Assembly: GCA_964387845.1 (NCBI GenBank)
Contig: CAYLXA010000002.1
Location: 128,001 to 192,000 of the forward strand
Origin: an uncultured bacterium
GTDB lineage: Bacteria > Omnitrophota > Omnitrophia > Omnitrophales > Abzuiibacteriaceae
DNA: 64,000 nt
Direction of reading: 5' to 3'
Under the pieces are notes generated by a model. It was given only the letters and a program-made list of their open reading frames with translations, searched no databases and had not been told where the DNA came from. A program made the position numbers and the translations under genes. Below, one piece after another: positions 1-64,000 of the stretch. Each line of letters begins with the position of its first letter. The stretch's first letter is position 1.

Positions 1-222
1 TCAGAAATCTCCAAGTCTTTGTCCAATGCTCAAACTGAGATTTTGGGCCCGGCGCCGCTGCCGTTCTATAGGTTAAGAGGCCATTTTCGCTGGCATCTAA
101 TGATAAAAGTCAAAAACCAGACCGAGCATCCGCTGCTCGCAATTCGCCAGGCGATTCAATCAGCTAAAAAAGTCAGCAAAGTCTTTATGGCGGTTGATAC
201 GGACCCGGTCTCCATTCTCTAG
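1..222 (+). CDS. priA: Primosomal protein N' (PriA), C-terminal fragment; the gene starts upstream of the window
   Basis: Open frame from position 1 in the same frame as the listed ORF at 19. C-terminal '...LPFYRLRGHFRWHLMIKV...' resembles the PriA C-terminal domain. Confidence 0.6.
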   Translation, partial: SEISKSLSNAQTEILGPAPLPFYRLRGHFRWHLMIKVKNQTEHPLLAIRQAIQSAKKVSKVFMAVDTDPVSIL

Positions 223-274
223 AGCTATTTTCACATCTTTTCCGCTTTTCTGAATCGTGCTAAAATATGCCGCT

Positions 275-763
275 ATGGCGATTCTAAAAGTGCTGACATA
301 TCCCGATCCGATCCTCAAAAAGAAGGCAGAGCCTGTTCAAACAATCGGCCCCATAGAGAAAAAACTCATCCGCGACATGATCGAGACCATGTATACCGAT
401 GACGGAGTCGGCCTTGCAGCGCCGCAGGTCGGTGTATCGAAACGCATTTTTGTAGCCAGCCCGCACGCAAAGCCCGGAGAAGAAATGGTTTTCATTAATC
501 TTGAGATTCTAGAATCCTCCGGAACTCAAACCGGGCCGGAAGGGTGCTTGAGTCTTCCCGGCGTATCCGGACAAGTTCAGCGCGCCAGGAAAATTAAATA
601 CAAAATGATGACTGAGGACGGCAAATGGGTCGAGGGTGAAGCCGCTGATTTCTTGGCACGAGTTATTCAGCATGAATTAGACCATTTGGACGGAAAATTA
701 CTGATTGATCGCGTTGATTTTACGCAGCGCCAGGAAATCCTCAGCGAGTACCAGCTCATATAA
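275..763 (+). CDS. def: Peptide deformylase
   Basis: Motifs GLAAPQVG, EGCLS and HELDHL. ATG at 275 gives MAILKVLTYPDPIL, a typical def N-terminus. The ORF track's 257 is a GTG extension. Confidence 0.9.
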   Translation: MAILKVLTYPDPILKKKAEPVQTIGPIEKKLIRDMIETMYTDDGVGLAAPQVGVSKRIFVASPHAKPGEEMVFINLEILESSGTQTGPEGCLSLPGVSGQVQRARKIKYKMMTEDGKWVEGEAADFLARVIQHELDHLDGKLLIDRVDFTQRQEILSEYQLI

Positions 764-770
764 ATACCCG

Positions 771-1706
771 ATGAAACTTGTTTTTTTTGGCTCTTCCGAT
801 TTTTCCATTTCTGTATTAAACGTGCTCACGGACTCTGATCATCAAGTCGTGTGCATCGTCACAACGCCGCCCCGCAAAAAAGGCAGGGGACAAAAAGAAT
901 CTCCGACGGTCGTGCAAAGCTGGGCCGAAAATAAATCAATTCCCGTTTTAGCGCCTGAAAAAATTAATACGCCGGAATTTGTCGAAAAAATAAAATCCTT
1001 ACAACCGGATTGTTTGGTAGTGGCTTCGTATGGAAAAATGATTCCTGATGCGGTGTTAAAAATCCCCGCACAGCAGCCGCTGAATGTACACCCCTCCTTG
1101 CTTCCAAGGTATCGAGGTGCAGCGCCCATCGCGCGGCAGCTTTTAAACGGAGAAGCGATCAGCGGCGTCACAATTGCACGCATCACATCAAAATTGGATG
1201 CCGGTGAAATCATTGCCCAGCAGCAAGTTAAGATTCTGCCGGATGATAATGGTATTTCGCTCGCCCTTCGGCTGGCAAAATTGGGCGGAGATCTAGCGCT
1301 TAAAGTACTTGGTGAAATTGCCAAAAATAAAATCAAACTTACACCCCAAGATGAATCAAACTCCAGTTATGCCGAGAAGCTCAGGCCTGAAGAGGGGCGA
1401 ATTGATTGGAGCCAATCGGCTGATCAAATAAATCGGCAAGTACAGGCCTTGGTTCCGTGGCCATGCGCTTACGCATTTTTCAATAAAATCCGCATCAAGG
1501 TCCTGGAGGCCGGCGTGGGGCAAAAAATCTCGGAAGATTTACAACCTGGAAGCATTGTTAAAATTGACCCGAAAGGTACCCTTGCCATTCAAACGGGATC
1601 GGGAATCTTAAATCTTAAGACAATTCATCCGGAATCAGGAAAAGCAATGAATGCTTATCAATTCGCGCTCGGGCGGCATCTGAAAGCGGGCGATCTTTTC
1701 TTATGA
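771..1706 (+). CDS. fmt: Methionyl-tRNA formyltransferase
   Basis: MKLVFFGSSDFS... N-terminus and formyltransferase core (NVHPSLLPRYRGAAPI). Classic def-fmt pair. The ORF-track start at 705 is a TTG extension overlapping def; ATG 771 follows the def stop. Confidence 0.9.
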   Translation: MKLVFFGSSDFSISVLNVLTDSDHQVVCIVTTPPRKKGRGQKESPTVVQSWAENKSIPVLAPEKINTPEFVEKIKSLQPDCLVVASYGKMIPDAVLKIPAQQPLNVHPSLLPRYRGAAPIARQLLNGEAISGVTIARITSKLDAGEIIAQQQVKILPDDNGISLALRLAKLGGDLALKVLGEIAKNKIKLTPQDESNSSYAEKLRPEEGRIDWSQSADQINRQVQALVPWPCAYAFFNKIRIKVLEAGVGQKISEDLQPGSIVKIDPKGTLAIQTGSGILNLKTIHPESGKAMNAYQFALGRHLKAGDLFL

Positions 1707-2860
1707 ACAAAACAAAAATACTACATCTAACGACCCATTTGAATATTGGCGGTATCACAACCTATATTTATTTATTGGGCAAGGGACTTGACTCGGCTCA
1801 TTATGAGACCTCTGTTTTTTCAAGCGGCGGTGAAATGGAAAAACAATTCAACAAGTCCGGAATTCGTACTTACGCGTCACCATTCAGAACCAAGAGCGAA
1901 TTAAGCCCGAAGCTTTATTTCGCCATTCCGGAAGTAATTCGCATTATTAAAAACGAAAATATTAATTTATTGCATGCACACACCCGCGTTACGCAAGTCA
2001 TGGCGTGGTGGATCCAGAAAATCACCGGGATTCCTTATGTCTCAACCTGTCATGGTTTCTATAAAAGACGGCTAGGCAGGCGTTTGCTGCCGGCTTGGGG
2101 CAATAAAGTAATCGCGATTAGCCCGCCGGTGGCTGACTCTCTGGTAAACGAATTTAAGGTTCCTGCTGAAAAAGTTAAAACCATTTTGAATGCTATCGAT
2201 ATTGATACTTTAGAGGATTTGGTTCGACAAAAAAATCAGTCAAGCATTACCATCGAATATGATTTGCAATCCACAAAACCTATTTTGGGAATAGTGGCTC
2301 GGATTGTAAAAGATAAGGGGCATGAATATTTGCTTAAGGCCTTCGCGCAGCTGCTGCCTCAATATCCGGACTTGAAATTATTGGTGGTTGGAACCGGCAG
2401 TTATTTGTCCGACGTTAAAAAGCTGGCTGATCAGTTAAGCCTCACTAAAAATTTAACATTTGTGGGCAATCTTAATGATGTTACGAAAGCGCTGGCAGTG
2501 ATTGATATTTTTATATTACCCGCTGTCTGGCGCGAGGGTTTTGGCTTGTCGATTGTCGAGGCGATGGCATTAAAGAAACCAGTTATTGCAACCAATATCT
2601 GGGCTCTCAATTCATTGGTCCAAAACAAAGTGAACGGACTTTTGATTCAACCCAAAAACGTTACAGAGCTGGCTAGTGCGATTACGGAGCTGATTGAAAA
2701 TCAAGACCTGAGAAGAGCGGTAGGTGAAAAAGCTTACAAAACCGTGCAGGAACAATTCTCAATCAAGCGAATGACACGGGATTTCGATCGCCTATATCAA
2801 CAAATACTGCAATCTGACAGCAGATTAGCCGGCAAGAAATCTTCAGCGATGGCGCGTTGA
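1703..2860 (+). CDS. Glycosyltransferase family 4 (GT1-fold) protein
   Basis: N-terminal GT4 region (HLNIGGITTY) and C-terminal GT1 domain with the EGFGLSIVEAMA motif. Overlaps the fmt stop (ATGA). Confidence 0.8.
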   Translation: MNKTKILHLTTHLNIGGITTYIYLLGKGLDSAHYETSVFSSGGEMEKQFNKSGIRTYASPFRTKSELSPKLYFAIPEVIRIIKNENINLLHAHTRVTQVMAWWIQKITGIPYVSTCHGFYKRRLGRRLLPAWGNKVIAISPPVADSLVNEFKVPAEKVKTILNAIDIDTLEDLVRQKNQSSITIEYDLQSTKPILGIVARIVKDKGHEYLLKAFAQLLPQYPDLKLLVVGTGSYLSDVKKLADQLSLTKNLTFVGNLNDVTKALAVIDIFILPAVWREGFGLSIVEAMALKKPVIATNIWALNSLVQNKVNGLLIQPKNVTELASAITELIENQDLRRAVGEKAYKTVQEQFSIKRMTRDFDRLYQQILQSDSRLAGKKSSAMAR

Positions 2861-2884
2861 CAGTCTTTTCAGTATCTGTATAAT
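2857..2884 (+). promoter_or_regulatory. Near-consensus sigma-70 promoter upstream of gap (TTGACA-N16-TATAAT)
   Basis: TTGACA at 2857-2862 and TATAAT at 2879-2884, read directly. An AGGAGG Shine-Dalgarno site sits at 2930-2935 before ATG 2944. Confidence 0.6.
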
Positions 2885-2931
2885 ACCGAGATTGCGTCTT
2901 TTTAAAATGTTTAGTCATTTAGTGTCATTAG

Positions 2932-4047
<1,116 letters not shown>

Positions 4048-4084
4048 CCCGGACTACTTTTCTTAAATTCCTAAAGGTGGGGAA

Positions 4085-4381
4085 ATGCTGAAGTTCCGCC
4101 TTCAAGTAATGAGCCTGAAAAGAATCTTGTTTGACGCTGACGTCGAACAAGTTCATATTTTCGGCGATGAGGGCGAGTACGATCTTTTGGCCTATCACTA
4201 CCCTATTATTGGCGCCTTGCCGGAAGGCGAGGTCCACATCAAAGACCACAAAAACATCCCGCTTCGGGCAGGTGTGGCGCTTTTTCGTCAGAACCGCTGC
4301 CTGATTATTATCGAAGAAAAGGATGCGGAAGGCGCACCAACCGACAAGCCTTCCATCAACCCAATAGGCAAGAAAGACTAG
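4085..4381 (+). CDS. F-type ATPase epsilon-subunit-like protein (AtpC N-terminal beta-sandwich domain only), not next to atpD
   Basis: By-eye alignment to AtpC: L.VVS.E..F.G.VE...V.G.EGE.GI...H.PL...L.PG...I..... Good SD (AGGTGG) precedes it. The stop overlaps the cdaA start (TAGATG). Confidence 0.5.
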   Translation: MLKFRLQVMSLKRILFDADVEQVHIFGDEGEYDLLAYHYPIIGALPEGEVHIKDHKNIPLRAGVALFRQNRCLIIIEEKDAEGAPTDKPSINPIGKKD

Positions 4382-5143
4382 ATGTGGCTTTCAGCGTTTG
4401 CTTTTATTGTTTCCATCGTTTTTCTGATCCGCAGTCTTGAAATAATTCCCGGCGGCCAGCCGCTTTTAAATGCATTGGTGTGCCTATTTTCACTGTTAGC
4501 AGCCCTCTTCTTTCTTCCTGGCGAGTTGATTAGTTCGGCAATTTTAGAGGGTTTCGGGTGGTTTGTTGCAATCTTTGCCGGCAGTCTTGTTTTGATTGAA
4601 TTTGTTCAATTGATTTTTAAAAGACTTTTGCGGTGGGGATCGCTCCGATTGCAAACCACGGCCGGTCTTTCTCCGGAACATGACGAAATTTGCAAAGCGC
4701 TTGATCACATGGCAAAGCAGAAAACCGGCGCCCTTATCGTCCTTGAACGTAAAGGATCATTGAAGCATTTGTATGAAAATGGGTTTCAATTCGATAGTGA
4801 TGTTCGAGCTGAAGTCATCATCTCGCTTTTCGACAAAAATTCGCCGTTGCATGACGGCGCAATGATTATCAGCCAAAACCGGATCAAAGCATTAAAAATC
4901 ATCCTTCCATTAACTACGCGTTCTGATGTACCGCTCGGGATCGGGACCCGCCACCGTTCGGCAATCGGCCTGACTGAGACAACGGATGCCATTGCGCTTA
5001 TCTCATCGGAAGAGCGGGGCATGCTAAGCATTTCTTACCAAGGCGCTTTGGTAGTAGCCAACTCTAAAAACCAGTTCGCAGAACTCTTAAAACGAGCACT
5101 GAAGGGCTTTCCGATCATTGAGCCTGTGCAAGAGTCTGACTAA
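4382..5143 (+). CDS. cdaA: Diadenylate cyclase CdaA (c-di-AMP synthase), membrane-anchored
   Basis: Three N-terminal TM helices, then a DAC domain with DGAMII and GTRHRSAIGLTE motifs and ...ISSEERGMLSI. Confidence 0.85.
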   Translation: MWLSAFAFIVSIVFLIRSLEIIPGGQPLLNALVCLFSLLAALFFLPGELISSAILEGFGWFVAIFAGSLVLIEFVQLIFKRLLRWGSLRLQTTAGLSPEHDEICKALDHMAKQKTGALIVLERKGSLKHLYENGFQFDSDVRAEVIISLFDKNSPLHDGAMIISQNRIKALKIILPLTTRSDVPLGIGTRHRSAIGLTETTDAIALISSEERGMLSISYQGALVVANSKNQFAELLKRALKGFPIIEPVQESD

Positions 5144-5158
5144 TTTTGTCATATTTTC

Positions 5159-5186
5159 TTGATTTTCCGCTAAACTCGCGTATAAT
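5159..5186 (+). promoter_or_regulatory. Sigma-70-like promoter (TTGATT-N16-TATAAT) driving a short transcription unit
   Basis: TTGATT at 5159-5164 and TATAAT at 5181-5186, read directly. A strong terminator follows at 5396-5427. Confidence 0.5.
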
Positions 5187-5209
5187 TACATTACTTTTTG
5201 GAAAACTCG

Positions 5210-5359
5210 ATGGAAAACACTCTGAACCTAAAACACTTTAAAAGCAGTGTAAAACCCGCGACAGGCGCCGTGTCGATGGCGTGGTCTATTATGGGCCACG
5301 GCTATTGTCATCGCCGCAAGCTCGTGGGCTTGAAGGAGGTTCAAGCGTTACTATCGTAA
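5210..5359 (+). CDS. Candidate 49-aa small ORF (MENTLNLKHFKSSVKPATGAVSMAWSIMGHGYCHRRKLVGLKEVQALLS) inside the promoter-terminator unit; a non-coding RNA is an alternative
   Basis: The ATG lies ~20 nt after the -10 element with only a weak RBS. It is below the ORF-track length cutoff and was translated by hand. Confidence 0.25.
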   Translation: MENTLNLKHFKSSVKPATGAVSMAWSIMGHGYCHRRKLVGLKEVQALLS

Positions 5360-5395
5360 AGTAGTTTAAAGTAGTAAAAGCAAAATCAACTTAAG

Positions 5396-5427
5396 CCCAT
5401 GGCTGAAATTCAGTCATGGGTTTTTTT
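5396..5427 (+). terminator. Rho-independent terminator
   Basis: cccatggctgaa / ttcagtcatggg stem of ~11 bp with one G-U pair, followed by a TTTTTTT run. Confidence 0.7.
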
Positions 5428-5445
5428 ATTTTCAGGAGGTTTCAG

Positions 5446-5661
5446 ATGAGACAGACAGCAAAGCTGGTCCCAAAAGCCGGCTTCTTTACGGTCAACAAGG
5501 ACCCGGTAAAATTGACGGCCCTTTTATACCTGCGGGAAGCGCTTTTGGCGGAGCAGTATGAAGAGTGCGCCGAATTTGTGCGGATCGCGGAAGAATTCGG
5601 TGCGCACGGGTTTGAAATCCAGAATTTACTGGAAGACCCGAGGCGCATGCCGAAGGCGTGA
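5446..5661 (+). CDS. Small hypothetical protein with a UVR-like motif
   Basis: AGGAGG SD at 5434-5439 then ATG 5446. The LREALLAEQYEECAEFVRIAEEFG stretch resembles the UvrB/UvrC (UVR) interaction motif. The ORF-track start at 5416 lies inside the terminator T-run. Confidence 0.5.
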   Translation: MRQTAKLVPKAGFFTVNKDPVKLTALLYLREALLAEQYEECAEFVRIAEEFGAHGFEIQNLLEDPRRMPKA

Positions 5662-5846
5662 TTTTGGTGCCGGTGTTATGACTTTAACTAATCGCAACTT
5701 GAGATTCCTTGTTCGCCATTGGTTTTTGAAGGGGACGGGTGTGTTCGGGTTTTGTAAAATAGCGCTAGTGTTTATCGGAAGTGAACTATATAATCAAAAA
5801 CAGAAATTATTTTTTACCATTTATTCTATTGACTGCACGATGCCGT

Positions 5847-6221
5847 ATGAATCAAAAAATCGCTCTTTTCCTTTTATTGTCTGTGATTACAAGCTGTTCT
5901 GGAGGGCATGTTCTCGCTAAATGGGCGGTCGTTCAAGCGGAAGACACGTTTGCAAAAGCGTCCGATATGCGCCATGATAAGAACAAGCACGCTGGGCGCA
6001 TCCGCCTTTACGAACGTGCCTGCGCGCAGTTTGTTAAGGCTTATGAATTAGATCCGGGCGTATTTACGCTTTACCGCATTGAAAACGCAATCACCGCCTG
6101 TGCGTGGGCAGAAAACTATGCCGCAAAAGAAATCATGCAGAATTTTGAATTTGATTACATTGATCAACATCCGACCGAAGCCGAATACGGCGATGCCATG
6201 CCGCCCATAAGTTTTGAGTAA
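5847..6221 (+). CDS. Hypothetical lipoprotein
   Basis: MNQKIALFLLLSVITSC signal peptide with a lipobox (ITSC). The ORF-track start at 5781 is upstream of the signal peptide. Confidence 0.55.
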   Translation: MNQKIALFLLLSVITSCSGGHVLAKWAVVQAEDTFAKASDMRHDKNKHAGRIRLYERACAQFVKAYELDPGVFTLYRIENAITACAWAENYAAKEIMQNFEFDYIDQHPTEAEYGDAMPPISFE

Positions 6222-6223
6222 TT

Positions 6224-6916
6224 ATGCCGCCAACGACTCAGAAAAACTTCAAATTATCACCCTCAACGCTAAATTTATTTCTAGACTGTCCAAGGTGTTT
6301 TTGGCTCGAGAAAGTGAAGGGGATCAAGCGGCCGCGCGGCATTTTTCCGTCGCTTCCGGGCGGCATGGACCGCGAAATCAAAAATCATTTTGATATTTTC
6401 CGCGCAAAAAAGAAACTCCCGCCGGAATTGTCATCACCGGTTTTTACGGGCATAAACCTTTTTGATGCTCAAAAACAGCTCGACTTGTGGCGCAATTGGC
6501 GCACCGGTTTGGAATATCATGACGAAGGCGGTAATGTGTTGAGCGGTGCGCTCGATGATCTGCTCGTCCAAGGCGATCTCTACATTCCGTTTGATTACAA
6601 AACGAAAGGCTCGCCGACGACCGAAGAAGATGCGGTCAAATATTATCAAAATCAATTAGACTGTTACACGCTCATGCTGGAAGCCAATGGAATGAAAAGT
6701 GCCGGATTCGGAATTCTTTTGTATTATTCGCCAAAATTAGTTTCAGAAAACGGAAGTGTTGCATTTCAAACACAACCGATTAAAATAGAAACAAAGTCGG
6801 AGCGCGCCAAATCAACCTTTGCGCGCGCCCTTAATTTAGTGAAAGGTCCAATCCCTTCGGTTAATTTTAATTGCGAGTACTGCACCTGGAACAACAAGCT
6901 GCGTGCCGCCAACTGA
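6224..6916 (+). CDS. PD-(D/E)xK nuclease, Cas4/DUF83-like, with a predicted Cys4 Fe-S cluster
   Basis: N-terminal LSPSTLNLFLDCPRCFW (Cas4-like CxxC), a D...D-Y-K catalytic triad (DDLLV...IPFDYKTKG), a QhxxY motif (YYQNQLDCY), and a C-terminal CEYC. Confidence 0.65.
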   Translation: MPPTTQKNFKLSPSTLNLFLDCPRCFWLEKVKGIKRPRGIFPSLPGGMDREIKNHFDIFRAKKKLPPELSSPVFTGINLFDAQKQLDLWRNWRTGLEYHDEGGNVLSGALDDLLVQGDLYIPFDYKTKGSPTTEEDAVKYYQNQLDCYTLMLEANGMKSAGFGILLYYSPKLVSENGSVAFQTQPIKIETKSERAKSTFARALNLVKGPIPSVNFNCEYCTWNNKLRAAN

Positions 6917-6929
6917 GTAAAGGTGTTTT

Positions 6930-7742
6930 ATGAAACCCAATTTTGTTCCGTTTATTATTGCATTCATTGTCATCACATTTATCGCTTCGGGCTGCTCGGT
7001 CAAAGTGATCGAGGACGGCGAAGCGGGCGTCAAGGCAACTCTCGGAAAAATCGAAGACAAGCCACTGGGGCCGGGGTGGTACATTTTCTTTCCGATTGTT
7101 TCTTGGATTGAAAAATGGAACGTAAAAACACAAGAAATAAAAGAAACCGCCAGCGTTCCTTCATCGGAAGGCCTCATTTCCACGCTGGACGTTTCGGTGC
7201 TTTACAATACATCGATTGATAAGGTCGTGTCTGTCCGCACAACAACAGGCTACAATTATAAAGAAATCATCTTGGAGCCCTTTGTCCGCGAGTCAATCCG
7301 CAATGTCGTGAGCGGCTATGAAGTGAAAGCGCTTTTTAGCGAAAAAAGCAGGAAGGAAATCGGAGAAAAAATTCTTCAGTTTCTGAGAGAAAAATTAGAA
7401 AGCCGCGGCATCACGGTCCAGGACGTTCTGTTGCGTGATGTGCGCCTGCCGCAAGCGTTTAGCCAAAGCATCGAAATCAAGCTCAAAACCGAGCAAGAGG
7501 CCCTTCAAAAGGAATTTGAGCTGCAAAAAGCCAAGAAAGACGCTGAAATTGAAGTTGCGCGCGCAGAAGGCGTTGCCAAAAGCAACCGAATCATTGCCGA
7601 CAGCATCAATGAAAACTATCTTCGGTATAAATGGATTCAAGGCCTTCAAAACACGAGCTCTCAAGTGGTTTATGTGCCGACCGAAGCAAACCTTCCGATT
7701 TTAGAGGCAAATCGGTGGAAAGCCGCGGCTGAAAAGAAATAA
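6930..7742 (+). CDS. SPFH/Band-7 (prohibitin/HflK-like) domain lipoprotein
   Basis: Signal peptide with a lipobox (IASGCS), then an SPFH-type core and a coiled-coil EAxQ-rich C-terminus. Confidence 0.7.
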   Translation: MKPNFVPFIIAFIVITFIASGCSVKVIEDGEAGVKATLGKIEDKPLGPGWYIFFPIVSWIEKWNVKTQEIKETASVPSSEGLISTLDVSVLYNTSIDKVVSVRTTTGYNYKEIILEPFVRESIRNVVSGYEVKALFSEKSRKEIGEKILQFLREKLESRGITVQDVLLRDVRLPQAFSQSIEIKLKTEQEALQKEFELQKAKKDAEIEVARAEGVAKSNRIIADSINENYLRYKWIQGLQNTSSQVVYVPTEANLPILEANRWKAAAEKK

Positions 7743-7747
7743 TATCA

Positions 7748-8302
7748 ATGAACAAAAAAGCTTTGGTGATACTGGCAAATGGTTGCGAAGAAATCGAAGC
7801 CGTTACTCCGATCGACGTCCTGCGCCGTGCAGGCGTTGAAGTAACGGTTGCAGGCCTGGATAGCAAGGTCATTACGGGCGCTCAAGGTATTAAATTCGAG
7901 ACAGATTTATTGTTGAAAGATTACAAAGTAACGCCGGATGCCATTATTTTACCCGGCGGTGCCCAGGGTGCGCGGAATTTAAGCCAATCCAAAGAAGTTT
8001 TGGAAGTCGTAAAATACTTGCACGATCAAAAGCGGCTCGTGGCTGCCATTTGCGCGTCTCCGGCTGTTGCATTATCGCCGACTGGGATTTTGGCAAACCG
8101 CCAGGCCACTTGCTATCCCGGCTTCGAGAAGGAATTCCCGAGAAATGTTATTTTTAAAGAAGACCGCGTCGTGATTGATCAAAATATCATTACGAGCCGC
8201 GGCCCCGGATCAGCGCTTGAGTTTGCACTTAAAATTGTCGAAGAATTGGTATCCAAAGAAAAGGCGCAGACACTCAGGGAAGGGATGCTTGTGAAGGTAT
8301 GA
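7748..8302 (+). CDS. DJ-1/PfpI family protein (ThiJ/YajL-like)
   Basis: Typical length of 184 aa. Nucleophile-elbow motif AAICASP and the GGxxGA pattern. Confidence 0.8.
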   Translation: MNKKALVILANGCEEIEAVTPIDVLRRAGVEVTVAGLDSKVITGAQGIKFETDLLLKDYKVTPDAIILPGGAQGARNLSQSKEVLEVVKYLHDQKRLVAAICASPAVALSPTGILANRQATCYPGFEKEFPRNVIFKEDRVVIDQNIITSRGPGSALEFALKIVEELVSKEKAQTLREGMLVKV

Positions 8303-8421
8303 TTACCGAGAGCAAATGTCCGGCCTGCAATTCGGAGTTGGTGATAAAAAAAGCAAAATTCATCTGCTCGGTCTGTCATTTAATTGTTGAAACTTGCTGC
8401 GACGGCGGAAAGTGTGATTAA
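8299..8421 (+). CDS. Candidate 40-aa zinc-ribbon protein (CPAC...CSVC...CC..GGKC)
   Basis: Translated by hand: MITESKCPACNSELVIKKAKFICSVCHLIVETCCDGGKCD. The ATG overlaps the DJ-1 stop (ATGA) and its TAA overlaps the next ATG (TAATG). Below the ORF-track cutoff. Confidence 0.4.
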   Translation: MITESKCPACNSELVIKKAKFICSVCHLIVETCCDGGKCD

Positions 8422-8690
8422 TGGCTAAATTTTTTGACCGGCACTTCAAAACAGCGCTTGTGGTCCTTGCCGCGGTTTTTCTGTGGATTTATTACGTAAG
8501 CAGCCAAAACGGGCGTTATCAGGTAGAGCGCTACGATACGGATATTCATATTTTTGACACTCAGCGCGGCATTTACTATAAAACCACTTCCAGCGGTTCT
8601 GTTGATGTCATCGATCCGATCGGCGGGTCTGTTAAGTTCAAAAAACTTCCCTTTATGATTAAAGAGCGGAAATTCATTGCCCGCGAATAG
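8421..8690 (+). CDS. Hypothetical single-pass membrane protein
   Basis: N-terminal TM helix (ALVVLAAVFLWIYYV); no recognisable domain. Translationally coupled to the upstream gene. Confidence 0.5.
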   Translation: MAKFFDRHFKTALVVLAAVFLWIYYVSSQNGRYQVERYDTDIHIFDTQRGIYYKTTSSGSVDVIDPIGGSVKFKKLPFMIKERKFIARE

Positions 8691-8746
8691 TTTGATAAAC
8701 CCCCTGGAAAGCCCTCTTTTTATCTGACCCAAATCCTCCGAACGGC

Positions 8747-8775
8747 TTGTAACTTCGCGCAGTCAGCGCTATAAT
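8747..8775 (+). promoter_or_regulatory. Sigma-70-like promoter upstream of glgB (TTGTAA-N17-TATAAT)
   Basis: TTGTAA at 8747-8752 and TATAAT at 8770-8775, read directly. ~40 nt leader to ATG 8816. Confidence 0.5.
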
Positions 8776-8815
8776 AAAAGCCTTTTCCTAACTATAATCA
8801 AGAGAGGGACTTGGG

Positions 8816-11062
8816 ATGGCAGTAAAAAAATCACTGCAAAAAACCTCGCACCTGTCCAACGAACGCGATAAACGCATCGAACTCATCGCGCGATTCGAAG
8901 ACGATCAACCGGCGCTTACTTTAGGAGCCCATCTTTTATCCGATCCCGATAAAAGAATCATTATCAGCGCTTATTTGCCGCGCGCTGCCGAAGCTTGGGT
9001 AAAACCGCTCAACGGCAAACAAAAAAAGCAGCCGATGAAAAAAATTCATCCCTCCGGGCTGTTTCAAACCGTTTATACCGATGAAAAGAGCTTGTTTCCG
9101 TATCGTTTCGAATCCGTTGATGATTCCGGTTATCGCACGGAATTTGATGATCCGTATGTCTATTCAACCGATATTACGGACTATGATCTGCATTTGATGG
9201 GTGAGGGAAACCATTTCAAAAGCTATGAAAAGTTGGGCGCAAGAGTCAAAACATTCAACGGAGTAAGCGGCGTTCATTTTTCCGTCTGGGCACCGAATGC
9301 CAAAAGCGTTAGCGTTATCGGCAACTTTAATCATTGGCAGCCGGGCGTGCACCCGATGAATCGACTGCAATCCAGCGGTGTCTGGGCATTATTTATTCCC
9401 GGGCTTAAATCCGGAGAAGTCTATAAATATGCGATTAAATCCTGGGTGGATGGTAAAATTCGGGAAAAATCAGACCCCTACGCATTTCAAACCGAACTCA
9501 GGCCGCGCTCGGCTTCAGTGGTCCCCTCAACAATTCCATACAACTGGCACGACTCCGGCTGGCTTAAAGAACGTGCGCAAACCGATATTTTCCGCAAGCC
9601 AATCGCAATTTACGAAGTGCATCTGGGCTCTTGGAAACGTGACGAAAAGAAAAATTGTGGGTTTCTGAATTACAGAGAGCTGGCGCACCAGTTGGTGGAA
9701 TATGTGAAGTGGATGGGATATACCCATATCGAATTATTGCCGATCGCGGAACATCCGCTCGATGAATCGTGGGGCTATCAGGTCATTAATTATTTTGCAC
9801 CGACCAGCCGGTTCGGAACGCCGGATGATTTTCGTTACTTTATTGATCATTGCCATCAAAACCAAATCGGCATCATTTTAGATTGGGTACCCGCACATTT
9901 TCCGAAAGATGATCATGGGCTTGCCGATTTCGACGGAAAACAAATTTACGCATATGAAAATTGGAAAAAGGGCGAACACAAAGAATGGGGAACTTACGTT
10001 TTTGACTACGGGCGCAACGAAGTCCGGAACTTTTTAATCTCGAACGCTCTTTTCTGGCTCAGCGAGTATCACATTGACGGGCTCCGGATTGATGCGGTTG
10101 CTTCAATGCTTTACTTGGATTATTCGCGCGCAGAAGGAGAATGGGAACCAAATGAGCACGGCGGCAGGGACAATCCCGAGGCGGTACAATTCCTCAAGCA
10201 ATTAAATGAAGTGGTGCATTCAAATTATCCCGGCGTTTTGACCATCGCCGAAGAATCAACCGCGTGGCCCGCAGTTTCCAGGCCGACCTATATGAATGGC
10301 CTTGGCTTCAGCATGAAATGGAACATGGGTTGGATGCACGACATGCTGGACTACTTTTCAAAAGAACCGGTTCACCGGAAATTCCATCAAAACATGCTTA
10401 CATTTTCAATGCTCTATGCATTCACAGAAAATTTTATCCTTCCGATTTCGCATGATGAGGTTGTGTATGGAAAGCGTTCTCTTTTTGAAAAAATGCCTGG
10501 CGATGACTGGCAGAAATTTGCAAATACACGGCTCTTTTTGGCTTACATGTACGCACATCCGGGTAAAAAACTGCTGTTTATGAGCAGTGATTTTGGCCAG
10601 CGATCTGAATGGGATGCGTCGCGATCTATTGACTGGCACTTCATGGACTACGAACCGCACAGACGGCTGAGCCAGTGCGTGCGTGATTTAAATCAAATTT
10701 ACAAAAACCACCGGGCGCTCTACGAAGTTGATTTTGACTGGCCCGGTTTCGAGTGGATCGATTTTTCAGATGCTGATACCAGTTTGATTAGTTTTGCGCG
10801 ATGGTCGCTGGATAAAAAGCAACTCGTCATTTGCGCATTTAATATGACACCCGTGCCGCGCATGCAATACCGAGTCGGGGTTCCGCGAGATGGATACTAT
10901 CAGGAAATTTTTAACAGTGATGCAAAAGAATACGGCGGCAGCGGAATTGGTAATTGCGGCGGGTTTCATTCCGAGAGCATCCCGTGGCACGGCCAGTCAC
11001 ACTCGCTTCATTTAAATCTACCGCCTTTAGGCGCCGTTATATTTTGCTTAAACCAAACGTAA
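8816..11062 (+). CDS. glgB: 1,4-alpha-glucan branching enzyme (GH13)
   Basis: GH13 catalytic signatures (GLRIDAVASMLY, region with EESTAWP, HDEVV). 748 aa with an N-terminal extension. Confidence 0.9.
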   Translation: MAVKKSLQKTSHLSNERDKRIELIARFEDDQPALTLGAHLLSDPDKRIIISAYLPRAAEAWVKPLNGKQKKQPMKKIHPSGLFQTVYTDEKSLFPYRFESVDDSGYRTEFDDPYVYSTDITDYDLHLMGEGNHFKSYEKLGARVKTFNGVSGVHFSVWAPNAKSVSVIGNFNHWQPGVHPMNRLQSSGVWALFIPGLKSGEVYKYAIKSWVDGKIREKSDPYAFQTELRPRSASVVPSTIPYNWHDSGWLKERAQTDIFRKPIAIYEVHLGSWKRDEKKNCGFLNYRELAHQLVEYVKWMGYTHIELLPIAEHPLDESWGYQVINYFAPTSRFGTPDDFRYFIDHCHQNQIGIILDWVPAHFPKDDHGLADFDGKQIYAYENWKKGEHKEWGTYVFDYGRNEVRNFLISNALFWLSEYHIDGLRIDAVASMLYLDYSRAEGEWEPNEHGGRDNPEAVQFLKQLNEVVHSNYPGVLTIAEESTAWPAVSRPTYMNGLGFSMKWNMGWMHDMLDYFSKEPVHRKFHQNMLTFSMLYAFTENFILPISHDEVVYGKRSLFEKMPGDDWQKFANTRLFLAYMYAHPGKKLLFMSSDFGQRSEWDASRSIDWHFMDYEPHRRLSQCVRDLNQIYKNHRALYEVDFDWPGFEWIDFSDADTSLISFARWSLDKKQLVICAFNMTPVPRMQYRVGVPRDGYYQEIFNSDAKEYGGSGIGNCGGFHSESIPWHGQSHSLHLNLPPLGAVIFCLNQT

Positions 11063-11077
11063 ATTGAGCGGAGCCGT

Positions 11078-13573
11078 ATGTCAAAAAATGTTTTTATTGC
11101 AGTTCATGGACATTTTTACCAACCGCCGCGGGAAAACCCTTGGCTGGAAGAGATCGAGGCGCAGGATACGGCAGCTCCGTTTCATGATTGGAATGAGCGG
11201 ATTTATCATGAGTGCTATTTGCCCAATGCTACTGCGCGCGTTCTGGATGAGCATGGGAAAATCATCGATATCGTAAACAATTACGAATCGATCAGCTTTA
11301 ATTTTGGCCCGACACTCCTGACTTGGCTCCAGCACAAACATCCTGAAATTTATCAAAGAATAATTGAAGCCGACAAAAAGAGCTTGTCAGCCCAAAACGG
11401 CCATGGCAATGCAATTGCGCAAGCCTATAGCCACCTCATTATGCCGCTCGCTAATACAAGGGATAAAGAAACGCAGGTGCGGTGGGGGATTGAAGAATTC
11501 AAATTCCGGTTTAATCGAGCGCCAGAATCTATGTGGCTTCCGGAAACGGCCTGCAATGAGCAAACGCTTGAGGTTTTGGTTGCTCACGGCATCCGGTTTA
11601 TCATCCTAGAACCCAATCAAGCAGAAGCTGTCCGGCCGCTGGGCCATCATGATTGGCAGGATGTTTCATCCGGTACAATTGACCCGAAACACCCATACCG
11701 GTGTTTTCTAAAGAATAATCCTCACCAATTCATCGATATTTTCTTTTATGATGGCCCGATCTCAAAAGATATTGGTTTTGCAAATTTGGCTTTTGATGCA
11801 AAAATTTTTGTAGATCGCTTGATCCACTCGATCGATCACCACAACACTCAAAACCAAATTATTCATACGGCAACGGATGGTGAAACTTACGGTCATCACA
11901 AGGCATTTGGTGAGCGGGCGCTGGCGTATTTATTGCAAAGGGAAATTCACAATCATAACATTCAGCTCACCAATTACGGCGAATACCTGTCCAAAAATCT
12001 GCCGCAACACGAAGTGAAGTTAAAAGAAGGAATTAACGGGCTCGGTACCAGCTGGAGCTGTGCGCATGGCGTGGGCCGTTGGATGGAAAATTGCGGATGC
12101 CGCGGCGGCGGGCCCGCGTCTTGGACGCAGCATTGGCGCAAACCGCTTCGGGAAGCGTTGGACTGGCTGCGCGATGAACTGTCAAAAGTTTATGAAGAGT
12201 TTGGCGGTAAATATTTGAAGAATCCCTGGGAAGCGCGCAATCAATATATCCGCGTCGTGCTCGACCGCAGCGATCAAAATGTCAAAAATTTCTTATCGGA
12301 GCAGGCGCATTCGCTTAATGATATCCCGGCCTGCTTGAAACTGCTTGAGATGCAGCGCCATGCAATGCAGATGTATACCAGTTGCGGCTGGTTTTTTACG
12401 GAACTTTCCGGAATTGAAACCGTTCAAATCATGCAATATGCAGCGCGAGCCATTCAGCTTGCCCGCGAATTGACCGGAAAATCTCTCGAGGAAGAATTTG
12501 TGGAACGGCTTTTCCATGCCAAAAGCAACGTAGCGGAATTTAAAGACGGACGGGGTGTTTATGAAAAACTAATCCGGCCGAAAGAGATCACGCTAAATCA
12601 TATTGCGGCTTATTACGCAATCACGTCGCTTTTTGACGACGACGAGACGCACCGCGATGAAGTCGACCTTTATTGCTTCAAGCTTAAAATTCATCATTAT
12701 CACAGCGAATCGTTCGGTAATTTAAAACTGACCTACGGCCGCGCTTCAGTCAAATCTCAACTGACCTGGGAAGAAAAAGATCTGGCCTTTACCGTTTTGC
12801 AGTTTGGGCTTTACGATTTCCGGTGTTGCGTCAAAGATTTCACCGAAGAACAAAAATTCGAATCGGAAGGGAGGGTCCTGTCAGAGGCCCTCCATTCACT
12901 TGATTTGGTGGGATTGCTCCGGAAAATCGATTCCTTTTTCGGCGATGTTAATTTTTCGCTCCGCGATTTGCCTTATCCCGAGCGGCACAAAATCGTTTCA
13001 ACGCTGTCTAAAGAGGCCATCGAAAAAATCAGCGCTGCTTACGAAACGCTTTATGCAGAAAACAGTAAAATGAATAAAATTTACCGAGACATCAACTTGC
13101 CGATTCCGGCCGAGATACGCTTTGCCGTTCAGCACACACTCGGGAAGCAGTTGGAATTACAGCTTAAGAAATTATCCGCTGCCGGTTTTCAGGCTAAAAA
13201 AGCCCAAAGCGTTTCACGCACCATCGAAACAGCAAGATCTCTGGGCGTTGAAATTAAAACGGAAGCGATCACGCACATGCTCAGCCACGAACTCGCTCAG
13301 AAAGCGCGGCTATTGGCGGTTGAAATGAAGGCTGAGTTTATCTCCGAATGCCTTTATATTTTGCGGATTGCGAAAAAATTGGGCACAGAATTGGAAATCC
13401 GGGAGGCGCAGGATTATTTGTTTAATTTCCTCCAAAAATCAAAACAAGGCGTCAATGCTGCGGCTGAAATCATTAATAACCCGGCGAATCATCTCGCTCA
13501 ATTGGTGACCAATTTAAACATGCATCCTCATTTAATTCCGAAGTCAGCCTCAAAACAGGAGCAGGCGTGTTGA
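11078..13573 (+). CDS. Glycoside hydrolase family 57 protein (alpha-amylase / glucanotransferase / branching type) with a ~300-aa C-terminal extension
   Basis: GH57 N-terminus HGHFYQPPRENPW, a catalytic core with conserved E/D residues (ATDGETYGHHK), 831 aa. Confidence 0.8.
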   Translation: MSKNVFIAVHGHFYQPPRENPWLEEIEAQDTAAPFHDWNERIYHECYLPNATARVLDEHGKIIDIVNNYESISFNFGPTLLTWLQHKHPEIYQRIIEADKKSLSAQNGHGNAIAQAYSHLIMPLANTRDKETQVRWGIEEFKFRFNRAPESMWLPETACNEQTLEVLVAHGIRFIILEPNQAEAVRPLGHHDWQDVSSGTIDPKHPYRCFLKNNPHQFIDIFFYDGPISKDIGFANLAFDAKIFVDRLIHSIDHHNTQNQIIHTATDGETYGHHKAFGERALAYLLQREIHNHNIQLTNYGEYLSKNLPQHEVKLKEGINGLGTSWSCAHGVGRWMENCGCRGGGPASWTQHWRKPLREALDWLRDELSKVYEEFGGKYLKNPWEARNQYIRVVLDRSDQNVKNFLSEQAHSLNDIPACLKLLEMQRHAMQMYTSCGWFFTELSGIETVQIMQYAARAIQLARELTGKSLEEEFVERLFHAKSNVAEFKDGRGVYEKLIRPKEITLNHIAAYYAITSLFDDDETHRDEVDLYCFKLKIHHYHSESFGNLKLTYGRASVKSQLTWEEKDLAFTVLQFGLYDFRCCVKDFTEEQKFESEGRVLSEALHSLDLVGLLRKIDSFFGDVNFSLRDLPYPERHKIVSTLSKEAIEKISAAYETLYAENSKMNKIYRDINLPIPAEIRFAVQHTLGKQLELQLKKLSAAGFQAKKAQSVSRTIETARSLGVEIKTEAITHMLSHELAQKARLLAVEMKAEFISECLYILRIAKKLGTELEIREAQDYLFNFLQKSKQGVNAAAEIINNPANHLAQLVTNLNMHPHLIPKSASKQEQAC

Positions 13574-15435
13574 TCGACTCTGAATCAAACAAACTCGGAG
13601 CCGGGCATGCCGATGAGCGTTACGCTTACTTTTTGTCGGCTCCCAGCGCCGAACATTGGAAACGCATCGGCCTGCGCCGGCGCGGTGGAATTTTGGCGCC
13701 TCTTTTTTCGATTTATTCTGAAAGCAGTATCGGAATCGGGGAATTTCCGGATCTTCGACTGCTGGCAGACTGGTGCAGAGACACGGGTCTTTCCATCATC
13801 CAGTTATTACCGCTCAACGATGTCGGATTTACTTTCCGTCCTTACGATGCCGACAGCACCTTCGCAATTGATCCGATGTATTTATCGCTTGATCGCTTAG
13901 TCGGAGTTGACCCAAGGCCCCTTCGGATGCGGTCGGCGGTTCTGCGTGCGCGCTATCCTCGCAATCATTCGAGAGTCGATTATGGAATCAAGCGTGCTAA
14001 ACTGGATTTTTTATGGGAAGCTTTCGCCAAATCCGAGCACAAACAAAATTCCAGATTTCTCGAGTTTGTGCGCCAAAACGCTTATTGGCTCAGCGATTAC
14101 GCCATGTTCCGCGTTCTAAAAACTCTCCACAAAGAAAAATCCTGGGAAGCTTGGCCTGAAAAATTCAAAAGCCGAAACAAATCGGCCCTGCGAGAAGCAG
14201 AGAACGAACACAGAGAGAAAATTGAATTTCACAAGTGGGTTCAGTGGCAGGTTTTTGAACAATTTCGCGGAGCCAAAAACGATTTAGCGCAAAGAAATAT
14301 TTTGCTGATGGGTGATTTGCCTTTCTTGGTTTCGCGCGATAGTGCCGATGTGTGGTCTCATCCGAATTTATTTAAACTCGACCGCCTGGCCGGCGCGCCT
14401 CCCGATCTTTACTTTGCGTTGGGGCAGCGCTGGGGAATGCCGCCTTACAATTGGGAGAATATTGAAAGCGAAAATTTTTCTTATTTAATTGAACGGCTTC
14501 GCTACGCGGAAAATTTTTATGACTGCTTCCGTATTGATCATTTTGTCGGGCTTTTCCGAATCTGGACAATCGCAGCTGATGAACCACTTGAAAACGGCGG
14601 TTTAAACGGCGCATTTGATCCGCCGGAAGAAACGAAGTGGGAAGAACACGGAAGACGCATTTTGTCGGTCATAACTCGGAATACAAAAATGCTCCCGTGC
14701 GCCGAAGACCTCGGCGTTGTGCCGCCGTGTTCGTTTAAAGTCCTTGAAGAGTTCGGCCTGCCCGGTATGGACATCCAGCGCTGGATGCGCGACTGGGGAA
14801 AAACGTACGAATTTTTGAATGCCGAACGTTACCGGAAAAATTCCTTGTCTACCATTTCGACGCACGATATGTCTATCTTCGCTGCCTGGTGGCAATTTGA
14901 GGCCGGAACCGTCGACGAGGAGCTGTATCGGCGCGCTTTAAAAAAGGCCGGGCTTGATTTCGAAAAACTCAAAAATCACTTATTTGATATCAAGCATTCG
15001 ATGCACAAAAAATTACGGTGGAAAAAAGACATCAAAACTGTTTCAAAGTATCTTCAGATATTGCAAATTCCCGAAACTGCGGCCGGAGAGTTAATTTATT
15101 TGTTTGTGTCATCGTTTGATGAAAAGGAAAAAGCGCTCAGGTTTTTTGATTTTGAGAACGGAGCAAAATCGCCGGAAGTCCGCGAGCTCCTGAAAACCGC
15201 GATCCGTAAAAATTTGGAAACCGATTCCATTTTCAATATCCAATTAATCCAGGATTGGCTGTGCCTTTCGGAAAATTGCTTCGCCGACGCTTGGAATGCA
15301 CGGGTTAATTTTCCGGGTATAATGAGCGACCAAAATTGGTCAATCGTGATGCCGATATCGCTGGAAGAAATGCGGCAGCTGGAAATCAATCCTTTCATCA
15401 AGTCTATGGCCGAGGCTTCTTACCGCACAGAATAA
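13567..15435 (+). CDS. malQ: 4-alpha-glucanotransferase (amylomaltase, GH77)
   Basis: GH77 signatures (RGGILAPLFSI..., GDLPF, IDHFVGLFRIW). GTG start overlaps the GH57 stop; SD caggag 7 nt upstream. Confidence 0.85.
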   Translation: MLIDSESNKLGAGHADERYAYFLSAPSAEHWKRIGLRRRGGILAPLFSIYSESSIGIGEFPDLRLLADWCRDTGLSIIQLLPLNDVGFTFRPYDADSTFAIDPMYLSLDRLVGVDPRPLRMRSAVLRARYPRNHSRVDYGIKRAKLDFLWEAFAKSEHKQNSRFLEFVRQNAYWLSDYAMFRVLKTLHKEKSWEAWPEKFKSRNKSALREAENEHREKIEFHKWVQWQVFEQFRGAKNDLAQRNILLMGDLPFLVSRDSADVWSHPNLFKLDRLAGAPPDLYFALGQRWGMPPYNWENIESENFSYLIERLRYAENFYDCFRIDHFVGLFRIWTIAADEPLENGGLNGAFDPPEETKWEEHGRRILSVITRNTKMLPCAEDLGVVPPCSFKVLEEFGLPGMDIQRWMRDWGKTYEFLNAERYRKNSLSTISTHDMSIFAAWWQFEAGTVDEELYRRALKKAGLDFEKLKNHLFDIKHSMHKKLRWKKDIKTVSKYLQILQIPETAAGELIYLFVSSFDEKEKALRFFDFENGAKSPEVRELLKTAIRKNLETDSIFNIQLIQDWLCLSENCFADAWNARVNFPGIMSDQNWSIVMPISLEEMRQLEINPFIKSMAEASYRTE

Positions 15436-15438
15436 CCG

Positions 15439-15467
15439 TTTGACAAGTCGTCGGAATCTCCTAAAAT
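15439..15467 (+). promoter_or_regulatory. Sigma-70-like promoter upstream of pgk (TTGACA-N17-TAAAAT)
   Basis: TTGACA at 15439-15444 and TAAAAT at 15462-15467, read directly. Confidence 0.5.
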
Positions 15468-15497
15468 ACAGTTTTCGCTACCCATCCGGAACAGATT

Positions 15498-16691
15498 ATG
15501 AATAAGCAGACCATTTCAGATATCGATGTCAAAGGCAAGCGCGTTATTATCCGTGCCGATTTCAATGTGCCTCTTGATAAGTCGGGAAACATTACAGATG
15601 ATGCCCGCATTGCCAAAACCATTCCAACAATCAAAAATTTGCTCGAGCGGAAAGCAAAAGTTGTTTTAATGTCTCACTTGGGTCGCCCAAAAGGGAAGCC
15701 GGAGGCAGAGTTCAGCCTGGCGCCCGTCGCCAAACGGTTAACCGAACTTTTGAAGCAACCTATCGAACTAACGCCGGACTGCGTCGGGCCGGAAGTCGAA
15801 TCAAAAGTGAAAAACCTGAAAGATGGCCAAGCGCTTCTGCTTGAAAATTTGAGATTTCACAAAGAAGAAGAAAAGAACGATCCCGCATTCTCCAAACAAC
15901 TCGCTTCGCTTGCTGATATTTATGTCAATGACGCATTTGGCGCCGCGCACAGGGCACATGCATCAACGGAAGGTATCGCGAAGCATTTGCCGGCTGTTGC
16001 AGGCTTTTTACTTGCAAAGGAAATTGAATATTTCAGTAAGGCGCTCGAAAACCCCGACCGGCCGTTTGTAACGATCCTGGGCGGAGCCAAAGTTTCGGAC
16101 AAGATTAAAGTCATTGAAAACCTGCTTTCAAAAGTAGACGGGTTGTTGATCGGCGGCGCCATGGCATACACGTTTTTAAAATCGCAGGGACTGGCAATCG
16201 GAAAATCCAAACTCGATGAGCCCGGCATCGATATTGCCAAACAGATTTTAGCGAAGGCAAAGCAAGAAAAAATAGAAATTCTGCTTCCTGTCGATCATGT
16301 CGTGTCGCAGGAGATTTCTGAAAATGCCCCTACTAAAGTTGTCGACGAGATTCCTGAGGGCTGGATGGCGGTCGATATCGGTCCTAAAACCGTTCAGGAA
16401 TTTTCAAAGCGTTTATCCGCCTCCAAAATGGTGATTTGGAACGGCCCGGTGGGCATATTTGAAATGAAACCATTCGCTAACGGAACCAAACAACTTGCCG
16501 ATACATTAAGCAAGTTAAAAGCAACTACCATTATCGGCGGCGGAGACACGGCTGCAGCGGTTAAAGAATTTGGATACGAAGAAAAAATGTCGCACGTCTC
16601 AACCGGCGGCGGCGCATCGCTTGAATTTCTAGAAGGAATTGAACTTCCGGGCGTTCGTGCGCTGAACAACAAATCGAAAGCAAAGGTTTAA
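15498..16691 (+). CDS. pgk: Phosphoglycerate kinase
   Basis: Full-length 397 aa with conserved PGK motifs (RADFNVP, GGGASLE). Confidence 0.95.
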
Positions 16692-16692
16692 T

Positions 16693-17478
16693 ATGAATCG
16701 TCCTCTGATTGTCGGAAATTGGAAAATGTACAAGAACATTCCGGAAACGGTTTCGCTCATTAACAGCATCAAAGCCGGCGTTCATTCCGTGACGAATGTC
16801 GATATTGTCGTCTGTCCGCCGTTCACCGCGCTCGCATCAGCGTCTACGGCCTTAAAAGATAGCAAGATTGATTTGGGTGCTCAGGATATGTATCACGAAA
16901 CGGAAGGCGCATTTACGGGCGAGGTTTCGCCGTTGATGCTAAAAGATGTGGGTTGTCGGTATGTCATCTTAGGCCATTCGGAACGCCGCACGATTTTCAA
17001 AGAACCGGACGAGCTGATTGAAAAGAAGCTGCTCGCTGCAATGAAGTACAGTTTTATTCCGATTTTATGCATTGGTGAAACCTTGGAAGAGCGGGAAGCC
17101 CGCAAAGCGTTCGAAGTCGTGAAGCGTCAGTTTGACATCGCCATGGTCCACATTGATCCCAGCGAAATGGAAAGGATCGTCATTGCCTATGAACCCGTGT
17201 GGGCGATTGGTACCGGGCGCACAGCAACGCCGGAACAGGCTGAACAGATGCATTCTTATATCCGAAGATTGCTGCATGAAAAGCACGGTGACGACATCGC
17301 GCAAAAAGTAAAAATTCTTTACGGCGGCAGCGTGAAGCCGGATAATATTGCACAGCTCATGGAACGTCCGAATTTGGACGGCGCTCTTGTCGGCGGCGCT
17401 TCCTTGAAAGCCGAATCATTCATTCAAATCGTTAAAAATTCCGTTGCGCTTGAAACCCAGGAGAAATCCTCATCATGA
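16693..17478 (+). CDS. tpiA: Triosephosphate isomerase
   Basis: GNWKM, ILGHSERR, AYEPVWAIGTG and GGASLK motifs. Confidence 0.95.
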   Translation: MNRPLIVGNWKMYKNIPETVSLINSIKAGVHSVTNVDIVVCPPFTALASASTALKDSKIDLGAQDMYHETEGAFTGEVSPLMLKDVGCRYVILGHSERRTIFKEPDELIEKKLLAAMKYSFIPILCIGETLEEREARKAFEVVKRQFDIAMVHIDPSEMERIVIAYEPVWAIGTGRTATPEQAEQMHSYIRRLLHEKHGDDIAQKVKILYGGSVKPDNIAQLMERPNLDGALVGGASLKAESFIQIVKNSVALETQEKSSS

Positions 17479-17867
17479 CCGTTCTTATTACAGCGATTCA
17501 TATTCTCGTTTGCTTGGTTTTAATTTTAGTAATTCTATTGCAAGCCGGGCGCGGAGCTGGTTTGAGCTGGGGTTCTTTCGGCGGCGACCCGCAATCCGTA
17601 TTCGGAACCAAGTCAGCTACATTCTTAAAAAAAGCAACCACCGTGTCTGCGATTTTATTTTTATTAACCTGCATCGGGCTTAATATTATCGAGACGCATA
17701 AGTCAAAATCACTTTTTTCGACCGGTAATACGCAAGTCGACATCGAAAAAATCAAGCAGGCATTAGAGCAAGTGAAAGCCGAAGAAGCGAAAAACCCCCA
17801 GACCGCTACGCCGGCAGCCGGCGCGACAACGGAAACACCGGCCGCTGAAACCAAATCCGAAAACTAA
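17475..17867 (+). CDS. secG: Preprotein translocase subunit SecG
   Basis: Two TM helices and the glycine-rich LLQAGRGAGLS motif. Conserved pgk-tpiA-secG order. Confidence 0.8.
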   Translation: MTVLITAIHILVCLVLILVILLQAGRGAGLSWGSFGGDPQSVFGTKSATFLKKATTVSAILFLLTCIGLNIIETHKSKSLFSTGNTQVDIEKIKQALEQVKAEEAKNPQTATPAAGATTETPAAETKSEN

Positions 17868-17890
17868 ACCAGCATTGACTGGTTTTTGAG
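17866..17890 (+). terminator. Weak hairpin plus T-run after secG (possible partial terminator)
   Basis: aaccag-cattga-ctggtt then ttttt: 6-bp stem, short U-tract. Confidence 0.3.
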
Positions 17891-19976
17891 TCGGCCGATG
17901 ATTCAATCTCAGACTCACGCAGCCAGCAAGCCTGTCCGATATTTAAAGGGGATTGGCCCTAAACGCTCGGAAGCATTGGAGCGCTTGGGAATCAAAACCA
18001 TCTACGATCTCTGTTTTTTCCTTCCGCGCCAATACCAAGACCGCAGCAACTTTGCCCAAATTGCGGATATACGCCCAAATACTTATGTAACCTTAAAAGG
18101 AAAGGTGTCTGCCGTGACGTGGCGCCCCATGAAACGGATCGGGGTTCTAGAATTGTGGCTTCAGGACAAAAGCGGGGCTATTCTTGCTATTTGGTTCAAC
18201 CAGCCGTTTCTTAAGAAAAATTTTCAGGAAGGCGCGGAGCTTATTTTAAGCGGAAAAGCAGAAGTTTATAAAAACCGGCTGCAAATTGTATCACCGGAAT
18301 ACGAGATCGTGGATGCGCAAGATGACGATACGGTCCATACCGGCAGGATTACACCCATCTATCCGCTGAGCGAAGGACTTTTTCAGCGTTCAGTACGCCT
18401 GGCGATGAAAGAGCTGGTTGATCATCATTTGGCCGAAGAGGTGAGTGACTACATGCCAGATGCTATCAAAAAAGAACACAAGCTTTTGAATTTGATTGAA
18501 GCAGTCCGAGAACTTCATTTCCCATCCGAATTTGACGCGTTAAAAAAAGCACAAGACCGGATCATTTTTGATGATTTCTTTTTATTCGAGCTTCAGTTGC
18601 TTAAAAAAATGCAGCAGATCAAAGAAAAATATAAAAGCGCCTCGATTCCATTTTCGGAAAGTGACCTAGAGCAGTTTGAAAAAACTTTGCCGTTCCGATT
18701 AACCCAAGGACAGCGAAAAGCCATCCAAGAAATCGGTGCCGAGATTGCATCGCCGATGCCGATGAGCCGGCTGCTGCAAGGCGAGGTCGGATCCGGAAAG
18801 ACGGTGGTTGCGGCATTCTTTTTTCAACTCGCCGCCAAATGTAAAATACAGTCTGCCTTTTTAATCCCAACCGAGGTGTTGGCAGAGCAGCATGAAGCAA
18901 CGCTTAAAAAAACACTCGAGCAATATCCGGTCCGGGTTGAGCTGCTCACAGCAAGCGTTGATGATCAAAAGCGCGGTGAAATTTTACGCGATTTGCAGCT
19001 TGGAAAAGTCGATGTCCTGGTCGGAACGCACGCCATGCTTCAGGAGTCGGTTTCTTTCCGAAAGTTGGGCTTTGTTGTGATTGACGAACAGCACAAGTTC
19101 GGCGTCCGGCAGCGAGCCCAACTCTTGAGCCGAGATCCGCGGCCGCATCTTTTGGTGATGTCTGCAACGCCGATTCCCAGGACTTTGGGGCTGACGTTAT
19201 ACGGCGACCTCAGTATTTCAACCATTCGCGAACTTCCCAAAAACAGAAAGCCGATTAAAACCGAATGGATGCCTGAAGCAAGGCGGACTGATGTCTATAA
19301 GCAAGTCAAAACCCGTATTGCAAAAGGCGAGCAGGCTTACATGATGTTCCCGATTATCGAAGAAACCGAAAGATTAGATTTGCAGGCCGCTTCACAGGAA
19401 TTTGAAAAATTAAAACGCGGCGAATTTAAGGATTTCCGTTTGGGACTGATTCACGGCAGAATGTCGAAAGACGAGCGCAATAAAGCGATGAGTGATTTTA
19501 AATCGGGCAAATTGCATATGTTGGTCAGCACATCCGTCATCGAGGTCGGCGTCGATAATCCAAATGCCACAATGATGATCATTCAACACGCGGACCGGTT
19601 TGGCCTTTCGCAGCTCCACCAAATCCGGGGCCGGATCGGCCGGGGAGAGCTAGAGTCAATTTGTTTTTTAATCGCCGATCCCAAAACGGAGAATGCCAAA
19701 ATCAGGCTTGAAGCGCTTGTCAAAACAAACAACGGCTTTGAAATTGCGGAGGAAGATTTAAAATTGCGCGGGCCCGGTGAATTTTTCGGGCTTCGGCAGA
19801 GCGGCGCACCTATGTTTCGGCTGGCCGATATTACGCGCGACTATCAAGTGCTGGAAACTACTCGGGAAAGTGCAAAGCGAGTTTTAAAATCAGACCCAAG
19901 CCTCTCCCGCGAGGACCATCGTCTTCTTGCTCGGGAATTAATAAAGCAATACGGCGGAGGCTCGGCTCAAGAATGA
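17886..19976 (+). CDS. recG: ATP-dependent DNA helicase RecG
   Basis: Wedge/OB N-terminal domain, SF2 helicase motifs (GEVGSGKT, DEQHKFG, SATPIPRT) and the C-terminal TRG motif region. Confidence 0.9.
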   Translation: MSRPMIQSQTHAASKPVRYLKGIGPKRSEALERLGIKTIYDLCFFLPRQYQDRSNFAQIADIRPNTYVTLKGKVSAVTWRPMKRIGVLELWLQDKSGAILAIWFNQPFLKKNFQEGAELILSGKAEVYKNRLQIVSPEYEIVDAQDDDTVHTGRITPIYPLSEGLFQRSVRLAMKELVDHHLAEEVSDYMPDAIKKEHKLLNLIEAVRELHFPSEFDALKKAQDRIIFDDFFLFELQLLKKMQQIKEKYKSASIPFSESDLEQFEKTLPFRLTQGQRKAIQEIGAEIASPMPMSRLLQGEVGSGKTVVAAFFFQLAAKCKIQSAFLIPTEVLAEQHEATLKKTLEQYPVRVELLTASVDDQKRGEILRDLQLGKVDVLVGTHAMLQESVSFRKLGFVVIDEQHKFGVRQRAQLLSRDPRPHLLVMSATPIPRTLGLTLYGDLSISTIRELPKNRKPIKTEWMPEARRTDVYKQVKTRIAKGEQAYMMFPIIEETERLDLQAASQEFEKLKRGEFKDFRLGLIHGRMSKDERNKAMSDFKSGKLHMLVSTSVIEVGVDNPNATMMIIQHADRFGLSQLHQIRGRIGRGELESICFLIADPKTENAKIRLEALVKTNNGFEIAEEDLKLRGPGEFFGLRQSGAPMFRLADITRDYQVLETTRESAKRVLKSDPSLSREDHRLLARELIKQYGGGSAQE

Positions 19977-20557
19977 GAATCATCGGAGGAGAATTCAAAA
20001 GCCGTAAAATCAAGTTCCCAAAGTCAAAAAAAACACGTCCTGCCACCGACCGGAGCAAGGAAACGATTTTTAACATTCTCGGAGAAACAGTCCAAGACAG
20101 CCGTGTTTTGGACCTTTTTGCCGGAAGCGGAAGCTTAGGTCTCGAAGCGCTGAGCCGCGGAGCAAAAATGGTTTATTTTGTCGATTCCGGCGATTTTGCC
20201 TGCAAAGTCATTAAAAACAACCTCAAAACGTTCAAACTTTGGGACAAAAGCCGTGTTCACTGCATGCCGGTTGAGCGGGCCATTAAAATTTTGGCGAAGC
20301 GCAAGGAAATGATGAATCTCGTGTTTCTGGATCCCCCTTATAATAAAGGACTTATAAAAAAAATATTGCGCCTTCTGAACCGTTTTGATATAGTGGCTCC
20401 CTTTGGAAAAGTGGTGATTGGGAGGTCTCGTTTAGAGGATTTGCCGTTAGAATTAGGTAAATTTAAGGTGGAGCGGGATCAAGCGATCGGGCAAGCATTT
20501 TTAAGTATTTTATATTTTGATCCGAAATTATCTGTCATTCAATCTGAAGGCGCTTGA
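19973..20557 (+). CDS. rsmD: 16S rRNA (guanine966-N2)-methyltransferase RsmD
   Basis: VLDLFAGSGSLGLEALSRGA SAM-binding motif and FLDPPY motif. Confidence 0.85.
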   Translation: MRIIGGEFKSRKIKFPKSKKTRPATDRSKETIFNILGETVQDSRVLDLFAGSGSLGLEALSRGAKMVYFVDSGDFACKVIKNNLKTFKLWDKSRVHCMPVERAIKILAKRKEMMNLVFLDPPYNKGLIKKILRLLNRFDIVAPFGKVVIGRSRLEDLPLELGKFKVERDQAIGQAFLSILYFDPKLSVIQSEGA

Positions 20558-20569
20558 GCAGTTAAAAAA

Positions 20570-21058
20570 ATGCCAGCTTCAAAACGCATCGCTCTATATC
20601 CCGGCAGTTTCGATCCACTGACCTACGGCCACCTTGATCTTATTGAGCGCGCACTTGAACTTTTTGATCAAGTACATGTCGCGATTGCGAGAAATCAGGA
20701 TAAAACAGCGCTCTTTAGCACCGAGGAACGTCTGGAAATGGCCGGGAAAGTGTTGAAAGGCAAGCGAGTTGTCGTAGAAACCTTCGACGGCTTGGTGGTG
20801 GATCATGCGAAGCGGAAAAAAATCAGGACAATTATTCGCGGCCTGAGAGCAACCTCAGATTTTGATTATGAATTTCAGATGGCGCTCACGAATCGCGGTT
20901 TGGCGGCCAATATCAACACGATTTTTCTAATGCCGTCAGAGAATCATTTTTATTTATCGTCTCGATTAGTCAAAGAGATTGCACAGCTCGGCGGGAACGT
21001 CCGGAAGTTCGTACCCGCACTGGTTGAAAAAGCGTTGAAAGAAAAGCTCTCGTTTTAA
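20570..21058 (+). CDS. coaD: Phosphopantetheine adenylyltransferase
   Basis: YPGSFDPLTYGHLDL nucleotidyltransferase motif, 162 aa. Conserved rsmD-coaD pair. Confidence 0.9.
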   Translation: MPASKRIALYPGSFDPLTYGHLDLIERALELFDQVHVAIARNQDKTALFSTEERLEMAGKVLKGKRVVVETFDGLVVDHAKRKKIRTIIRGLRATSDFDYEFQMALTNRGLAANINTIFLMPSENHFYLSSRLVKEIAQLGGNVRKFVPALVEKALKEKLSF

Positions 21059-21089
21059 TTTTGATTTATTTTTTGAATTAGGATTTGAT

Positions 21090-21566
21090 ATGATCATCCT
21101 CGTCGCTTCTTTGAAAGAAGGAAAGCCGGAACCGGTTGTCGAAGAGCTTGATGCGAAAGAAATCGACGTTGAATTCAGTGATTTACAGTATCTGGGTAAA
21201 ATAAAGGTCGATGGCACGGTTGAGAAAAGCATGAGCATGGTTACTTTTAAAGCCACGCTCAATCGCAATGTCAGACACTCTTGCGCCCGGTGCTTGTCGG
21301 AAGTAGACGAAAGTCTTTCTGGGCCGGTTGAATTTAATTACGATGCTTCGAACATCGAAGAGATTGACACGCTGCCGGATATCCGGGACGAACTGATTTT
21401 GTCGCATCCGGACCGGTTTTTGTGCAAAGAAGATTGCAAAGGGCTGTGCCCGAATTGCGGAACCAATTTGAACACTTCAAAGTGTAAGTGTTCTGTAAAT
21501 CCGTCGCAGAATGCTTTTTCAAAGTTGTCAAAATTAAAAAAAGAAAAAAATAAAAGTAACGAGTAG
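21090..21566 (+). CDS. yceD: YceD/DUF177 family protein (23S rRNA accumulation protein)
   Basis: C-terminal CxxC...CxxC motifs and a conserved position immediately upstream of rpmF. Confidence 0.75.
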   Translation: MIILVASLKEGKPEPVVEELDAKEIDVEFSDLQYLGKIKVDGTVEKSMSMVTFKATLNRNVRHSCARCLSEVDESLSGPVEFNYDASNIEEIDTLPDIRDELILSHPDRFLCKEDCKGLCPNCGTNLNTSKCKCSVNPSQNAFSKLSKLKKEKNKSNE

Positions 21567-21583
21567 AATCACAAGGAGTTGTC

Positions 21584-21790
21584 ATGGGTCTTCCTAAAAG
21601 GCGCCACTCAAACGAAAGAACGCGCACGCGCCGCGCGCATGATTTTCTGACGGCGACTGCACTGGCGAAGTGTGCCAATTGCGGAGCGCCGAAACTATCG
21701 CACAGAATTTGCCCGTCCTGCGGCTACTACCGGGGCAAGCAAGTCATCACCATTAAAGTTAAATCCAAGAAAGAAGACAAGGCATCATGA
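21584..21790 (+). CDS. rpmF: 50S ribosomal protein L32
   Basis: MGLPKRRHSNERTRTRRAH N-terminus and a zinc ribbon CANCG...CPSCG. Confidence 0.9.
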   Translation: MGLPKRRHSNERTRTRRAHDFLTATALAKCANCGAPKLSHRICPSCGYYRGKQVITIKVKSKKEDKAS

Positions 21791-22860
21791 TCCGAATCGC
21801 GGTCGACGGGATGGGCGGTGATTTTGCCCCTCAAACCGTAGTAGACGGCGCTGTGGACGCTGCGATCAGCTTTCCCGAAATCGATGAAATCGTCATCGTG
21901 GGAAAAGAAGACGCGATTAAGCGCGAACTTAACCGGCACAAAATTCCGGGCGGTCGAATCTCAATTCACCATGCTTCAGAGGTGGTGGAAATGGGGGAAT
22001 CACCGGTTCAAGCAATTCGTAGGAAAAAAGATTCTTCGCTGGCGGTCTGCATTAATTTACTCAAAAATAAAAAAGTCGATGCCGTCATTACAGCGGGAAA
22101 CACAGGCGCTGCGGTAGCTGCCTCAACTTTGAATCTGGGCTTACTCGCAGGTGTTAAACGGCCCGGTATCGCCATCACATATCCGACCACCCATGGCGTT
22201 TCGCTCGTAATCGACGTCGGCGCCAATATTGACCCCCACCCGGAGCACTTACTGCAGTATGCGGTCATGGCTGAAGTTTTTTCGCGTTATCTTTTAAAGA
22301 AAAAGCGTCCGACCGTCGGACTCCTCAATATCGGCGAAGAAGAATCAAAGGGAACGGAAGTGCTGCAGGAAGCTTACAAACTCATCCGGGATTCCGGCCT
22401 TAATTTTGTCGGCAATATCGAGGGCAGGGATTTCTTTACCGGCAAAGGCGACTGTATCGTGACCGACGGCTTCGTGGGAAATGTTGTCTTGAAGATGGTG
22501 GAGAGCGTGATCGAAATTTTTGTCAGCCTCATTCGAACGGAAATCAAAAAGGATGTTTTGGCGCAGATCGGTGCGCTTTTCATGAAGAATACGTTTGACT
22601 CCATCCGCAAGCAAACCAATTACGAAGAAGCGGGCGGTGCACCGCTCTTAGGGGTCGACGGAGTTGTGATGATCGGCCACGGCATTTCATCCGCGCGCGC
22701 GATCCGGAATGCAATTCGCGCCGGTTATAAAATGGTCGATTGCCAAATCAACGAGCATATCGTCGAAGAAATTAAAAAGAAAAGTTTGAAAAACGGTTCC
22801 GCTGCTAACGGCGACGAGCATAGCCGATTTAACATTGACTCGATGGACATCCCCGCATGA
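21787..22860 (+). CDS. plsX: Phosphate acyltransferase PlsX
   Basis: IAVDGMGGD N-terminus and PlsX core. rpmF-plsX-fabH synteny. Confidence 0.9.
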   Translation: MIRIAVDGMGGDFAPQTVVDGAVDAAISFPEIDEIVIVGKEDAIKRELNRHKIPGGRISIHHASEVVEMGESPVQAIRRKKDSSLAVCINLLKNKKVDAVITAGNTGAAVAASTLNLGLLAGVKRPGIAITYPTTHGVSLVIDVGANIDPHPEHLLQYAVMAEVFSRYLLKKKRPTVGLLNIGEEESKGTEVLQEAYKLIRDSGLNFVGNIEGRDFFTGKGDCIVTDGFVGNVVLKMVESVIEIFVSLIRTEIKKDVLAQIGALFMKNTFDSIRKQTNYEEAGGAPLLGVDGVVMIGHGISSARAIRNAIRAGYKMVDCQINEHIVEEIKKKSLKNGSAANGDEHSRFNIDSMDIPA

Positions 22861-23843
22861 GCCAAGACCCTGTTTGCATTCTCGGGGTCGGCGCAAGCCT
22901 TCCTCCGAAAATCCTTACCAATGCCGATCTCGAAAAAATAGTCGATACGACTGATGAGTGGATCCAGACCCGCACCGGCATCAAAGAACGCCGGATCGTT
23001 GAAAAAGGGGTCGGCGCCAGCGACCTCGGTTCGGAGGCAGCTCAAATCGCGCTCAAGCAAGCCGGAATTTCTGCGACTGATTTGGATTTAATTATTGTCG
23101 GCACTGTCACAGCCGACATGATTTTTCCCTCCGCTGCATGTCTCATCCAGAAAAAGATCGGCGCCAAATGCCCGGCTTTTGACGTATCGGCCGCCTGTTC
23201 GGGTTTTGCTTACGCACTTGGAACCGGCGAAGCTTTCATCAAAGCCGGAGTGCATCGGTATGTCCTGATCGTTGGCGCCGAAATTACATCATCATTCGTA
23301 AACTGGAAAGACCGATCGACCTGCGTTTTGTTTGGGGACGGCGCGGGCGCTGCTGTTCTCGGCCGTAAAAGCGACGATGGCCACGAGGTTCTTGCAAATT
23401 TGCTTGGAGCCGATGGCAATGAGGCAGACATTCTCAAAATCCCTGCCGGCGGATCGATATGCCCGATCAATGAACAAGTTATGAAAGATGGGTTGCAGTA
23501 TCTTAAAATGGACGGCGCAGAGGTTTTTAAAATTGCTATCAAAACGATGGGTGATGCAATTCAGCAAGTCTGCAAAAAAGCCGGGTTGACGTTAAACGAT
23601 ATTGATTGCCTGATTCCACACCAAGCCAATATGCGGATTTTGAATGCAGTTGCCGATCGCGTTAAAATCCCTGCAGAGAAAGTATTTATCAATGTAGACC
23701 GTTACGGTAATATGTCGGCCGCATCAACCATTGTCGCGCTTTACGAAGCAGCCGAGCAAAAGGTCATTAAGAAAGGGTCTATCGTGGTTTTGGTCGCTTT
23801 CGGCGGCGGTCTAACCTGGGGCGCTAGTGTGATTCGGTGGTAA
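22857..23843 (+). CDS. fabH: 3-oxoacyl-ACP synthase III
   Basis: Active-site Cys context AACSGFAYAL; His/Asn region HQANMRI... GNMSAAS. Confidence 0.9.
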   Translation: MSQDPVCILGVGASLPPKILTNADLEKIVDTTDEWIQTRTGIKERRIVEKGVGASDLGSEAAQIALKQAGISATDLDLIIVGTVTADMIFPSAACLIQKKIGAKCPAFDVSAACSGFAYALGTGEAFIKAGVHRYVLIVGAEITSSFVNWKDRSTCVLFGDGAGAAVLGRKSDDGHEVLANLLGADGNEADILKIPAGGSICPINEQVMKDGLQYLKMDGAEVFKIAIKTMGDAIQQVCKKAGLTLNDIDCLIPHQANMRILNAVADRVKIPAEKVFINVDRYGNMSAASTIVALYEAAEQKVIKKGSIVVLVAFGGGLTWGASVIRW

Positions 23844-23847
23844 TACT

Positions 23848-24780
23848 ATGAAATCTTACGCGTTTTTATTTCCCGGGCAAGGCGCTCAATATGCGGGAAT
23901 GGGGAAAAATGTCTACGAATCGTTTTCAGAGGCGAAACAAACTTTTGATCAAGCCGATCAAATTCTCGGTTTCCCGCTTTCGAAATTGTGTTTTGAGGGC
24001 CCGGAAGACGAGCTGACTAAAACAGTCAACGCGCAAATCGCAATTTTCGTAACCAGCATCGCAACACTTCGCGCTCTTCAAGCGCGTCGGCCGGATTTAA
24101 AGCCTGCTGCGACTTGCGGCCTGAGTCTCGGTGAATTTAGCGCGCTCGTTGCGTGCGAATCGCTTTCATTTGAAGATGGTGTAAAACTCGTCAAGCGGCG
24201 CGGCGAACTAATGCAGGAAGCGGGCAAAAAAAATCCGGGCTCTATGGTGTCCGTGATTGGCTTACCGCAAGCAGATTGCCAGACAGTTTGCGAGGAAGCG
24301 GGTGTCCAGATCGCCAACATCAATTCCTCGGAGCAGATTGTTCTGTCGGGTACCGTGCAGGGCATCGAAAAAGCAGCTGCTTTAGCAACACAAAAGGGAG
24401 CTAAGAAAGCCATTATATTGAAGGTGAGCGGCGCGTTCCATTCTCGCCTCATGCAAGACGCCATGAACGGGCTTGTAGAATACCTAAAAAACATTCAACT
24501 TAAAGACCCAAAGGCCGTATTTATTCCCAATGTAACCGGGTCTCCGGCAGGCACAGCCGATGAAATTCGCAAGCTCCTCGGAGAGCAAGTTACTCAATCG
24601 GTTCTCTGGACAAAGACGATCAGCTATTTGAAAACAAAAAATTTTTTAGATGCATTTGAAATCGGCCCCGGTAAGGTTTTAAAAGGTCTTGCGCGGCGCA
24701 TCGAGCCAACGATCCAAGTGGTCAATCTTGAGTCCAAAGATGATATCGAGCAGACGGTTAAAATTTTGGAAACGGTTTAA
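23848..24780 (+). CDS. fabD: Malonyl-CoA:ACP transacylase
   Basis: FPGQGAQYAGMG motif, GLSLGEFSAL active-site Ser motif, HS motif region. Confidence 0.9.
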   Translation: MKSYAFLFPGQGAQYAGMGKNVYESFSEAKQTFDQADQILGFPLSKLCFEGPEDELTKTVNAQIAIFVTSIATLRALQARRPDLKPAATCGLSLGEFSALVACESLSFEDGVKLVKRRGELMQEAGKKNPGSMVSVIGLPQADCQTVCEEAGVQIANINSSEQIVLSGTVQGIEKAAALATQKGAKKAIILKVSGAFHSRLMQDAMNGLVEYLKNIQLKDPKAVFIPNVTGSPAGTADEIRKLLGEQVTQSVLWTKTISYLKTKNFLDAFEIGPGKVLKGLARRIEPTIQVVNLESKDDIEQTVKILETV

Positions 24781-25523
24781 TGAAACTCGCGGGTAAAGTC
24801 GCTATCATTACGGGGGCGGGGCAAGGAATCGGACGTGCGATTGCCGTTCAATTCGCAAAAAATGGAGCATCTACCGTTTTGGTTGGCCGGAGACCGGAGC
24901 CGCTTCAGCAGGTAGCGGATGAAATTTCAAAGAATTTCAACCAAAAATCAATTTGTTTGACATGCGATGTGTCTGATGTTAAACAAGTTGACGAAGTTAT
25001 CAAGAAAACGCTTGACACCCTAGGTCGCATCGATATACTTGTCAACAACGCGGGGGTCACGCGCGATCAATTGCTTGCGCTGATGACCGAAAGCGATTGG
25101 GACTCTGTTCTTTCGACAAACTTGAAAGGCTGTTTCTTATTCACGAAAGCGGTGTCGCGTCAAATGATCCGCCAGAGATGGGGCAGGGTTATTAACATGT
25201 CATCCGTGATCGGCGTAATGGGAAATGCCGGACAAGCCAACTATGCAGCATCGAAGGGCGGCATTATCGCCTTCACGAAAAGTGTCGCAAGGGAACTAGC
25301 CAAGCGAAGTATCACCGTGAATGCAATTGCGCCTGGGTTTATTGATACAGCAATGACTGCAGAGTTAAAAGAAGAAGCAAAAAAAGAACTCTTAAATCAA
25401 ATTCCTTTGGGAAGATTTGGAGTCCCTGATGATGTGGCCCATTCAGCTGTTTTTTTAGCGTCAGATGAAGCGGGTTATATCACCGGTCAGGTACTGCAAG
25501 TTTGTGGTGGAATGTTGACTTAA
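24780..25523 (+). CDS. fabG: 3-oxoacyl-ACP reductase
   Basis: SDR motifs: TGAGQGIGRAIA, NNAG, YAASKGG. Confidence 0.9.
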   Translation: MKLAGKVAIITGAGQGIGRAIAVQFAKNGASTVLVGRRPEPLQQVADEISKNFNQKSICLTCDVSDVKQVDEVIKKTLDTLGRIDILVNNAGVTRDQLLALMTESDWDSVLSTNLKGCFLFTKAVSRQMIRQRWGRVINMSSVIGVMGNAGQANYAASKGGIIAFTKSVARELAKRSITVNAIAPGFIDTAMTAELKEEAKKELLNQIPLGRFGVPDDVAHSAVFLASDEAGYITGQVLQVCGGMLT

Positions 25524-25547
25524 CGCTACTAACGAGGGAGAGACTAA

Positions 25548-25787
<240 letters not shown>

Positions 25788-25837
25788 GTGAGCGCATTCG
25801 CACTTCAAGTTGTCCAATTAATTAGTCTTCCTCTCAT

Positions 25838-27088
25838 ATGAAATCACGTGTCGTTGTCACCGGCGTTGGAGCCTTAACGCCGGTCGGCAACACAACTCAA
25901 CTCACATGGCAAAACATCGTCCAGGGCAAAAGCGGTACCGGACGGCTTACGCAGATTCCCCAAGAAATCGCGTCACACTTTAACTCCCAGGTTGCCGCCG
26001 AAATCAACAGCTTCGATCCGGCGCTTTACGTCACGCCGAAGCAAATCAAAAAAACCGACCGTTTTGTGCAATTTGCGCTCGCCGGTGCCAAAATGGCCAT
26101 CGAAAACGCCAAGCTTGATTTTTCGAAAGAAGATCCGTCTCAAGTCGGAGTTTTAGTCGGTTCGGGAATTGGCGGGCTTCGAACAATCGAAGAGCAATAC
26201 CAAACCATGCTGGAACGCGGGCCCGAAAAAATTTCGCCGTTTTTGATTCCCATGTTAATCGTTAATATGGCTCCGGGCCAAATTTCGATTCAGTATGGGC
26301 TAAAAGGGCCTAATAACTGCGTTGCAACCGCCTGCGCAACGGGCGCACATGCCATCGGCGATGCGTTCAAAATCATTCAGCGCGGTGAGGCAACCATTAT
26401 GCTTACGGGCGGCACCGAATCCTGCATTACGCCGCTTGGTTTCGGCGGATTTGATTCTATGAAAGCTTTGAGCACACACAATGAAGCGCCGGAAACGGCG
26501 TCGCGCCCCTTTGACAAAACCCGGAATGGTTTTGTGATGGGTGAAGGCTGCGGCGTTTTGGTTCTTGAAGAGCTGGAGCATGCGTTAAAGCGCAACGCTA
26601 CTATATATGCTGAAATTGTGGGTTATGGCATGACGTCTGATGCATCCCATATGACAGCCCCCGATCCGACGGGCGACGGAGCTTCCCGGTGCATGATCCG
26701 CGCCATGACCGATGCGGGTTTGAAGCCGGATGACATTGATTACATCAATGCGCACGGCACTTCCACAAGTTTAAATGACAAGGTCGAAACTTTGGCAATT
26801 AAGAACGCGCTTGGCCACGAGAGGGCTAAAAAAGTCATGGTCAGCTCCACCAAATCAATGACCGGGCATTTGCTAGGTGCGGCGGGCGGGGTAGAAGCCG
26901 TGTTTTGCGTTTTGGCTATCAAAGAAGGGATTGTGCCGCCCACCATTAACTATAAAAATCCGGACCCGGATTGCGACTTGGATTATGTGCCCAATGAAGC
27001 CAGAAAGTTTCAAATCCGTGCTGCGTTGTCGAATTCTCTCGGATTTGGCGGCCACAATGCCTCGCTTTGTTTCAAGAAGTACGCGTAA
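25838..27088 (+). CDS. fabF: 3-oxoacyl-ACP synthase II
   Basis: KAS II features: active-site Cys ([10 protein letters not shown]), HGTSTSLND and GHLLGAAG motifs. Confidence 0.9.
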
Positions 27089-27198
27089 AACCATCGCCTC
27101 ATAAACCACACCTTACATTTATCTGATATTTCTGCTAAACTTCTCCTTCTGACGGACGATAAATAAGTAATCAAATAACGTTGATTGGCATTTAGATT

Positions 27199-30100
27199 AT
27201 GCACCTTAAAAAATTAGAACTTTCTGGATTTAAATCCTTCTGCGATCCCACCGAAGTCGTTTTCGAAAAAGGTGTCACTTGCGTTGTCGGCCCAAACGGC
27301 TGCGGTAAGAGCAATATCTCAGACTCCATTCGCTGGGTTCTCGGCGAGCGTAGCGCTAAACTGCTCCGTGGTTCTAAAATGGAAGACGTGATTTTCCAGG
27401 GAACCGATTCGCGAAAGCCCGTCAATTTCGCCGAAGTATCACTCACGATCGATAACTCCGACCATTCGCTTCCGATCCAATATGAAGAAGTCGTCATTAC
27501 GCGCCGCTTGCACCGCTCCGGCGAAAGCGAATATTTGATTAATAAAACCGCATGCCGCTTGAAGGACGTTCAGAATTTGATTCTCGACACCGGGCTCGGC
27601 TCCAACACTTATTCAATGATCGAGCAGGGCCGCATTGATTACATTTTAAATGCCGAAGCCGAAGAGCGCCGCTTTTTGATTGAAGAAGCGGCGGGGATTT
27701 CGAAATTCAAAGTCAAAAAGGAAGAGGCGCTTCGAAAGCTAGACCACACCGAACAAAATTTGCTCCGCTTAAACGATATCATTGCCGAGGTTGAGCGGAA
27801 TATTAAATACGCCGAACGTCAGGCGCGGCGCGCTGAGAAATACAAAGAACATTTTGAAAAATTAAAAACACTCGAACTCACACGCCTTGCTCATACGGTT
27901 TCAAGGTTCAAAGAGCAGCTCGGTGCTTATTCCGGTGACCACGCATCGCTTCAAAAACTTACCGCCGAAGCCACGCAACAACTAAACGCATTGACCGAAA
28001 CGCTCCGTTCGGTTGAATCGGATTACAACACAGCTGAAAGCGCCTATCTAGAAGCAGAGCAAAACCGAATCAACGCCGAACATCAATTGACGTCAACATC
28101 GCGTGAAAGAGAAACGGTTCAGGAGCGCTATCATGAAACCAGAGCGCAAATCACTAAAACCGAGCAGGAAATCCAGAGCTTGATTGAAACCCTGGGTCAA
28201 CTCACGCAAGATTTAAAAGTAAAAGAATCCGAAATTGCCGTTTTTGAAGACAAAAAGCAGGCGCTTGAGCATGAAAAATCTGCTTTCGATACCCGATTGT
28301 CTCAACTTCTCGCCGAACTCAATCAGCGCAATGCGCAGTCTGTTGAATATCGTAACCAAAATTTTGAAATCGCAAGCCATATCGCGCAGGCTAAAAGCGA
28401 GCTCGGAAAATTGACGCTTGCGAGCGCAAACCGTTCCGATCAAAAGAATAAAATTTATGAATCAGCAGGCAAAACCACGGAAGAAATTAAATCTCTTCAA
28501 GCAACCCTTAGCAGCGCTGAACGCGCTTTGATTGACCTGAAGTCTGACGCCGGAACTAAAGAGAAAGTTGCGGAGGATTTGTTCCATCAAAAAGAAAATC
28601 TGGTTACTGTGCTTTCGCAAACCAGCGAAGAGCTGGTTATGACCAAAGAAAAGCTTTCTCAGACCGTTCACCGGCTCGAGCTCTTGAATGAACTAGACGG
28701 TGCAGGCTATGCCTGTGTCAAAGAAATGCTGGAAAAACGCAGCGACCTGGGCGAGCTGGAGCCGGGCAGTGTTAATGCATTCTTGGATTTGCTAGAAATT
28801 GAGGAAGGCTACGAAGTCGCTGCCGCTGCAGTGTTGGCCGATGTTTCGAAAGCCGTTGTCGCAGACAACGCCAAAACGGCGATTCAGCTTTTAAAACACA
28901 TTCAAACAAAAGGCCATCACCAGGCAACCATCCTCATCAAAGAGTTCTCTCAAAATCAATCCGCACCCAATCAGTCGACTGAGATCAAACACGAACTGAT
29001 TCAGACACGGCTCCTGGACAAAATCAAAATTAAAGAAGGTTACGAGGCAATGTTTCAAAGCCTTTTGGGCGATGTTTATGTGGTGGAGGAAATCACGCAT
29101 GAAAATTCCGCCCAACTTGCACCTTTGACCGAACAAAACCGGATTGTGTCGAAACGTGGTACCTATCTTAGCAACGGTTTTCATTTAGGGCTTCGCAACG
29201 GTTCCATCAAGCCGATTCAAGATTATTTAAATCGTGAACGTGAAAAGGGAGAGCTGATTCAGCTAGCCGATGAATTAAGCGCCGGATTAATCAAACTTAA
29301 TGAAACAAAAATTAAAGTTGAATCTGATTTAAAAGAGCTGGAAAGCAAAACAAAATCACACAATGCAGAGTTGATGGAAGCGCAAGTAGAGCTGCAGCGC
29401 CAAGAGTTGGCAATGCAATCCCTTCAGCAGCAATTGACTCGGTGCAACCAGGAAGTCGAGCTTGGCCAAACCGATTTACACGAACTAACACAGGAAGAAA
29501 AAAGTCAGTTGGAGTTGCGTGCCCAGCTAGAACAAACCGTTTCCGAACTAGAAGCAAAAGAACAAGAGGTTCTTGCTCATTTACAAACCAATGAGTCTTG
29601 GCAAGAGCAAAAGAAAACTGAAAAAGAAAATCTCATTATTGAAATTACGCGCTTCAAGACTTTGATTGAAGGCCAGACTGCAAGCGAAGCGCAGCTTGTC
29701 AAAACCGCGGAATTCCTAAAAACCAGCCAAGCAGACGGTGAAAGACGCCTTGAAAACCTCCGCCAAGAACTTCAAAGCCTTCAAACACGGACGGAATCGC
29801 TAAACACAAAATCACAAACCCTTGCATCGCAGGCCGAGCAGCTTCAAGCTGACTTAATTTCTTATTCAACGAAATCCGCACAGAAAAAGGAAGTTAGAGA
29901 CACTTTGTCGGTTAAAAAGTCGGAAGTCGCACAGCAAAATTTTGACCTTCAGCAGCAGCTCTCAGAAATCAAGACCAAAGTATACGATTCCGAGAAAAAA
30001 ACGATGGAACTCGAATATCAAAAAAATGCGGCAATTGAAAAAGTAAGAAATGTCTATCAGCTCACGATTTCAGAAGAAGATCTGGCGCGATATTCTCAGG

Positions 30101-30822
30101 ACGGGCTGAATTTAGAGCCGCTCGAAGCTGAACTTGCGGAGCTCAAATCAAAGGTAGAGTCAATCGGCACCGTTAACTTGCTGGCCATCGAAGAATATGA
30201 AGAAATGAAACAGCGTTTTGAATTTATGTCCGGCCAACGAAAGGACTTGGAGGACTCAAAGGAGCAATTAATCGAAGCCATTCGTAAAATCAACCGTGAA
30301 ACCAAAAAGCTTTTCGATGAGACGTTCGTCAAGGTCAGGGAAATGTTCCAGGCTTATTTCAAAATCTTATTTGAGGGCGGCCATGCTGATCTTGTGTTAG
30401 TCGATGAAACTAATCCTTTAGATTCCGGAATTGATATCATTGCACGCCCTCCGGGCAAAAAACCGCAGCACATTTCGCTATTATCAGGCGGCGAAAAGGC
30501 ATTAACGGCCATGGCTCTTTTATTCGCACTCTTCAAAGTCAAGCCGTCGCCTTTCTGCGTTCTGGACGAAGTCGACGCACCGCTTGATGAAGCCAACAAT
30601 GAGCGCTTTGTCCGCGTCGTGAAAGAATTTATCAACAACACGCAGTTTGTGATTGTGACCCACAGCCGCAAGACCATCGCGATGGGTAACACGCTTTACG
30701 GTGTGACCATGGAAGAGCCTGGCGTTTCTAAAATTGTCTCGGTCAAGGTCGGACACGACGGCAGCAGTCTCGAGCACGAAAACTCCAAGATTCAGAAAGA
30801 ACTCAATACGATTCTGCAATAA
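27199..30822 (+). CDS. smc: Chromosome segregation protein SMC
   Basis: N-terminal Walker A (GPNGCGKSN), long coiled coils, central hinge, C-terminal signature motif LSGGEKAL and Walker B/D-loop (FCVLDEVDAPLD). Confidence 0.9.
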   Translation: MHLKKLELSGFKSFCDPTEVVFEKGVTCVVGPNGCGKSNISDSIRWVLGERSAKLLRGSKMEDVIFQGTDSRKPVNFAEVSLTIDNSDHSLPIQYEEVVITRRLHRSGESEYLINKTACRLKDVQNLILDTGLGSNTYSMIEQGRIDYILNAEAEERRFLIEEAAGISKFKVKKEEALRKLDHTEQNLLRLNDIIAEVERNIKYAERQARRAEKYKEHFEKLKTLELTRLAHTVSRFKEQLGAYSGDHASLQKLTAEATQQLNALTETLRSVESDYNTAESAYLEAEQNRINAEHQLTSTSRERETVQERYHETRAQITKTEQEIQSLIETLGQLTQDLKVKESEIAVFEDKKQALEHEKSAFDTRLSQLLAELNQRNAQSVEYRNQNFEIASHIAQAKSELGKLTLASANRSDQKNKIYESAGKTTEEIKSLQATLSSAERALIDLKSDAGTKEKVAEDLFHQKENLVTVLSQTSEELVMTKEKLSQTVHRLELLNELDGAGYACVKEMLEKRSDLGELEPGSVNAFLDLLEIEEGYEVAAAAVLADVSKAVVADNAKTAIQLLKHIQTKGHHQATILIKEFSQNQSAPNQSTEIKHELIQTRLLDKIKIKEGYEAMFQSLLGDVYVVEEITHENSAQLAPLTEQNRIVSKRGTYLSNGFHLGLRNGSIKPIQDYLNREREKGELIQLADELSAGLIKLNETKIKVESDLKELESKTKSHNAELMEAQVELQRQELAMQSLQQQLTRCNQEVELGQTDLHELTQEEKSQLELRAQLEQTVSELEAKEQEVLAHLQTNESWQEQKKTEKENLIIEITRFKTLIEGQTASEAQLVKTAEFLKTSQADGERRLENLRQELQSLQTRTESLNTKSQTLASQAEQLQADLISYSTKSAQKKEVRDTLSVKKSEVAQQNFDLQQQLSEIKTKVYDSEKKTMELEYQKNAAIEKVRNVYQLTISEEDLARYSQDGLNLEPLEAELAELKSKVESIGTVNLLAIEEYEEMKQRFEFMSGQRKDLEDSKEQLIEAIRKINRETKKLFDETFVKVREMFQAYFKILFEGGHADLVLVDETNPLDSGIDIIARPPGKKPQHISLLSGGEKALTAMALLFALFKVKPSPFCVLDEVDAPLDEANNERFVRVVKEFINNTQFVIVTHSRKTIAMGNTLYGVTMEEPGVSKIVSVKVGHDGSSLEHENSKIQKELNTILQ

Positions 30823-30827
30823 CACCT

Positions 30828-31397
30828 ATGGATTACGTTTCAATCCGTAATCTGCCTAATTATTTAACCATTTTGAGAATTTTGCTCGTTCCGGCTTTTT
30901 ATACCATGCTGGTTTACTATCGTCCGGAAAATGATCAATATCGCTGGTACGCGCTAAGTCTTTTTATCTTTGCAAGCCTCACAGACGCCGCGGATGGTTT
31001 TATCGCACGCCGCTGGAAATGCAAAACCGAATTCGGGACCTTTTTAGACCCGTTGGCTGACAAACTGCTTCTGGTCTCGGCCTTTATTGGAATCAGTGTT
31101 TCTGCGCTTCCTGTCAAGCCGCCGCTTTGGGTTTTGTCTATCGTTATATTCCGGGAAATCATCATCCTGATCGGCTTGGCAGCGATTTTCGCCGCCACAC
31201 AATCACTTAAAATTCAACCGAACATGCTCGGAAAGGCCACAACTTTTTTTCAAATGCTGGCCATTATCGTATTGCTTGCCCAATACAAAATCGCCCTTTT
31301 TTTCTGGTTTCTCACCGCGAGCTTGACCGTCGCTTCGGGAATCGTCTATATTGTGCGCGAAATGAGGCGACTCAATGGTATCTCAATCTCCAAGTGA
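30828..31397 (+). CDS. pgsA: CDP-diacylglycerol--glycerol-3-phosphate 3-phosphatidyltransferase (CDP-alcohol phosphatidyltransferase family)
   Basis: CDP-OH P-transferase motif DAADGFIARRW...FGTFLDPLADKLL and multiple TM helices. Confidence 0.8.
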   Translation: MDYVSIRNLPNYLTILRILLVPAFYTMLVYYRPENDQYRWYALSLFIFASLTDAADGFIARRWKCKTEFGTFLDPLADKLLLVSAFIGISVSALPVKPPLWVLSIVIFREIIILIGLAAIFAATQSLKIQPNMLGKATTFFQMLAIIVLLAQYKIALFFWFLTASLTVASGIVYIVREMRRLNGISISK

Positions 31398-32718
31398 ATC
31401 AATTAAATCCCTGACTTCGACGCTGCAAAAGGTGGTTATCGTCGGCCGCCCCAATGCGGGCAAATCAACGCTTTTTAACCGCATTCTAGGCCGCCGCAAG
31501 GCCATTGTGCAGCATGAAAGCGGTACCACCCGCGACCGTGTTTATGGGAAAGTTTCCTGGCAGCATCGAAATTTTACCATGATCGATACCGGTGGCTTTA
31601 ATTTTAAAACCCAAACCGAGCTCGAGAACCTCGTAAACCGGGAAATTGAAAAGGGAATTAGGGAAGCGGCTTTGGTCGTTTTTCTGTGTGATGGCTCTAA
31701 CGGCCTTAATCCCATGGATGAACGCCTCTCGGAAAAATTACGCCGCCTAAAACACAAGGTCATCGTGTGTGTCAATAAACTGGATGAGCCTAAAAATTTT
31801 GCGCAAGGAGACGAATTCTTCAAACTTGGATTTCAAAATCTCGTCAAAATTTCGGCGCTTCACGGAATAGGCGTCGATGATCTACTGGACAGCATCGCCA
31901 AGCTTCTTCCCACGGAATCAAGCATCGCGACTTTGCCTGAGGATATCCTTTTCACTTTAAGCATTGTCGGCGAGCCCAACGTCGGAAAATCGACGTTTTT
32001 TAATGCGCTTCTTAACGAGGAACGTTCGATTGTTTCCGAAGTGCCTGGCACAACGCGCGACGCCGTGGATGAGATGATCGAATATAAAAATTCCAGGATC
32101 CTTTTAGTGGATACAGCCGGTCTTACCAAAAAGCGGATCGAAGAAACGCCCACGGCTTTTTTCAGCATGTCGCGCACCAAAGAGTCGATCCGAAATTCTC
32201 AAGTTATTTTGTTTGTTTTTGACGCTCAAAAAGGGATCGGGTCAACATCAAAGCAGATTCTGAATTTCATTTTTGAAAATAAAAAATGCTGCATTCTAAT
32301 CGCCAACAAATGGGACAAGGTAAAAGGTGTTGAACAGGGAAAATATCGCGTTGTACTTGCCAAAAAAATGCCCTTCATTTCGGCTTACCCGGTCGCATTC
32401 ATATCAGCGGCTACCAAACGAAACATGCTGGAACCGCTGACATTGGCGCTCGAGGGCTACGAACGGTACAACACATGGGTGAAAACTTCCGAGTTGAACC
32501 GATTTCTATTAAATGTAAAGCAAGCACATGCAATCAAAGGAAATGTGCGGCTTAAATTTTTGACCCAAATTAAAACACAACCGCCGGGCTTTCTTTTGTT
32601 TGTCCGGCACAGTAAATCACTGAAAGTTGACGCGATTCGTTTTCTGCGCAATCAAATTCAGGAGCATTTTAATTTATGGGGCTTTCCGGTTGATTTATCG
32701 ATTAAGGAGGATGAATGA
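31375..32718 (+). CDS. der: Ribosome-biogenesis GTPase Der (EngA)
   Basis: Two tandem G domains (GRPNAGKST... and GEPNVGKST...) plus a KH-like C-terminus. Has a ~20-aa N-terminal extension overlapping pgsA by 23 nt; the true start is uncertain. Confidence 0.85.
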   Translation: MVSQSPSESIKSLTSTLQKVVIVGRPNAGKSTLFNRILGRRKAIVQHESGTTRDRVYGKVSWQHRNFTMIDTGGFNFKTQTELENLVNREIEKGIREAALVVFLCDGSNGLNPMDERLSEKLRRLKHKVIVCVNKLDEPKNFAQGDEFFKLGFQNLVKISALHGIGVDDLLDSIAKLLPTESSIATLPEDILFTLSIVGEPNVGKSTFFNALLNEERSIVSEVPGTTRDAVDEMIEYKNSRILLVDTAGLTKKRIEETPTAFFSMSRTKESIRNSQVILFVFDAQKGIGSTSKQILNFIFENKKCCILIANKWDKVKGVEQGKYRVVLAKKMPFISAYPVAFISAATKRNMLEPLTLALEGYERYNTWVKTSELNRFLLNVKQAHAIKGNVRLKFLTQIKTQPPGFLLFVRHSKSLKVDAIRFLRNQIQEHFNLWGFPVDLSIKEDE

Positions 32719-33335
32719 TGTTGATTGCTTTTGTGCTGGCTTACTTGACGGGATCTATTCCAAACGCATATCTCATCGGTAAGCTGGTGCGCGGAATTGA
32801 TATCAGGCAGCATGGCAGCGGCAATGTGGGCGCAACGAACGTGTTTCGGACCGTTGGAAAGACATGGGGGAGCGTCGCGTTTGGACTGGATGTGCTCAAG
32901 GGCTTTATTGCATCTGCGCTTCTCGCCAAATATTTTGCCAATCAAACATCACTTCAATTTGGTATCTTTCAGCTTACTTTGGGCATCACCGCAATCTTAG
33001 GCCATGTTTTTCCGATCTGGCTCCGGTTTAAAGGCGGTAAAGGCGTCGCCACAAGCTGTGGCGTGTTTCTCGGCATTTTCCCGAAAGCGGTCCTGGCGTC
33101 ACTTGCTATTTGGATCATCGTTGCTTTTCTGAGCCGCTACGTATCGCTTGCATCGCTCATCGCGGTTAGCTCGTTTGTGGTCTGGGTCATTTGCTTTTAC
33201 CGCGAGAGCGATATTTTTTATATGGCGATAGCCTTGTCGGTTTTGCTCCTATGTTTTATTTTTTATACCCATCGCTCAAACATTGCGCGGTTAATCCAAG
33301 GCACCGAAAATAAGATCGGATCCCGTCAAAAATAA
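32715..33335 (+). CDS. plsY: Glycerol-3-phosphate acyltransferase PlsY
   Basis: YLTGSIPNAYLIG and HGSGNVGATN motifs, polytopic membrane protein, 206 aa. Confidence 0.9.
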   Translation: MMLIAFVLAYLTGSIPNAYLIGKLVRGIDIRQHGSGNVGATNVFRTVGKTWGSVAFGLDVLKGFIASALLAKYFANQTSLQFGIFQLTLGITAILGHVFPIWLRFKGGKGVATSCGVFLGIFPKAVLASLAIWIIVAFLSRYVSLASLIAVSSFVVWVICFYRESDIFYMAIALSVLLLCFIFYTHRSNIARLIQGTENKIGSRQK

Positions 33336-33337
33336 AG

Positions 33338-33366
33338 TTCTTGACATTTTTTAATTTAGTCATATA
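33338..33366 (+). promoter_or_regulatory. Near-consensus sigma-70 promoter (TTGACA-N16-TATAAT) for the PC4-like gene
   Basis: cttgacattttttaatttagtcatataattc, read directly. Confidence 0.55.
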
Positions 33367-33449
33367 ATTCTTGTGTTTTTAGTAATACCTTCCACGCACA
33401 CCTCACGCGCAGTGCAAAAATCAAAACCAACCATCAAGAGGAGTGTGTC

Positions 33450-33692
33450 ATGGACAAACAAGTGGTTTATCAGTTTGACCGCAATCAAAATGAAAAAGTG
33501 GTAGTCTCCATAGGTGCTTATAAAGAGAAGACTTACGTCGATTTTAGGGTCTTCTTTGAGGACCCAGGCTCGGGTGATTTAAAGCCCACCAAAAAAGGGA
33601 TTACGATTGCAGAAAACCTGCTTCCGCATTTGAAAAGAGCGATTGGGGCCTGTGAGAAAACAAAGGTCCCGGCTGCGTCATTTAAGAGCTGA
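33450..33692 (+). CDS. PC4-like (transcriptional coactivator p15 / YdbC family) ssDNA-binding protein
   Basis: KTYVDFRVFFEDPGSGDLKPTKKGITIAENL matches the PC4-domain hallmark (YVDIREYY...PTKKGISL), 80 aa. GGAG-containing SD upstream. Confidence 0.6.
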   Translation: MDKQVVYQFDRNQNEKVVVSIGAYKEKTYVDFRVFFEDPGSGDLKPTKKGITIAENLLPHLKRAIGACEKTKVPAASFKS

Positions 33693-33723
33693 TTTTTAGT
33701 TAAAACGCACCCTATCTTCAACT

Positions 33724-33751
33724 TTACAAACATGTGGTAAGTGTGTATAAT
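33724..33751 (+). promoter_or_regulatory. Sigma-70-like promoter of recA (TTTACAA...TATAAT)
   Basis: TTACAA-N16-TATAAT read directly. The -10 element overlaps the ORF-track GTG start at 33741, which argues against that start. Confidence 0.5.
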
Positions 33752-33800
33752 GCCGACATTTAGAACAAATCACGAGACCATCCAGAACGGGGAAGACGAC

Positions 33801-34904
33801 ATGAAAAAGAAACCATCATCCAAGAAAGAACATTCAGAAGAACCTCAAGGGAAAGCTGCTCAAGAAAAGAAGAAAGCATTAGAGTTAACACTTTTACATA
33901 TCGAAAAGCAGTTTGGAAAAGGTTCCATCATGAAACTGGGTGATGAACACCAGCGCCGCATGCAGGTTGATGTCATTCCAACCGGCGCCTTTACACTGGA
34001 TCTTGCAACCGGCATCGGCGGCGTTCCGCGCGGCCGCGTCATTGAGATCTTCGGGCCGGAGTCCAGCGGAAAAACCACGCTGACGCTAAGCATTGTCGCC
34101 CGCGCTCAAAAGATGGGCGGAACTGCCGCGTTTATTGATGCAGAGCACGCATTAGACCCTGCTTATGCAACCAAGCTTGGCGTGAACCTGAATGACCTTC
34201 TGATTTCTCAGCCGGATTCCGGCGAGCAGGCACTTCAGATCGTTGAAATGCTGATTCGCTCAAACGCGATTGATGTTTTGGTGGTCGATTCTGTCGCGGC
34301 GCTCGTACCGAAGTCTGAAATTGAAGGCGAAATGGGCGCTTCCTCGATGGGCGTTCAAGCGCGCCTGATGTCGCAGGCATTGCGGAAACTCACGGCAATT
34401 ATCAGCAAATCAAAAACATCGCTCATCTTCATCAATCAAATCCGCGATAAAATCGGTGTCATGTTCGGCAATCCCGAAACAACACCGGGCGGAAAAGCGC
34501 TGAAGTTCTTCTCATCGATGCGGCTCGATATCCGCCGGATTGGTTCAATTAAGAAAGGTGAAGAAGTGGTCGGTAACCGCGTGCGCGTTAAAGTCGTCAA
34601 AAATAAGTGCGCGGCACCTTTCAAACTCGCCGAATTCGACATCATGTTCGATGAAGGCATCTCGCGCTCAGCTTCGGTGATTGATATCGCGATCGAAAAC
34701 GAGATTCTCGAGAAATCGGGCAGCTGGATTGCCTACAATAACGAAAAAATCGGACAAGGGCGCGATGCTGTCAGGCTTTTCCTTCGCGAAAACCCGAATC
34801 TCCTGGAAGAAATTGAAGGCAAAGTCAGGGAAAAACTCACAGCGGTTGCCGCAGAGCATCCGCAGAAGCCTGGCTCCCAGGATGAGGAGAAAGACAGCGA
34901 ATAA
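33801..34904 (+). CDS. recA: Recombinase RecA
   Basis: [23 protein letters not shown], Walker A (GPESSGKTT), the L1/L2 loop region and IFINQIR. ATG 33801 (MKKKP) sits downstream of the promoter with a GGGGAAG RBS. The ORF-track start 33741 is a GTG inside the -10 box. Confidence 0.9.
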
Positions 34905-34938
34905 TCTCGCCTGAACTTCTAAATCTCTTGAGGGTGAA

Positions 34939-34969
34939 ACGCGGCGGATTGATTCCGCCGTGTTTTTTT
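34939..34969 (+). terminator. Strong rho-independent terminator between recA and recX
   Basis: acgcggcgga-ttga-tccgccgtgt 10-bp GC-rich stem then a TTTTTTT run. Confidence 0.75.
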
Positions 34970-34976
34970 CTAATCC

Positions 34977-35486
34977 ATGACAGACAATCAACAGAATTTG
35001 ACGGACGTTAAGGCGCTCGAAGACGGGCAGGAGAAAAACGGCTACATTTACGCAATCCGCCTGTTGTCGGTAACAAAACGCAGTGAGCGGGAATTAAAAA
35101 AACGCCTCAAAGAAAAAGGGTACGGCGAACAAGCGATTGAGAAAATCGCACAGGTGCTTAAAAATCAGAAATATTTAAACGATCTGTCGCTCGCCAAGCA
35201 GCAGGTTGAATATTCGGTTTTCGGAAATCCGAAGGGCCGGAAGCGCATTCGGTTTGAATTAAAACACAAAGGCGTATCGGACAGCGTGATCGACTCGGCG
35301 CTTGAAAGTTACGATCAAGCCAAAGAAACCGAAATTGCGGCGGAAATTGCCGAGCGTAAGTTCGAGCAAATGACAGATCCTGATGCGGCGAAAAAATTGA
35401 AGCGCATTTTTGATTATTTATCCAGGCGCGGTTTTGATTATGAAATTTGCAGGTCGGTGGTTTCGGAACTAAAAAAGAAAACATGA
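34977..35486 (+). CDS. recX: Recombination regulator RecX
   Basis: 169 aa helical-repeat protein with a RecX-like N-terminus (YAIRLLSVTKRSERELKKRLKEKGY). Conserved position after recA. Confidence 0.8.
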   Translation: MTDNQQNLTDVKALEDGQEKNGYIYAIRLLSVTKRSERELKKRLKEKGYGEQAIEKIAQVLKNQKYLNDLSLAKQQVEYSVFGNPKGRKRIRFELKHKGVSDSVIDSALESYDQAKETEIAAEIAERKFEQMTDPDAAKKLKRIFDYLSRRGFDYEICRSVVSELKKKT

Positions 35487-38086
35487 AAACGAGTGAAATC
35501 AGAAAACGGTTTTTGGATTTTTTCGCCAAGCGCGGTCATACGGTCGTCAAAAGCGATTCCCTGATCCCGGCAGGCGATCCGACCCTGCTGTTCACGGGCG
35601 CAGGGATGAACCAATTTAAAGACTATTTTCTGAGCGTCAAAAAAGATTTGAAGCGTGCAACGTCGTCTCAAAAGTGCCTCCGAGCAGGCGATTTGGACTC
35701 TGTCGGCCAAACGCCGTATCACCACACATTTTTTGAAATGCTGGGCAACTTCTCATTCGGCGATTACTTCAAACGCGAAGCGATTGAATGGGCTTGGGAA
35801 CTTCTGACAAAAGAATTTAAACTGCCGCCTGAACGTTTGCGCATCAGCGTCCATAAAAAGGATGATGAAGCGTTTAAAATCTGGCGCGAGGTCGTGAAAG
35901 TGCCGGAAAATTGGATCGATAAACGGGACGACGACTCTAATTTTTGGCCGGCCAACGCACCTGCAGATGGTCCAAACGGGCCCTGCGGACCGTGTTCTGA
36001 GATTTATTATGATCAAGGCGAAAATTATCCAAGTGCCGGCAAAAATGCAAAATGGGCGGATGATTCATCCGGCCGGTACGCTGAAATTTGGAACCTGGTG
36101 TTTACACAATTTGACCGTCAAGACGGCGGAGGCTTGAAACCGCTTGCGGCGAAAAATATTGATACCGGCGCAGGGCTTGAGCGCCTGGCGTGTATGATTC
36201 AAGGCAAGAAAGTAAATTACGAAATCGACCTCTTTGAACCCATGCTCAAAACTATGCAGCAAATTTTTAAAGGCAAAATTGGTGCCGATAGCATCAAAAC
36301 ACTTTACACGTTTGTGGATCACGGCCGCGCTGCCGTATTTTCCATTACCGACGGCATTTTCCCGTCGAATGAAGGCCGTGGATATGTTATCCGAAAATTG
36401 ATTCGCCGAAGCGTCTGGCGCGGAAGCGCTGCCGGTGTTCATCAGCCCTTTTTGCACAAAATCGTTCCGGCCGTCATTGAAGCGATGGGCGATCAATATC
36501 CGGAAATCGCACAATCGCAAAAAAATGTGACGCAAGTGATCGAGCAAGAAGAAAAAAGATTTTTGGAAACCATTGAAAGCGGCGGTGAGTCACTTACAAA
36601 AACAATTTCGACAGTCAAAAATGCAAAACTTAAACAAATTCCGGGCGAGGAAGTATTTAAATTGTATGACACGTACGGATTTCCAGACGAATTAACTAAA
36701 CTGATTGCGACGAAAGAAGGTCTTTCCATCGACCAAAAAGGTTTCGATAAATTGATGAACGAACAGCGAGAACGCGCAAAATCAAAAAGCAAAATTGCGG
36801 ACTCCATTTTCGTGGTCGACAGCAGCAAGCAGGAAATCGCAGCCCTTCCAGCAACTCAATTCGTGGGTTACGAAAAACTCGAATCGGATGCGAAAGTGCT
36901 TTGGTCGAAAGTTGCCGACACTGGGGAGGTTCTTGCGCTTGACCGGACGCCGTTTTATCCTGAAGGCGGCGGCCAGGTTGGCGATAAAGGCAAAATCGCT
37001 GGTGACGGATTTGAGTTTGACGTCATAAATACTCAAAAAAAGGAAAAAATCATTCTGCATATCGGAAAAACCGTACGCGGAAAAATCAAGATCGGACAAA
37101 CTGTAAAAGCAAGCGTGAACGCAGAGCTGCGCCACGCGACAAAACGCAATCACACGGCAACGCATTTGCTGCAGGCGGCCTTGAAACGTGTTTTGGGCGA
37201 CCATGTCCGGCAACTAGGTTCACTGGTTAACCCTGAGAAACTCCGGTTCGATTTTTCGCATCCGAAAGCCTTAACGCAAGATGAAATCAAGAAAGTCGAA
37301 GTCGAGGTGAATCAAGTCATTCTTCAAAATTCAGTGGTCCAGCACAAAACCGAATCTTATCAAGACGCAACGAAAGGCGGCGCATTGGCGTTCTTCGGTG
37401 AAAAGTACGAAGATGAAGTGCGCGTCATCGACGTACCGGGCTTCAGCAAAGAACTGTGCGGCGGAACGCATTGCGCACGCACGGGTGATATTGGCCTTTT
37501 TGTCATTACGAACGAAAGCTCGGTGGCAAGCGGCACGCGCCGGATTGAAGCCAAAACGGGGTTGGGTGCTTTGAATTACTTGCAATCACTTCAGAAAACA
37601 ATCCTGGACGCTGCTCAGGCGATCAAATCATCGCCCGATCGCTTGGTGGAAGACGTGCAAAAAATACAGCAGAATTTGAAAAAAGCAGGCCAGCAAAAGT
37701 CCGTATCCGTCTCGCTACCAAGCGCAAGCGATTTGATTCAAAAAAGCAAGCCGGCGGGCAGTGTTAGTTTAATTGCACAAAACATACAAAACGCGCAATT
37801 GGACGATCTGCGCAATATCGGAGACGCATTGCGCCAGTCGGCCAAGCAAAGCGTTATTGCTTTATTTTCATCGCAAGACGACAAAGTGTCTTTGATTGTG
37901 GGCCTCTCGAAAGACTTGGCGCAATCCAAGTTGGATGCATCACAAATCGCAAAAAAAATTGCCGAAACACTCGACGGCTCTGCGGGCGGGCGCAAAGACC
38001 TGGCGCAGGGCGGCGGCAAAAATCCGGCGGCCATTCAAAAAGCAATTGATGAATTGCCGGCTATTTTGAAAGAAGCGGGAAAATAG
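35483..38086 (+). CDS. alaS: Alanine--tRNA ligase
   Basis: MKTSEIRKRFLDFFAKRGH N-terminus, class II AlaRS core, editing-domain HxxxH...CGGTH, C-terminal DHHA1-like region. The ATG overlaps the recX stop (ATGA); the ORF-track 35447 is an upstream extension. Confidence 0.9.
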   Translation: MKTSEIRKRFLDFFAKRGHTVVKSDSLIPAGDPTLLFTGAGMNQFKDYFLSVKKDLKRATSSQKCLRAGDLDSVGQTPYHHTFFEMLGNFSFGDYFKREAIEWAWELLTKEFKLPPERLRISVHKKDDEAFKIWREVVKVPENWIDKRDDDSNFWPANAPADGPNGPCGPCSEIYYDQGENYPSAGKNAKWADDSSGRYAEIWNLVFTQFDRQDGGGLKPLAAKNIDTGAGLERLACMIQGKKVNYEIDLFEPMLKTMQQIFKGKIGADSIKTLYTFVDHGRAAVFSITDGIFPSNEGRGYVIRKLIRRSVWRGSAAGVHQPFLHKIVPAVIEAMGDQYPEIAQSQKNVTQVIEQEEKRFLETIESGGESLTKTISTVKNAKLKQIPGEEVFKLYDTYGFPDELTKLIATKEGLSIDQKGFDKLMNEQRERAKSKSKIADSIFVVDSSKQEIAALPATQFVGYEKLESDAKVLWSKVADTGEVLALDRTPFYPEGGGQVGDKGKIAGDGFEFDVINTQKKEKIILHIGKTVRGKIKIGQTVKASVNAELRHATKRNHTATHLLQAALKRVLGDHVRQLGSLVNPEKLRFDFSHPKALTQDEIKKVEVEVNQVILQNSVVQHKTESYQDATKGGALAFFGEKYEDEVRVIDVPGFSKELCGGTHCARTGDIGLFVITNESSVASGTRRIEAKTGLGALNYLQSLQKTILDAAQAIKSSPDRLVEDVQKIQQNLKKAGQQKSVSVSLPSASDLIQKSKPAGSVSLIAQNIQNAQLDDLRNIGDALRQSAKQSVIALFSSQDDKVSLIVGLSKDLAQSKLDASQIAKKIAETLDGSAGGRKDLAQGGGKNPAAIQKAIDELPAILKEAGK

Positions 38087-38089
38087 TCC

Positions 38090-39370
38090 ATGCAGCTCCT
38101 CCATTGGGAAAAAAACGCATTTCGAAAACTGGAAAAGGGAATCGACGGCACGATCGATAAGGATCTGTACCGCAAAGTTGAGCGCATCCTGTCCGAAGTC
38201 CGCTCAAAAGGCGATGCGGCCATCCGCCGTTTCACAAAAGAGTTTGATCGTCTTGAGCTTCCACTGAAGCGGATTCAGGTCACAGAAGGCGATATTAACC
38301 GTGCGTTTGAAAAAATTCAGGTTCAATTCGTACCGATTTTGAAACAAATCACCGACAACGTGACAGCTTACTATGAATCTGAGCTGAAAAAATCCTTTGA
38401 AATCAAATCTGAAAGCGGCGCTTATTTGGCAAAACGGTATCGTCCGATTGAACGGGTCGGCATCTATATTCCGGGCGGCACAGCACCGCTCGTTTCAACC
38501 GTTTACATGACAGTCATTCCAGCCAAAGTCGCGGGCGTTAAAGAAATCGTGATTTGCACGCCGCCAAACCGAGAAACCGGTGAAGTTAACCCGAATATTC
38601 TGGCGGTTGCTAATTTGCTGGGCGTGAAAGAAATTTACCGAGTCGGCGGCGCGCAGGCAATTGCCGCGATGGCATTCGGCACGCGGACAATCAAAAAAGT
38701 AGATAAAATCGTCGGTCCCGGAAATCCTTACGTCACGGAAGCCAAGCGGCAAGTGTTCGGCTATGTTGATATTGATATGATCGCAGGGCCCAGTGAAGTG
38801 GCCATCATTGCAGACGGCGAAGCAAACGAAGACTATGTGACTTGCGATTTACTCGCACAGTCTGAGCATTTTGGTGGAATCTCGTATCTCGTCACCAATT
38901 CCAAAAAGCTAGCAGAATCGATCCGTAAGCGCGTCGACAGCGGCTTTGTATTTTTGGTTAAAAATATGAACGAAGCCTGTGAAGCCATTAACGAAATCGC
39001 GCCGGAACATTTACAAATCATGACCGCAGATGCGGAATCCCTGGCGAAAAAAATAGAGCATGCGGGTGCAATATTTTTAGGCGCCTACTCGCCGGCTGTG
39101 TTGGGCGACTATATCGCAGGCCCGAGCCACGTACTGCCGACCGGTGGAACCGCGCGGTTTTTCTCACCGCTCAGCGCGTCCAGCTTTGTCAAAAGCACGC
39201 AGATTATTTCGTATACGCGGGAAGCGCTCGAAAAAGTCCGCCAGCACGTACACCAGCTCACGGAATTGGAAGGTTTGATTCTTCATAAAATATCGCTCGA
39301 AGCCCGGTTTGTGAATGGCTCTCCGGCCAAATCAGAAACCAGGGAATCGTCACAATCAGGAGGCAAATAA
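38090..39370 (+). CDS. hisD: Histidinol dehydrogenase
   Basis: HisD motifs (IYIPGGTAPLVSTVYMT, region with SEHFGG). Confidence 0.9.
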   Translation: MQLLHWEKNAFRKLEKGIDGTIDKDLYRKVERILSEVRSKGDAAIRRFTKEFDRLELPLKRIQVTEGDINRAFEKIQVQFVPILKQITDNVTAYYESELKKSFEIKSESGAYLAKRYRPIERVGIYIPGGTAPLVSTVYMTVIPAKVAGVKEIVICTPPNRETGEVNPNILAVANLLGVKEIYRVGGAQAIAAMAFGTRTIKKVDKIVGPGNPYVTEAKRQVFGYVDIDMIAGPSEVAIIADGEANEDYVTCDLLAQSEHFGGISYLVTNSKKLAESIRKRVDSGFVFLVKNMNEACEAINEIAPEHLQIMTADAESLAKKIEHAGAIFLGAYSPAVLGDYIAGPSHVLPTGGTARFFSPLSASSFVKSTQIISYTREALEKVRQHVHQLTELEGLILHKISLEARFVNGSPAKSETRESSQSGGK

Positions 39371-39371
39371 A

Positions 39372-39977
39372 TTGGCTGCACAAAAAAGAATCGGAAAAGT
39401 TGGCCGAGAAACCAAAGAAACATCGATCCAGATTGAACTCAATTTGGACGGCTCCGGATCGTCATCCATTGCGACCGGAATTCCGTTTTTAGATCACATG
39501 CTCACGAGCCTGACAAAACACGGTCTATTTGACTTGAAAGTCAAAGCGAAAGGTGATTTGGAAATCGACATTCACCACACGAACGAAGACGTCGGAATCG
39601 TGCTGGGCCAGGCACTGTCGAAAGCGCTCGGAAACAAAGCCGGTATCCGCCGGTTTGGGTTTTTCAGCATTCCGATGGATGAGGCACTGGTCCGAGTCAG
39701 CATTGATATTTCAGGGCGGCCGTCGTTTCACTTGATTAAATCAAAAACTGCAAAATTTCACCGCTCAACCAAATATTCATTTCACGACGCGTGTGAATTT
39801 ATGCGTGCCTTCACGCTCAATTCCGGCATCAACATGATCGCGGAAGTCATGCAGGGCGAAGACTCTCACCACATTACGGAAGCCATGTTTAAGGCTTTGG
39901 CTAAATCACTCGATACTGCCACACAAATCGATCCGCGAGTGAAGGGTGTTCCGTCTACAAAGGGAAAACTTGCCTAA
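39372..39977 (+). CDS. hisB: Imidazoleglycerol-phosphate dehydratase
   Basis: GRETKETSIQIELNLDGSG N-terminus and the D-x-HH/H-x-x-E metal motifs (IDIHHTNEDVGI, GEDSHHITEA). Likely TTG start at 39372 after an AGGAGG SD; the ORF-track 39315 extension overlaps hisD. Confidence 0.8.
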   Translation: MAAQKRIGKVGRETKETSIQIELNLDGSGSSSIATGIPFLDHMLTSLTKHGLFDLKVKAKGDLEIDIHHTNEDVGIVLGQALSKALGNKAGIRRFGFFSIPMDEALVRVSIDISGRPSFHLIKSKTAKFHRSTKYSFHDACEFMRAFTLNSGINMIAEVMQGEDSHHITEAMFKALAKSLDTATQIDPRVKGVPSTKGKLA

Positions 39978-40588
39978 TGATTTGCGTTGTTGATTATGGA
40001 ATGGGAAATCTGCGCAGTGTCAGCAAAGCATTGGAAATGCTGGGTGGGCGCGTCCGTGTTTCGGATCAACCAAAAACGCTTGAACAAGCGAGCAAGTTGA
40101 TTTTGCCCGGGGTTGGCGAATTTGGCGCTGCAATGCGGGAATTAAGAAAAAGGCGCCTTGCCGGCCCGATTTTACGCCACATAGGCCGCCAGAAGCCTTT
40201 TCTCGGGATTTGCTTGGGCTTACAGCTTTTGTTTGAAAAAAGCGAAGAGAGTCCCGGTGTCAAAGGCCTTTCCGTGATCCCCGGAAGCGTCATTCGTCTG
40301 GGTAAGAAGACGAAACAAAAATTGAAAATTCCGCAAATGGGCTGGAACCGGGTTGATTTCACGAAACGGTCCGAATTGGTGAAGAAAATCCCGGATAATA
40401 GTTATTTTTATTTCGTACATTCATTTATCGGATCGCCAAAAAGCAAGGCGGTTGTGGCCGGCGAAACCAGTTACGGATCAAAATTTATTTCCATGCTCCA
40501 GAAAGACTCTGTTTTTGCCGTACAATTTCATCCGGAAAAAAGCCAGGCAGCCGGGCTTCAGTTGTTAAAAAATTTTATCCAATATTAA
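39977..40588 (+). CDS. hisH: Imidazole glycerol phosphate synthase, glutamine amidotransferase subunit
   Basis: Class I GATase with the GICLGLQ active-site Cys and an HPE catalytic-triad region. Confidence 0.9.
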   Translation: MICVVDYGMGNLRSVSKALEMLGGRVRVSDQPKTLEQASKLILPGVGEFGAAMRELRKRRLAGPILRHIGRQKPFLGICLGLQLLFEKSEESPGVKGLSVIPGSVIRLGKKTKQKLKIPQMGWNRVDFTKRSELVKKIPDNSYFYFVHSFIGSPKSKAVVAGETSYGSKFISMLQKDSVFAVQFHPEKSQAAGLQLLKNFIQY

Positions 40589-40600
40589 AAAGGTAATCGC

Positions 40601-41332
40601 ATGATCTTAATTCCTGCAATTGATATCCGCGGCGGACGCGTCGTGCGCTTAACACGCGGTGATTTCGCCAAAGAGAAAGTGTATTCCGATTCACCGGAAG
40701 CCGTTGCGCTCAAATGGCAGCGTGAGGGAGCTAAAATGATTCACGTCGTCGACCTGGACGGTGCTGCGACCGGCCGGCGGAAAAATTTGGGCTCGCTAAA
40801 AAATATCTGCCAAGCCGTTCGGGTTCCAATTCAATTCGGAGGCGGGCTCAGATCCGTTCAAGCGATCGAGGAAGTATTTTCTGTCGGAGTTTCGCGCGCC
40901 GTTATCGGAACCAAAGTGTTCGATTTAAAAATGCTCAAACAGCTTGTGAAAAAATTCAGCGACCGGATTGTGGTGAGCTTGGACGTCAGAGGCGATGCGC
41001 TTCAAATCGGAGGCTGGAAATCACAGGTCAAGCTGATGAAAATTGATTCGCTGTGCAAGGAGCTTGAAAAATTGGGTGTTCAAAATGCGATCTATACCGA
41101 TGTCGTCCGCGACGGAACTTTGTCGGGGCCTAATTTTGAAAAGACAGAACATTTGCTTGAAACCACCGGTTTGAAAATCGTGGTTGCGGGCGGAATTTCG
41201 GATTTGAAGGACTTAAAAAAATTAAAAGCCCTGAAACATCCCAACCTGTTCGGCGTTATTATTGGAAAGGCTTTATACGAAAAACGGTTTGAACTTCCGG
41301 AGGCGTTGGCGCTGGTCAACGGAAAATCATGA
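40601..41332 (+). CDS. hisA: 1-(5-phosphoribosyl)-5-[(5-phosphoribosylamino)methylideneamino]imidazole-4-carboxamide isomerase
   Basis: MILIPAIDIRGGRVVRL N-terminus and (beta/alpha)8 HisA signatures. Confidence 0.9.
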   Translation: MILIPAIDIRGGRVVRLTRGDFAKEKVYSDSPEAVALKWQREGAKMIHVVDLDGAATGRRKNLGSLKNICQAVRVPIQFGGGLRSVQAIEEVFSVGVSRAVIGTKVFDLKMLKQLVKKFSDRIVVSLDVRGDALQIGGWKSQVKLMKIDSLCKELEKLGVQNAIYTDVVRDGTLSGPNFEKTEHLLETTGLKIVVAGGISDLKDLKKLKALKHPNLFGVIIGKALYEKRFELPEALALVNGKS

Positions 41333-41721
41333 ACTATTGGCAAACTTTGATATCTGAAAAAAGCTGGGCGTGGTCGGTGGTCGCGTTGGTGTGGCTGATC
41401 GTGATGTTAATCGTGCGCCACATGCTCCTGCGTTATATTTTTGTGGAATTAAAACGCGTTAACAAAGAAATCCGGTCGCAGGTCCAAAGAATTTATTTGC
41501 CCAGGTCTATTCTGGGATGGCTGCTCTTTTTGCTTGGTATTGCGCTAGGTACCGTGATTTGTTTAGACCCGGGCTTTATGGGCGGTCATTTGGCGCTTTT
41601 CCAGCTTCAGGTGTTGTGCATTGCCATTTTAGCGGCTTCGATTTTCGCGCATACCCACGCCTATACGGACGCTATTTTAAAAGTCGTGGTCGAGCATTTT
41701 GGGGTGGAGAAGCCTTCCTGA
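41329..41721 (+). CDS. Hypothetical 3-TM membrane protein embedded between hisA and hisF
   Basis: ATGA overlap with the hisA stop and TGATG overlap with the hisF start. Three hydrophobic helices; no recognisable domain. Confidence 0.5.
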
Positions 41722-42479
41722 TGCTCGCAAAGCGCATTATTCCGTGCCTGGACGTACGTGACGGGCGAGTAGTGAAAGGCGTTCGCTTTATTGATTTGAT
41801 TGACGCCGGCGATCCGGTCGCATGCGCGAAAGCCTATGATAAAGCCAAGGCTGACGAGCTGGTTTTTTTGGACATCACCGCCTCGCACGAGCGGCGCTCG
41901 ACCTTGATTCGAATTGTCGAAAAAGTTGCTGAATCAATCTACATTCCGTTTACGGTAGGTGGCGGCATCCGGAACGTGGAAGATATCCGAGCATTGCTGA
42001 AAGCCGGCTGCGATAAGGTATCGCTCAACACAAAAGCAATCGAAAATCCGAATTTGGTACGCCAAGCCAGTAAAAGGTTTGGAAGCCAGTGTATCGTGGT
42101 CGCCATTGATGCCAAGCAAAGCGCGCGCAATCGCTGGACGGTTTACACACACGGCGGGCGTAATCCAACCCGGTGGGATGCTGTCAAATGGGCGAAGCAT
42201 GTTGAAAAGCTCGGCGCAGGCGAAATTTTGCTTACCAGCATGGATTGTGATGGCACAAAAAATGGTTATGATTTGGCATTAACCCGGGCGGTTTCATCCG
42301 CCGTTCGAATTCCGGTGATTGCCTCCGGCGGCGCGGGAAAGTTGCAACATCTGCATGACGCATTCACAAAAGGAAAAGCGGATGCGGTTTTAGCGGCTTC
42401 GATTTTCCATTTTGGAAAATTTACGATACCGGAAGCCAAACAATATTTGAAAAAGAAAAAAGTAGAAGTCAGGCTTTAA
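41721..42479 (+). CDS. hisF: Imidazole glycerol phosphate synthase cyclase subunit
   Basis: [21 protein letters not shown]-terminus and conserved HisF barrel motifs. The ORF-track start at 41517 is an artifactual upstream extension. Confidence 0.9.
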
Positions 42480-42502
42480 TTGGATACTGAGAAAGGATTT
42501 CA

Positions 42503-42874
42503 ATGATTAAGTTCAAGTTTAATGAAGACGGTTTAATGCCGGCCATCGTGCAGGAAAAAAAGACGGGGCAAGTCTTGATGCTGGCTTACGTCAACAAAAA
42601 GTCCCTCCAAGTTATGATGAAGAAGAAGTATACGTATTTTTATTCACGCTCCCGCAAAAAATTTTGGATGAAAGGTGAAACTTCAGGGCATGTACAAAAA
42701 GTGCTTTCAATTAAAACCGATTGCGACCGCGATACGATTCTCATTGAAGTAGAGCAGGTCGGTGCGGCGTGCCACTTGGGCTATCACTCCTGCTTCGTTC
42801 ACTTGTTAGACGCCAAAGGCAACATCAAACGCGTCACCGAAAAGCGCGAATTTGACCCAAAGTCGATTTATTAA
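42503..42874 (+). CDS. hisI: Phosphoribosyl-AMP cyclohydrolase (no HisE domain)
   Basis: [16 protein letters not shown]...[11 protein letters not shown]...[10 protein letters not shown] signature. Confidence 0.85.
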
Positions 42875-44358
42875 TGAACATCCAGCCGGACTACGCTCAA
42901 TTTACCAAGCTCGCCGCACAGGGAAATCTCATCCCTGTGTTTGCCGAAGAGTTGGCCGATCTTGAAACGCCGGTATCTTTGTTTCTTAAAATTGCCGGAA
43001 AAGATCCCCACGCTTTTCTGCTTGAATCCGCCGAATATGAGGAAAGTATCGGGCGCTACTCCTTGGTTGGCGCTCAGCCCGGCTCCGTGATTGAATTAAA
43101 GAAAAACCTCTTCACGGTCAAGAGCGCCGGCAGGTTAAAACGGATCAAAATCACATCCAAAGAAGACGCGTTAAGCGCATTTAACAATATTCTCAAATCT
43201 TACCGCTTTGTTCGAAATCCGAAACTGCCGTCGTTTGTCGGCGGCTTTGTTGGATTTCTGGGCTATGAATTCGTGACGTTTTGTGATGATATTCGCCTAC
43301 GGAGCAAACCCGGACTCGGCACGCCGGATGCCTTACTCCTCATGACGCAGAATTTGGCAGTGTATGATCACTTCGAACACAAGATTAAGTTAATCCATCT
43401 CGCGGATACCCGCACAAAATCGCCCAAGCAGGCATATACGGACGCAGAATACGCAATCAAAACCATGCAGCATAAAATCAACACGCAGCGAATACCCGCA
43501 GCACTGGAAGCAACTCGAAAAAAATCGAAATCTGTTGCAATTAAATCCAATGTTACCAAAAAGACTTTCACCGCGAGTGTCGGAAAGATCAAAGCTTACA
43601 TACGAGCCGGTGATTGTATTCAAACTGTTCTATCTCAGCGTTTCGAGCTCCCTCGAATCAAAAATGATTTTGCGGTCTACCGGGCGCTTAGGTCGCTTAA
43701 TCCATCGCCGTACATGTTTTATTTTCGGAGCGGTTCGCTGCGGCTAGTGGGCTCATCCCCGGAAATGCTGGTCAAAAAGCAGGGGAGCACGGTCGAAACG
43801 CGTCCGATTGCCGGCACGCGCCCGCGCGGCCACGACGAAACATCCGACAAGCGGCTGGAAGAGAATTTAAAAGCCTCTAAAAAGGAAATGGCGGAACATC
43901 TCATGCTGGTTGACCTTGGAAGGAATGATTTGGGCCGCGTCTGCGATTACAAAAGTGTCAAAGTCCGGCACTTTGCCCAAGTCGAGCGTTTTTCTCACGT
44001 CATGCATTTGGTCAGCCATGTCGAAGGCAGGGCGCTTAAAAATAAAAGCCCGATGGAAATCATCAGCGCCTGTTATCCGGCCGGGACCGTTTCAGGAGCT
44101 CCGAAAATTCGTGCCATGCAGATTATTGATGAACTGGAACCCGAAAAGCGCGGGCCTTATGCGGGTGCCGTCGGTTACATCGGTTTTGACGGCGATTTTG
44201 ATCTTTGCATCACGATTCGTACAATTCTCATCGATGGCAAAAAAGCGTTTGTGCAGGCAGGTGCGGGAATTGTCAACGATTCAAATCCGGAAAAAGAATA
44301 CCAAGAAACAATCAACAAAGCCCGGGCGCTCATGCGTGCTGTCGAAATGGCAGGCTAA
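42874..44358 (+). CDS. trpE: Anthranilate synthase component I
   Basis: Chorismate-binding-enzyme C-terminal motifs ([30 protein letters not shown]). The start overlaps the hisI stop (TAATG). Confidence 0.9.
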
Positions 44359-44360
44359 CC

Positions 44361-44930
44361 ATGTTGCTCATGATCGATAACTACGATTCGTTCACGTATA
44401 ACCTCGTTCAATATTTTGGTGAATTGGGTGTCAAACTCAAAGTATTCCGGAACGACAAAATCTCAATTGCTCAAATCAAGCGCCTAGGCCCTACCAAGAT
44501 CGTGATTTCGCCGGGACCCTGCTCACCGAAAGAAGCGGGGATTTCCAATGAAGTCATCGCCTCTTTCAGTGGAAAGCTGCCGATTCTGGGTGTCTGTCTT
44601 GGGCATCAGTGCATCGGCCACGTTTTTGGCGGAAATGTGATCCGCGCCGCACGGATTATGCACGGCAAAACATCCGAAATTCATCATTCAAAAAAGGGTA
44701 TCTTCAAAGGAATGCCCGAGCCCTTTCAGGCCACGCGCTACCATTCGCTTCTAGTCGAGCGAAAATCGTTTCCGGAAGCATTGGACATCACGGCGTGGAC
44801 AAAAGAGAAAGAAGTGATGGGTCTCCAGCACAAAAAGCATGCAACCTTCGGCGTTCAATTTCATCCGGAGTCGATTCTAACCGAGCAGGGAAAACGGCTT
44901 CTCGCGAATTTCCTTAAAGTAAAAGGTTGA
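44361..44930 (+). CDS. trpG: Anthranilate synthase component II / aminodeoxychorismate synthase glutamine amidotransferase
   Basis: [19 protein letters not shown]-terminus, GVCLGHQ active-site Cys, HPES. The ORF-track start at 44205 is an upstream extension overlapping trpE. Confidence 0.9.
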
Positions 44931-44997
44931 TTGACCGCTCGATATCTGCTGTAAAAAAAATCCCCCATTTTCTCGAATTGTGTTAAAATTACACACT

Positions 44998-46035
44998 ATG
45001 GCATTGGACAAAATAATTGATAAGCTATTGCTATATAACGACTTAGAGAATTCAAAGGCCCGCTTTGCCTTTCAGAATCTTCTAAACGGCAAATTGGACC
45101 AAAAGACAGCCAAAGCTCTCTTGGTTTTGCTCCGCCGAAAGGGTGAGACCGCCACCGAACTTTTTTCACTCATTCAGGCCGCTCGAATGAAAAACGGCAA
45201 ACGTGTCACGGTCCGAAGCAAGCAAAAAAATCTTTGCGATGCTTGTGGAACCGGCGGTGATGGGCAAAAAACATTCAATGTGTCGACGATTTCAAGCCTG
45301 GTTGCGGCCGGCGCAGGCGCCAAGATCGCTAAACACGGCAACCGTTCGATTACATCCAGCTGTGGGAGCTCGGATTTAATGGAAGCGCTTGGTGTCAAGC
45401 TCGACGCAACGCCAAAAGCCATCGCGCGTTCAATTGATCGATCCGGCATCGGTTATTTTCACGCCCCGCTTCACAGCAAAGCCTTTGCCAATGTTCAGGG
45501 AATTCGAAAGGAATTGGCGGCGCAAAAAATTAAAACCATTTTTAATATGGCCGGGCCCTTGCTGAATCCATTGCATGTAAAACGTCAAGTTGTTGGTGTT
45601 TATCATCCGCGAATGATTCCGATTGTTCTGAATACACTCAAAAAACTTGGCACAGTTCATGCAATCGTACTTTCCGGAAAAAATGGAACCGATGAACTCA
45701 CAACCTATCAACCGACTTTTACGGGTGAATTAAAAAAGGGCATCGTGCGGTATTTTAAAATCAATCCGAGCGCTTACGGTTTACGCACTGCAAACATCGC
45801 GCTCATGCGCGGCGGAAGTGCGGCAAAAAACCTCAAAATCGCCCTTGATCTACTAACCGGCCGTGACAAAAGCGCCCGCCGTGATGTGATTCTCGCAAAT
45901 GCGGGCCTCATTTTATATGTAAGTCAAAATGCCAAAAATTTACATGATGGAATCCGGAGGGCTGATCGGGCTCTCAAGTCCGGCAGGGCTCTGCGCGTCA
46001 TCGCTGAAATGAAAAAGGCAACCCATGCTGCTTGA
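44998..46035 (+). CDS. trpD: Anthranilate phosphoribosyltransferase
   Basis: DACGTGGDGQKTFNVST and KHGNRSITSSCGSSD motifs. ATG 44998; the ORF-track 44980 is a GTG extension. Confidence 0.9.
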   Translation: MALDKIIDKLLLYNDLENSKARFAFQNLLNGKLDQKTAKALLVLLRRKGETATELFSLIQAARMKNGKRVTVRSKQKNLCDACGTGGDGQKTFNVSTISSLVAAGAGAKIAKHGNRSITSSCGSSDLMEALGVKLDATPKAIARSIDRSGIGYFHAPLHSKAFANVQGIRKELAAQKIKTIFNMAGPLLNPLHVKRQVVGVYHPRMIPIVLNTLKKLGTVHAIVLSGKNGTDELTTYQPTFTGELKKGIVRYFKINPSAYGLRTANIALMRGGSAAKNLKIALDLLTGRDKSARRDVILANAGLILYVSQNAKNLHDGIRRADRALKSGRALRVIAEMKKATHAA

Positions 46036-46822
46036 TAAAATTGTTGCCAATAAAAAGCGCGAAATTGAAATTTTGAAGCGCCGCCGGCCCGTTTCTGAAT
46101 TGAAAAGACTTGGTGCCGAACGGCCGCATTCGGTGATTTCATTTCGAAAACAACTCCAATCGAGCGGAAAGCGAGCTAAACTTATCTGCGAGATGAAAAA
46201 AGCATCACCTTCGGAAGGCTTGATGCGGCGTGTGTATTTGCCCAGAAAAATTGCGGCGATTTACGAACGTGCCGGCGGCAGCGCCATTTCGGTTCTGACC
46301 GATCAAAAATATTTCAAGGGCTCTATTCACACGATTCGTCATATAAAAGCAGTGACAAAGCTTCCGGTTTTACGGAAGGATTTTCTGGTGGATGATTACC
46401 AGATTTATGAATCAGCAGCGTTTGGCGCTGATGCGATTTTGTTAATTGTCGCAATTTTATCGGATCAAGAATTGGCCCGGCTCCTTAAGCTTGCAAAAAA
46501 ACTCCGATTAGACGCACTGGTTGAAGCACACAACGAATCGGAAGTAAAACGCGCGGTTCGCGCCGGAGCAAACTTAATCGGAATTAATAACCGGAATTTG
46601 GATACACTCAGCATCAACTCAAAACATGCGGAAACGTTGATGAAGTTGATTCCCAAAAATGTGACCATTGTGGTCGAGAGCGGAATTCACACGCGGAAAG
46701 ATATCGAACGCTACCAAAAACTGGGCGCTCACGCGTTCCTCGTCGGAACGGCGTTTATGAAAGCGCCGGATATTTCAAAAAAAATGAGAGAGTTGATCGG
46801 AAACCATGGAACAGCCGTCTAA
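46025..46822 (+). CDS. trpC: Indole-3-glycerol phosphate synthase
   Basis: IAEMKKASPSEG, GINNRNL and ESGI motifs. Confidence 0.9.
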   Translation: MLLDKIVANKKREIEILKRRRPVSELKRLGAERPHSVISFRKQLQSSGKRAKLICEMKKASPSEGLMRRVYLPRKIAAIYERAGGSAISVLTDQKYFKGSIHTIRHIKAVTKLPVLRKDFLVDDYQIYESAAFGADAILLIVAILSDQELARLLKLAKKLRLDALVEAHNESEVKRAVRAGANLIGINNRNLDTLSINSKHAETLMKLIPKNVTIVVESGIHTRKDIERYQKLGAHAFLVGTAFMKAPDISKKMRELIGNHGTAV

Positions 46823-47438
46823 AATAAAAATTTGCGGGAATACAAACCTCAAAGATGCGGAGCTGGCCAAACAGCTGGGCGCCGATTTTCTCGGGTTTAT
46901 TTTCGCCAAAAGTCCGCGCAAAATCGAACCGCGCGATGCCGAGCCTATCATCCGCGCACTCGGTAATTTTGAAAATTTTGTTGGTGTTTTCGCCAATCAA
47001 CCCAAGCAGGAAGTCGAACAAATCGCATCCCAACTTCAGCTGAAATGGCTCCAGTTCCACGGTGAAGAAACAAGCCGCTATTGCGATTACTTCACGGAAA
47101 AGAAATACAAAGTGATTAAATCATTTAGGATCAAAGATAGGCTCAGCCTAAAACGGCTTGACGAATACAACGTCGACGCCTTTTTGTTTGATACCTATTC
47201 TGCCAAATCATTGGGCGGGACCGGTGAAACCTTTGACTGGACCATTATTGACGACAAGCCGCATGTCCGTGACAGGTTATTTTTGGCCGGCGGGCTTTCG
47301 GTGGATAACGTTCAAGAAGCAATCCGGAAAACGCAGCCCTACGCCATTGATGTCGCAAGCGGCGTTGAAAAAGAGCCGGGCAAAAAAGATCCTGCTTTGC
47401 TTCGAAAATTCATGGAACTTGCAAGGGGAGTGAAATAA
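46806..47438 (+). CDS. trpF: N-(5'-phosphoribosyl)anthranilate isomerase
   Basis: KICGNTNLKDA...GADFLGFIF N-terminus, LAGGLSVDNV C-terminal motif. Confidence 0.9.
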   Translation: MEQPSKIKICGNTNLKDAELAKQLGADFLGFIFAKSPRKIEPRDAEPIIRALGNFENFVGVFANQPKQEVEQIASQLQLKWLQFHGEETSRYCDYFTEKKYKVIKSFRIKDRLSLKRLDEYNVDAFLFDTYSAKSLGGTGETFDWTIIDDKPHVRDRLFLAGGLSVDNVQEAIRKTQPYAIDVASGVEKEPGKKDPALLRKFMELARGVK

Positions 47439-47441
47439 CCC

Positions 47442-48632
47442 ATGGCAAACCGTCATTTCTTGACCAAAGCGATTGAAAAAATCGGAAAAGTCGACAAGCA
47501 AAATTTAGAACAGCTTGTCATCAGTCTCCGCCATGAGGCGCATTTTCTGCATGAATTGCTGAGCCGTATCCAGGAAGGCGTCATGGTGGTCAGCTCAAAA
47601 CTTGAAGTCAGATTTTTAAACCGAAAAGCCCAGCTCATTGTCGGCAGCTCCAGCCTTCTCAGGCATCACGAAACCGTGCGGGACATTGTCGAGGACGAAG
47701 GGCTCCGAGCGTTGATTGAAAAAACGGTTGAATCCGGCCAAGAAATTTATGACACCCCGGTCGATTTGTACATTCCGCGGCACGCCCAGCTCAATGTGTC
47801 CATTTTAAAATTTGAGCCAAGCCCCGGTGAAGCGCAAACCGAATGGAAAAAATTCTATATCGTCTTATTAACCCGGCAATCGGCTGCCGAAGAGCGGGAG
47901 CTTGAAAGAGCGCGCCACGAAAAAATGAATTCAGTCATCAGTCTGGCGGACGGCATTGCGCATGAAATCGGAAACCCGCTCAATTCAATCAATATTCATT
48001 TGCAACTGCTTTTAAGCGACATCGAGAAACTTCCGAAAAAAGAGCAGGCCGCGATTCGAAAAACCGCGCAAATCGTAGCGGATGAAACCAAGCGGCTGGA
48101 TTCAATTATCCGTAATTTCTTAAAAGCAAGCCGCCGAAAACCGATTGAATTCCGATCAACTCAGATCAACGACATTCTGAATCACGTTCTCGAGCTTTTA
48201 AAACCCGAAATCGTCAACAATCGGATTCAAGTAAAAACTTCTTTTGATTCTGCGCTGCCCAAATTTTTAATTGATGAAGACCGTTTGAGCCAAGTGTATG
48301 TGAATTTGATGCGCAATGCCATTCAGGCCATGCCGAAGGGCGGAAGGCTTGCAGTCTCGACGCAGATGCATAAGCGGCTTTGTATCACACAAATCGCAGA
48401 CACCGGAGTCGGCATTTCGAAAAAAGACATCCCAAAAATTTTTGACGCGTATTACACCACCAAAGAAGAGGGGAGCGGTTTGGGCTTGATGATTGCTTAC
48501 CAAATCATCGGGGAGCACGGTGGAAAAATCGAAATTGAAAGCAAATTGGGCAAAGGAACGGTCGTCACGGTCCTTCTACCGATCCGGACTGAAAAGCTGC
48601 AGCTCACCGGCCCAAAAAGGAGCAGGGAATAA
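47442..48632 (+). CDS. Cytoplasmic PAS-type sensor histidine kinase (NtrB-like)
   Basis: No TM helix. H-box ADGIAHEIGNPLNSINIHLQLL, N-box LMRNAIQA, and G1/G2 boxes (DTGVGI, GSGLGL). Confidence 0.8.
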   Translation: MANRHFLTKAIEKIGKVDKQNLEQLVISLRHEAHFLHELLSRIQEGVMVVSSKLEVRFLNRKAQLIVGSSSLLRHHETVRDIVEDEGLRALIEKTVESGQEIYDTPVDLYIPRHAQLNVSILKFEPSPGEAQTEWKKFYIVLLTRQSAAEERELERARHEKMNSVISLADGIAHEIGNPLNSINIHLQLLLSDIEKLPKKEQAAIRKTAQIVADETKRLDSIIRNFLKASRRKPIEFRSTQINDILNHVLELLKPEIVNNRIQVKTSFDSALPKFLIDEDRLSQVYVNLMRNAIQAMPKGGRLAVSTQMHKRLCITQIADTGVGISKKDIPKIFDAYYTTKEEGSGLGLMIAYQIIGEHGGKIEIESKLGKGTVVTVLLPIRTEKLQLTGPKRSRE

Positions 48633-50021
48633 ATGGAACATTTAAACAGCGGTATTTTGATTGTCGACGATGAAAAGAATACGCGTGAAGGGCTTCAGCG
48701 ATTTTTGGAGCAAAAGGGCTATGAAGCCCATGTTGCAGAAAATGGCGAAGAAGCGCTCAAGCTGGCCAAAGAACTCAATCCGGACATCACGCTGCTGGAT
48801 CTCCGCATGCCCGGAATGGACGGCATGCACTTGCTTCACCGGCTCAAAGCCGGACATCCAAAAATGGTTGTACTCATGCTGACTGCGTACGGGACCGTTG
48901 AAACGGCGGTTCAAGCCATGAAGGCCGGTGCGTATTACTACCTAACAAAACCGGTCAATTTGGATGAGCTGGAACTCATTCTCCGAAAAGCGATTCGCGA
49001 GCAATCGCTCGAGCATGAAAATCAGAATTTACGCCAAGATTTAATCCGCGAAAAGTTTGAAGAAGGAAAAATCGTAGGCGAATCGCCTGTGATTAAAAAA
49101 TTAATCGACATGGCCAAACAAATCGCAGGTTCCGCCGCTACGGTTTTGATTCAAGGCGAAAGCGGAACGGGAAAAGAACTGTTTGCGCATATGATCCATG
49201 ATCACAGCCCCCGAAAAGGCAAGCCATTCATCACGGTTCATTGCGCGGCGCTCACCGAAACTTTGCTTGCCAGCGAACTCTTCGGACACGAACGCGGTGC
49301 ATTTACCGGTGCAACGGAGCGAAAAATCGGCCGGTTTGAACGCGCTGACAGCGGGACGCTTTTCCTGGATGAGATCGGCGAAATTTCGGAAGAAACGCAG
49401 GTGAAGCTTCTCAGGTTTCTTCAAGAAGGCGAATTTGAACGCGTCGGAAGCTCTAAAACCATGAAAGTTGATGTGCGCCTAATTTGCGCAACCAATAAAG
49501 ATTTGAAAAGCGAAGTCGCCGCCGGGCGATTTCGTGAAGATTTATTTTACCGGATCAATGTTATTCCGCTGACTATTCCACCGCTTCGAGAACGCGGCCA
49601 GGATATTCCGCTTTTAGCGAATTATTACGTCCGTTATTTCAGCCGGCAAAATCAGAAAAAAATCTCAGGCATAGCACCGGAAGCATTGCAAAAACTGCAA
49701 AGCTACTCCTGGCCCGGCAACATCCGTGAACTCCGCAATATCATTGAGCGGGCAGTGGTGTTGGCCAAATCGGATAAAATCGAACTTCAAAATATTCCCG
49801 ATGACTTGGAGGGTTCTTCTGTGATTAAACGGCCTTCGGAATCGCTGCAAAAAGCGGAAACCGATAACGGTGTCCGGCTCACAGCGCTTGAAAAATTGGC
49901 CATTGAACGCGCACTGAAAAATGTTAACGGCAACAAATCTTTAGCCGCCAAAGAACTTGGCATTTCACGCCGAACGCTTTATCGCAAGCTTGAAGAATAC
50001 AACATTGGTGATTCAAAATGA
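48633..50021 (+). CDS. Sigma-54-dependent response regulator (NtrC family: REC + AAA + Fis HTH)
   Basis: REC domain with the phospho-acceptor D in [11 protein letters not shown]; Walker [15 protein letters not shown] motif and the ESELFGHE region; C-terminal HTH ([12 protein letters not shown]). Confidence 0.9.
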
Positions 50022-50040
50022 CACACTCTCGTTGTGTCAT
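50018..50040 (+). promoter_or_regulatory. Perfect 8-bp inverted repeat (atgacaca-N7-tgtgtcat) spanning the regulator's stop codon
   Basis: Read directly. No U-tract follows, so this may be an operator or an RNA hairpin rather than an intrinsic terminator. Confidence 0.3.
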
Positions 50041-50215
50041 CCCGACAAAATCTGCCAAAAATATTCTCCAATCAAAATCTGACTATACATAAGTCATTTA
50101 TTAACAATAACTTACATAAATTAATATTTACAATCGATTTGGCATGTAATTTGTTCTAATAGAGATAAGATTTGGGCTGTCAAAATAAGCAAAATTGAAA
50201 AGGAGCGGTACTGAA

Positions 50216-52144
50216 ATGGCAAAAATTTTAGGCATTGACCTCGGAACAACAAACTCATGCATGGCCGTGATGGAAGGCGGGGAAGCGAAAGTAATCGCCA
50301 ACAAAGAAGGGAACCGGACAACACCTTCTGTTGTGGGATTTTCAAAATCAGGCGAACGCTACGTCGGACAAGCCGCCAAGCGCCAGGCAATCACCAATCC
50401 TGAAAATACAGTGTTCAGCGCAAAACGGTTCATCGGACGCCGGACCAGTGAAGTCGATCGCGAAGTAAAATTGGTTCCTTACAAAATCGCATCAGGCAAG
50501 CACAGCGAAGCAGTGTTCAATATTGCAGGTCGCGAATATACGCCGCCCGAAATTTCGGCGATGGTTTTGCAAAAACTCAAAAGCGACGCGGAAGCTTACT
50601 TGGGTGAAAAAATAGAAAAAGCAGTCATCACAGTTCCCGCTTACTTTAACGACTCACAGCGCCAAGCCACCAAAGATGCGGGCCAAATTGCTGGGCTCGA
50701 GGTAGTTCGCATTATCAATGAACCTACCGCAGCTGCGCTCGCATACGGACTTGATAAAAAGAAAGACGAGCGCATCGCGGTTTACGATTTGGGCGGCGGC
50801 ACGTTCGACATTTCTATTTTGGAGCTGGGCGACGGTGTTTTTGAAGTCAAAGCCACGAACGGCGACACACATCTGGGTGGCGACGATTTCGATCAGCGCG
50901 TCATCGAATGGCTCATTGCCGAATTCAAGAAGCAGGAAGGAATTGATTTGTCAAAAGACCGCATGGCGCTTCAACGGTTAAAAGAAGCCGCCGAGAAGGC
51001 CAAATGCGAACTTTCCACATCACAGACATCCGAAATCAATCTGCCGTTCATTACGGCTGATGCCACAGGCCCCAAACATTTGGTTGTGTCGCTTTCGCGT
51101 GCCAAATTAGAGCAGCTGGTTCAGGACTTAATTGAACGCACTGCAGGCCCTTGCGAAAAATGTCTGCGAGATTCCGGAATTTCAGTGGATAAAATCGACG
51201 AAGTCATTTTGGTCGGCGGACAAACCCGGATGCCGGCTGTGATCGACATGGTGAAGAAAATTTTCAAAAAAGATCCGCATCAGGGGGTCAATCCCGATGA
51301 AGTCGTGGCGGTCGGTGCCGCGATTCAAGGCGGCGTTTTGGCCGGCGAAGTGCGTGACGTGCTGCTTTTAGACGTAACACCGCTTTCTCTTGGCATTGAA
51401 ACGTTGGGCGGAGTGATGACAAAGTTAATCGAACGAAATACCACAATTCCGACTAAAAAATCCGAAATTTTCTCGACGGCAGCCGACAATCAAACCGCTG
51501 TCACAGTGAAAGTGCTGCAAGGGGAGCGGGAAATGGCAAACGATAACCGCGTGCTGGGACTTTTCAATTTAGAAGGCATTCCGCCGGCACCGCGCGGCGT
51601 TCCTCAGGTTGAGGTAACGTTTGATATCGACGCCAACGGTATTGTTCATGTTTCGGCAAAAGATCTCGGAACCGGGAAAGAACAAAAAATCCGGATCGAA
51701 TCATCTTCCGGTCTCAGCAAAGACGAAGTCGAAAAACTCGTCAAAGAAGCGCAAACACATGCCGCGGACGATAAAAAGAAGCACGAACTGATTCAGTCGC
51801 GGAACAATCTCGACAATTTGATCTACGCCACCGAAAAGAGCTTGAAAGATTATGGCGACAAGGTAAGCGCAGATGAAAAGTCAAAGATTGAAGAGGCGCT
51901 CAAAGAAGCAAAAGAGACATTGAGCAAAGACGACGCGGAACTCCTCAAAAAAGCCGCTGAAAAACTGGCCGCCGCCTCGCACGGAATCGCGCAAAAGATG
52001 TATGAGGATGCCGCGAAAAAGCAGGGCGCTAAGGCCGGTGATCAACCTCAGGGAGAAGCGGGTTCTGAGAGCGGTAAAAAAGGTGATGTGGTCGACGCAG
52101 ATTTTGAAGTCGTCGATGAGGATGAAAAGAAACGCAAATCCTGA
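50216..52144 (+). CDS. dnaK: Molecular chaperone DnaK (Hsp70)
   Basis: [22 protein letters not shown] and the Hsp70 signatures. AAGGAG SD 8 nt upstream; the ORF-track 50195 is an extension. Confidence 0.95.
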
Positions 52145-52166
52145 CTTGTAGAATTTAGGATGGAAT

Positions 52167-52997
52167 ATGATGCACAAAGGTCGGCGAATTCAATTGGGCT
52201 TGCTGGCCTTTGTGCTTTTTTTCATCATCATAATCAACCCATCTCGGCTTGCCGCGGACGCGGCGCTGAAATCTTCTTTTCAATACGTACCCCAAAACTC
52301 ATCGCTCGCGATTGACCAAACCGTTACTTTGCAAGTATCGCTTCAGTGGTCGGGCAGCGAAGATCAATACCGGTTCGCGGTGCCTTCCATTTCAGCAAAA
52401 AATTTCGAACTCCTGCGCATAGGCCAAACCATCAAGCGGGAAGATGGATTCTTTCGGAAAGAGTTTGAATACGAATTCAAACCACTCAAGACCGGTTCTG
52501 CCGAAATTCCGGCCTTTCAAATTCCGTATACTTGCGATCCGAATTGTGATTCCGGCACGATTACCGTCGCCAGTAAAACATTTCAAATTACAGCGCCACG
52601 CAAATCTCGTGCACTTTGGTTAATATCGCTTATAATATTTGCTGTTTGTGCGCCGGTTGCGTTTTTTGTTTGGAAGAGACTGAACCGATCAGCGCCGAAT
52701 GCGTCTAATCCGATTAATGCAGATTCCGATCCGAAAGCCGTATGGATGCAAAAATTGGCAGAAATCGAAAGCGCTGATCAGACTCATCGAGAAAAAATAG
52801 CGGCACTTTCAAGGCTGCTGACACGATATAGTAAAGAAAAGCAGATAAGCAATGCAGACAGAGGGTTCAGCGCGCTTTTGTCATCACTAGAACAAATGAA
52901 ATTTTCAGGTTCCAATCTGAGCGAGTCTGATTTGAAAAATACTGTAAATCGGGTAAAATCATTCATTGAAAGCAATCAAGTAACCATGCCTTCATAA
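52167..52997 (+). CDS. BatD-like membrane protein, short paralogue 1 (signal peptide, beta-rich exo-domain, TM, helical C-terminus)
   Basis: Architecture and N-terminal pattern (FQYVPQNSSLAIDQTVTLQVSL) resemble the BatD N-terminal domain. Mid-protein TM LWLISLIIFAVCAPVAFFVW. Confidence 0.5.
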   Translation: MMHKGRRIQLGLLAFVLFFIIIINPSRLAADAALKSSFQYVPQNSSLAIDQTVTLQVSLQWSGSEDQYRFAVPSISAKNFELLRIGQTIKREDGFFRKEFEYEFKPLKTGSAEIPAFQIPYTCDPNCDSGTITVASKTFQITAPRKSRALWLISLIIFAVCAPVAFFVWKRLNRSAPNASNPINADSDPKAVWMQKLAEIESADQTHREKIAALSRLLTRYSKEKQISNADRGFSALLSSLEQMKFSGSNLSESDLKNTVNRVKSFIESNQVTMPS

Positions 52998-53022
52998 TTC
53001 AGAATTCAACAAGGAGACAGCA

Positions 53023-54012
53023 ATGGAAGCCGGAATATCCGAACTGAACGAGCGCGTGCGCGGCGAACATCAAACCACTCAAAAGTTGTTTCAAGAAATC
53101 GGTAAGATGATTGTCGGTCAAAATTATCTGATCGAGCGGCTCATGGTCGGCCTTTTAACAAACGGCCATATCCTCATTGAAGGCGTGCCCGGTCTTGCGA
53201 AAACACTTTCCGTTAAGACGCTGTCCCAGGCCTTACACGCAAAATTCCAGCGAATTCAATTCACGCCCGACCTGCTGCCCGCAGACTTAATCGGAACGCT
53301 CGTTTATAGCCCCAAAGAGGGCAATTTCACGACCAAAAAAGGCCCTATTTTCGCCAATATCGTGCTTGCGGATGAAATCAACCGGGCGCCCTCCAAAGTG
53401 CAGAGCGCGCTTCTGGAGGCCATGCAGGAGCGTCAGGTGACGATTGGTGAGACCACCTATGAACTTCCGGAACCTTTCTTGGTCTTGGCAACTCAAAATC
53501 CGATTGAGCAGGAAGGGACCTATCCGCTTCCCGAAGCGCAGGTCGACCGCTTTATGATGAAGCTGGTGGTGGGTTATCCGACCAAAAAAGAAGAGAAAGA
53601 AATTTTGGAACGGATGACCGCACCGTCCGAGGTTCAAATCCAGCCGGTGTTGGATTTGAAAACAATCTCCAAGTTACGCGAACTCGTAAAAAAGATTTAT
53701 GTCGACGAGAAAATCAAAGATTACATTTTGGATCTCGTGTTCGCAACTCGGAATCCCGAACAATATAAACTTGATGCAATTAAGCCCTTGATTGCTTACG
53801 GCGCTTCACCGCGTGCCAGCATCATGCTTGCGCTAGCGGCAAAAGCCCAGGCCTTTCTGAAAGGCCGCGGTTACGTGATTCCGGAAGACATTAAGCAAGT
53901 CGGTATTGATATTCTACGGCACCGCGTCATCGTGACCTACGAAGCAGAAGCCGAGGAAATGAAATCCGAAGATGTGATTGGAAAGATTTTTGACCAAATC
54001 GAAGTTCCATAA
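53023..54012 (+). CDS. MoxR-family AAA+ ATPase
   Basis: HILIEGVPGLAKT Walker A, LADEINRAP Walker B and MoxR-type length. AAGGAG SD. Confidence 0.9.
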   Translation: MEAGISELNERVRGEHQTTQKLFQEIGKMIVGQNYLIERLMVGLLTNGHILIEGVPGLAKTLSVKTLSQALHAKFQRIQFTPDLLPADLIGTLVYSPKEGNFTTKKGPIFANIVLADEINRAPSKVQSALLEAMQERQVTIGETTYELPEPFLVLATQNPIEQEGTYPLPEAQVDRFMMKLVVGYPTKKEEKEILERMTAPSEVQIQPVLDLKTISKLRELVKKIYVDEKIKDYILDLVFATRNPEQYKLDAIKPLIAYGASPRASIMLALAAKAQAFLKGRGYVIPEDIKQVGIDILRHRVIVTYEAEAEEMKSEDVIGKIFDQIEVP

Positions 54013-54026
54013 GCGGGATTTGACGC

Positions 54027-54902
54027 ATGATCCCCAAAGATGTTTTAAAGGAAATCAAACGGATCGAGATCCGCACGACCCGGCTCGTCAACGACTTATT
54101 CGGCGGTGAATACGAGTCCGTCTTCAAGGGCCGCGGAATCGAGTTTGCGGATGTGCGCGAATATGTGCCGGGCGATGACATCCGGACCATTGATTGGAAC
54201 GTGACGGCGCGCTCTCAGCATCCCTTCGTCAAAAAATACACCGAAGAACGCGAGCTGACGGTCCTTTTTGTCGTCGACGGTTCGGCCTCTCAGCAATTCG
54301 GAACCACTGCCAAAATCAAAGCCCAGATCACGGCGGAAATCTGCGCCCTCCTGGCATTCTCAGCCATCCGGAACCACGATAAAGTCGGCATGGTCATCTA
54401 TACCGACGAAGTCGAAAAATACGTCCCTATCAAGAAGGGGAGGAGCCATGTTTTAAGGGTTGTCCGGGAAATCCTCTTCTATAAGCCCAAGCGGAAGGGG
54501 ACCCGGCTCCAGACAGCCTTAGAATACCTTCAAAAGACCCTCAAGCGGCGCGTGGTGATGTTTATCATTTCAGACTTCCAAGATTCCGGCTATGAAAAAT
54601 CCCTCAAAATCATCAGCCAAAAGCATGATGTCATTGCCATTCATTTAACGGATCCGCTTGAACGGAAATGGCCATCGGGCGGCATTCTTCAGCTTGAAGA
54701 CGCCGAAACCGGAGAGCCCATTCTTATTAATAACCGCTCTCGGCACGTCCGGGAGTTGTTCGAAAAGCAGGTAAGCGAGGAGCTCGGTGAAATCGACCGG
54801 TCTTTTAAGATGATGGGAATCGACAAGGTCAATATTGATACCTCAAAGCCGTACGCTGATCCGCTGATTCGTTTATTTAAACAGCGCGAGCGCCGAAAAT
54901 GA
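54027..54902 (+). CDS. DUF58 domain protein (VWA-like MoxR partner)
   Basis: DUF58 signature EFADVREYVPGDDIRTIDWNVTAR and a VWA-like DxSxS motif (VVDGSAS). Confidence 0.85.
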   Translation: MIPKDVLKEIKRIEIRTTRLVNDLFGGEYESVFKGRGIEFADVREYVPGDDIRTIDWNVTARSQHPFVKKYTEERELTVLFVVDGSASQQFGTTAKIKAQITAEICALLAFSAIRNHDKVGMVIYTDEVEKYVPIKKGRSHVLRVVREILFYKPKRKGTRLQTALEYLQKTLKRRVVMFIISDFQDSGYEKSLKIISQKHDVIAIHLTDPLERKWPSGGILQLEDAETGEPILINNRSRHVRELFEKQVSEELGEIDRSFKMMGIDKVNIDTSKPYADPLIRLFKQRERRK

Positions 54903-55879
54903 AACGTGTTTTTGTTCTCCTGTTCGTTTTTGCGATGGCGCTGATTTTTACCCATCCCGCAGCGGTTTGGTGCGATGAAGCGAAAATATCCGTCACCGCC
55001 GAAGTGGATCATGCCTTTTTTACAATCGGCGACCGGGTCCGCTTCAAAGTAACCGCCGAACACGATCCGTCGATTCAAATTGCGCGTATCGATACTTCCG
55101 AAACATTCAAAGATTTTGAATTAAAAGAAGACAAAAGCTTTAAAACCGAACAAGGCAAAACAATCTCCGAAGGCAGGGAAATCGTATTTACCGGATATGA
55201 GCTCGGCGATTATGTCTTAAGCCCTGCGGTGATTTATTATCGCGAAGGCGCCGGTCAGGAATTAAAGAAAATCGAATCCAACAAGCTTTATGTTTCCATT
55301 GAGAGCGTGGATAAGGATGGGAAGCCGAGCGATGATATTGCAGGCATCAAAGGCGTCGTCAATCTGTCCCGCAAATGGGTCGGTTGGCTCATCGGAATCC
55401 TGTTCGGAGTTATGGCTGCCATCGGGTTCTATTTTTATTACACCAGAAAAAAGCAGTTCGCCGCCGCAATCAACCCTGAAAACCAACTCACGCCGCAGGA
55501 AGAGGCTTATCGGGCACTGAACCGGCTCGGAGATTCAGAGCTTCTGCAGCGCGGCCAAATTAAGCTTTATTTCGCCAAATTGTCAGAAATCATCCGTCGA
55601 TATATGGAACGCCGCTATCAGATTCTTGCGCTGGAATCAACGACTGATGAAATTATGAGCGCCCTAAGGCAGCGCGAATTAGACGGCAAAACACTAACAC
55701 TGATTAAAAGCCACTTTGAGGTCTGCGATCTGGTGAAATTCGCAAAATTTAAACCCGAGCCGGCAGAAATCATCCGTCAGACTAAACTGGCCAAAGAAAT
55801 TGTCGACATCACCAAAGCACCGGAGCTGCCTGCAGCAGATGAAGCGGCCGGAGCAAATCAAGCGGTGTCAAAGCCATGA
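54899..55879 (+). CDS. BatD-like membrane protein, short paralogue 2
   Basis: Same architecture as the 52167 gene: signal peptide, exo-domain (ISVTAEVDHAFFTIGDRVRFKVTA), TM WVGWLIGILFGVMAAIGFYFYY, helical C-terminus. Confidence 0.5.
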   Translation: MKRVFVLLFVFAMALIFTHPAAVWCDEAKISVTAEVDHAFFTIGDRVRFKVTAEHDPSIQIARIDTSETFKDFELKEDKSFKTEQGKTISEGREIVFTGYELGDYVLSPAVIYYREGAGQELKKIESNKLYVSIESVDKDGKPSDDIAGIKGVVNLSRKWVGWLIGILFGVMAAIGFYFYYTRKKQFAAAINPENQLTPQEEAYRALNRLGDSELLQRGQIKLYFAKLSEIIRRYMERRYQILALESTTDEIMSALRQRELDGKTLTLIKSHFEVCDLVKFAKFKPEPAEIIRQTKLAKEIVDITKAPELPAADEAAGANQAVSKP

Positions 55880-56859
55880 TGGAATTCAAGAATCCTGAAT
55901 TCTTTTTACTCTTACTATTGCTTCCGCTGGTTTTGCTTTGGATATCGAGACGCAAACGAAGCTCGATTCGGTTTTCGGCAATTCAAAAATTCAAACAAAT
56001 TCGAGACCATTCCGCATCCCGCTTTTTTTTCTATTTGAATTTGCTTAGGATCATCGCGTTTGTGTTTATGGTCATCGCGCTTGCGCGGCCTCAGCACGTT
56101 GCCGCAGAGCGTGAATATGAAGCCAGCGGACTTGACATTATGCTCGCACTCGACATTTCGGGTTCGATGCTGGCCGAGGATTTTAAGCCGGTCAACCGGA
56201 TGACGGTGGCCAAAGAAGAGGCCAAGCGGTTCGTCAAAGGCCGGAAAAGCGACCGGATTGGTTTGGTCGTCTTCGCCAAAAAGAGCTATACACAATGTCC
56301 GCTCACGCTAGATTATGACGTTCTGATGAAGTTAATTGACGACGTCGAAATCGGCATGATCAAAGACGGAACCGCCATCGGCCTCGGAGTCGCCAATGCG
56401 GTCAACCGGCTTCGGGAAAGCGACGGTAAAAGCCGGGTGGTGATTCTGCTCACAGACGGCGACAACAATGCCGGAAATATTGACCCCATTACCGCCGCAG
56501 AGCTTGCGAAAAGCTTCGGCATCCGGATTTACACGATCGGAATCGGAACCGGCGGCATGGTGCCATTTCCGATTGATGACCCGATTTTCGGCAAGCGGTA
56601 TGTTCAGGCAAAAGTCGACATTGATGAAACAACGCTGAAACGGATCGCCGACATTACCGGCGGATTATTTTTCCCGGCACGTGACGCAAAAATGCTTTCC
56701 GAAATTTATCAGCGAATCGGCGAGCTTGAGAAATCCGAATTTAAAATCAAGGAATATTCAAGCTACGGCGAATTATTTCACTATTTTTTAATCCCGGGGT
56801 TTTTAATTTTGTTACTTGAAATTGGGCTCCGGCAGTTATTTTTCGTGAAGGTGCCTTGA
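55876..56859 (+). CDS. batA: VWA-domain membrane protein BatA
   Basis: N-terminal TM pair, VWA MIDAS motif (DISGSM) and a C-terminal TM. Confidence 0.8.
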   Translation: MMEFKNPEFFLLLLLLPLVLLWISRRKRSSIRFSAIQKFKQIRDHSASRFFFYLNLLRIIAFVFMVIALARPQHVAAEREYEASGLDIMLALDISGSMLAEDFKPVNRMTVAKEEAKRFVKGRKSDRIGLVVFAKKSYTQCPLTLDYDVLMKLIDDVEIGMIKDGTAIGLGVANAVNRLRESDGKSRVVILLTDGDNNAGNIDPITAAELAKSFGIRIYTIGIGTGGMVPFPIDDPIFGKRYVQAKVDIDETTLKRIADITGGLFFPARDAKMLSEIYQRIGELEKSEFKIKEYSSYGELFHYFLIPGFLILLLEIGLRQLFFVKVP

Positions 56860-57881
56860 CCATGCAATTTTATCAGCCGGCTCATCTTCAATTTTTATGG
56901 CTTATCCCAATCGTGATTGCCTTGTTTTATTTTGCGGCAAAACGAAAAAAGAAAATTCTAGCCGGGCTCGGAAATCTTCAGACCCTGCGTCTATTAACGT
57001 CATTTCATTCTGAGTCAAAGCTGAAGTGGAAATCGTTTCTGCTGGTCACAGCATTGATATTTTTGGTTGTGGCGCTTGCGCAACCACAATGGGGCGAGGA
57101 AAAGAAAAAAATTAAGCGAAAAGGCATCGATTTAATATTTTTGGTCGACACATCCTTGAGCATGCTGGCTGAAGACGTAAAACCGAACCGGCTGGAAAAG
57201 GCCCGCTTTGAAATGCGGTCGTTTTTGAGGCATCTCAAAGGAGACCGGGTCGGTATTGTCACGTTTGCAGGATCGGGCTTCCTGCAATCTCCGCTTACAC
57301 TGGATTATTCGGCGTTTTCTTTGTTTGCCGATTCCATTGAAGTGGGCTACATTCCGGACATGGGGACCAGCATGAGCGAAGGTATTCACACGGCCGTCCG
57401 GTCCTTGCCGGGCGACACCAATAAACATCGCGCTGTCGTCATCCTGTCTGATGGTGAAAACATGGAAGAAGATATCCAAAATGCCATCGAATCCGCTAAA
57501 AAAGCAGGGGTGCGGCTCTATACGATCGGTATCGGAACCAAAGCGGGGGAGCCCATTCCCCTTAAATCCGAAACCGGCAAAATGAGCGGATATAAGAAAG
57601 ACAAGTTTGGGGAAGTTGTTATCAGTAAACTGAATGAACCTTTGCTGGGAAAGATTGCAAGCGAAACCGAAGGCTTGTACTTTCCGGCAACGCCGGGCGA
57701 AACTGAAACCGGCTTGATTTATCAGCATATTCAGAGCCTGGGTAAGAAAGAATTTAAGGAACAGCTTTTGGTCGAGCGCGAGGATCATTTTCAGAGTTTT
57801 CTCTTGATTGGCATACTTTTACTACTGCTTGAAACTATTTTGGGCGACCGGAGCAAGCGCCGTTATGCACAAACGATTTAA
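56856..57881 (+). CDS. batB: VWA-domain membrane protein BatB
   Basis: TM, VWA MIDAS (DTSLSM) and a C-terminal TM; paralogue of batA. Confidence 0.8.
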   Translation: MTMQFYQPAHLQFLWLIPIVIALFYFAAKRKKKILAGLGNLQTLRLLTSFHSESKLKWKSFLLVTALIFLVVALAQPQWGEEKKKIKRKGIDLIFLVDTSLSMLAEDVKPNRLEKARFEMRSFLRHLKGDRVGIVTFAGSGFLQSPLTLDYSAFSLFADSIEVGYIPDMGTSMSEGIHTAVRSLPGDTNKHRAVVILSDGENMEEDIQNAIESAKKAGVRLYTIGIGTKAGEPIPLKSETGKMSGYKKDKFGEVVISKLNEPLLGKIASETEGLYFPATPGETETGLIYQHIQSLGKKEFKEQLLVEREDHFQSFLLIGILLLLLETILGDRSKRRYAQTI

Positions 57882-58896
57882 CTCTTCAATATTACTAAGT
57901 TGGTTTTTGATTCTCACATGGCTTGCGCTCTGCGGCTTTTTAGACAGCACTGCATCCCTCAATCAAAAAGCGAACAAACTATACAAAGACAAGCGCTATC
58001 AATCCGCTCAAGAGCTTTATCAAAAGGCTCAGGTCAGAAACCCAAAAAATTCCGAAATCGGCTACAACCTGGGCTCAACCTTGTATCAGCTTGATCAATA
58101 TGAAGACGCGCATAATCAATTCGAAAAATCGATTGCCAACACAAAAGACAAATCACTCTTGGCCCGGTCGCATTACAACTACGGAAATTCGCTTTACCGC
58201 TTAGGGCAACTCGAAGAAGCTATCACGGCCTACAAGAAAGCATTGGATTTAGACCCTAAGGATAAGGACGCAAAGCACAATCTCGAATTGCTGCTTAAGA
58301 AAAAGAATGATTTCGAGCAGAAACAAGACCAGCGGAACGAGCAAAATAAAAATCAGCAGGAGCAGCAAAAGAAACAAAATCAAAACCAGAGTCAAAATCA
58401 GCAGCAACAGCAGCAACAACAAGATCAAAACAACCAAGGCGGAAGCCAAAATCAGAAGCAGCAAAACCAAGGCGGTGGCGGTGGCCAAGATCAAAACCAA
58501 AATCAGCCCAAACCGGACCAAGAGCAGCCCGATAAAAATGCCGGCGGCAAAGGCGCGCAAGACCAGCGCAAACCCCAGGAACAGAACCAAAAGGACGAAC
58601 AAAACCAGAAAAAGGACCAAGAAACCCAAAATCAGCCTAAGCCCGACTCAAAACAGCAGAATGCCGACCTCGACCAACAAAAGGCTGATATGGAGCGTCC
58701 TGACAGCTCCGGTGAGCAGGAAAAGCCCTCAGGAGGCCAAGAGAGCGAAGAGAAGCAATACTTTCAGGGTCAGATGTCAAAAGTGGATGCTATGCGCATT
58801 TTAGACGCCTTAAAAGACTCCGAAAAGAAGATGCAGATTTTGCGCAGACCAAAGCCTCAGAATGAGAATGAGACGCCGCCCGATATGGATTGGTAG
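57865..58896 (+). CDS. batC: TPR-repeat protein BatC with a long Q/N/K-rich low-complexity tail
   Basis: N-terminal TM, three TPR units (YQKAQVRNPKNSEIGYNLGSTLYQL...), then ~200 aa of Q/N/D/K-rich sequence. ATG 57865; the ORF-track 57808 overlaps batB further. Confidence 0.7.
   Translation: MHKRFNSSILLSWFLILTWLALCGFLDSTASLNQKANKLYKDKRYQSAQELYQKAQVRNPKNSEIGYNLGSTLYQLDQYEDAHNQFEKSIANTKDKSLLARSHYNYGNSLYRLGQLEEAITAYKKALDLDPKDKDAKHNLELLLKKKNDFEQKQDQRNEQNKNQQEQQKKQNQNQSQNQQQQQQQQDQNNQGGSQNQKQQNQGGGGGQDQNQNQPKPDQEQPDKNAGGKGAQDQRKPQEQNQKDEQNQKKDQETQNQPKPDSKQQNADLDQQKADMERPDSSGEQEKPSGGQESEEKQYFQGQMSKVDAMRILDALKDSEKKMQILRRPKPQNENETPPDMDW
58300..58700 (+). repeat. Coding low-complexity, CAA/AAC-rich simple-sequence tract (poly-Q/N region of batC)
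   Basis: Read directly (caaaaccaaaatcag...cagcaacagcagcaacaacaa). It generates a spurious poly-Leu ORF on the opposite strand. Confidence 0.7.
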
Positions 58897-58971
58897 GCGC
58901 GTTTTCTTTACCTGTTGTTTTTTTACATAAGATATATTATCGGACGTTATTAAATATAAAGAAAACACCCT

Positions 58972-60630
58972 CTAAACAGAAACCAGCTTGCCCCCGGGCA
59001 TAGCGCCAATACTTGCCAACTTCCGTTTCGCTAACTTTCCCGCGCTCGAAGACGGCTGTTTTTTGACAAGATGCTTCAGAACCCGAATTCCAAATTCGCG
59101 CAGCTCAAAAAGCTTTTCCGAAAAATGAAACCCAATGTAGTGAAGGTCCTGGGGGCCCACCGTTTTCCGGTCCTTGAGCAAGTTCTTGAAAAATTCATCA
59201 GCATTATTCTTAATCAGCGTCTGACATAGATGCAAAGCCTTATCTTGTTCCCGGAAGCCCGTAGAAAGGTCCTTTTTTGAGGTTTTGAGGCTTAAAACCG
59301 TCATTTCGTACCGTGCGGCATGGGTATACAAGTAACTGTCCTGCAAAAGCGCCAAATACGCGACTGCATCTGCCCATTTGCCCTTCTTTTTCAATGACTG
59401 AGCCTTCGTCATCACATATTTATAAAGGAGGTCTGGGTTAATATTCTTCAGTAATTGAAGGTAATTTCGGTATTTTTCATTCTTCTGCTTAATTAGCTTC
59501 TCTAGTGAATTTAGAAGCTTTTTGCAGAGAGCCGGTTTGAATGCCTTTTTATGTGCCCGTAAAACCGAAATGATTTGATCCGCTTTCTCCGGCGTTAAAT
59601 CGCTTTCGAATATTTTCAGGAGCGGCAACACGGCTTTCGGCATTTTCTCAAGCGACGTTTTGGACGCATCCCGAATCCGGATATCCGGCGAGTTTAAATA
59701 TTCAATCAATGTAGATACGTTCTCCGAGGAATCAAAACTACCCAGCTTGGAAAGCGCATAGCTTCGAATCGAAGCATGCGGGCTGTCCAAGAGTTTTGAA
59801 ATGGGAGACTGCATTTTTTTGGACACTTCGAGAGGCTCAACAACCTGTAAAGCGTATTTCCCCACATTCGCAAAGTCCGCATGATTTAAGACGGGCAGCA
59901 AAACTTTCAGCGCATCATCGTGCCCCTTCCCTTTGAATCCAAGCCGCGAGAGCGCCATTAATGCATACTTGGCGACGAAAATATCTTTGCTTTGGCTTAA
60001 TGCCGACATCAGTGCAGACTTTGACCGCGGGTCCTGAAGATAGCCGATTAAAATCAAACATGAAATCATGAAAGAATTGACTTTCTTGATCTGAGGTTTG
60101 CGCATCAATTTCAACAAAGACTGATTCAGCCATTTCCGCTCCCGCTTATCCATCCGCTCAATCACGGATCGGAACAAATCACAAACAAACTTCAAATGTT
60201 CCACTTCCCTGCTATCCCACAGCGAATCCAAAAGCAATACATAAGCTGCTTTGTTGGGAATCCGTCCAATGGTGGCCAAAATAGCTCTCTTTTCAAACGG
60301 CAGTGCTTTCGGATATCGTTTTTTAAGCGCAGGGATGGCCGAAACCCCATTCACAGCAATCGCCCGGATCACTTTCTCGCGGTTAACTGCCATATCGCTT
60401 AAAAACGGGATCAAATACGGTAGATAATCTTTGGATGGCGATTTGCTCGGAATTTCAAGCAAAGAATCCTTAATGACAGGATCTTGAATTTGGGAGAAAA
60501 GATCCCCAACTGCTTTGGCTAGCAACCGGTCTTTAATGCCGAGTTCTGATAGAACGCGTATAGCGGAAAGCTGTACGTCGCGGTCCTTTGATTTGAGAAG
60601 GCCTAAAATTTTCTTGGCAGTAACGTCCAT
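58972..60630 (-). CDS. HEAT/PBS-lyase-like repeat protein
   Basis: 552 aa, all-helical with repetitive ~30-40 aa units (…ALMALSRLG…, …AIRVLSELG…). Convergent with batC. Confidence 0.6.
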   Translation of the reverse strand: MDVTAKKILGLLKSKDRDVQLSAIRVLSELGIKDRLLAKAVGDLFSQIQDPVIKDSLLEIPSKSPSKDYLPYLIPFLSDMAVNREKVIRAIAVNGVSAIPALKKRYPKALPFEKRAILATIGRIPNKAAYVLLLDSLWDSREVEHLKFVCDLFRSVIERMDKRERKWLNQSLLKLMRKPQIKKVNSFMISCLILIGYLQDPRSKSALMSALSQSKDIFVAKYALMALSRLGFKGKGHDDALKVLLPVLNHADFANVGKYALQVVEPLEVSKKMQSPISKLLDSPHASIRSYALSKLGSFDSSENVSTLIEYLNSPDIRIRDASKTSLEKMPKAVLPLLKIFESDLTPEKADQIISVLRAHKKAFKPALCKKLLNSLEKLIKQKNEKYRNYLQLLKNINPDLLYKYVMTKAQSLKKKGKWADAVAYLALLQDSYLYTHAARYEMTVLSLKTSKKDLSTGFREQDKALHLCQTLIKNNADEFFKNLLKDRKTVGPQDLHYIGFHFSEKLFELREFGIRVLKHLVKKQPSSSAGKLAKRKLASIGAMPGGKLVSV

Positions 60631-60659
60631 GGGTGGGTATTGTACTCAAAATACTGACT

Positions 60660-61556
60660 CTACTCAAGAACCATATCGTCAATGTGCCAGCCGCCCGTCA
60701 AAACACCCGCGCTGCGGGCGACCGTCATCCGAATTTGCTTCAGCAAGAATTCATTCGGAGGTGAATCTTGGTTCTTCCATAATTCAATGTCGTACTTTTT
60801 CCAGAATGTAAAGAAATCGGTTACATCATGCTCGATCATTTCTCCGGAATGCGAAACAAGCTGTATGCGAATGGGCGACATAACCCCTTTGTTATGTTTG
60901 AAATCTGCAAGCAATTTAAACGCAAGTTTGTTAAAACCGCTTATATCGATAAGGGGCAGATCAATGACAAGCGTCGCGACCTCCCCGGGCGCGGCCGTAA
61001 AATCATAAATAACCGCAAGCGCATTGCCATAGGAACCAAAACGTTTATTCGTATCGAACTCAAGATTTAACAAAGAACCCGCGGTGCTGTTGCGGATGGC
61101 GTAGATTTTGGTATTAAAGTTTGTAACAAAATCCGGTCGATTAAAATCCGCAATCATTTGCGGCTTGACTTCACGGACGCTCCCGGCCGGCGTGGCAAGA
61201 TTAAAATCCTTCATTATATTTTGAATAACTTTTTGCTTTTGGCTTGCGCCGTTAGCTTTCGAAATACCGGCTGATCCAGGCCCGGCGTTTGCCCCGGCTG
61301 CGGACTCAACAGTGTTCGGAACAGGTTCGGAATAACTTCGAATCTGGTTGAACATCTTCCATGTCATGATAAATATTACCAGCTGCGCAACAAGAATAAC
61401 GAACGAAAAAATCACAATCGCAGTCCTTTGTTGATTGCCGGGCTGCGGGCTCCGTTCGGCGGATTGGCCGGACACATTCATGCCTGATTCATTCAAAAAA
61501 GGCATCGCTGGAGATTTTTTCACTTTTGGGAATTCGGTCTTTTGCATGGTCATCAT
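60660..61556 (-). CDS. Hypothetical single-pass membrane protein with a large extracytoplasmic domain
   Basis: TM AIVIFSFVILVAQLVIFIM. Start ambiguous: ATG candidates at 61589, 61556, 61553 and 61547; 61556 is chosen to avoid a 31-nt overlap with the cca stop. Confidence 0.5.
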   Translation of the reverse strand: MMTMQKTEFPKVKKSPAMPFLNESGMNVSGQSAERSPQPGNQQRTAIVIFSFVILVAQLVIFIMTWKMFNQIRSYSEPVPNTVESAAGANAGPGSAGISKANGASQKQKVIQNIMKDFNLATPAGSVREVKPQMIADFNRPDFVTNFNTKIYAIRNSTAGSLLNLEFDTNKRFGSYGNALAVIYDFTAAPGEVATLVIDLPLIDISGFNKLAFKLLADFKHNKGVMSPIRIQLVSHSGEMIEHDVTDFFTFWKKYDIELWKNQDSPPNEFLLKQIRMTVARSAGVLTGGWHIDDMVLE

Positions 61557-61558
61557 AA

Positions 61559-62896
61559 TTATCCGCGCTTGAATTGCTTTAAAACCCACTCCATTGTTTT
61601 CTCTTTGTCTTTAAACTTACCTTCCAACTGCATTTCGTAGGCTTGCGCTAAAATTTCTTTAAGTATCGGCCCGGCTATATAGCCCGCCTCAAGCAGATCG
61701 TTCCCGTTGATCAGGGGTTTGGGTTTTAAATTTTCTTTTTGGTATTCCTCGGTCTTTTTTTTGAGAAATTGATAATTATCCAGCTTCCCATGACTGGACT
61801 CACAATCAATTCGGTGCAGCTCCAATTCGGTCTCAAAATTCTCGCGCCCTACAAACTGTTTGAGTTTGCCGACCCGCATCACCTGCACGTCAGCAAATTT
61901 CATATGATTCTCAACGCATGAGAGAATACCATCAATTTCCCGGTTTGAAAACCTTAGGCGCCTTAATATTTTTTCAGCCATTTTGGCGCCAATGTGAGAA
62001 TGGTTATAAAAGGTGATTTTACCCTTTTCCCTGCTGAAAGTGACAGGCTTCCCCACATCATGCAAAAGCGCGCCGAATGCTAAAATAACAGATGGGTTTT
62101 CGAGCTTTTGCAAGAGCAGCTTCGTATGCACAAACACGTCTCCTTCCGGATGAAAATCAGGCTGCTGCTCAACGCCTTTCATAGCTTCTACCTCAGGGAG
62201 AATTATCTTTAAAAGGCCGCTTTCAGATAAAAGATCAAGGCCTCGGTTGGCATTCGGTCGCGTTAAAAGCTTGATTAATTCATCACGGATCCGTTCAGGG
62301 CTGACGACCTCAATGGCCGGCGCTAAACGCTTAACTTCTTTCCATGTCGCAGGTTCAATTTTAAACCCCAAGTTTGCGGCAAACCGGATAGCCCGCAAAA
62401 GCCGGAGCTTGTCTTCCTCAAATCTATCAGCCGGCTTTCCAATGGTCCGGATTATCTGTCTCTGGATGTCTTCCCTGCCGCCCACATGGTCAATTAATTC
62501 CTCTTTCAACGGATCATAAAAGAGGCCATTCATCGTAAAATCGCGGCGTTTAGCATCTTCTGCCGGAGAAGTAAACGAAACGCTTGAGGGGTGCCTGCCG
62601 TCCAAATAACGGCCTTCAGATCGAAAGGTGGCAACTTCGAACGGAATTTCATCTTCTAAGACAATCACAACACCAAACTGCTTACCCACGGGGATTGTCT
62701 TTTTGAACAGTTTCTCGATTTCCTCTGGCCGGGCGGTTGTGGCAATATCGAAATCCTCCGGCTCTTGCTTCATGACAAGATCGCGCACGCAGCCACCCGC
62801 GAACAAAGCCGTAAAACCGCTATTTCGCAGCGTTTTAACAATCTCAGTCGCTGTTTTCCGTACAAGGTCTGTACTTTTGGCTGGTTTTTTAGTCAT
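61559..62896 (-). CDS. cca: CCA tRNA nucleotidyltransferase / poly(A) polymerase family with an HD domain
   Basis: N-terminal Pol-beta NTase motif LFAGGCVRDLVM...DFDIAT and an HD motif (ALLHDVGK). Confidence 0.85.
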   Translation of the reverse strand: MTKKPAKSTDLVRKTATEIVKTLRNSGFTALFAGGCVRDLVMKQEPEDFDIATTARPEEIEKLFKKTIPVGKQFGVVIVLEDEIPFEVATFRSEGRYLDGRHPSSVSFTSPAEDAKRRDFTMNGLFYDPLKEELIDHVGGREDIQRQIIRTIGKPADRFEEDKLRLLRAIRFAANLGFKIEPATWKEVKRLAPAIEVVSPERIRDELIKLLTRPNANRGLDLLSESGLLKIILPEVEAMKGVEQQPDFHPEGDVFVHTKLLLQKLENPSVILAFGALLHDVGKPVTFSREKGKITFYNHSHIGAKMAEKILRRLRFSNREIDGILSCVENHMKFADVQVMRVGKLKQFVGRENFETELELHRIDCESSHGKLDNYQFLKKKTEEYQKENLKPKPLINGNDLLEAGYIAGPILKEILAQAYEMQLEGKFKDKEKTMEWVLKQFKRG

Positions 62897-63165
62897 CGAA
62901 TATCGAATGCTGTTAGTTGTAAATCCGGTGATTCCCTCACAATTTCCACGGAATCAACCCGTGCACCGCTTGGCCCTTTCCGGCACCAGTCGATTAATTG
63001 AACGACCATGGCTTCATCGCCTTGAATCCACGCTTCGACACTGCCGTTTGAAAGATTTCGAACATAGCCATGAAGCCCGCGTTTGCGCGCTTCATGAACC
63101 GTGCGCGCCCTAAAGAACACGCCTTGCACAAGCCCTTTAATTGAAATTCTTGCCGCCGATATCAT
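62893..63165 (-). CDS. acyP: Acylphosphatase
   Basis: VQGVFFR and GYVRNLSNGSVE motifs, 90 aa. Confidence 0.85.
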   Translation of the reverse strand: MISAARISIKGLVQGVFFRARTVHEARKRGLHGYVRNLSNGSVEAWIQGDEAMVVQLIDWCRKGPSGARVDSVEIVRESPDLQLTAFDIR

Positions 63166-63172
63166 ACCTCTG

Positions 63173-64000
63173 CTAAATCGTCTTCAATCGTCTCACTACC
63201 AAAAGCCCCGACAATGTAAAAAATGCAATCGCCACGATCATTAAATGCAGTCCGATTTTTTCAAACAAAATACCACCTACGAAAGTACTGACCGCACTTG
63301 CCAGATTTTGTATGCTCATCAACACAGCAAACAGCGAACTTTCTACGCCTGTGGAATTCGCTAATTTTGCGGCAGATGAAACAAGCGGCAAAATGCTGAT
63401 ATAGCCTAAAATGCCGCACATGACGAAGATCAAAATTGCCGATGTTTTGTTATGAATCAGGCTGCAGGATAAAATTGCCAAAAAACCCACTGCGATTGCC
63501 ATCCCGAGCGCATATTTTAGCCGCATTTGCTTCAAAAACTTCAAATAAATAAAACAGCCGATGATCGCCCCGCCCCATGTCACGCTGCTCAAAATTCCGA
63601 GAAACTGCTCGCTGAAGCCCAGGGTTTCGCGCATATAAAAGAAAAGCGGCGTGGCGAGCGCTGCCGAACCTGATGCAATCACGATAAATAATGAGAACCA
63701 AAGCAAATCACCGGAAAACAGAAATTTGACGCATTGGGCAAGCGGCTGCAGGATGTTGATGGTCGGCTTTGCGCGGGTTTTCTGCTCCAAATAAAATGAT
63801 AACGCCATGATTGAAACGATGGGAAGCAGCGCGGTCCATAAAAATATAAGCCGGTATTCGTATTTTCCCGCCACATAACCGCCCAAGACACCGCTAATGA
63901 GGGCTCCGGCACTGCGCATACCCCAAGCGATACTTTGATAAATTTGAGAGGTTTGCTCGGTTGAATGCTCAACCACAATTCCATCGGTTACCACATCGAT
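63173..64000 (-). CDS. MFS transporter, C-terminal part; the N-terminus lies beyond the window end
   Basis: Multiple TM helices with an MFS-like pattern. The frame is open to the window edge. Confidence 0.6.
   Translation of the reverse strand: MDVVTDGIVVEHSTEQTSQIYQSIAWGMRSAGALISGVLGGYVAGKYEYRLIFLWTALLPIVSIMALSFYLEQKTRAKPTINILQPLAQCVKFLFSGDLLWFSLFIVIASGSAALATPLFFYMRETLGFSEQFLGILSSVTWGGAIIGCFIYLKFLKQMRLKYALGMAIAVGFLAILSCSLIHNKTSAILIFVMCGILGYISILPLVSSAAKLANSTGVESSLFAVLMSIQNLASAVSTFVGGILFEKIGLHLMIVAIAFFTLSGLLVVRRLKTI

Follow-up and report, generated by a model that had tools for sequence, protein, structure and literature searches.

A conserved his-trp gene string with a terminal sensor kinase and sigma-54-type regulator upstream of dnaK in Omnitrophota

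Gene content, packing, and boundaries of the string

The window analyzed here, a stretch of 64,000 nucleotides from an uncultured bacterium of the Omnitrophota, is a single co-directional run of 54 genes and contains a densely packed string with the order recX-alaS-hisD-hisB-hisH-hisA-x-hisF-hisI-trpE-trpG-trpD-trpC-trpF-kinase-regulator (Table 1). The identities that an earlier note on this DNA had assigned to alaS, hisDBHAFI, and trpEGDCF were borne out by NCBIfam scores over curated cut-offs, which are equivalog cut-offs for alaS, hisDBHAFI, and trpEDCF and the trpG/papA subfamily cut-off for trpG. The recX ortholog in a related locus, L082, has three RecX Pfam domains. Assignment of hisA as the bifunctional hisA-trpF gene priA was rejected (TIGR01919 score of 170, below the cut-off of 306). 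As the note had said, hisG, hisC, hisE, trpA, and trpB are missing from the 64-kb window, and its view that the pathways are completed elsewhere agrees with the presence of these genes elsewhere in Omnitrophota genomes (bioRxiv 10.64898/2026.06.07.730766).

Table 1. Features of the string and of the region up to dnaK, in window coordinates
Feature	Position	Strand	Description and evidence
Intrinsic terminator after recA	34936..34966	+	Ends 10 nt 5' of the recX start
recX	34977..35486	+	RecX NCBIfam models, E 4e-29, under curated cut-offs
alaS	35483..38086	+	Alanine--tRNA ligase; TIGR00344, 905 bits (cut-off 457)
hisD	38090..39370	+	Histidinol dehydrogenase; TIGR00069, 477 bits
hisB	39372..39977	+	Monofunctional imidazoleglycerol-phosphate dehydratase; NF002111, 236 bits (cut-off 231)
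hisH	39977..40588	+	TIGR01855, 234 bits
hisA	40601..41332	+	Monofunctional; TIGR00007, 254.6 bits (cut-off 229)
x	41329..41721	+	130-aa helical membrane protein; three predicted hydrophobic helices
hisF	41721..42479	+	TIGR00735, 382 bits
hisI	42503..42874	+	Cyclohydrolase only, without HisE domain; NF000768, 157.5 bits (cut-off 126)
trpE	42874..44358	+	TIGR00564, 542 bits (cut-off 518)
trpG	44361..44930	+	TIGR00566, 266 bits
TGTTAAAAT	44981..44989	+	Extended -10-like element within the 67-nt trpG-trpD spacer
trpD	44998..46035	+	TIGR01245, 335 bits
trpC	46025..46822	+	NF001377, 305 bits (cut-off 260)
trpF	46806..47438	+	NF002298, 219.5 bits (cut-off 215)
Histidine kinase	47442..48632	+	Pfam HisKA and HATPase_c; PAS-like N-terminal region
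Sigma-54-dependent response regulator	48633..50021	+	Pfam Response_reg, Sigma54_activat, AAA_lid_14, HTH_8
Dyad ATGACACA-N7-TGTGTCAT	50018..50040	+	Exact inverted repeat
Predicted sigma-54-type promoter TGGCATGTAATTTGTT	50140..50155	+	About 60 nt 5' of dnaK
dnaK	50216..52144	+	NF001413, 1044 bits; AAGGAG Shine-Dalgarno sequence

The string had been described as starting at alaS; it starts one gene earlier, at recX (34977), because recX and alaS overlap by ATGA. Its upstream boundary is marked by the recA terminator, a 13-bp stem with seven GC pairs followed by a T-run in the terminator scan, whose RNA fold reaches -25 kcal/mol (z-score of -4.9) with a U7 tract and which is identical in L082 base for base except at one loop position. 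The junction spacings given earlier held for the curated junctions, with the 67 nt before trpD (49 nt if the GTG at 44980 is the start) as the sole gap above 25 nt. The gene hisD follows alaS by 3 nt, and hisB follows hisD by 1 nt with a TTG start at 39372 that is preceded by AGGAGG; an alternative ATG at 39315 would give a 56-nt overlap with hisD, and the independently called hisB of L082 (202 aa) starts 1 nt past hisD. One base is common to stop and start in the TAATG of both hisB-hisH and hisI-trpE, trpD-trpC and trpC-trpF overlap by 11 and 17 nt, and the other gaps are 12 nt (hisH-hisA), 23 nt (hisF-hisI), 2 nt (trpE-trpG), 3 nt (trpF-kinase), and 0 nt (kinase-regulator). Junctions of at most 25 nt make up 14 of 15 in the string compared with 25 of 38 (66%) elsewhere in the window (binomial probability of ~0.02), and the string holds the longest tight run of the window (10 consecutive junctions). 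Its tightness is only moderately above background; that its density suffices for translational coupling is supported.

No Shine-Dalgarno sequence precedes alaS, x, or trpE. An Rfam scan of the window gave no match, with no leader, riboswitch, or T-box, and a sigma-70 promoter scan was at chance level (19 sites versus 20.1 expected). The element TGTTAAAAT lies 8 nt 5' of the trpD ATG, which has no Shine-Dalgarno sequence; the 3' part of this spacer is nearly invariant between the window and L082, folding against shuffles gave no significant RNA structure in it, and the element was not found in distant relatives. We regard TGTTAAAAT as a possible lineage-specific internal promoter.

The gene x is coupled on both sides, overlapping hisA by ATGA and hisF by TGATG, and its product has no Pfam or NCBIfam match. 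In about 35 relatives the same slot is occupied by an ORF of 104 to 222 aa (mostly ~132 to 144 aa); residues R30, Y56, G63, and W64 do not vary in either alignment, and each of 104 homologs is labeled Omnitrophota or carries no name. An AlphaFold2 model is all-helical (pLDDT of 83) and gave no PDB fold match. We take x to be a family found only in Omnitrophota.

Conservation across Omnitrophota

About 55 Omnitrophota genomes at species level (loci L001 to L055, L059, L063, L064, L082, and L083) share the collinear order recA-recX-alaS-hisDBHA-x-hisFI-trpEGDCF-kinase-regulator-dnaK. Every Omnitrophota relative examined retains the his-trp junction and has the two-component genes attached; because the junctions are conserved in this way, the finding survives the reservation in the earlier note that they might be absent from relatives. 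At most 4 nt separate hisI from trpE in 43 of 55 loci and trpF from the kinase gene in 38 of 39, and no other junction of the block is as tightly conserved as the latter. The regulator-dnaK spacing has a median of 207 nt. Insertions are confined to a few junctions, and many relatives carry genes for a VanY-like lipoprotein, an ABC-F ATPase, or a TPR protein between hisF and hisI. The his-trp string with its terminal sensor-regulator pair is a real arrangement, and its conservation extends across the uncultured phylum Omnitrophota.

The kinase-regulator pair and the region upstream from dnaK

The pair had been described as a PAS kinase with a regulator of NtrB/NtrC type, and each description stands in part. 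The N-terminal part of the kinase aligns over its full length with the PAS kinases AtoS (E 5e-67, under the cut-off) and ThkA (3a0r), but Pfam finds no PAS domain in it; by eye, no transmembrane segment is apparent. The regulator combines a REC domain, an AAA+ domain with GAFTGA (seen in the translation), and a Fis-type HTH, and among solved structures Aquifex NtrC4 (4l4u) is its best match. Judged by this architecture, it is a true sigma-54 enhancer-binding response regulator. It scores under the equivalog cut-offs for NtrC (443 versus 558.6) and AtoC, as well as that for ZraR, and is therefore an NtrC-family protein rather than NtrC itself.

A spacer of 194 nt separates the regulator from dnaK, which opens another tight string of BatD-like, MoxR, DUF58, and vWA/BatA-like genes (Pfam matches). 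The predicted promoter in this spacer has its -24 GG at 50141-50142 and its -12 TTGT at 50151-50154. The motif TGGCAYG-N4-TTG precedes dnaK in all 31 loci with such a spacer (the window and 30 related loci). Among the 28 GTDB relatives in which regulator and dnaK are both present, most carry it 45 to 90 nt 5' of dnaK, and it is also there in L082 and L083. When the motif was searched as a regex on both strands of 1.83 Mb of Omnitrophota loci, 28 of 40 matches were the dnaK site, and a weight matrix trained on relatives alone scored this site (50138-50157) at 21.9 bits, the sole strong intergenic site in the window, with the next best, an intragenic one, at 15.8. At the -12 element, 26 of 29 sites read TTGA or TTGT where TTGC is canonical. 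One motif match per window is at chance level (0.69 expected), and the case for a promoter is built entirely on positional conservation. The window does not contain rpoN.

The perfect 8-bp inverted repeat reported at the regulator stop is exact: its arms (50018-50025 and 50033-50040) are complementary at 8 of 8 positions around a 7-nt loop, and the TGA stop (50019-50021) lies inside the left arm. The dyad is placed about 115 nt 5' of the predicted promoter, at a fixed distance and in an enhancer-like position; in 19 of 29 loci, related CACA..TGTnTCA dyads occur 112 to 119 nt 5' of the -24 element, and about one-third of relatives have a divergent dyad that the search patterns missed. In L029 and L030, where 1- to 2-kb insertions part the regulator from dnaK, the dyad remains with the promoter. 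Many relatives have, by eye, an IHF-like YAANNNNTTGATW between dyad and promoter. No terminator was predicted between regulator and dnaK.

Proposed role of the pair and its setting

We consider it probable that the his-trp string has a housekeeping role and that the two-component system at its end activates dnaK and not amino-acid synthesis. Transcription of the string would yield one long polycistronic mRNA or a few, either reading through the recA terminator or starting past it, and alaS, x, and trpE would be translated by termination-reinitiation; from long mRNAs, reinitiation, and the lack of a leader it would follow that His and Trp supply is constitutive and that control acts on the enzymes and not through attenuation. 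The kinase, with its PAS-like N-terminal region and no apparent membrane segment, may sense a signal that is presumably intracellular, and the regulator most likely binds the dyad overlapping its own stop codon, from where it would activate the sigma-54 promoter of dnaK; the same promoter probably also drives the MoxR/vWA genes behind dnaK. The link between regulator and promoter is one of adjacency, and another enhancer-binding protein could use the site.

A hint in the earlier note points instead to control of amino-acid biosynthesis: in this reading the pair senses a cytoplasmic signal, related to nitrogen or amino acids, and controls the attached his-trp super-operon. Kinase and regulator share the orientation of the trp genes and are almost certainly expressed together with them, their protein family includes NtrB/NtrC, and the trpF-kinase junction is conserved more tightly than any other in the block, a coupling that a pure role in dnaK expression does not explain. 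This control nevertheless appears improbable: neither regex nor weight matrix found a sigma-54-type site before recX or alaS or in front of a single his or trp gene, the window has no second copy of the dyad, the string has no intergenic room for an enhancer and a promoter, the regulator falls under the NtrC cut-off, and a full putative enhancer/promoter set sits before dnaK instead. An RNA element at the repeat, a terminator or 3' stabilizer ending the string, is very improbable. The stem is perfect, its fold has a z-score of -2.45 against shuffles, and its position coincides with the end of the last gene; however, it is weak (-8.6 kcal/mol) and AT-rich, has no U-tract, and was missed by the scan that found the far stronger recA terminator in the same window. 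The half-sites of relatives, moreover, begin 3 to 60 nt past the regulator stop and keep sequence type and promoter distance while often losing complementarity. The dyad is thus more likely a putative protein-binding site than a transcript end, and most likely a candidate upstream activator (enhancer) site of the dnaK promoter.

It is also possible, if rather unlikely, that no functional his-trp-regulator unit exists and that the arrangement reflects genome-wide compaction with phylogenetic inertia of a larger block of core genes. The co-directional run includes functionally unrelated genes (def, fmt, gapA, glgB, pgk, tpiA, recG, fab, smc, and der), tight junctions are common outside the string, synteny extends past it in both directions (der-plsY-PC4-recA upstream and dnaK-MoxR-DUF58 downstream), and unrelated genes stand between hisF and hisI in many relatives. 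Against this, the order is kept at merely 47 to 59% TrpE identity, the stop/start overlaps at hisI-trpE and trpF-kinase are kept in ~80 to 97% of genomes, the string stands out in the window for its tight junctions, and insertions occur at a few junctions only.

Several known systems share parts of this arrangement. In the his-trp neighborhoods of Actinomycetota (M. tuberculosis Rv1599-Rv1613 and S. coelicolor SCO2036-2054), his genes are followed by trp genes from trpE on one strand; hisI (Rv1606) and impA are part of what we take to be the exact order there. Both phyla have an extra non-pathway gene between hisA and hisF. The Omnitrophota string does without PriA because hisA and trpF are separate monofunctional genes, has trpG, trpD, and trpF but not hisC, trpB, or trpA, overlaps hisI directly with trpE, and is fused to recX-alaS upstream and a two-component system downstream. 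The aromatic supraoperon of Bacillus subtilis (aroFBH-trpEDCFBA-hisC-tyrA-aroE), with overlapping stop/start codons, is likewise a long polycistronic unit joining trp to other amino-acid pathway genes, his included, but it has hisC alone compared with seven his genes here, and it is regulated by TRAP and T-box RNA elements, whereas no RNA element is detectable in the Omnitrophota string. The order and strand of recA-recX-alaS are those of E. coli and many bacteria. In E. coli, too, a terminator lies between recA and recX, and recX depends on read-through; there, however, alaS has its own autoregulated promoter and is followed by csrA rather than by biosynthetic genes. The super-operon, which the note had called unusual, is so relative to model organisms but has an Actinomycetota precedent, with priA in the context of his and trp genes (PMC13055916) and, in M. 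tuberculosis, Rv1602 and Rv1603 as his genes and Rv1609-1613 as trpE, trpC, trpB, and trpA (PMC7609029).

ZraS/ZraR-zraP and similar NtrC-family systems also pair a HisKA kinase with a REC-AAA+(GAFTGA)-HTH_8 regulator and have a dyad enhancer about 100 nt 5' of the -24/-12 promoter that serves a neighboring chaperone-type gene. ZraS-type kinases have a periplasmic sensor, in contrast to the kinase described here; the proposed target here is the cytoplasmic Hsp70 gene dnaK, and most -12 elements read TTGA or TTGT. Predicted sigma-54 promoters are reported to be enriched before GroEL, DnaK, DnaJ, and GrpE in Planctomycetota and Bacteroidota (PMC12316311), which places sigma-54-type promoters 5' of dnaK, dnaJ, grpE, and groESL in a related (PVC) phylum; that study does not include Omnitrophota (0 mentions) and links the promoter to no particular two-component system or enhancer next to it. 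Both his-trp clustering and predicted sigma-54 chaperone promoters are thus of kinds already known in other phyla. In Omnitrophota, because the kinase is coupled to trpF, sensor and regulator would be held at a basal housekeeping level directly 5' of their target, and because no terminator lies between regulator and dnaK, read-through may provide basal dnaK expression.

Gene content and conservation of the string

Our comparisons indicate that the genes from recX to the response regulator form a conserved housekeeping string that is probably co-transcribed. All genes named in the earlier note, which had described a his-trp super-operon running from alaS to a two-component regulator, were borne out by an ORF listing and by NCBIfam and Pfam scans; members and order stood, and the start moved one gene upstream, to the overlapping recX (Table). 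The curated NCBIfam equivalog cut-offs were exceeded by all biosynthetic genes except trpG, which passed the trpG/papA subfamily model; hisA scored 254.6 against TIGR00007 (cut-off, 229) and failed the bifunctional hisA-trpF model (170 versus 306). The junctions from alaS/hisD through kinase/regulator, read directly from the DNA, were 3, 1, TAATG, 12, ATGA, TGATG, 23, TAATG, 2, 67, -11, -17, 3, and 0 nt, as described before. The order recA-recX-alaS is the classic arrangement of E. coli. None of hisG, hisC, hisE, trpA, and trpB is encoded within the 64-kb window, again in agreement with the earlier note; its suggestion that the pathways are completed elsewhere is supported by a preprint, in which gene order is not treated, reporting trpA and trpB in 174-176 of 176 complete Omnitrophota genomes and finding the histidine pathway complete, hisG and hisC among its genes (10.64898/2026.06.07.730766).

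Table. Positions of the genes of the string and of the adjacent recA region in the window
Feature	Position (nt)	Strand	Basis or remark
recA	about 33801-34904	+	directly upstream of recX
Terminator between recA and recX	34936-34966	+	13-bp stem, -25 kcal/mol, U7 tract
recX	34977-35486	+	overlaps alaS by ATGA
alaS	35483-38086	+	ORF listing, NCBIfam/Pfam scans
hisD	38090-39370	+	ORF listing, NCBIfam/Pfam scans
hisB	39372-39977	+	monofunctional (NCBIfam)
hisH	39977-40588	+	ORF listing, NCBIfam/Pfam scans
hisA	40601-41332	+	monofunctional (NCBIfam)
x (130 aa)	41329-41721	+	ORF listing
hisF	41721-42479	+	ORF listing, NCBIfam/Pfam scans
hisI	42503-42874	+	monofunctional (NCBIfam)
trpE	42874-44358	+	ORF listing, NCBIfam/Pfam scans
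trpG	44361-44930	+	trpG/papA subfamily model
trpD	44998-46035	+	ORF listing, NCBIfam/Pfam scans
trpC	46025-46822	+	ORF listing, NCBIfam/Pfam scans
trpF	46806-47438	+	own curated cut-off passed
HisKA/HATPase kinase	47442-48632	+	NCBIfam/Pfam scans
REC-sigma54 AAA+-HTH_8 response regulator	48633-50021	+	NCBIfam/Pfam scans

The string belongs to an uninterrupted series of 54 genes on one strand (257-58896) whose functions are unrelated, among them def, fmt, gapA, cdaA, glgB, malQ, pgk, tpiA, secG, recG, coaD, plsX, fabHDGF, smc, pgsA, der, and plsY. Junctions of at most 25 nt make up 14 of 15 from recX to the regulator, 7 of them overlaps, versus 25 of 38 elsewhere in the window, and the longest unbroken run of tight junctions in the window (10) lies inside the string; packing is thus closer in the string than around it, though only moderately so (p of about 0.02, simple binomial). 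The coding strand switches near 58900, after the 54 plus-strand genes, at a convergent pair (57808-58896, plus; 58972-60630, minus), and the cumulative GC skew of the window peaks at 56-58 kb and falls afterwards; together these would be compatible with a terminus of replication or with a comparable boundary in strand bias.

A TrpE scan of one genome per species returned about 58 loci from Candidatus Omnitrophota metagenome-assembled genomes (MAGs), at 47-59% identity, and no closer genome. When the window proteins were compared with these loci by tblastn, the order recA-recX-alaS-hisD-hisB-hisH-hisA-(about 420 nt)-hisF-(0-4.7 kb)-hisI-trpE-trpG-trpD-trpC-trpF-kinase-regulator-(about 200 nt)-dnaK-...-MoxR-DUF58 was found in all Omnitrophota loci of sufficient length (about 55, together with two further related loci, L082 and L083), and about 24 loci cover the span from alaS to the regulator. 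The ORF-based spacing in relatives was at most 4 nt for hisI/trpE in 43 of 55 and for trpF/kinase in 38 of 39, and at most 25 nt for kinase/regulator in 34 of 38, with a median of 207 nt between regulator and dnaK. A closer relative, L082, was found via protein x, encoded between hisA and hisF (75% identical); its independent gene calls run from pgsA-der-plsY-PC4-recA through dnaK in identical order, with the same overlaps. Synteny also reaches past the his and trp genes at both ends. Given the collinear order in relatives and the identical order and overlaps in L082, the junction between the two pathways is not peculiar to this genome and is kept across its Omnitrophota relatives. The non-Omnitrophota matches of the TrpE scan (Thermodesulfobacteriota, Paracoccaceae, and others) showed no his linkage.

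The block tolerates insertions, with unrelated genes between hisF and hisI in many relatives. In one Omnitrophota subclade (L022, L023, L025-L027, L030, L033-L041, L043, L051, and L059), insertions are concentrated at this junction and encode ABC-F ATPases, an RlpA-like protein, and two kinds of lipoprotein, one a VanY-like D-Ala-D-Ala carboxypeptidase and one with TPRs; the hisI/trpE overlap is kept in these loci. The encoded proteins being unrelated, the inserts were ruled out as carriers of the missing his genes. In a distant relative, L048, tblastn places trpE 12 nt after hisF, with hisI missing from between them, and likewise finds no trpF in the stretch from trpC to the kinase; the genes on either side keep their order, and both the regulator and the sigma-54 site upstream of dnaK are present. 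Two loci from MAGs submitted as "uncultured Planctomycetia" (L054 and L063) share hisI-trpE-trpG-trpD-trpC-trpF, L063 also having recX-alaS and the other his genes; either these are mislabelled Omnitrophota or the block reaches beyond the phylum.

The aromatic supraoperon of B. subtilis is a looser analogue of this arrangement. Clustering of his with trp genes has a precedent in Actinomycetota, where priA sits among genes of both pathways (PMC13055916), and in M. tuberculosis the his genes Rv1602/1603 lie a few genes from trpE-trpC-trpB-trpA, Rv1609-1613 (PMC7609029). The actinomycetotal and Omnitrophota clusters both have his genes followed by trpE on one strand, and in the Omnitrophota string hisI and trpE overlap directly, sharing TAATG. 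Whereas the actinomycetotal cluster uses the bifunctional PriA for HisA and TrpF, hisA and trpF are distinct genes in the Omnitrophota block; trpG, trpD, and trpF are part of this block, hisC, trpB, and trpA are not, and recX-alaS and a two-component system are joined to it.

Expression of the his-trp genes and protein x

A gathering-threshold Rfam scan of the 64 kb gave no match of any kind, T-box, leader, and riboswitch families included, and the room before hisD and trpE is 3 and -1 nt, respectively; without leader space or an Rfam match, attenuation, T-box, and riboswitch control of the his-trp genes are excluded at this locus. No tRNA genes were found by a tRNA scan of the window. The starts of alaS, x, and trpE have no Shine-Dalgarno sequence and overlap the preceding stop, an arrangement that fits termination-reinitiation coupling. 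No convincing intergenic terminator was found within the string, the predictions being short intragenic stems at a frequency near chance (42 versus 30.4). Sigma-70 sites likewise occurred at chance frequency in the window, and only those before a PC4-like ORF and recA were strong; the promoter of the string was not located, and comparison of the 3' part of recX with L082 singled out none. The string is probably expressed as one or a few long transcripts, either reading through the recA terminator, which is conserved base for base in the closer relative except for one loop position, or starting at a separate promoter. In E. coli, recX is expressed by read-through of the recA terminator. Just upstream of recA, an 80-aa PC4/Whirly-like ORF (33450-33692), which the L082 gene calls place at the same position, is preceded by a perfect sigma-70 consensus (TTGACA-16-TATAAT, 12/12, at 33341-33368), and recA has its own sigma-70 promoter (11/12, 33723-33751).

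The only sizeable spacer in the string, 67 nt before trpD (44931-44997), contains TGTTAAAAT, an extended -10-like element (TGnTAAAAT) 8 nt before an ATG without a Shine-Dalgarno sequence. This element is nearly invariant between the window and L082 and missing from 15 more distant spacers. Conserved in L082 only, it was ruled out as a general internal promoter; at best it may be a lineage-specific one, which could give a leaderless or near-leaderless trpD message.

Protein x is coupled to both hisA and hisF. The slot between these genes holds an ORF in about 35 relatives (104-222 aa, mostly about 132-144, the longest reflecting upstream start extensions), and the most basal relatives (L047, L048, L053, and L063) have no x. 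Residues R30, Y56, G63, and W64 are invariant in both alignments, and F67 and H108 in the 14-sequence alignment only. A profile search gave 104 homologues, all unnamed or hypothetical Omnitrophota proteins and none with a Pfam domain, so that the family is restricted to Omnitrophota among the homologues found; x itself has no Pfam or NCBIfam match. Its AlphaFold2 model is all-helical and confident (pLDDT, 83), and, with three long hydrophobic stretches, x reads as a small three-helix membrane protein; a Foldseek search of the model against the PDB gave no neighbour below E=1. A role as substitute for the missing HisE was rejected because x is hydrophobic and predicted to be membrane-bound.

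The two-component system and the candidate dnaK promoter

The regulator is an NtrC-family two-component protein with a receiver domain (PF00072), a sigma-54 AAA+ domain (PF00158; E = 8e-73) carrying GAFTGA, and a Fis-type HTH (PF02954). The earlier description of the two proteins as an NtrB/NtrC-type pair holds for these family domains but not at the level of equivalogs: the regulator scored below the cut-offs for NtrC (443 versus 558.6), AtoC (520.8 versus 714), and ZraR (433.6 versus 760), as did the kinase for AtoS (226.8 versus 646) and NR(II) (115 versus 240). The kinase, described as a PAS kinase, gave no Pfam PAS match at E ≤ 0.01; its residues 7-160 align inside full-length matches to AtoS, PnpS, and ThkA (3a0r).

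Attachment of the pair to trpF had been taken as a hint that a signal sensed by the kinase is co-expressed with, or regulates, amino-acid biosynthesis. The search for sigma-54 promoters proposed in the note, run on the window by regular expression and weight matrix, found no site close to any of the his and trp genes, to recX, or to alaS, which speaks against such regulation. The motif TGGCAYR-N4-TTG has a single match in the window, at 50140-50153 within the 194-nt spacer between the regulator and dnaK; with 0.69 expected by chance, one match is at chance level. All 28 GTDB relatives with both regulator and dnaK carry this motif before dnaK, in most of them at a distance of 45-90 nt; L082 and L083 have it too. 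On both strands of 1.83 Mb of sequence from Omnitrophota loci, the motif has 40 matches, of which 28 are the dnaK site and another 3 represent it at the ends of contigs. With a weight matrix derived solely from the relatives, the window site scored 21.9 bits, the next best site (15.8 bits) being intragenic. In the consensus, TTTGGCAYGATAATTGAT, the -24 element TGGCAYG is invariant and canonical, with TTG at +4; at -12, 26 of 29 sites have TTGA or TTGT and 3 have the C of TTGC, a real deviation. Apart from this deviant -12 position, the spacer contains a putative cognate -24/-12 promoter with an enhancer-like dyad about 115 nt upstream. A search for CIRCE (TTAGCACTC-N9-GAGTGCTAA) that allowed up to 3 mismatches found none in the window, which leaves no sign of HrcA control of dnaK.

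The dyad is the perfect 8-bp inverted repeat noted earlier as a hairpin at the regulator stop (50018-50040), which is exact in the DNA, with a 7-nt loop and the TGA stop inside; no further copy occurs in the window. A Rho-independent terminator would need a GC-rich stem and a U-tract, and this reading is very unlikely: as RNA the repeat is weak (-8.6 kcal/mol), is followed by CCCGACAAAA with no U-tract, and is absent from the terminator-scan list. The corresponding dyads of relatives (CACA-N5-10-TGTRTCA, usually flanked by extra TGCC and TGNCNCA half-sites) start 3-60 nt past the regulator stop and, in 19 of 29 loci, lie 112-119 nt upstream of the -24 element; that the repeat of the window overlaps the stop codon is accordingly a matter of chance. 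Where 1-2 kb of extra DNA separates regulator and dnaK (L029 and L030), the dyad stays beside the promoter. The half-sites hold their sequence type across relatives, often without mutual complementarity, a pattern that fits a protein-binding site rather than an RNA stem. An IHF-like YAANNNNTTGATW was seen by eye between dyad and promoter in many relatives. The candidate enhancer, bend site, and -24/-12 promoter, next to the gene for a GAFTGA activator, would make up a textbook sigma-54 module layout; given this layout, the regulator's target is most likely dnaK with the tight string behind it.

The earlier observation is confirmed, and its interpretation is supported in part: the conserved block stands, and control of the dnaK promoter is likelier than control of amino-acid biosynthesis. 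Most plausibly, judging from conserved adjacency of regulator and promoter, the terminal two-component system controls dnaK downstream, with the dyad as its enhancer rather than a terminator. Behind dnaK, seven tight junctions (52167-58896) link genes for a BatD-like protein, a MoxR AAA_3 ATPase, a DUF58 protein, an unknown protein, two BatA/vWA proteins, and a TPR protein; MoxR and DUF58 follow dnaK in relatives too. This Bat-like cluster may share the sigma-54-controlled unit of dnaK. Sigma-54 promoters before chaperone genes were recently reported to be enriched in Planctomycetota and Bacteroidota, in a survey that does not cover Omnitrophota (PMC12316311), and our literature search found no paper linking Omnitrophota to sigma-54.

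Implications for Omnitrophota

A further reading takes the invariant translational coupling of kinase to trpF as a signal path in its own right, with x as an additional partner of the HisA/HisF step; we consider it very improbable. If it were true, the amount of sensor and regulator would depend on ribosomes finishing the long his-trp string, and amino-acid starvation or translation stress would reach dnaK and the MoxR/vWA genes by way of the kinase/regulator pair and the sigma-54 promoter, a hard-wired link between translation of a biosynthetic operon and the chaperone response. In the favored reading, that of a housekeeping string followed by a regulator acting on dnaK, a regulator can be joined to an operon and still have its target elsewhere.

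Omnitrophota have hardly any cultured members, so that conserved gene order is among the few ways to approach their physiology. Our results suggest that histidine and tryptophan synthesis is hard-wired into a housekeeping string without the RNA control of model bacteria. They also propose a concrete, testable module (sensor kinase, sigma-54 activator, enhancer, promoter, and dnaK), whose predicted sigma-54 control of a chaperone would add a third lineage to Planctomycetota and Bacteroidota, with the probable activator named. These findings would be of value mainly for giving a first hold on gene regulation in a phylum without cultures and for the conserved orphan, a predicted membrane protein, flagged inside its histidine operon.
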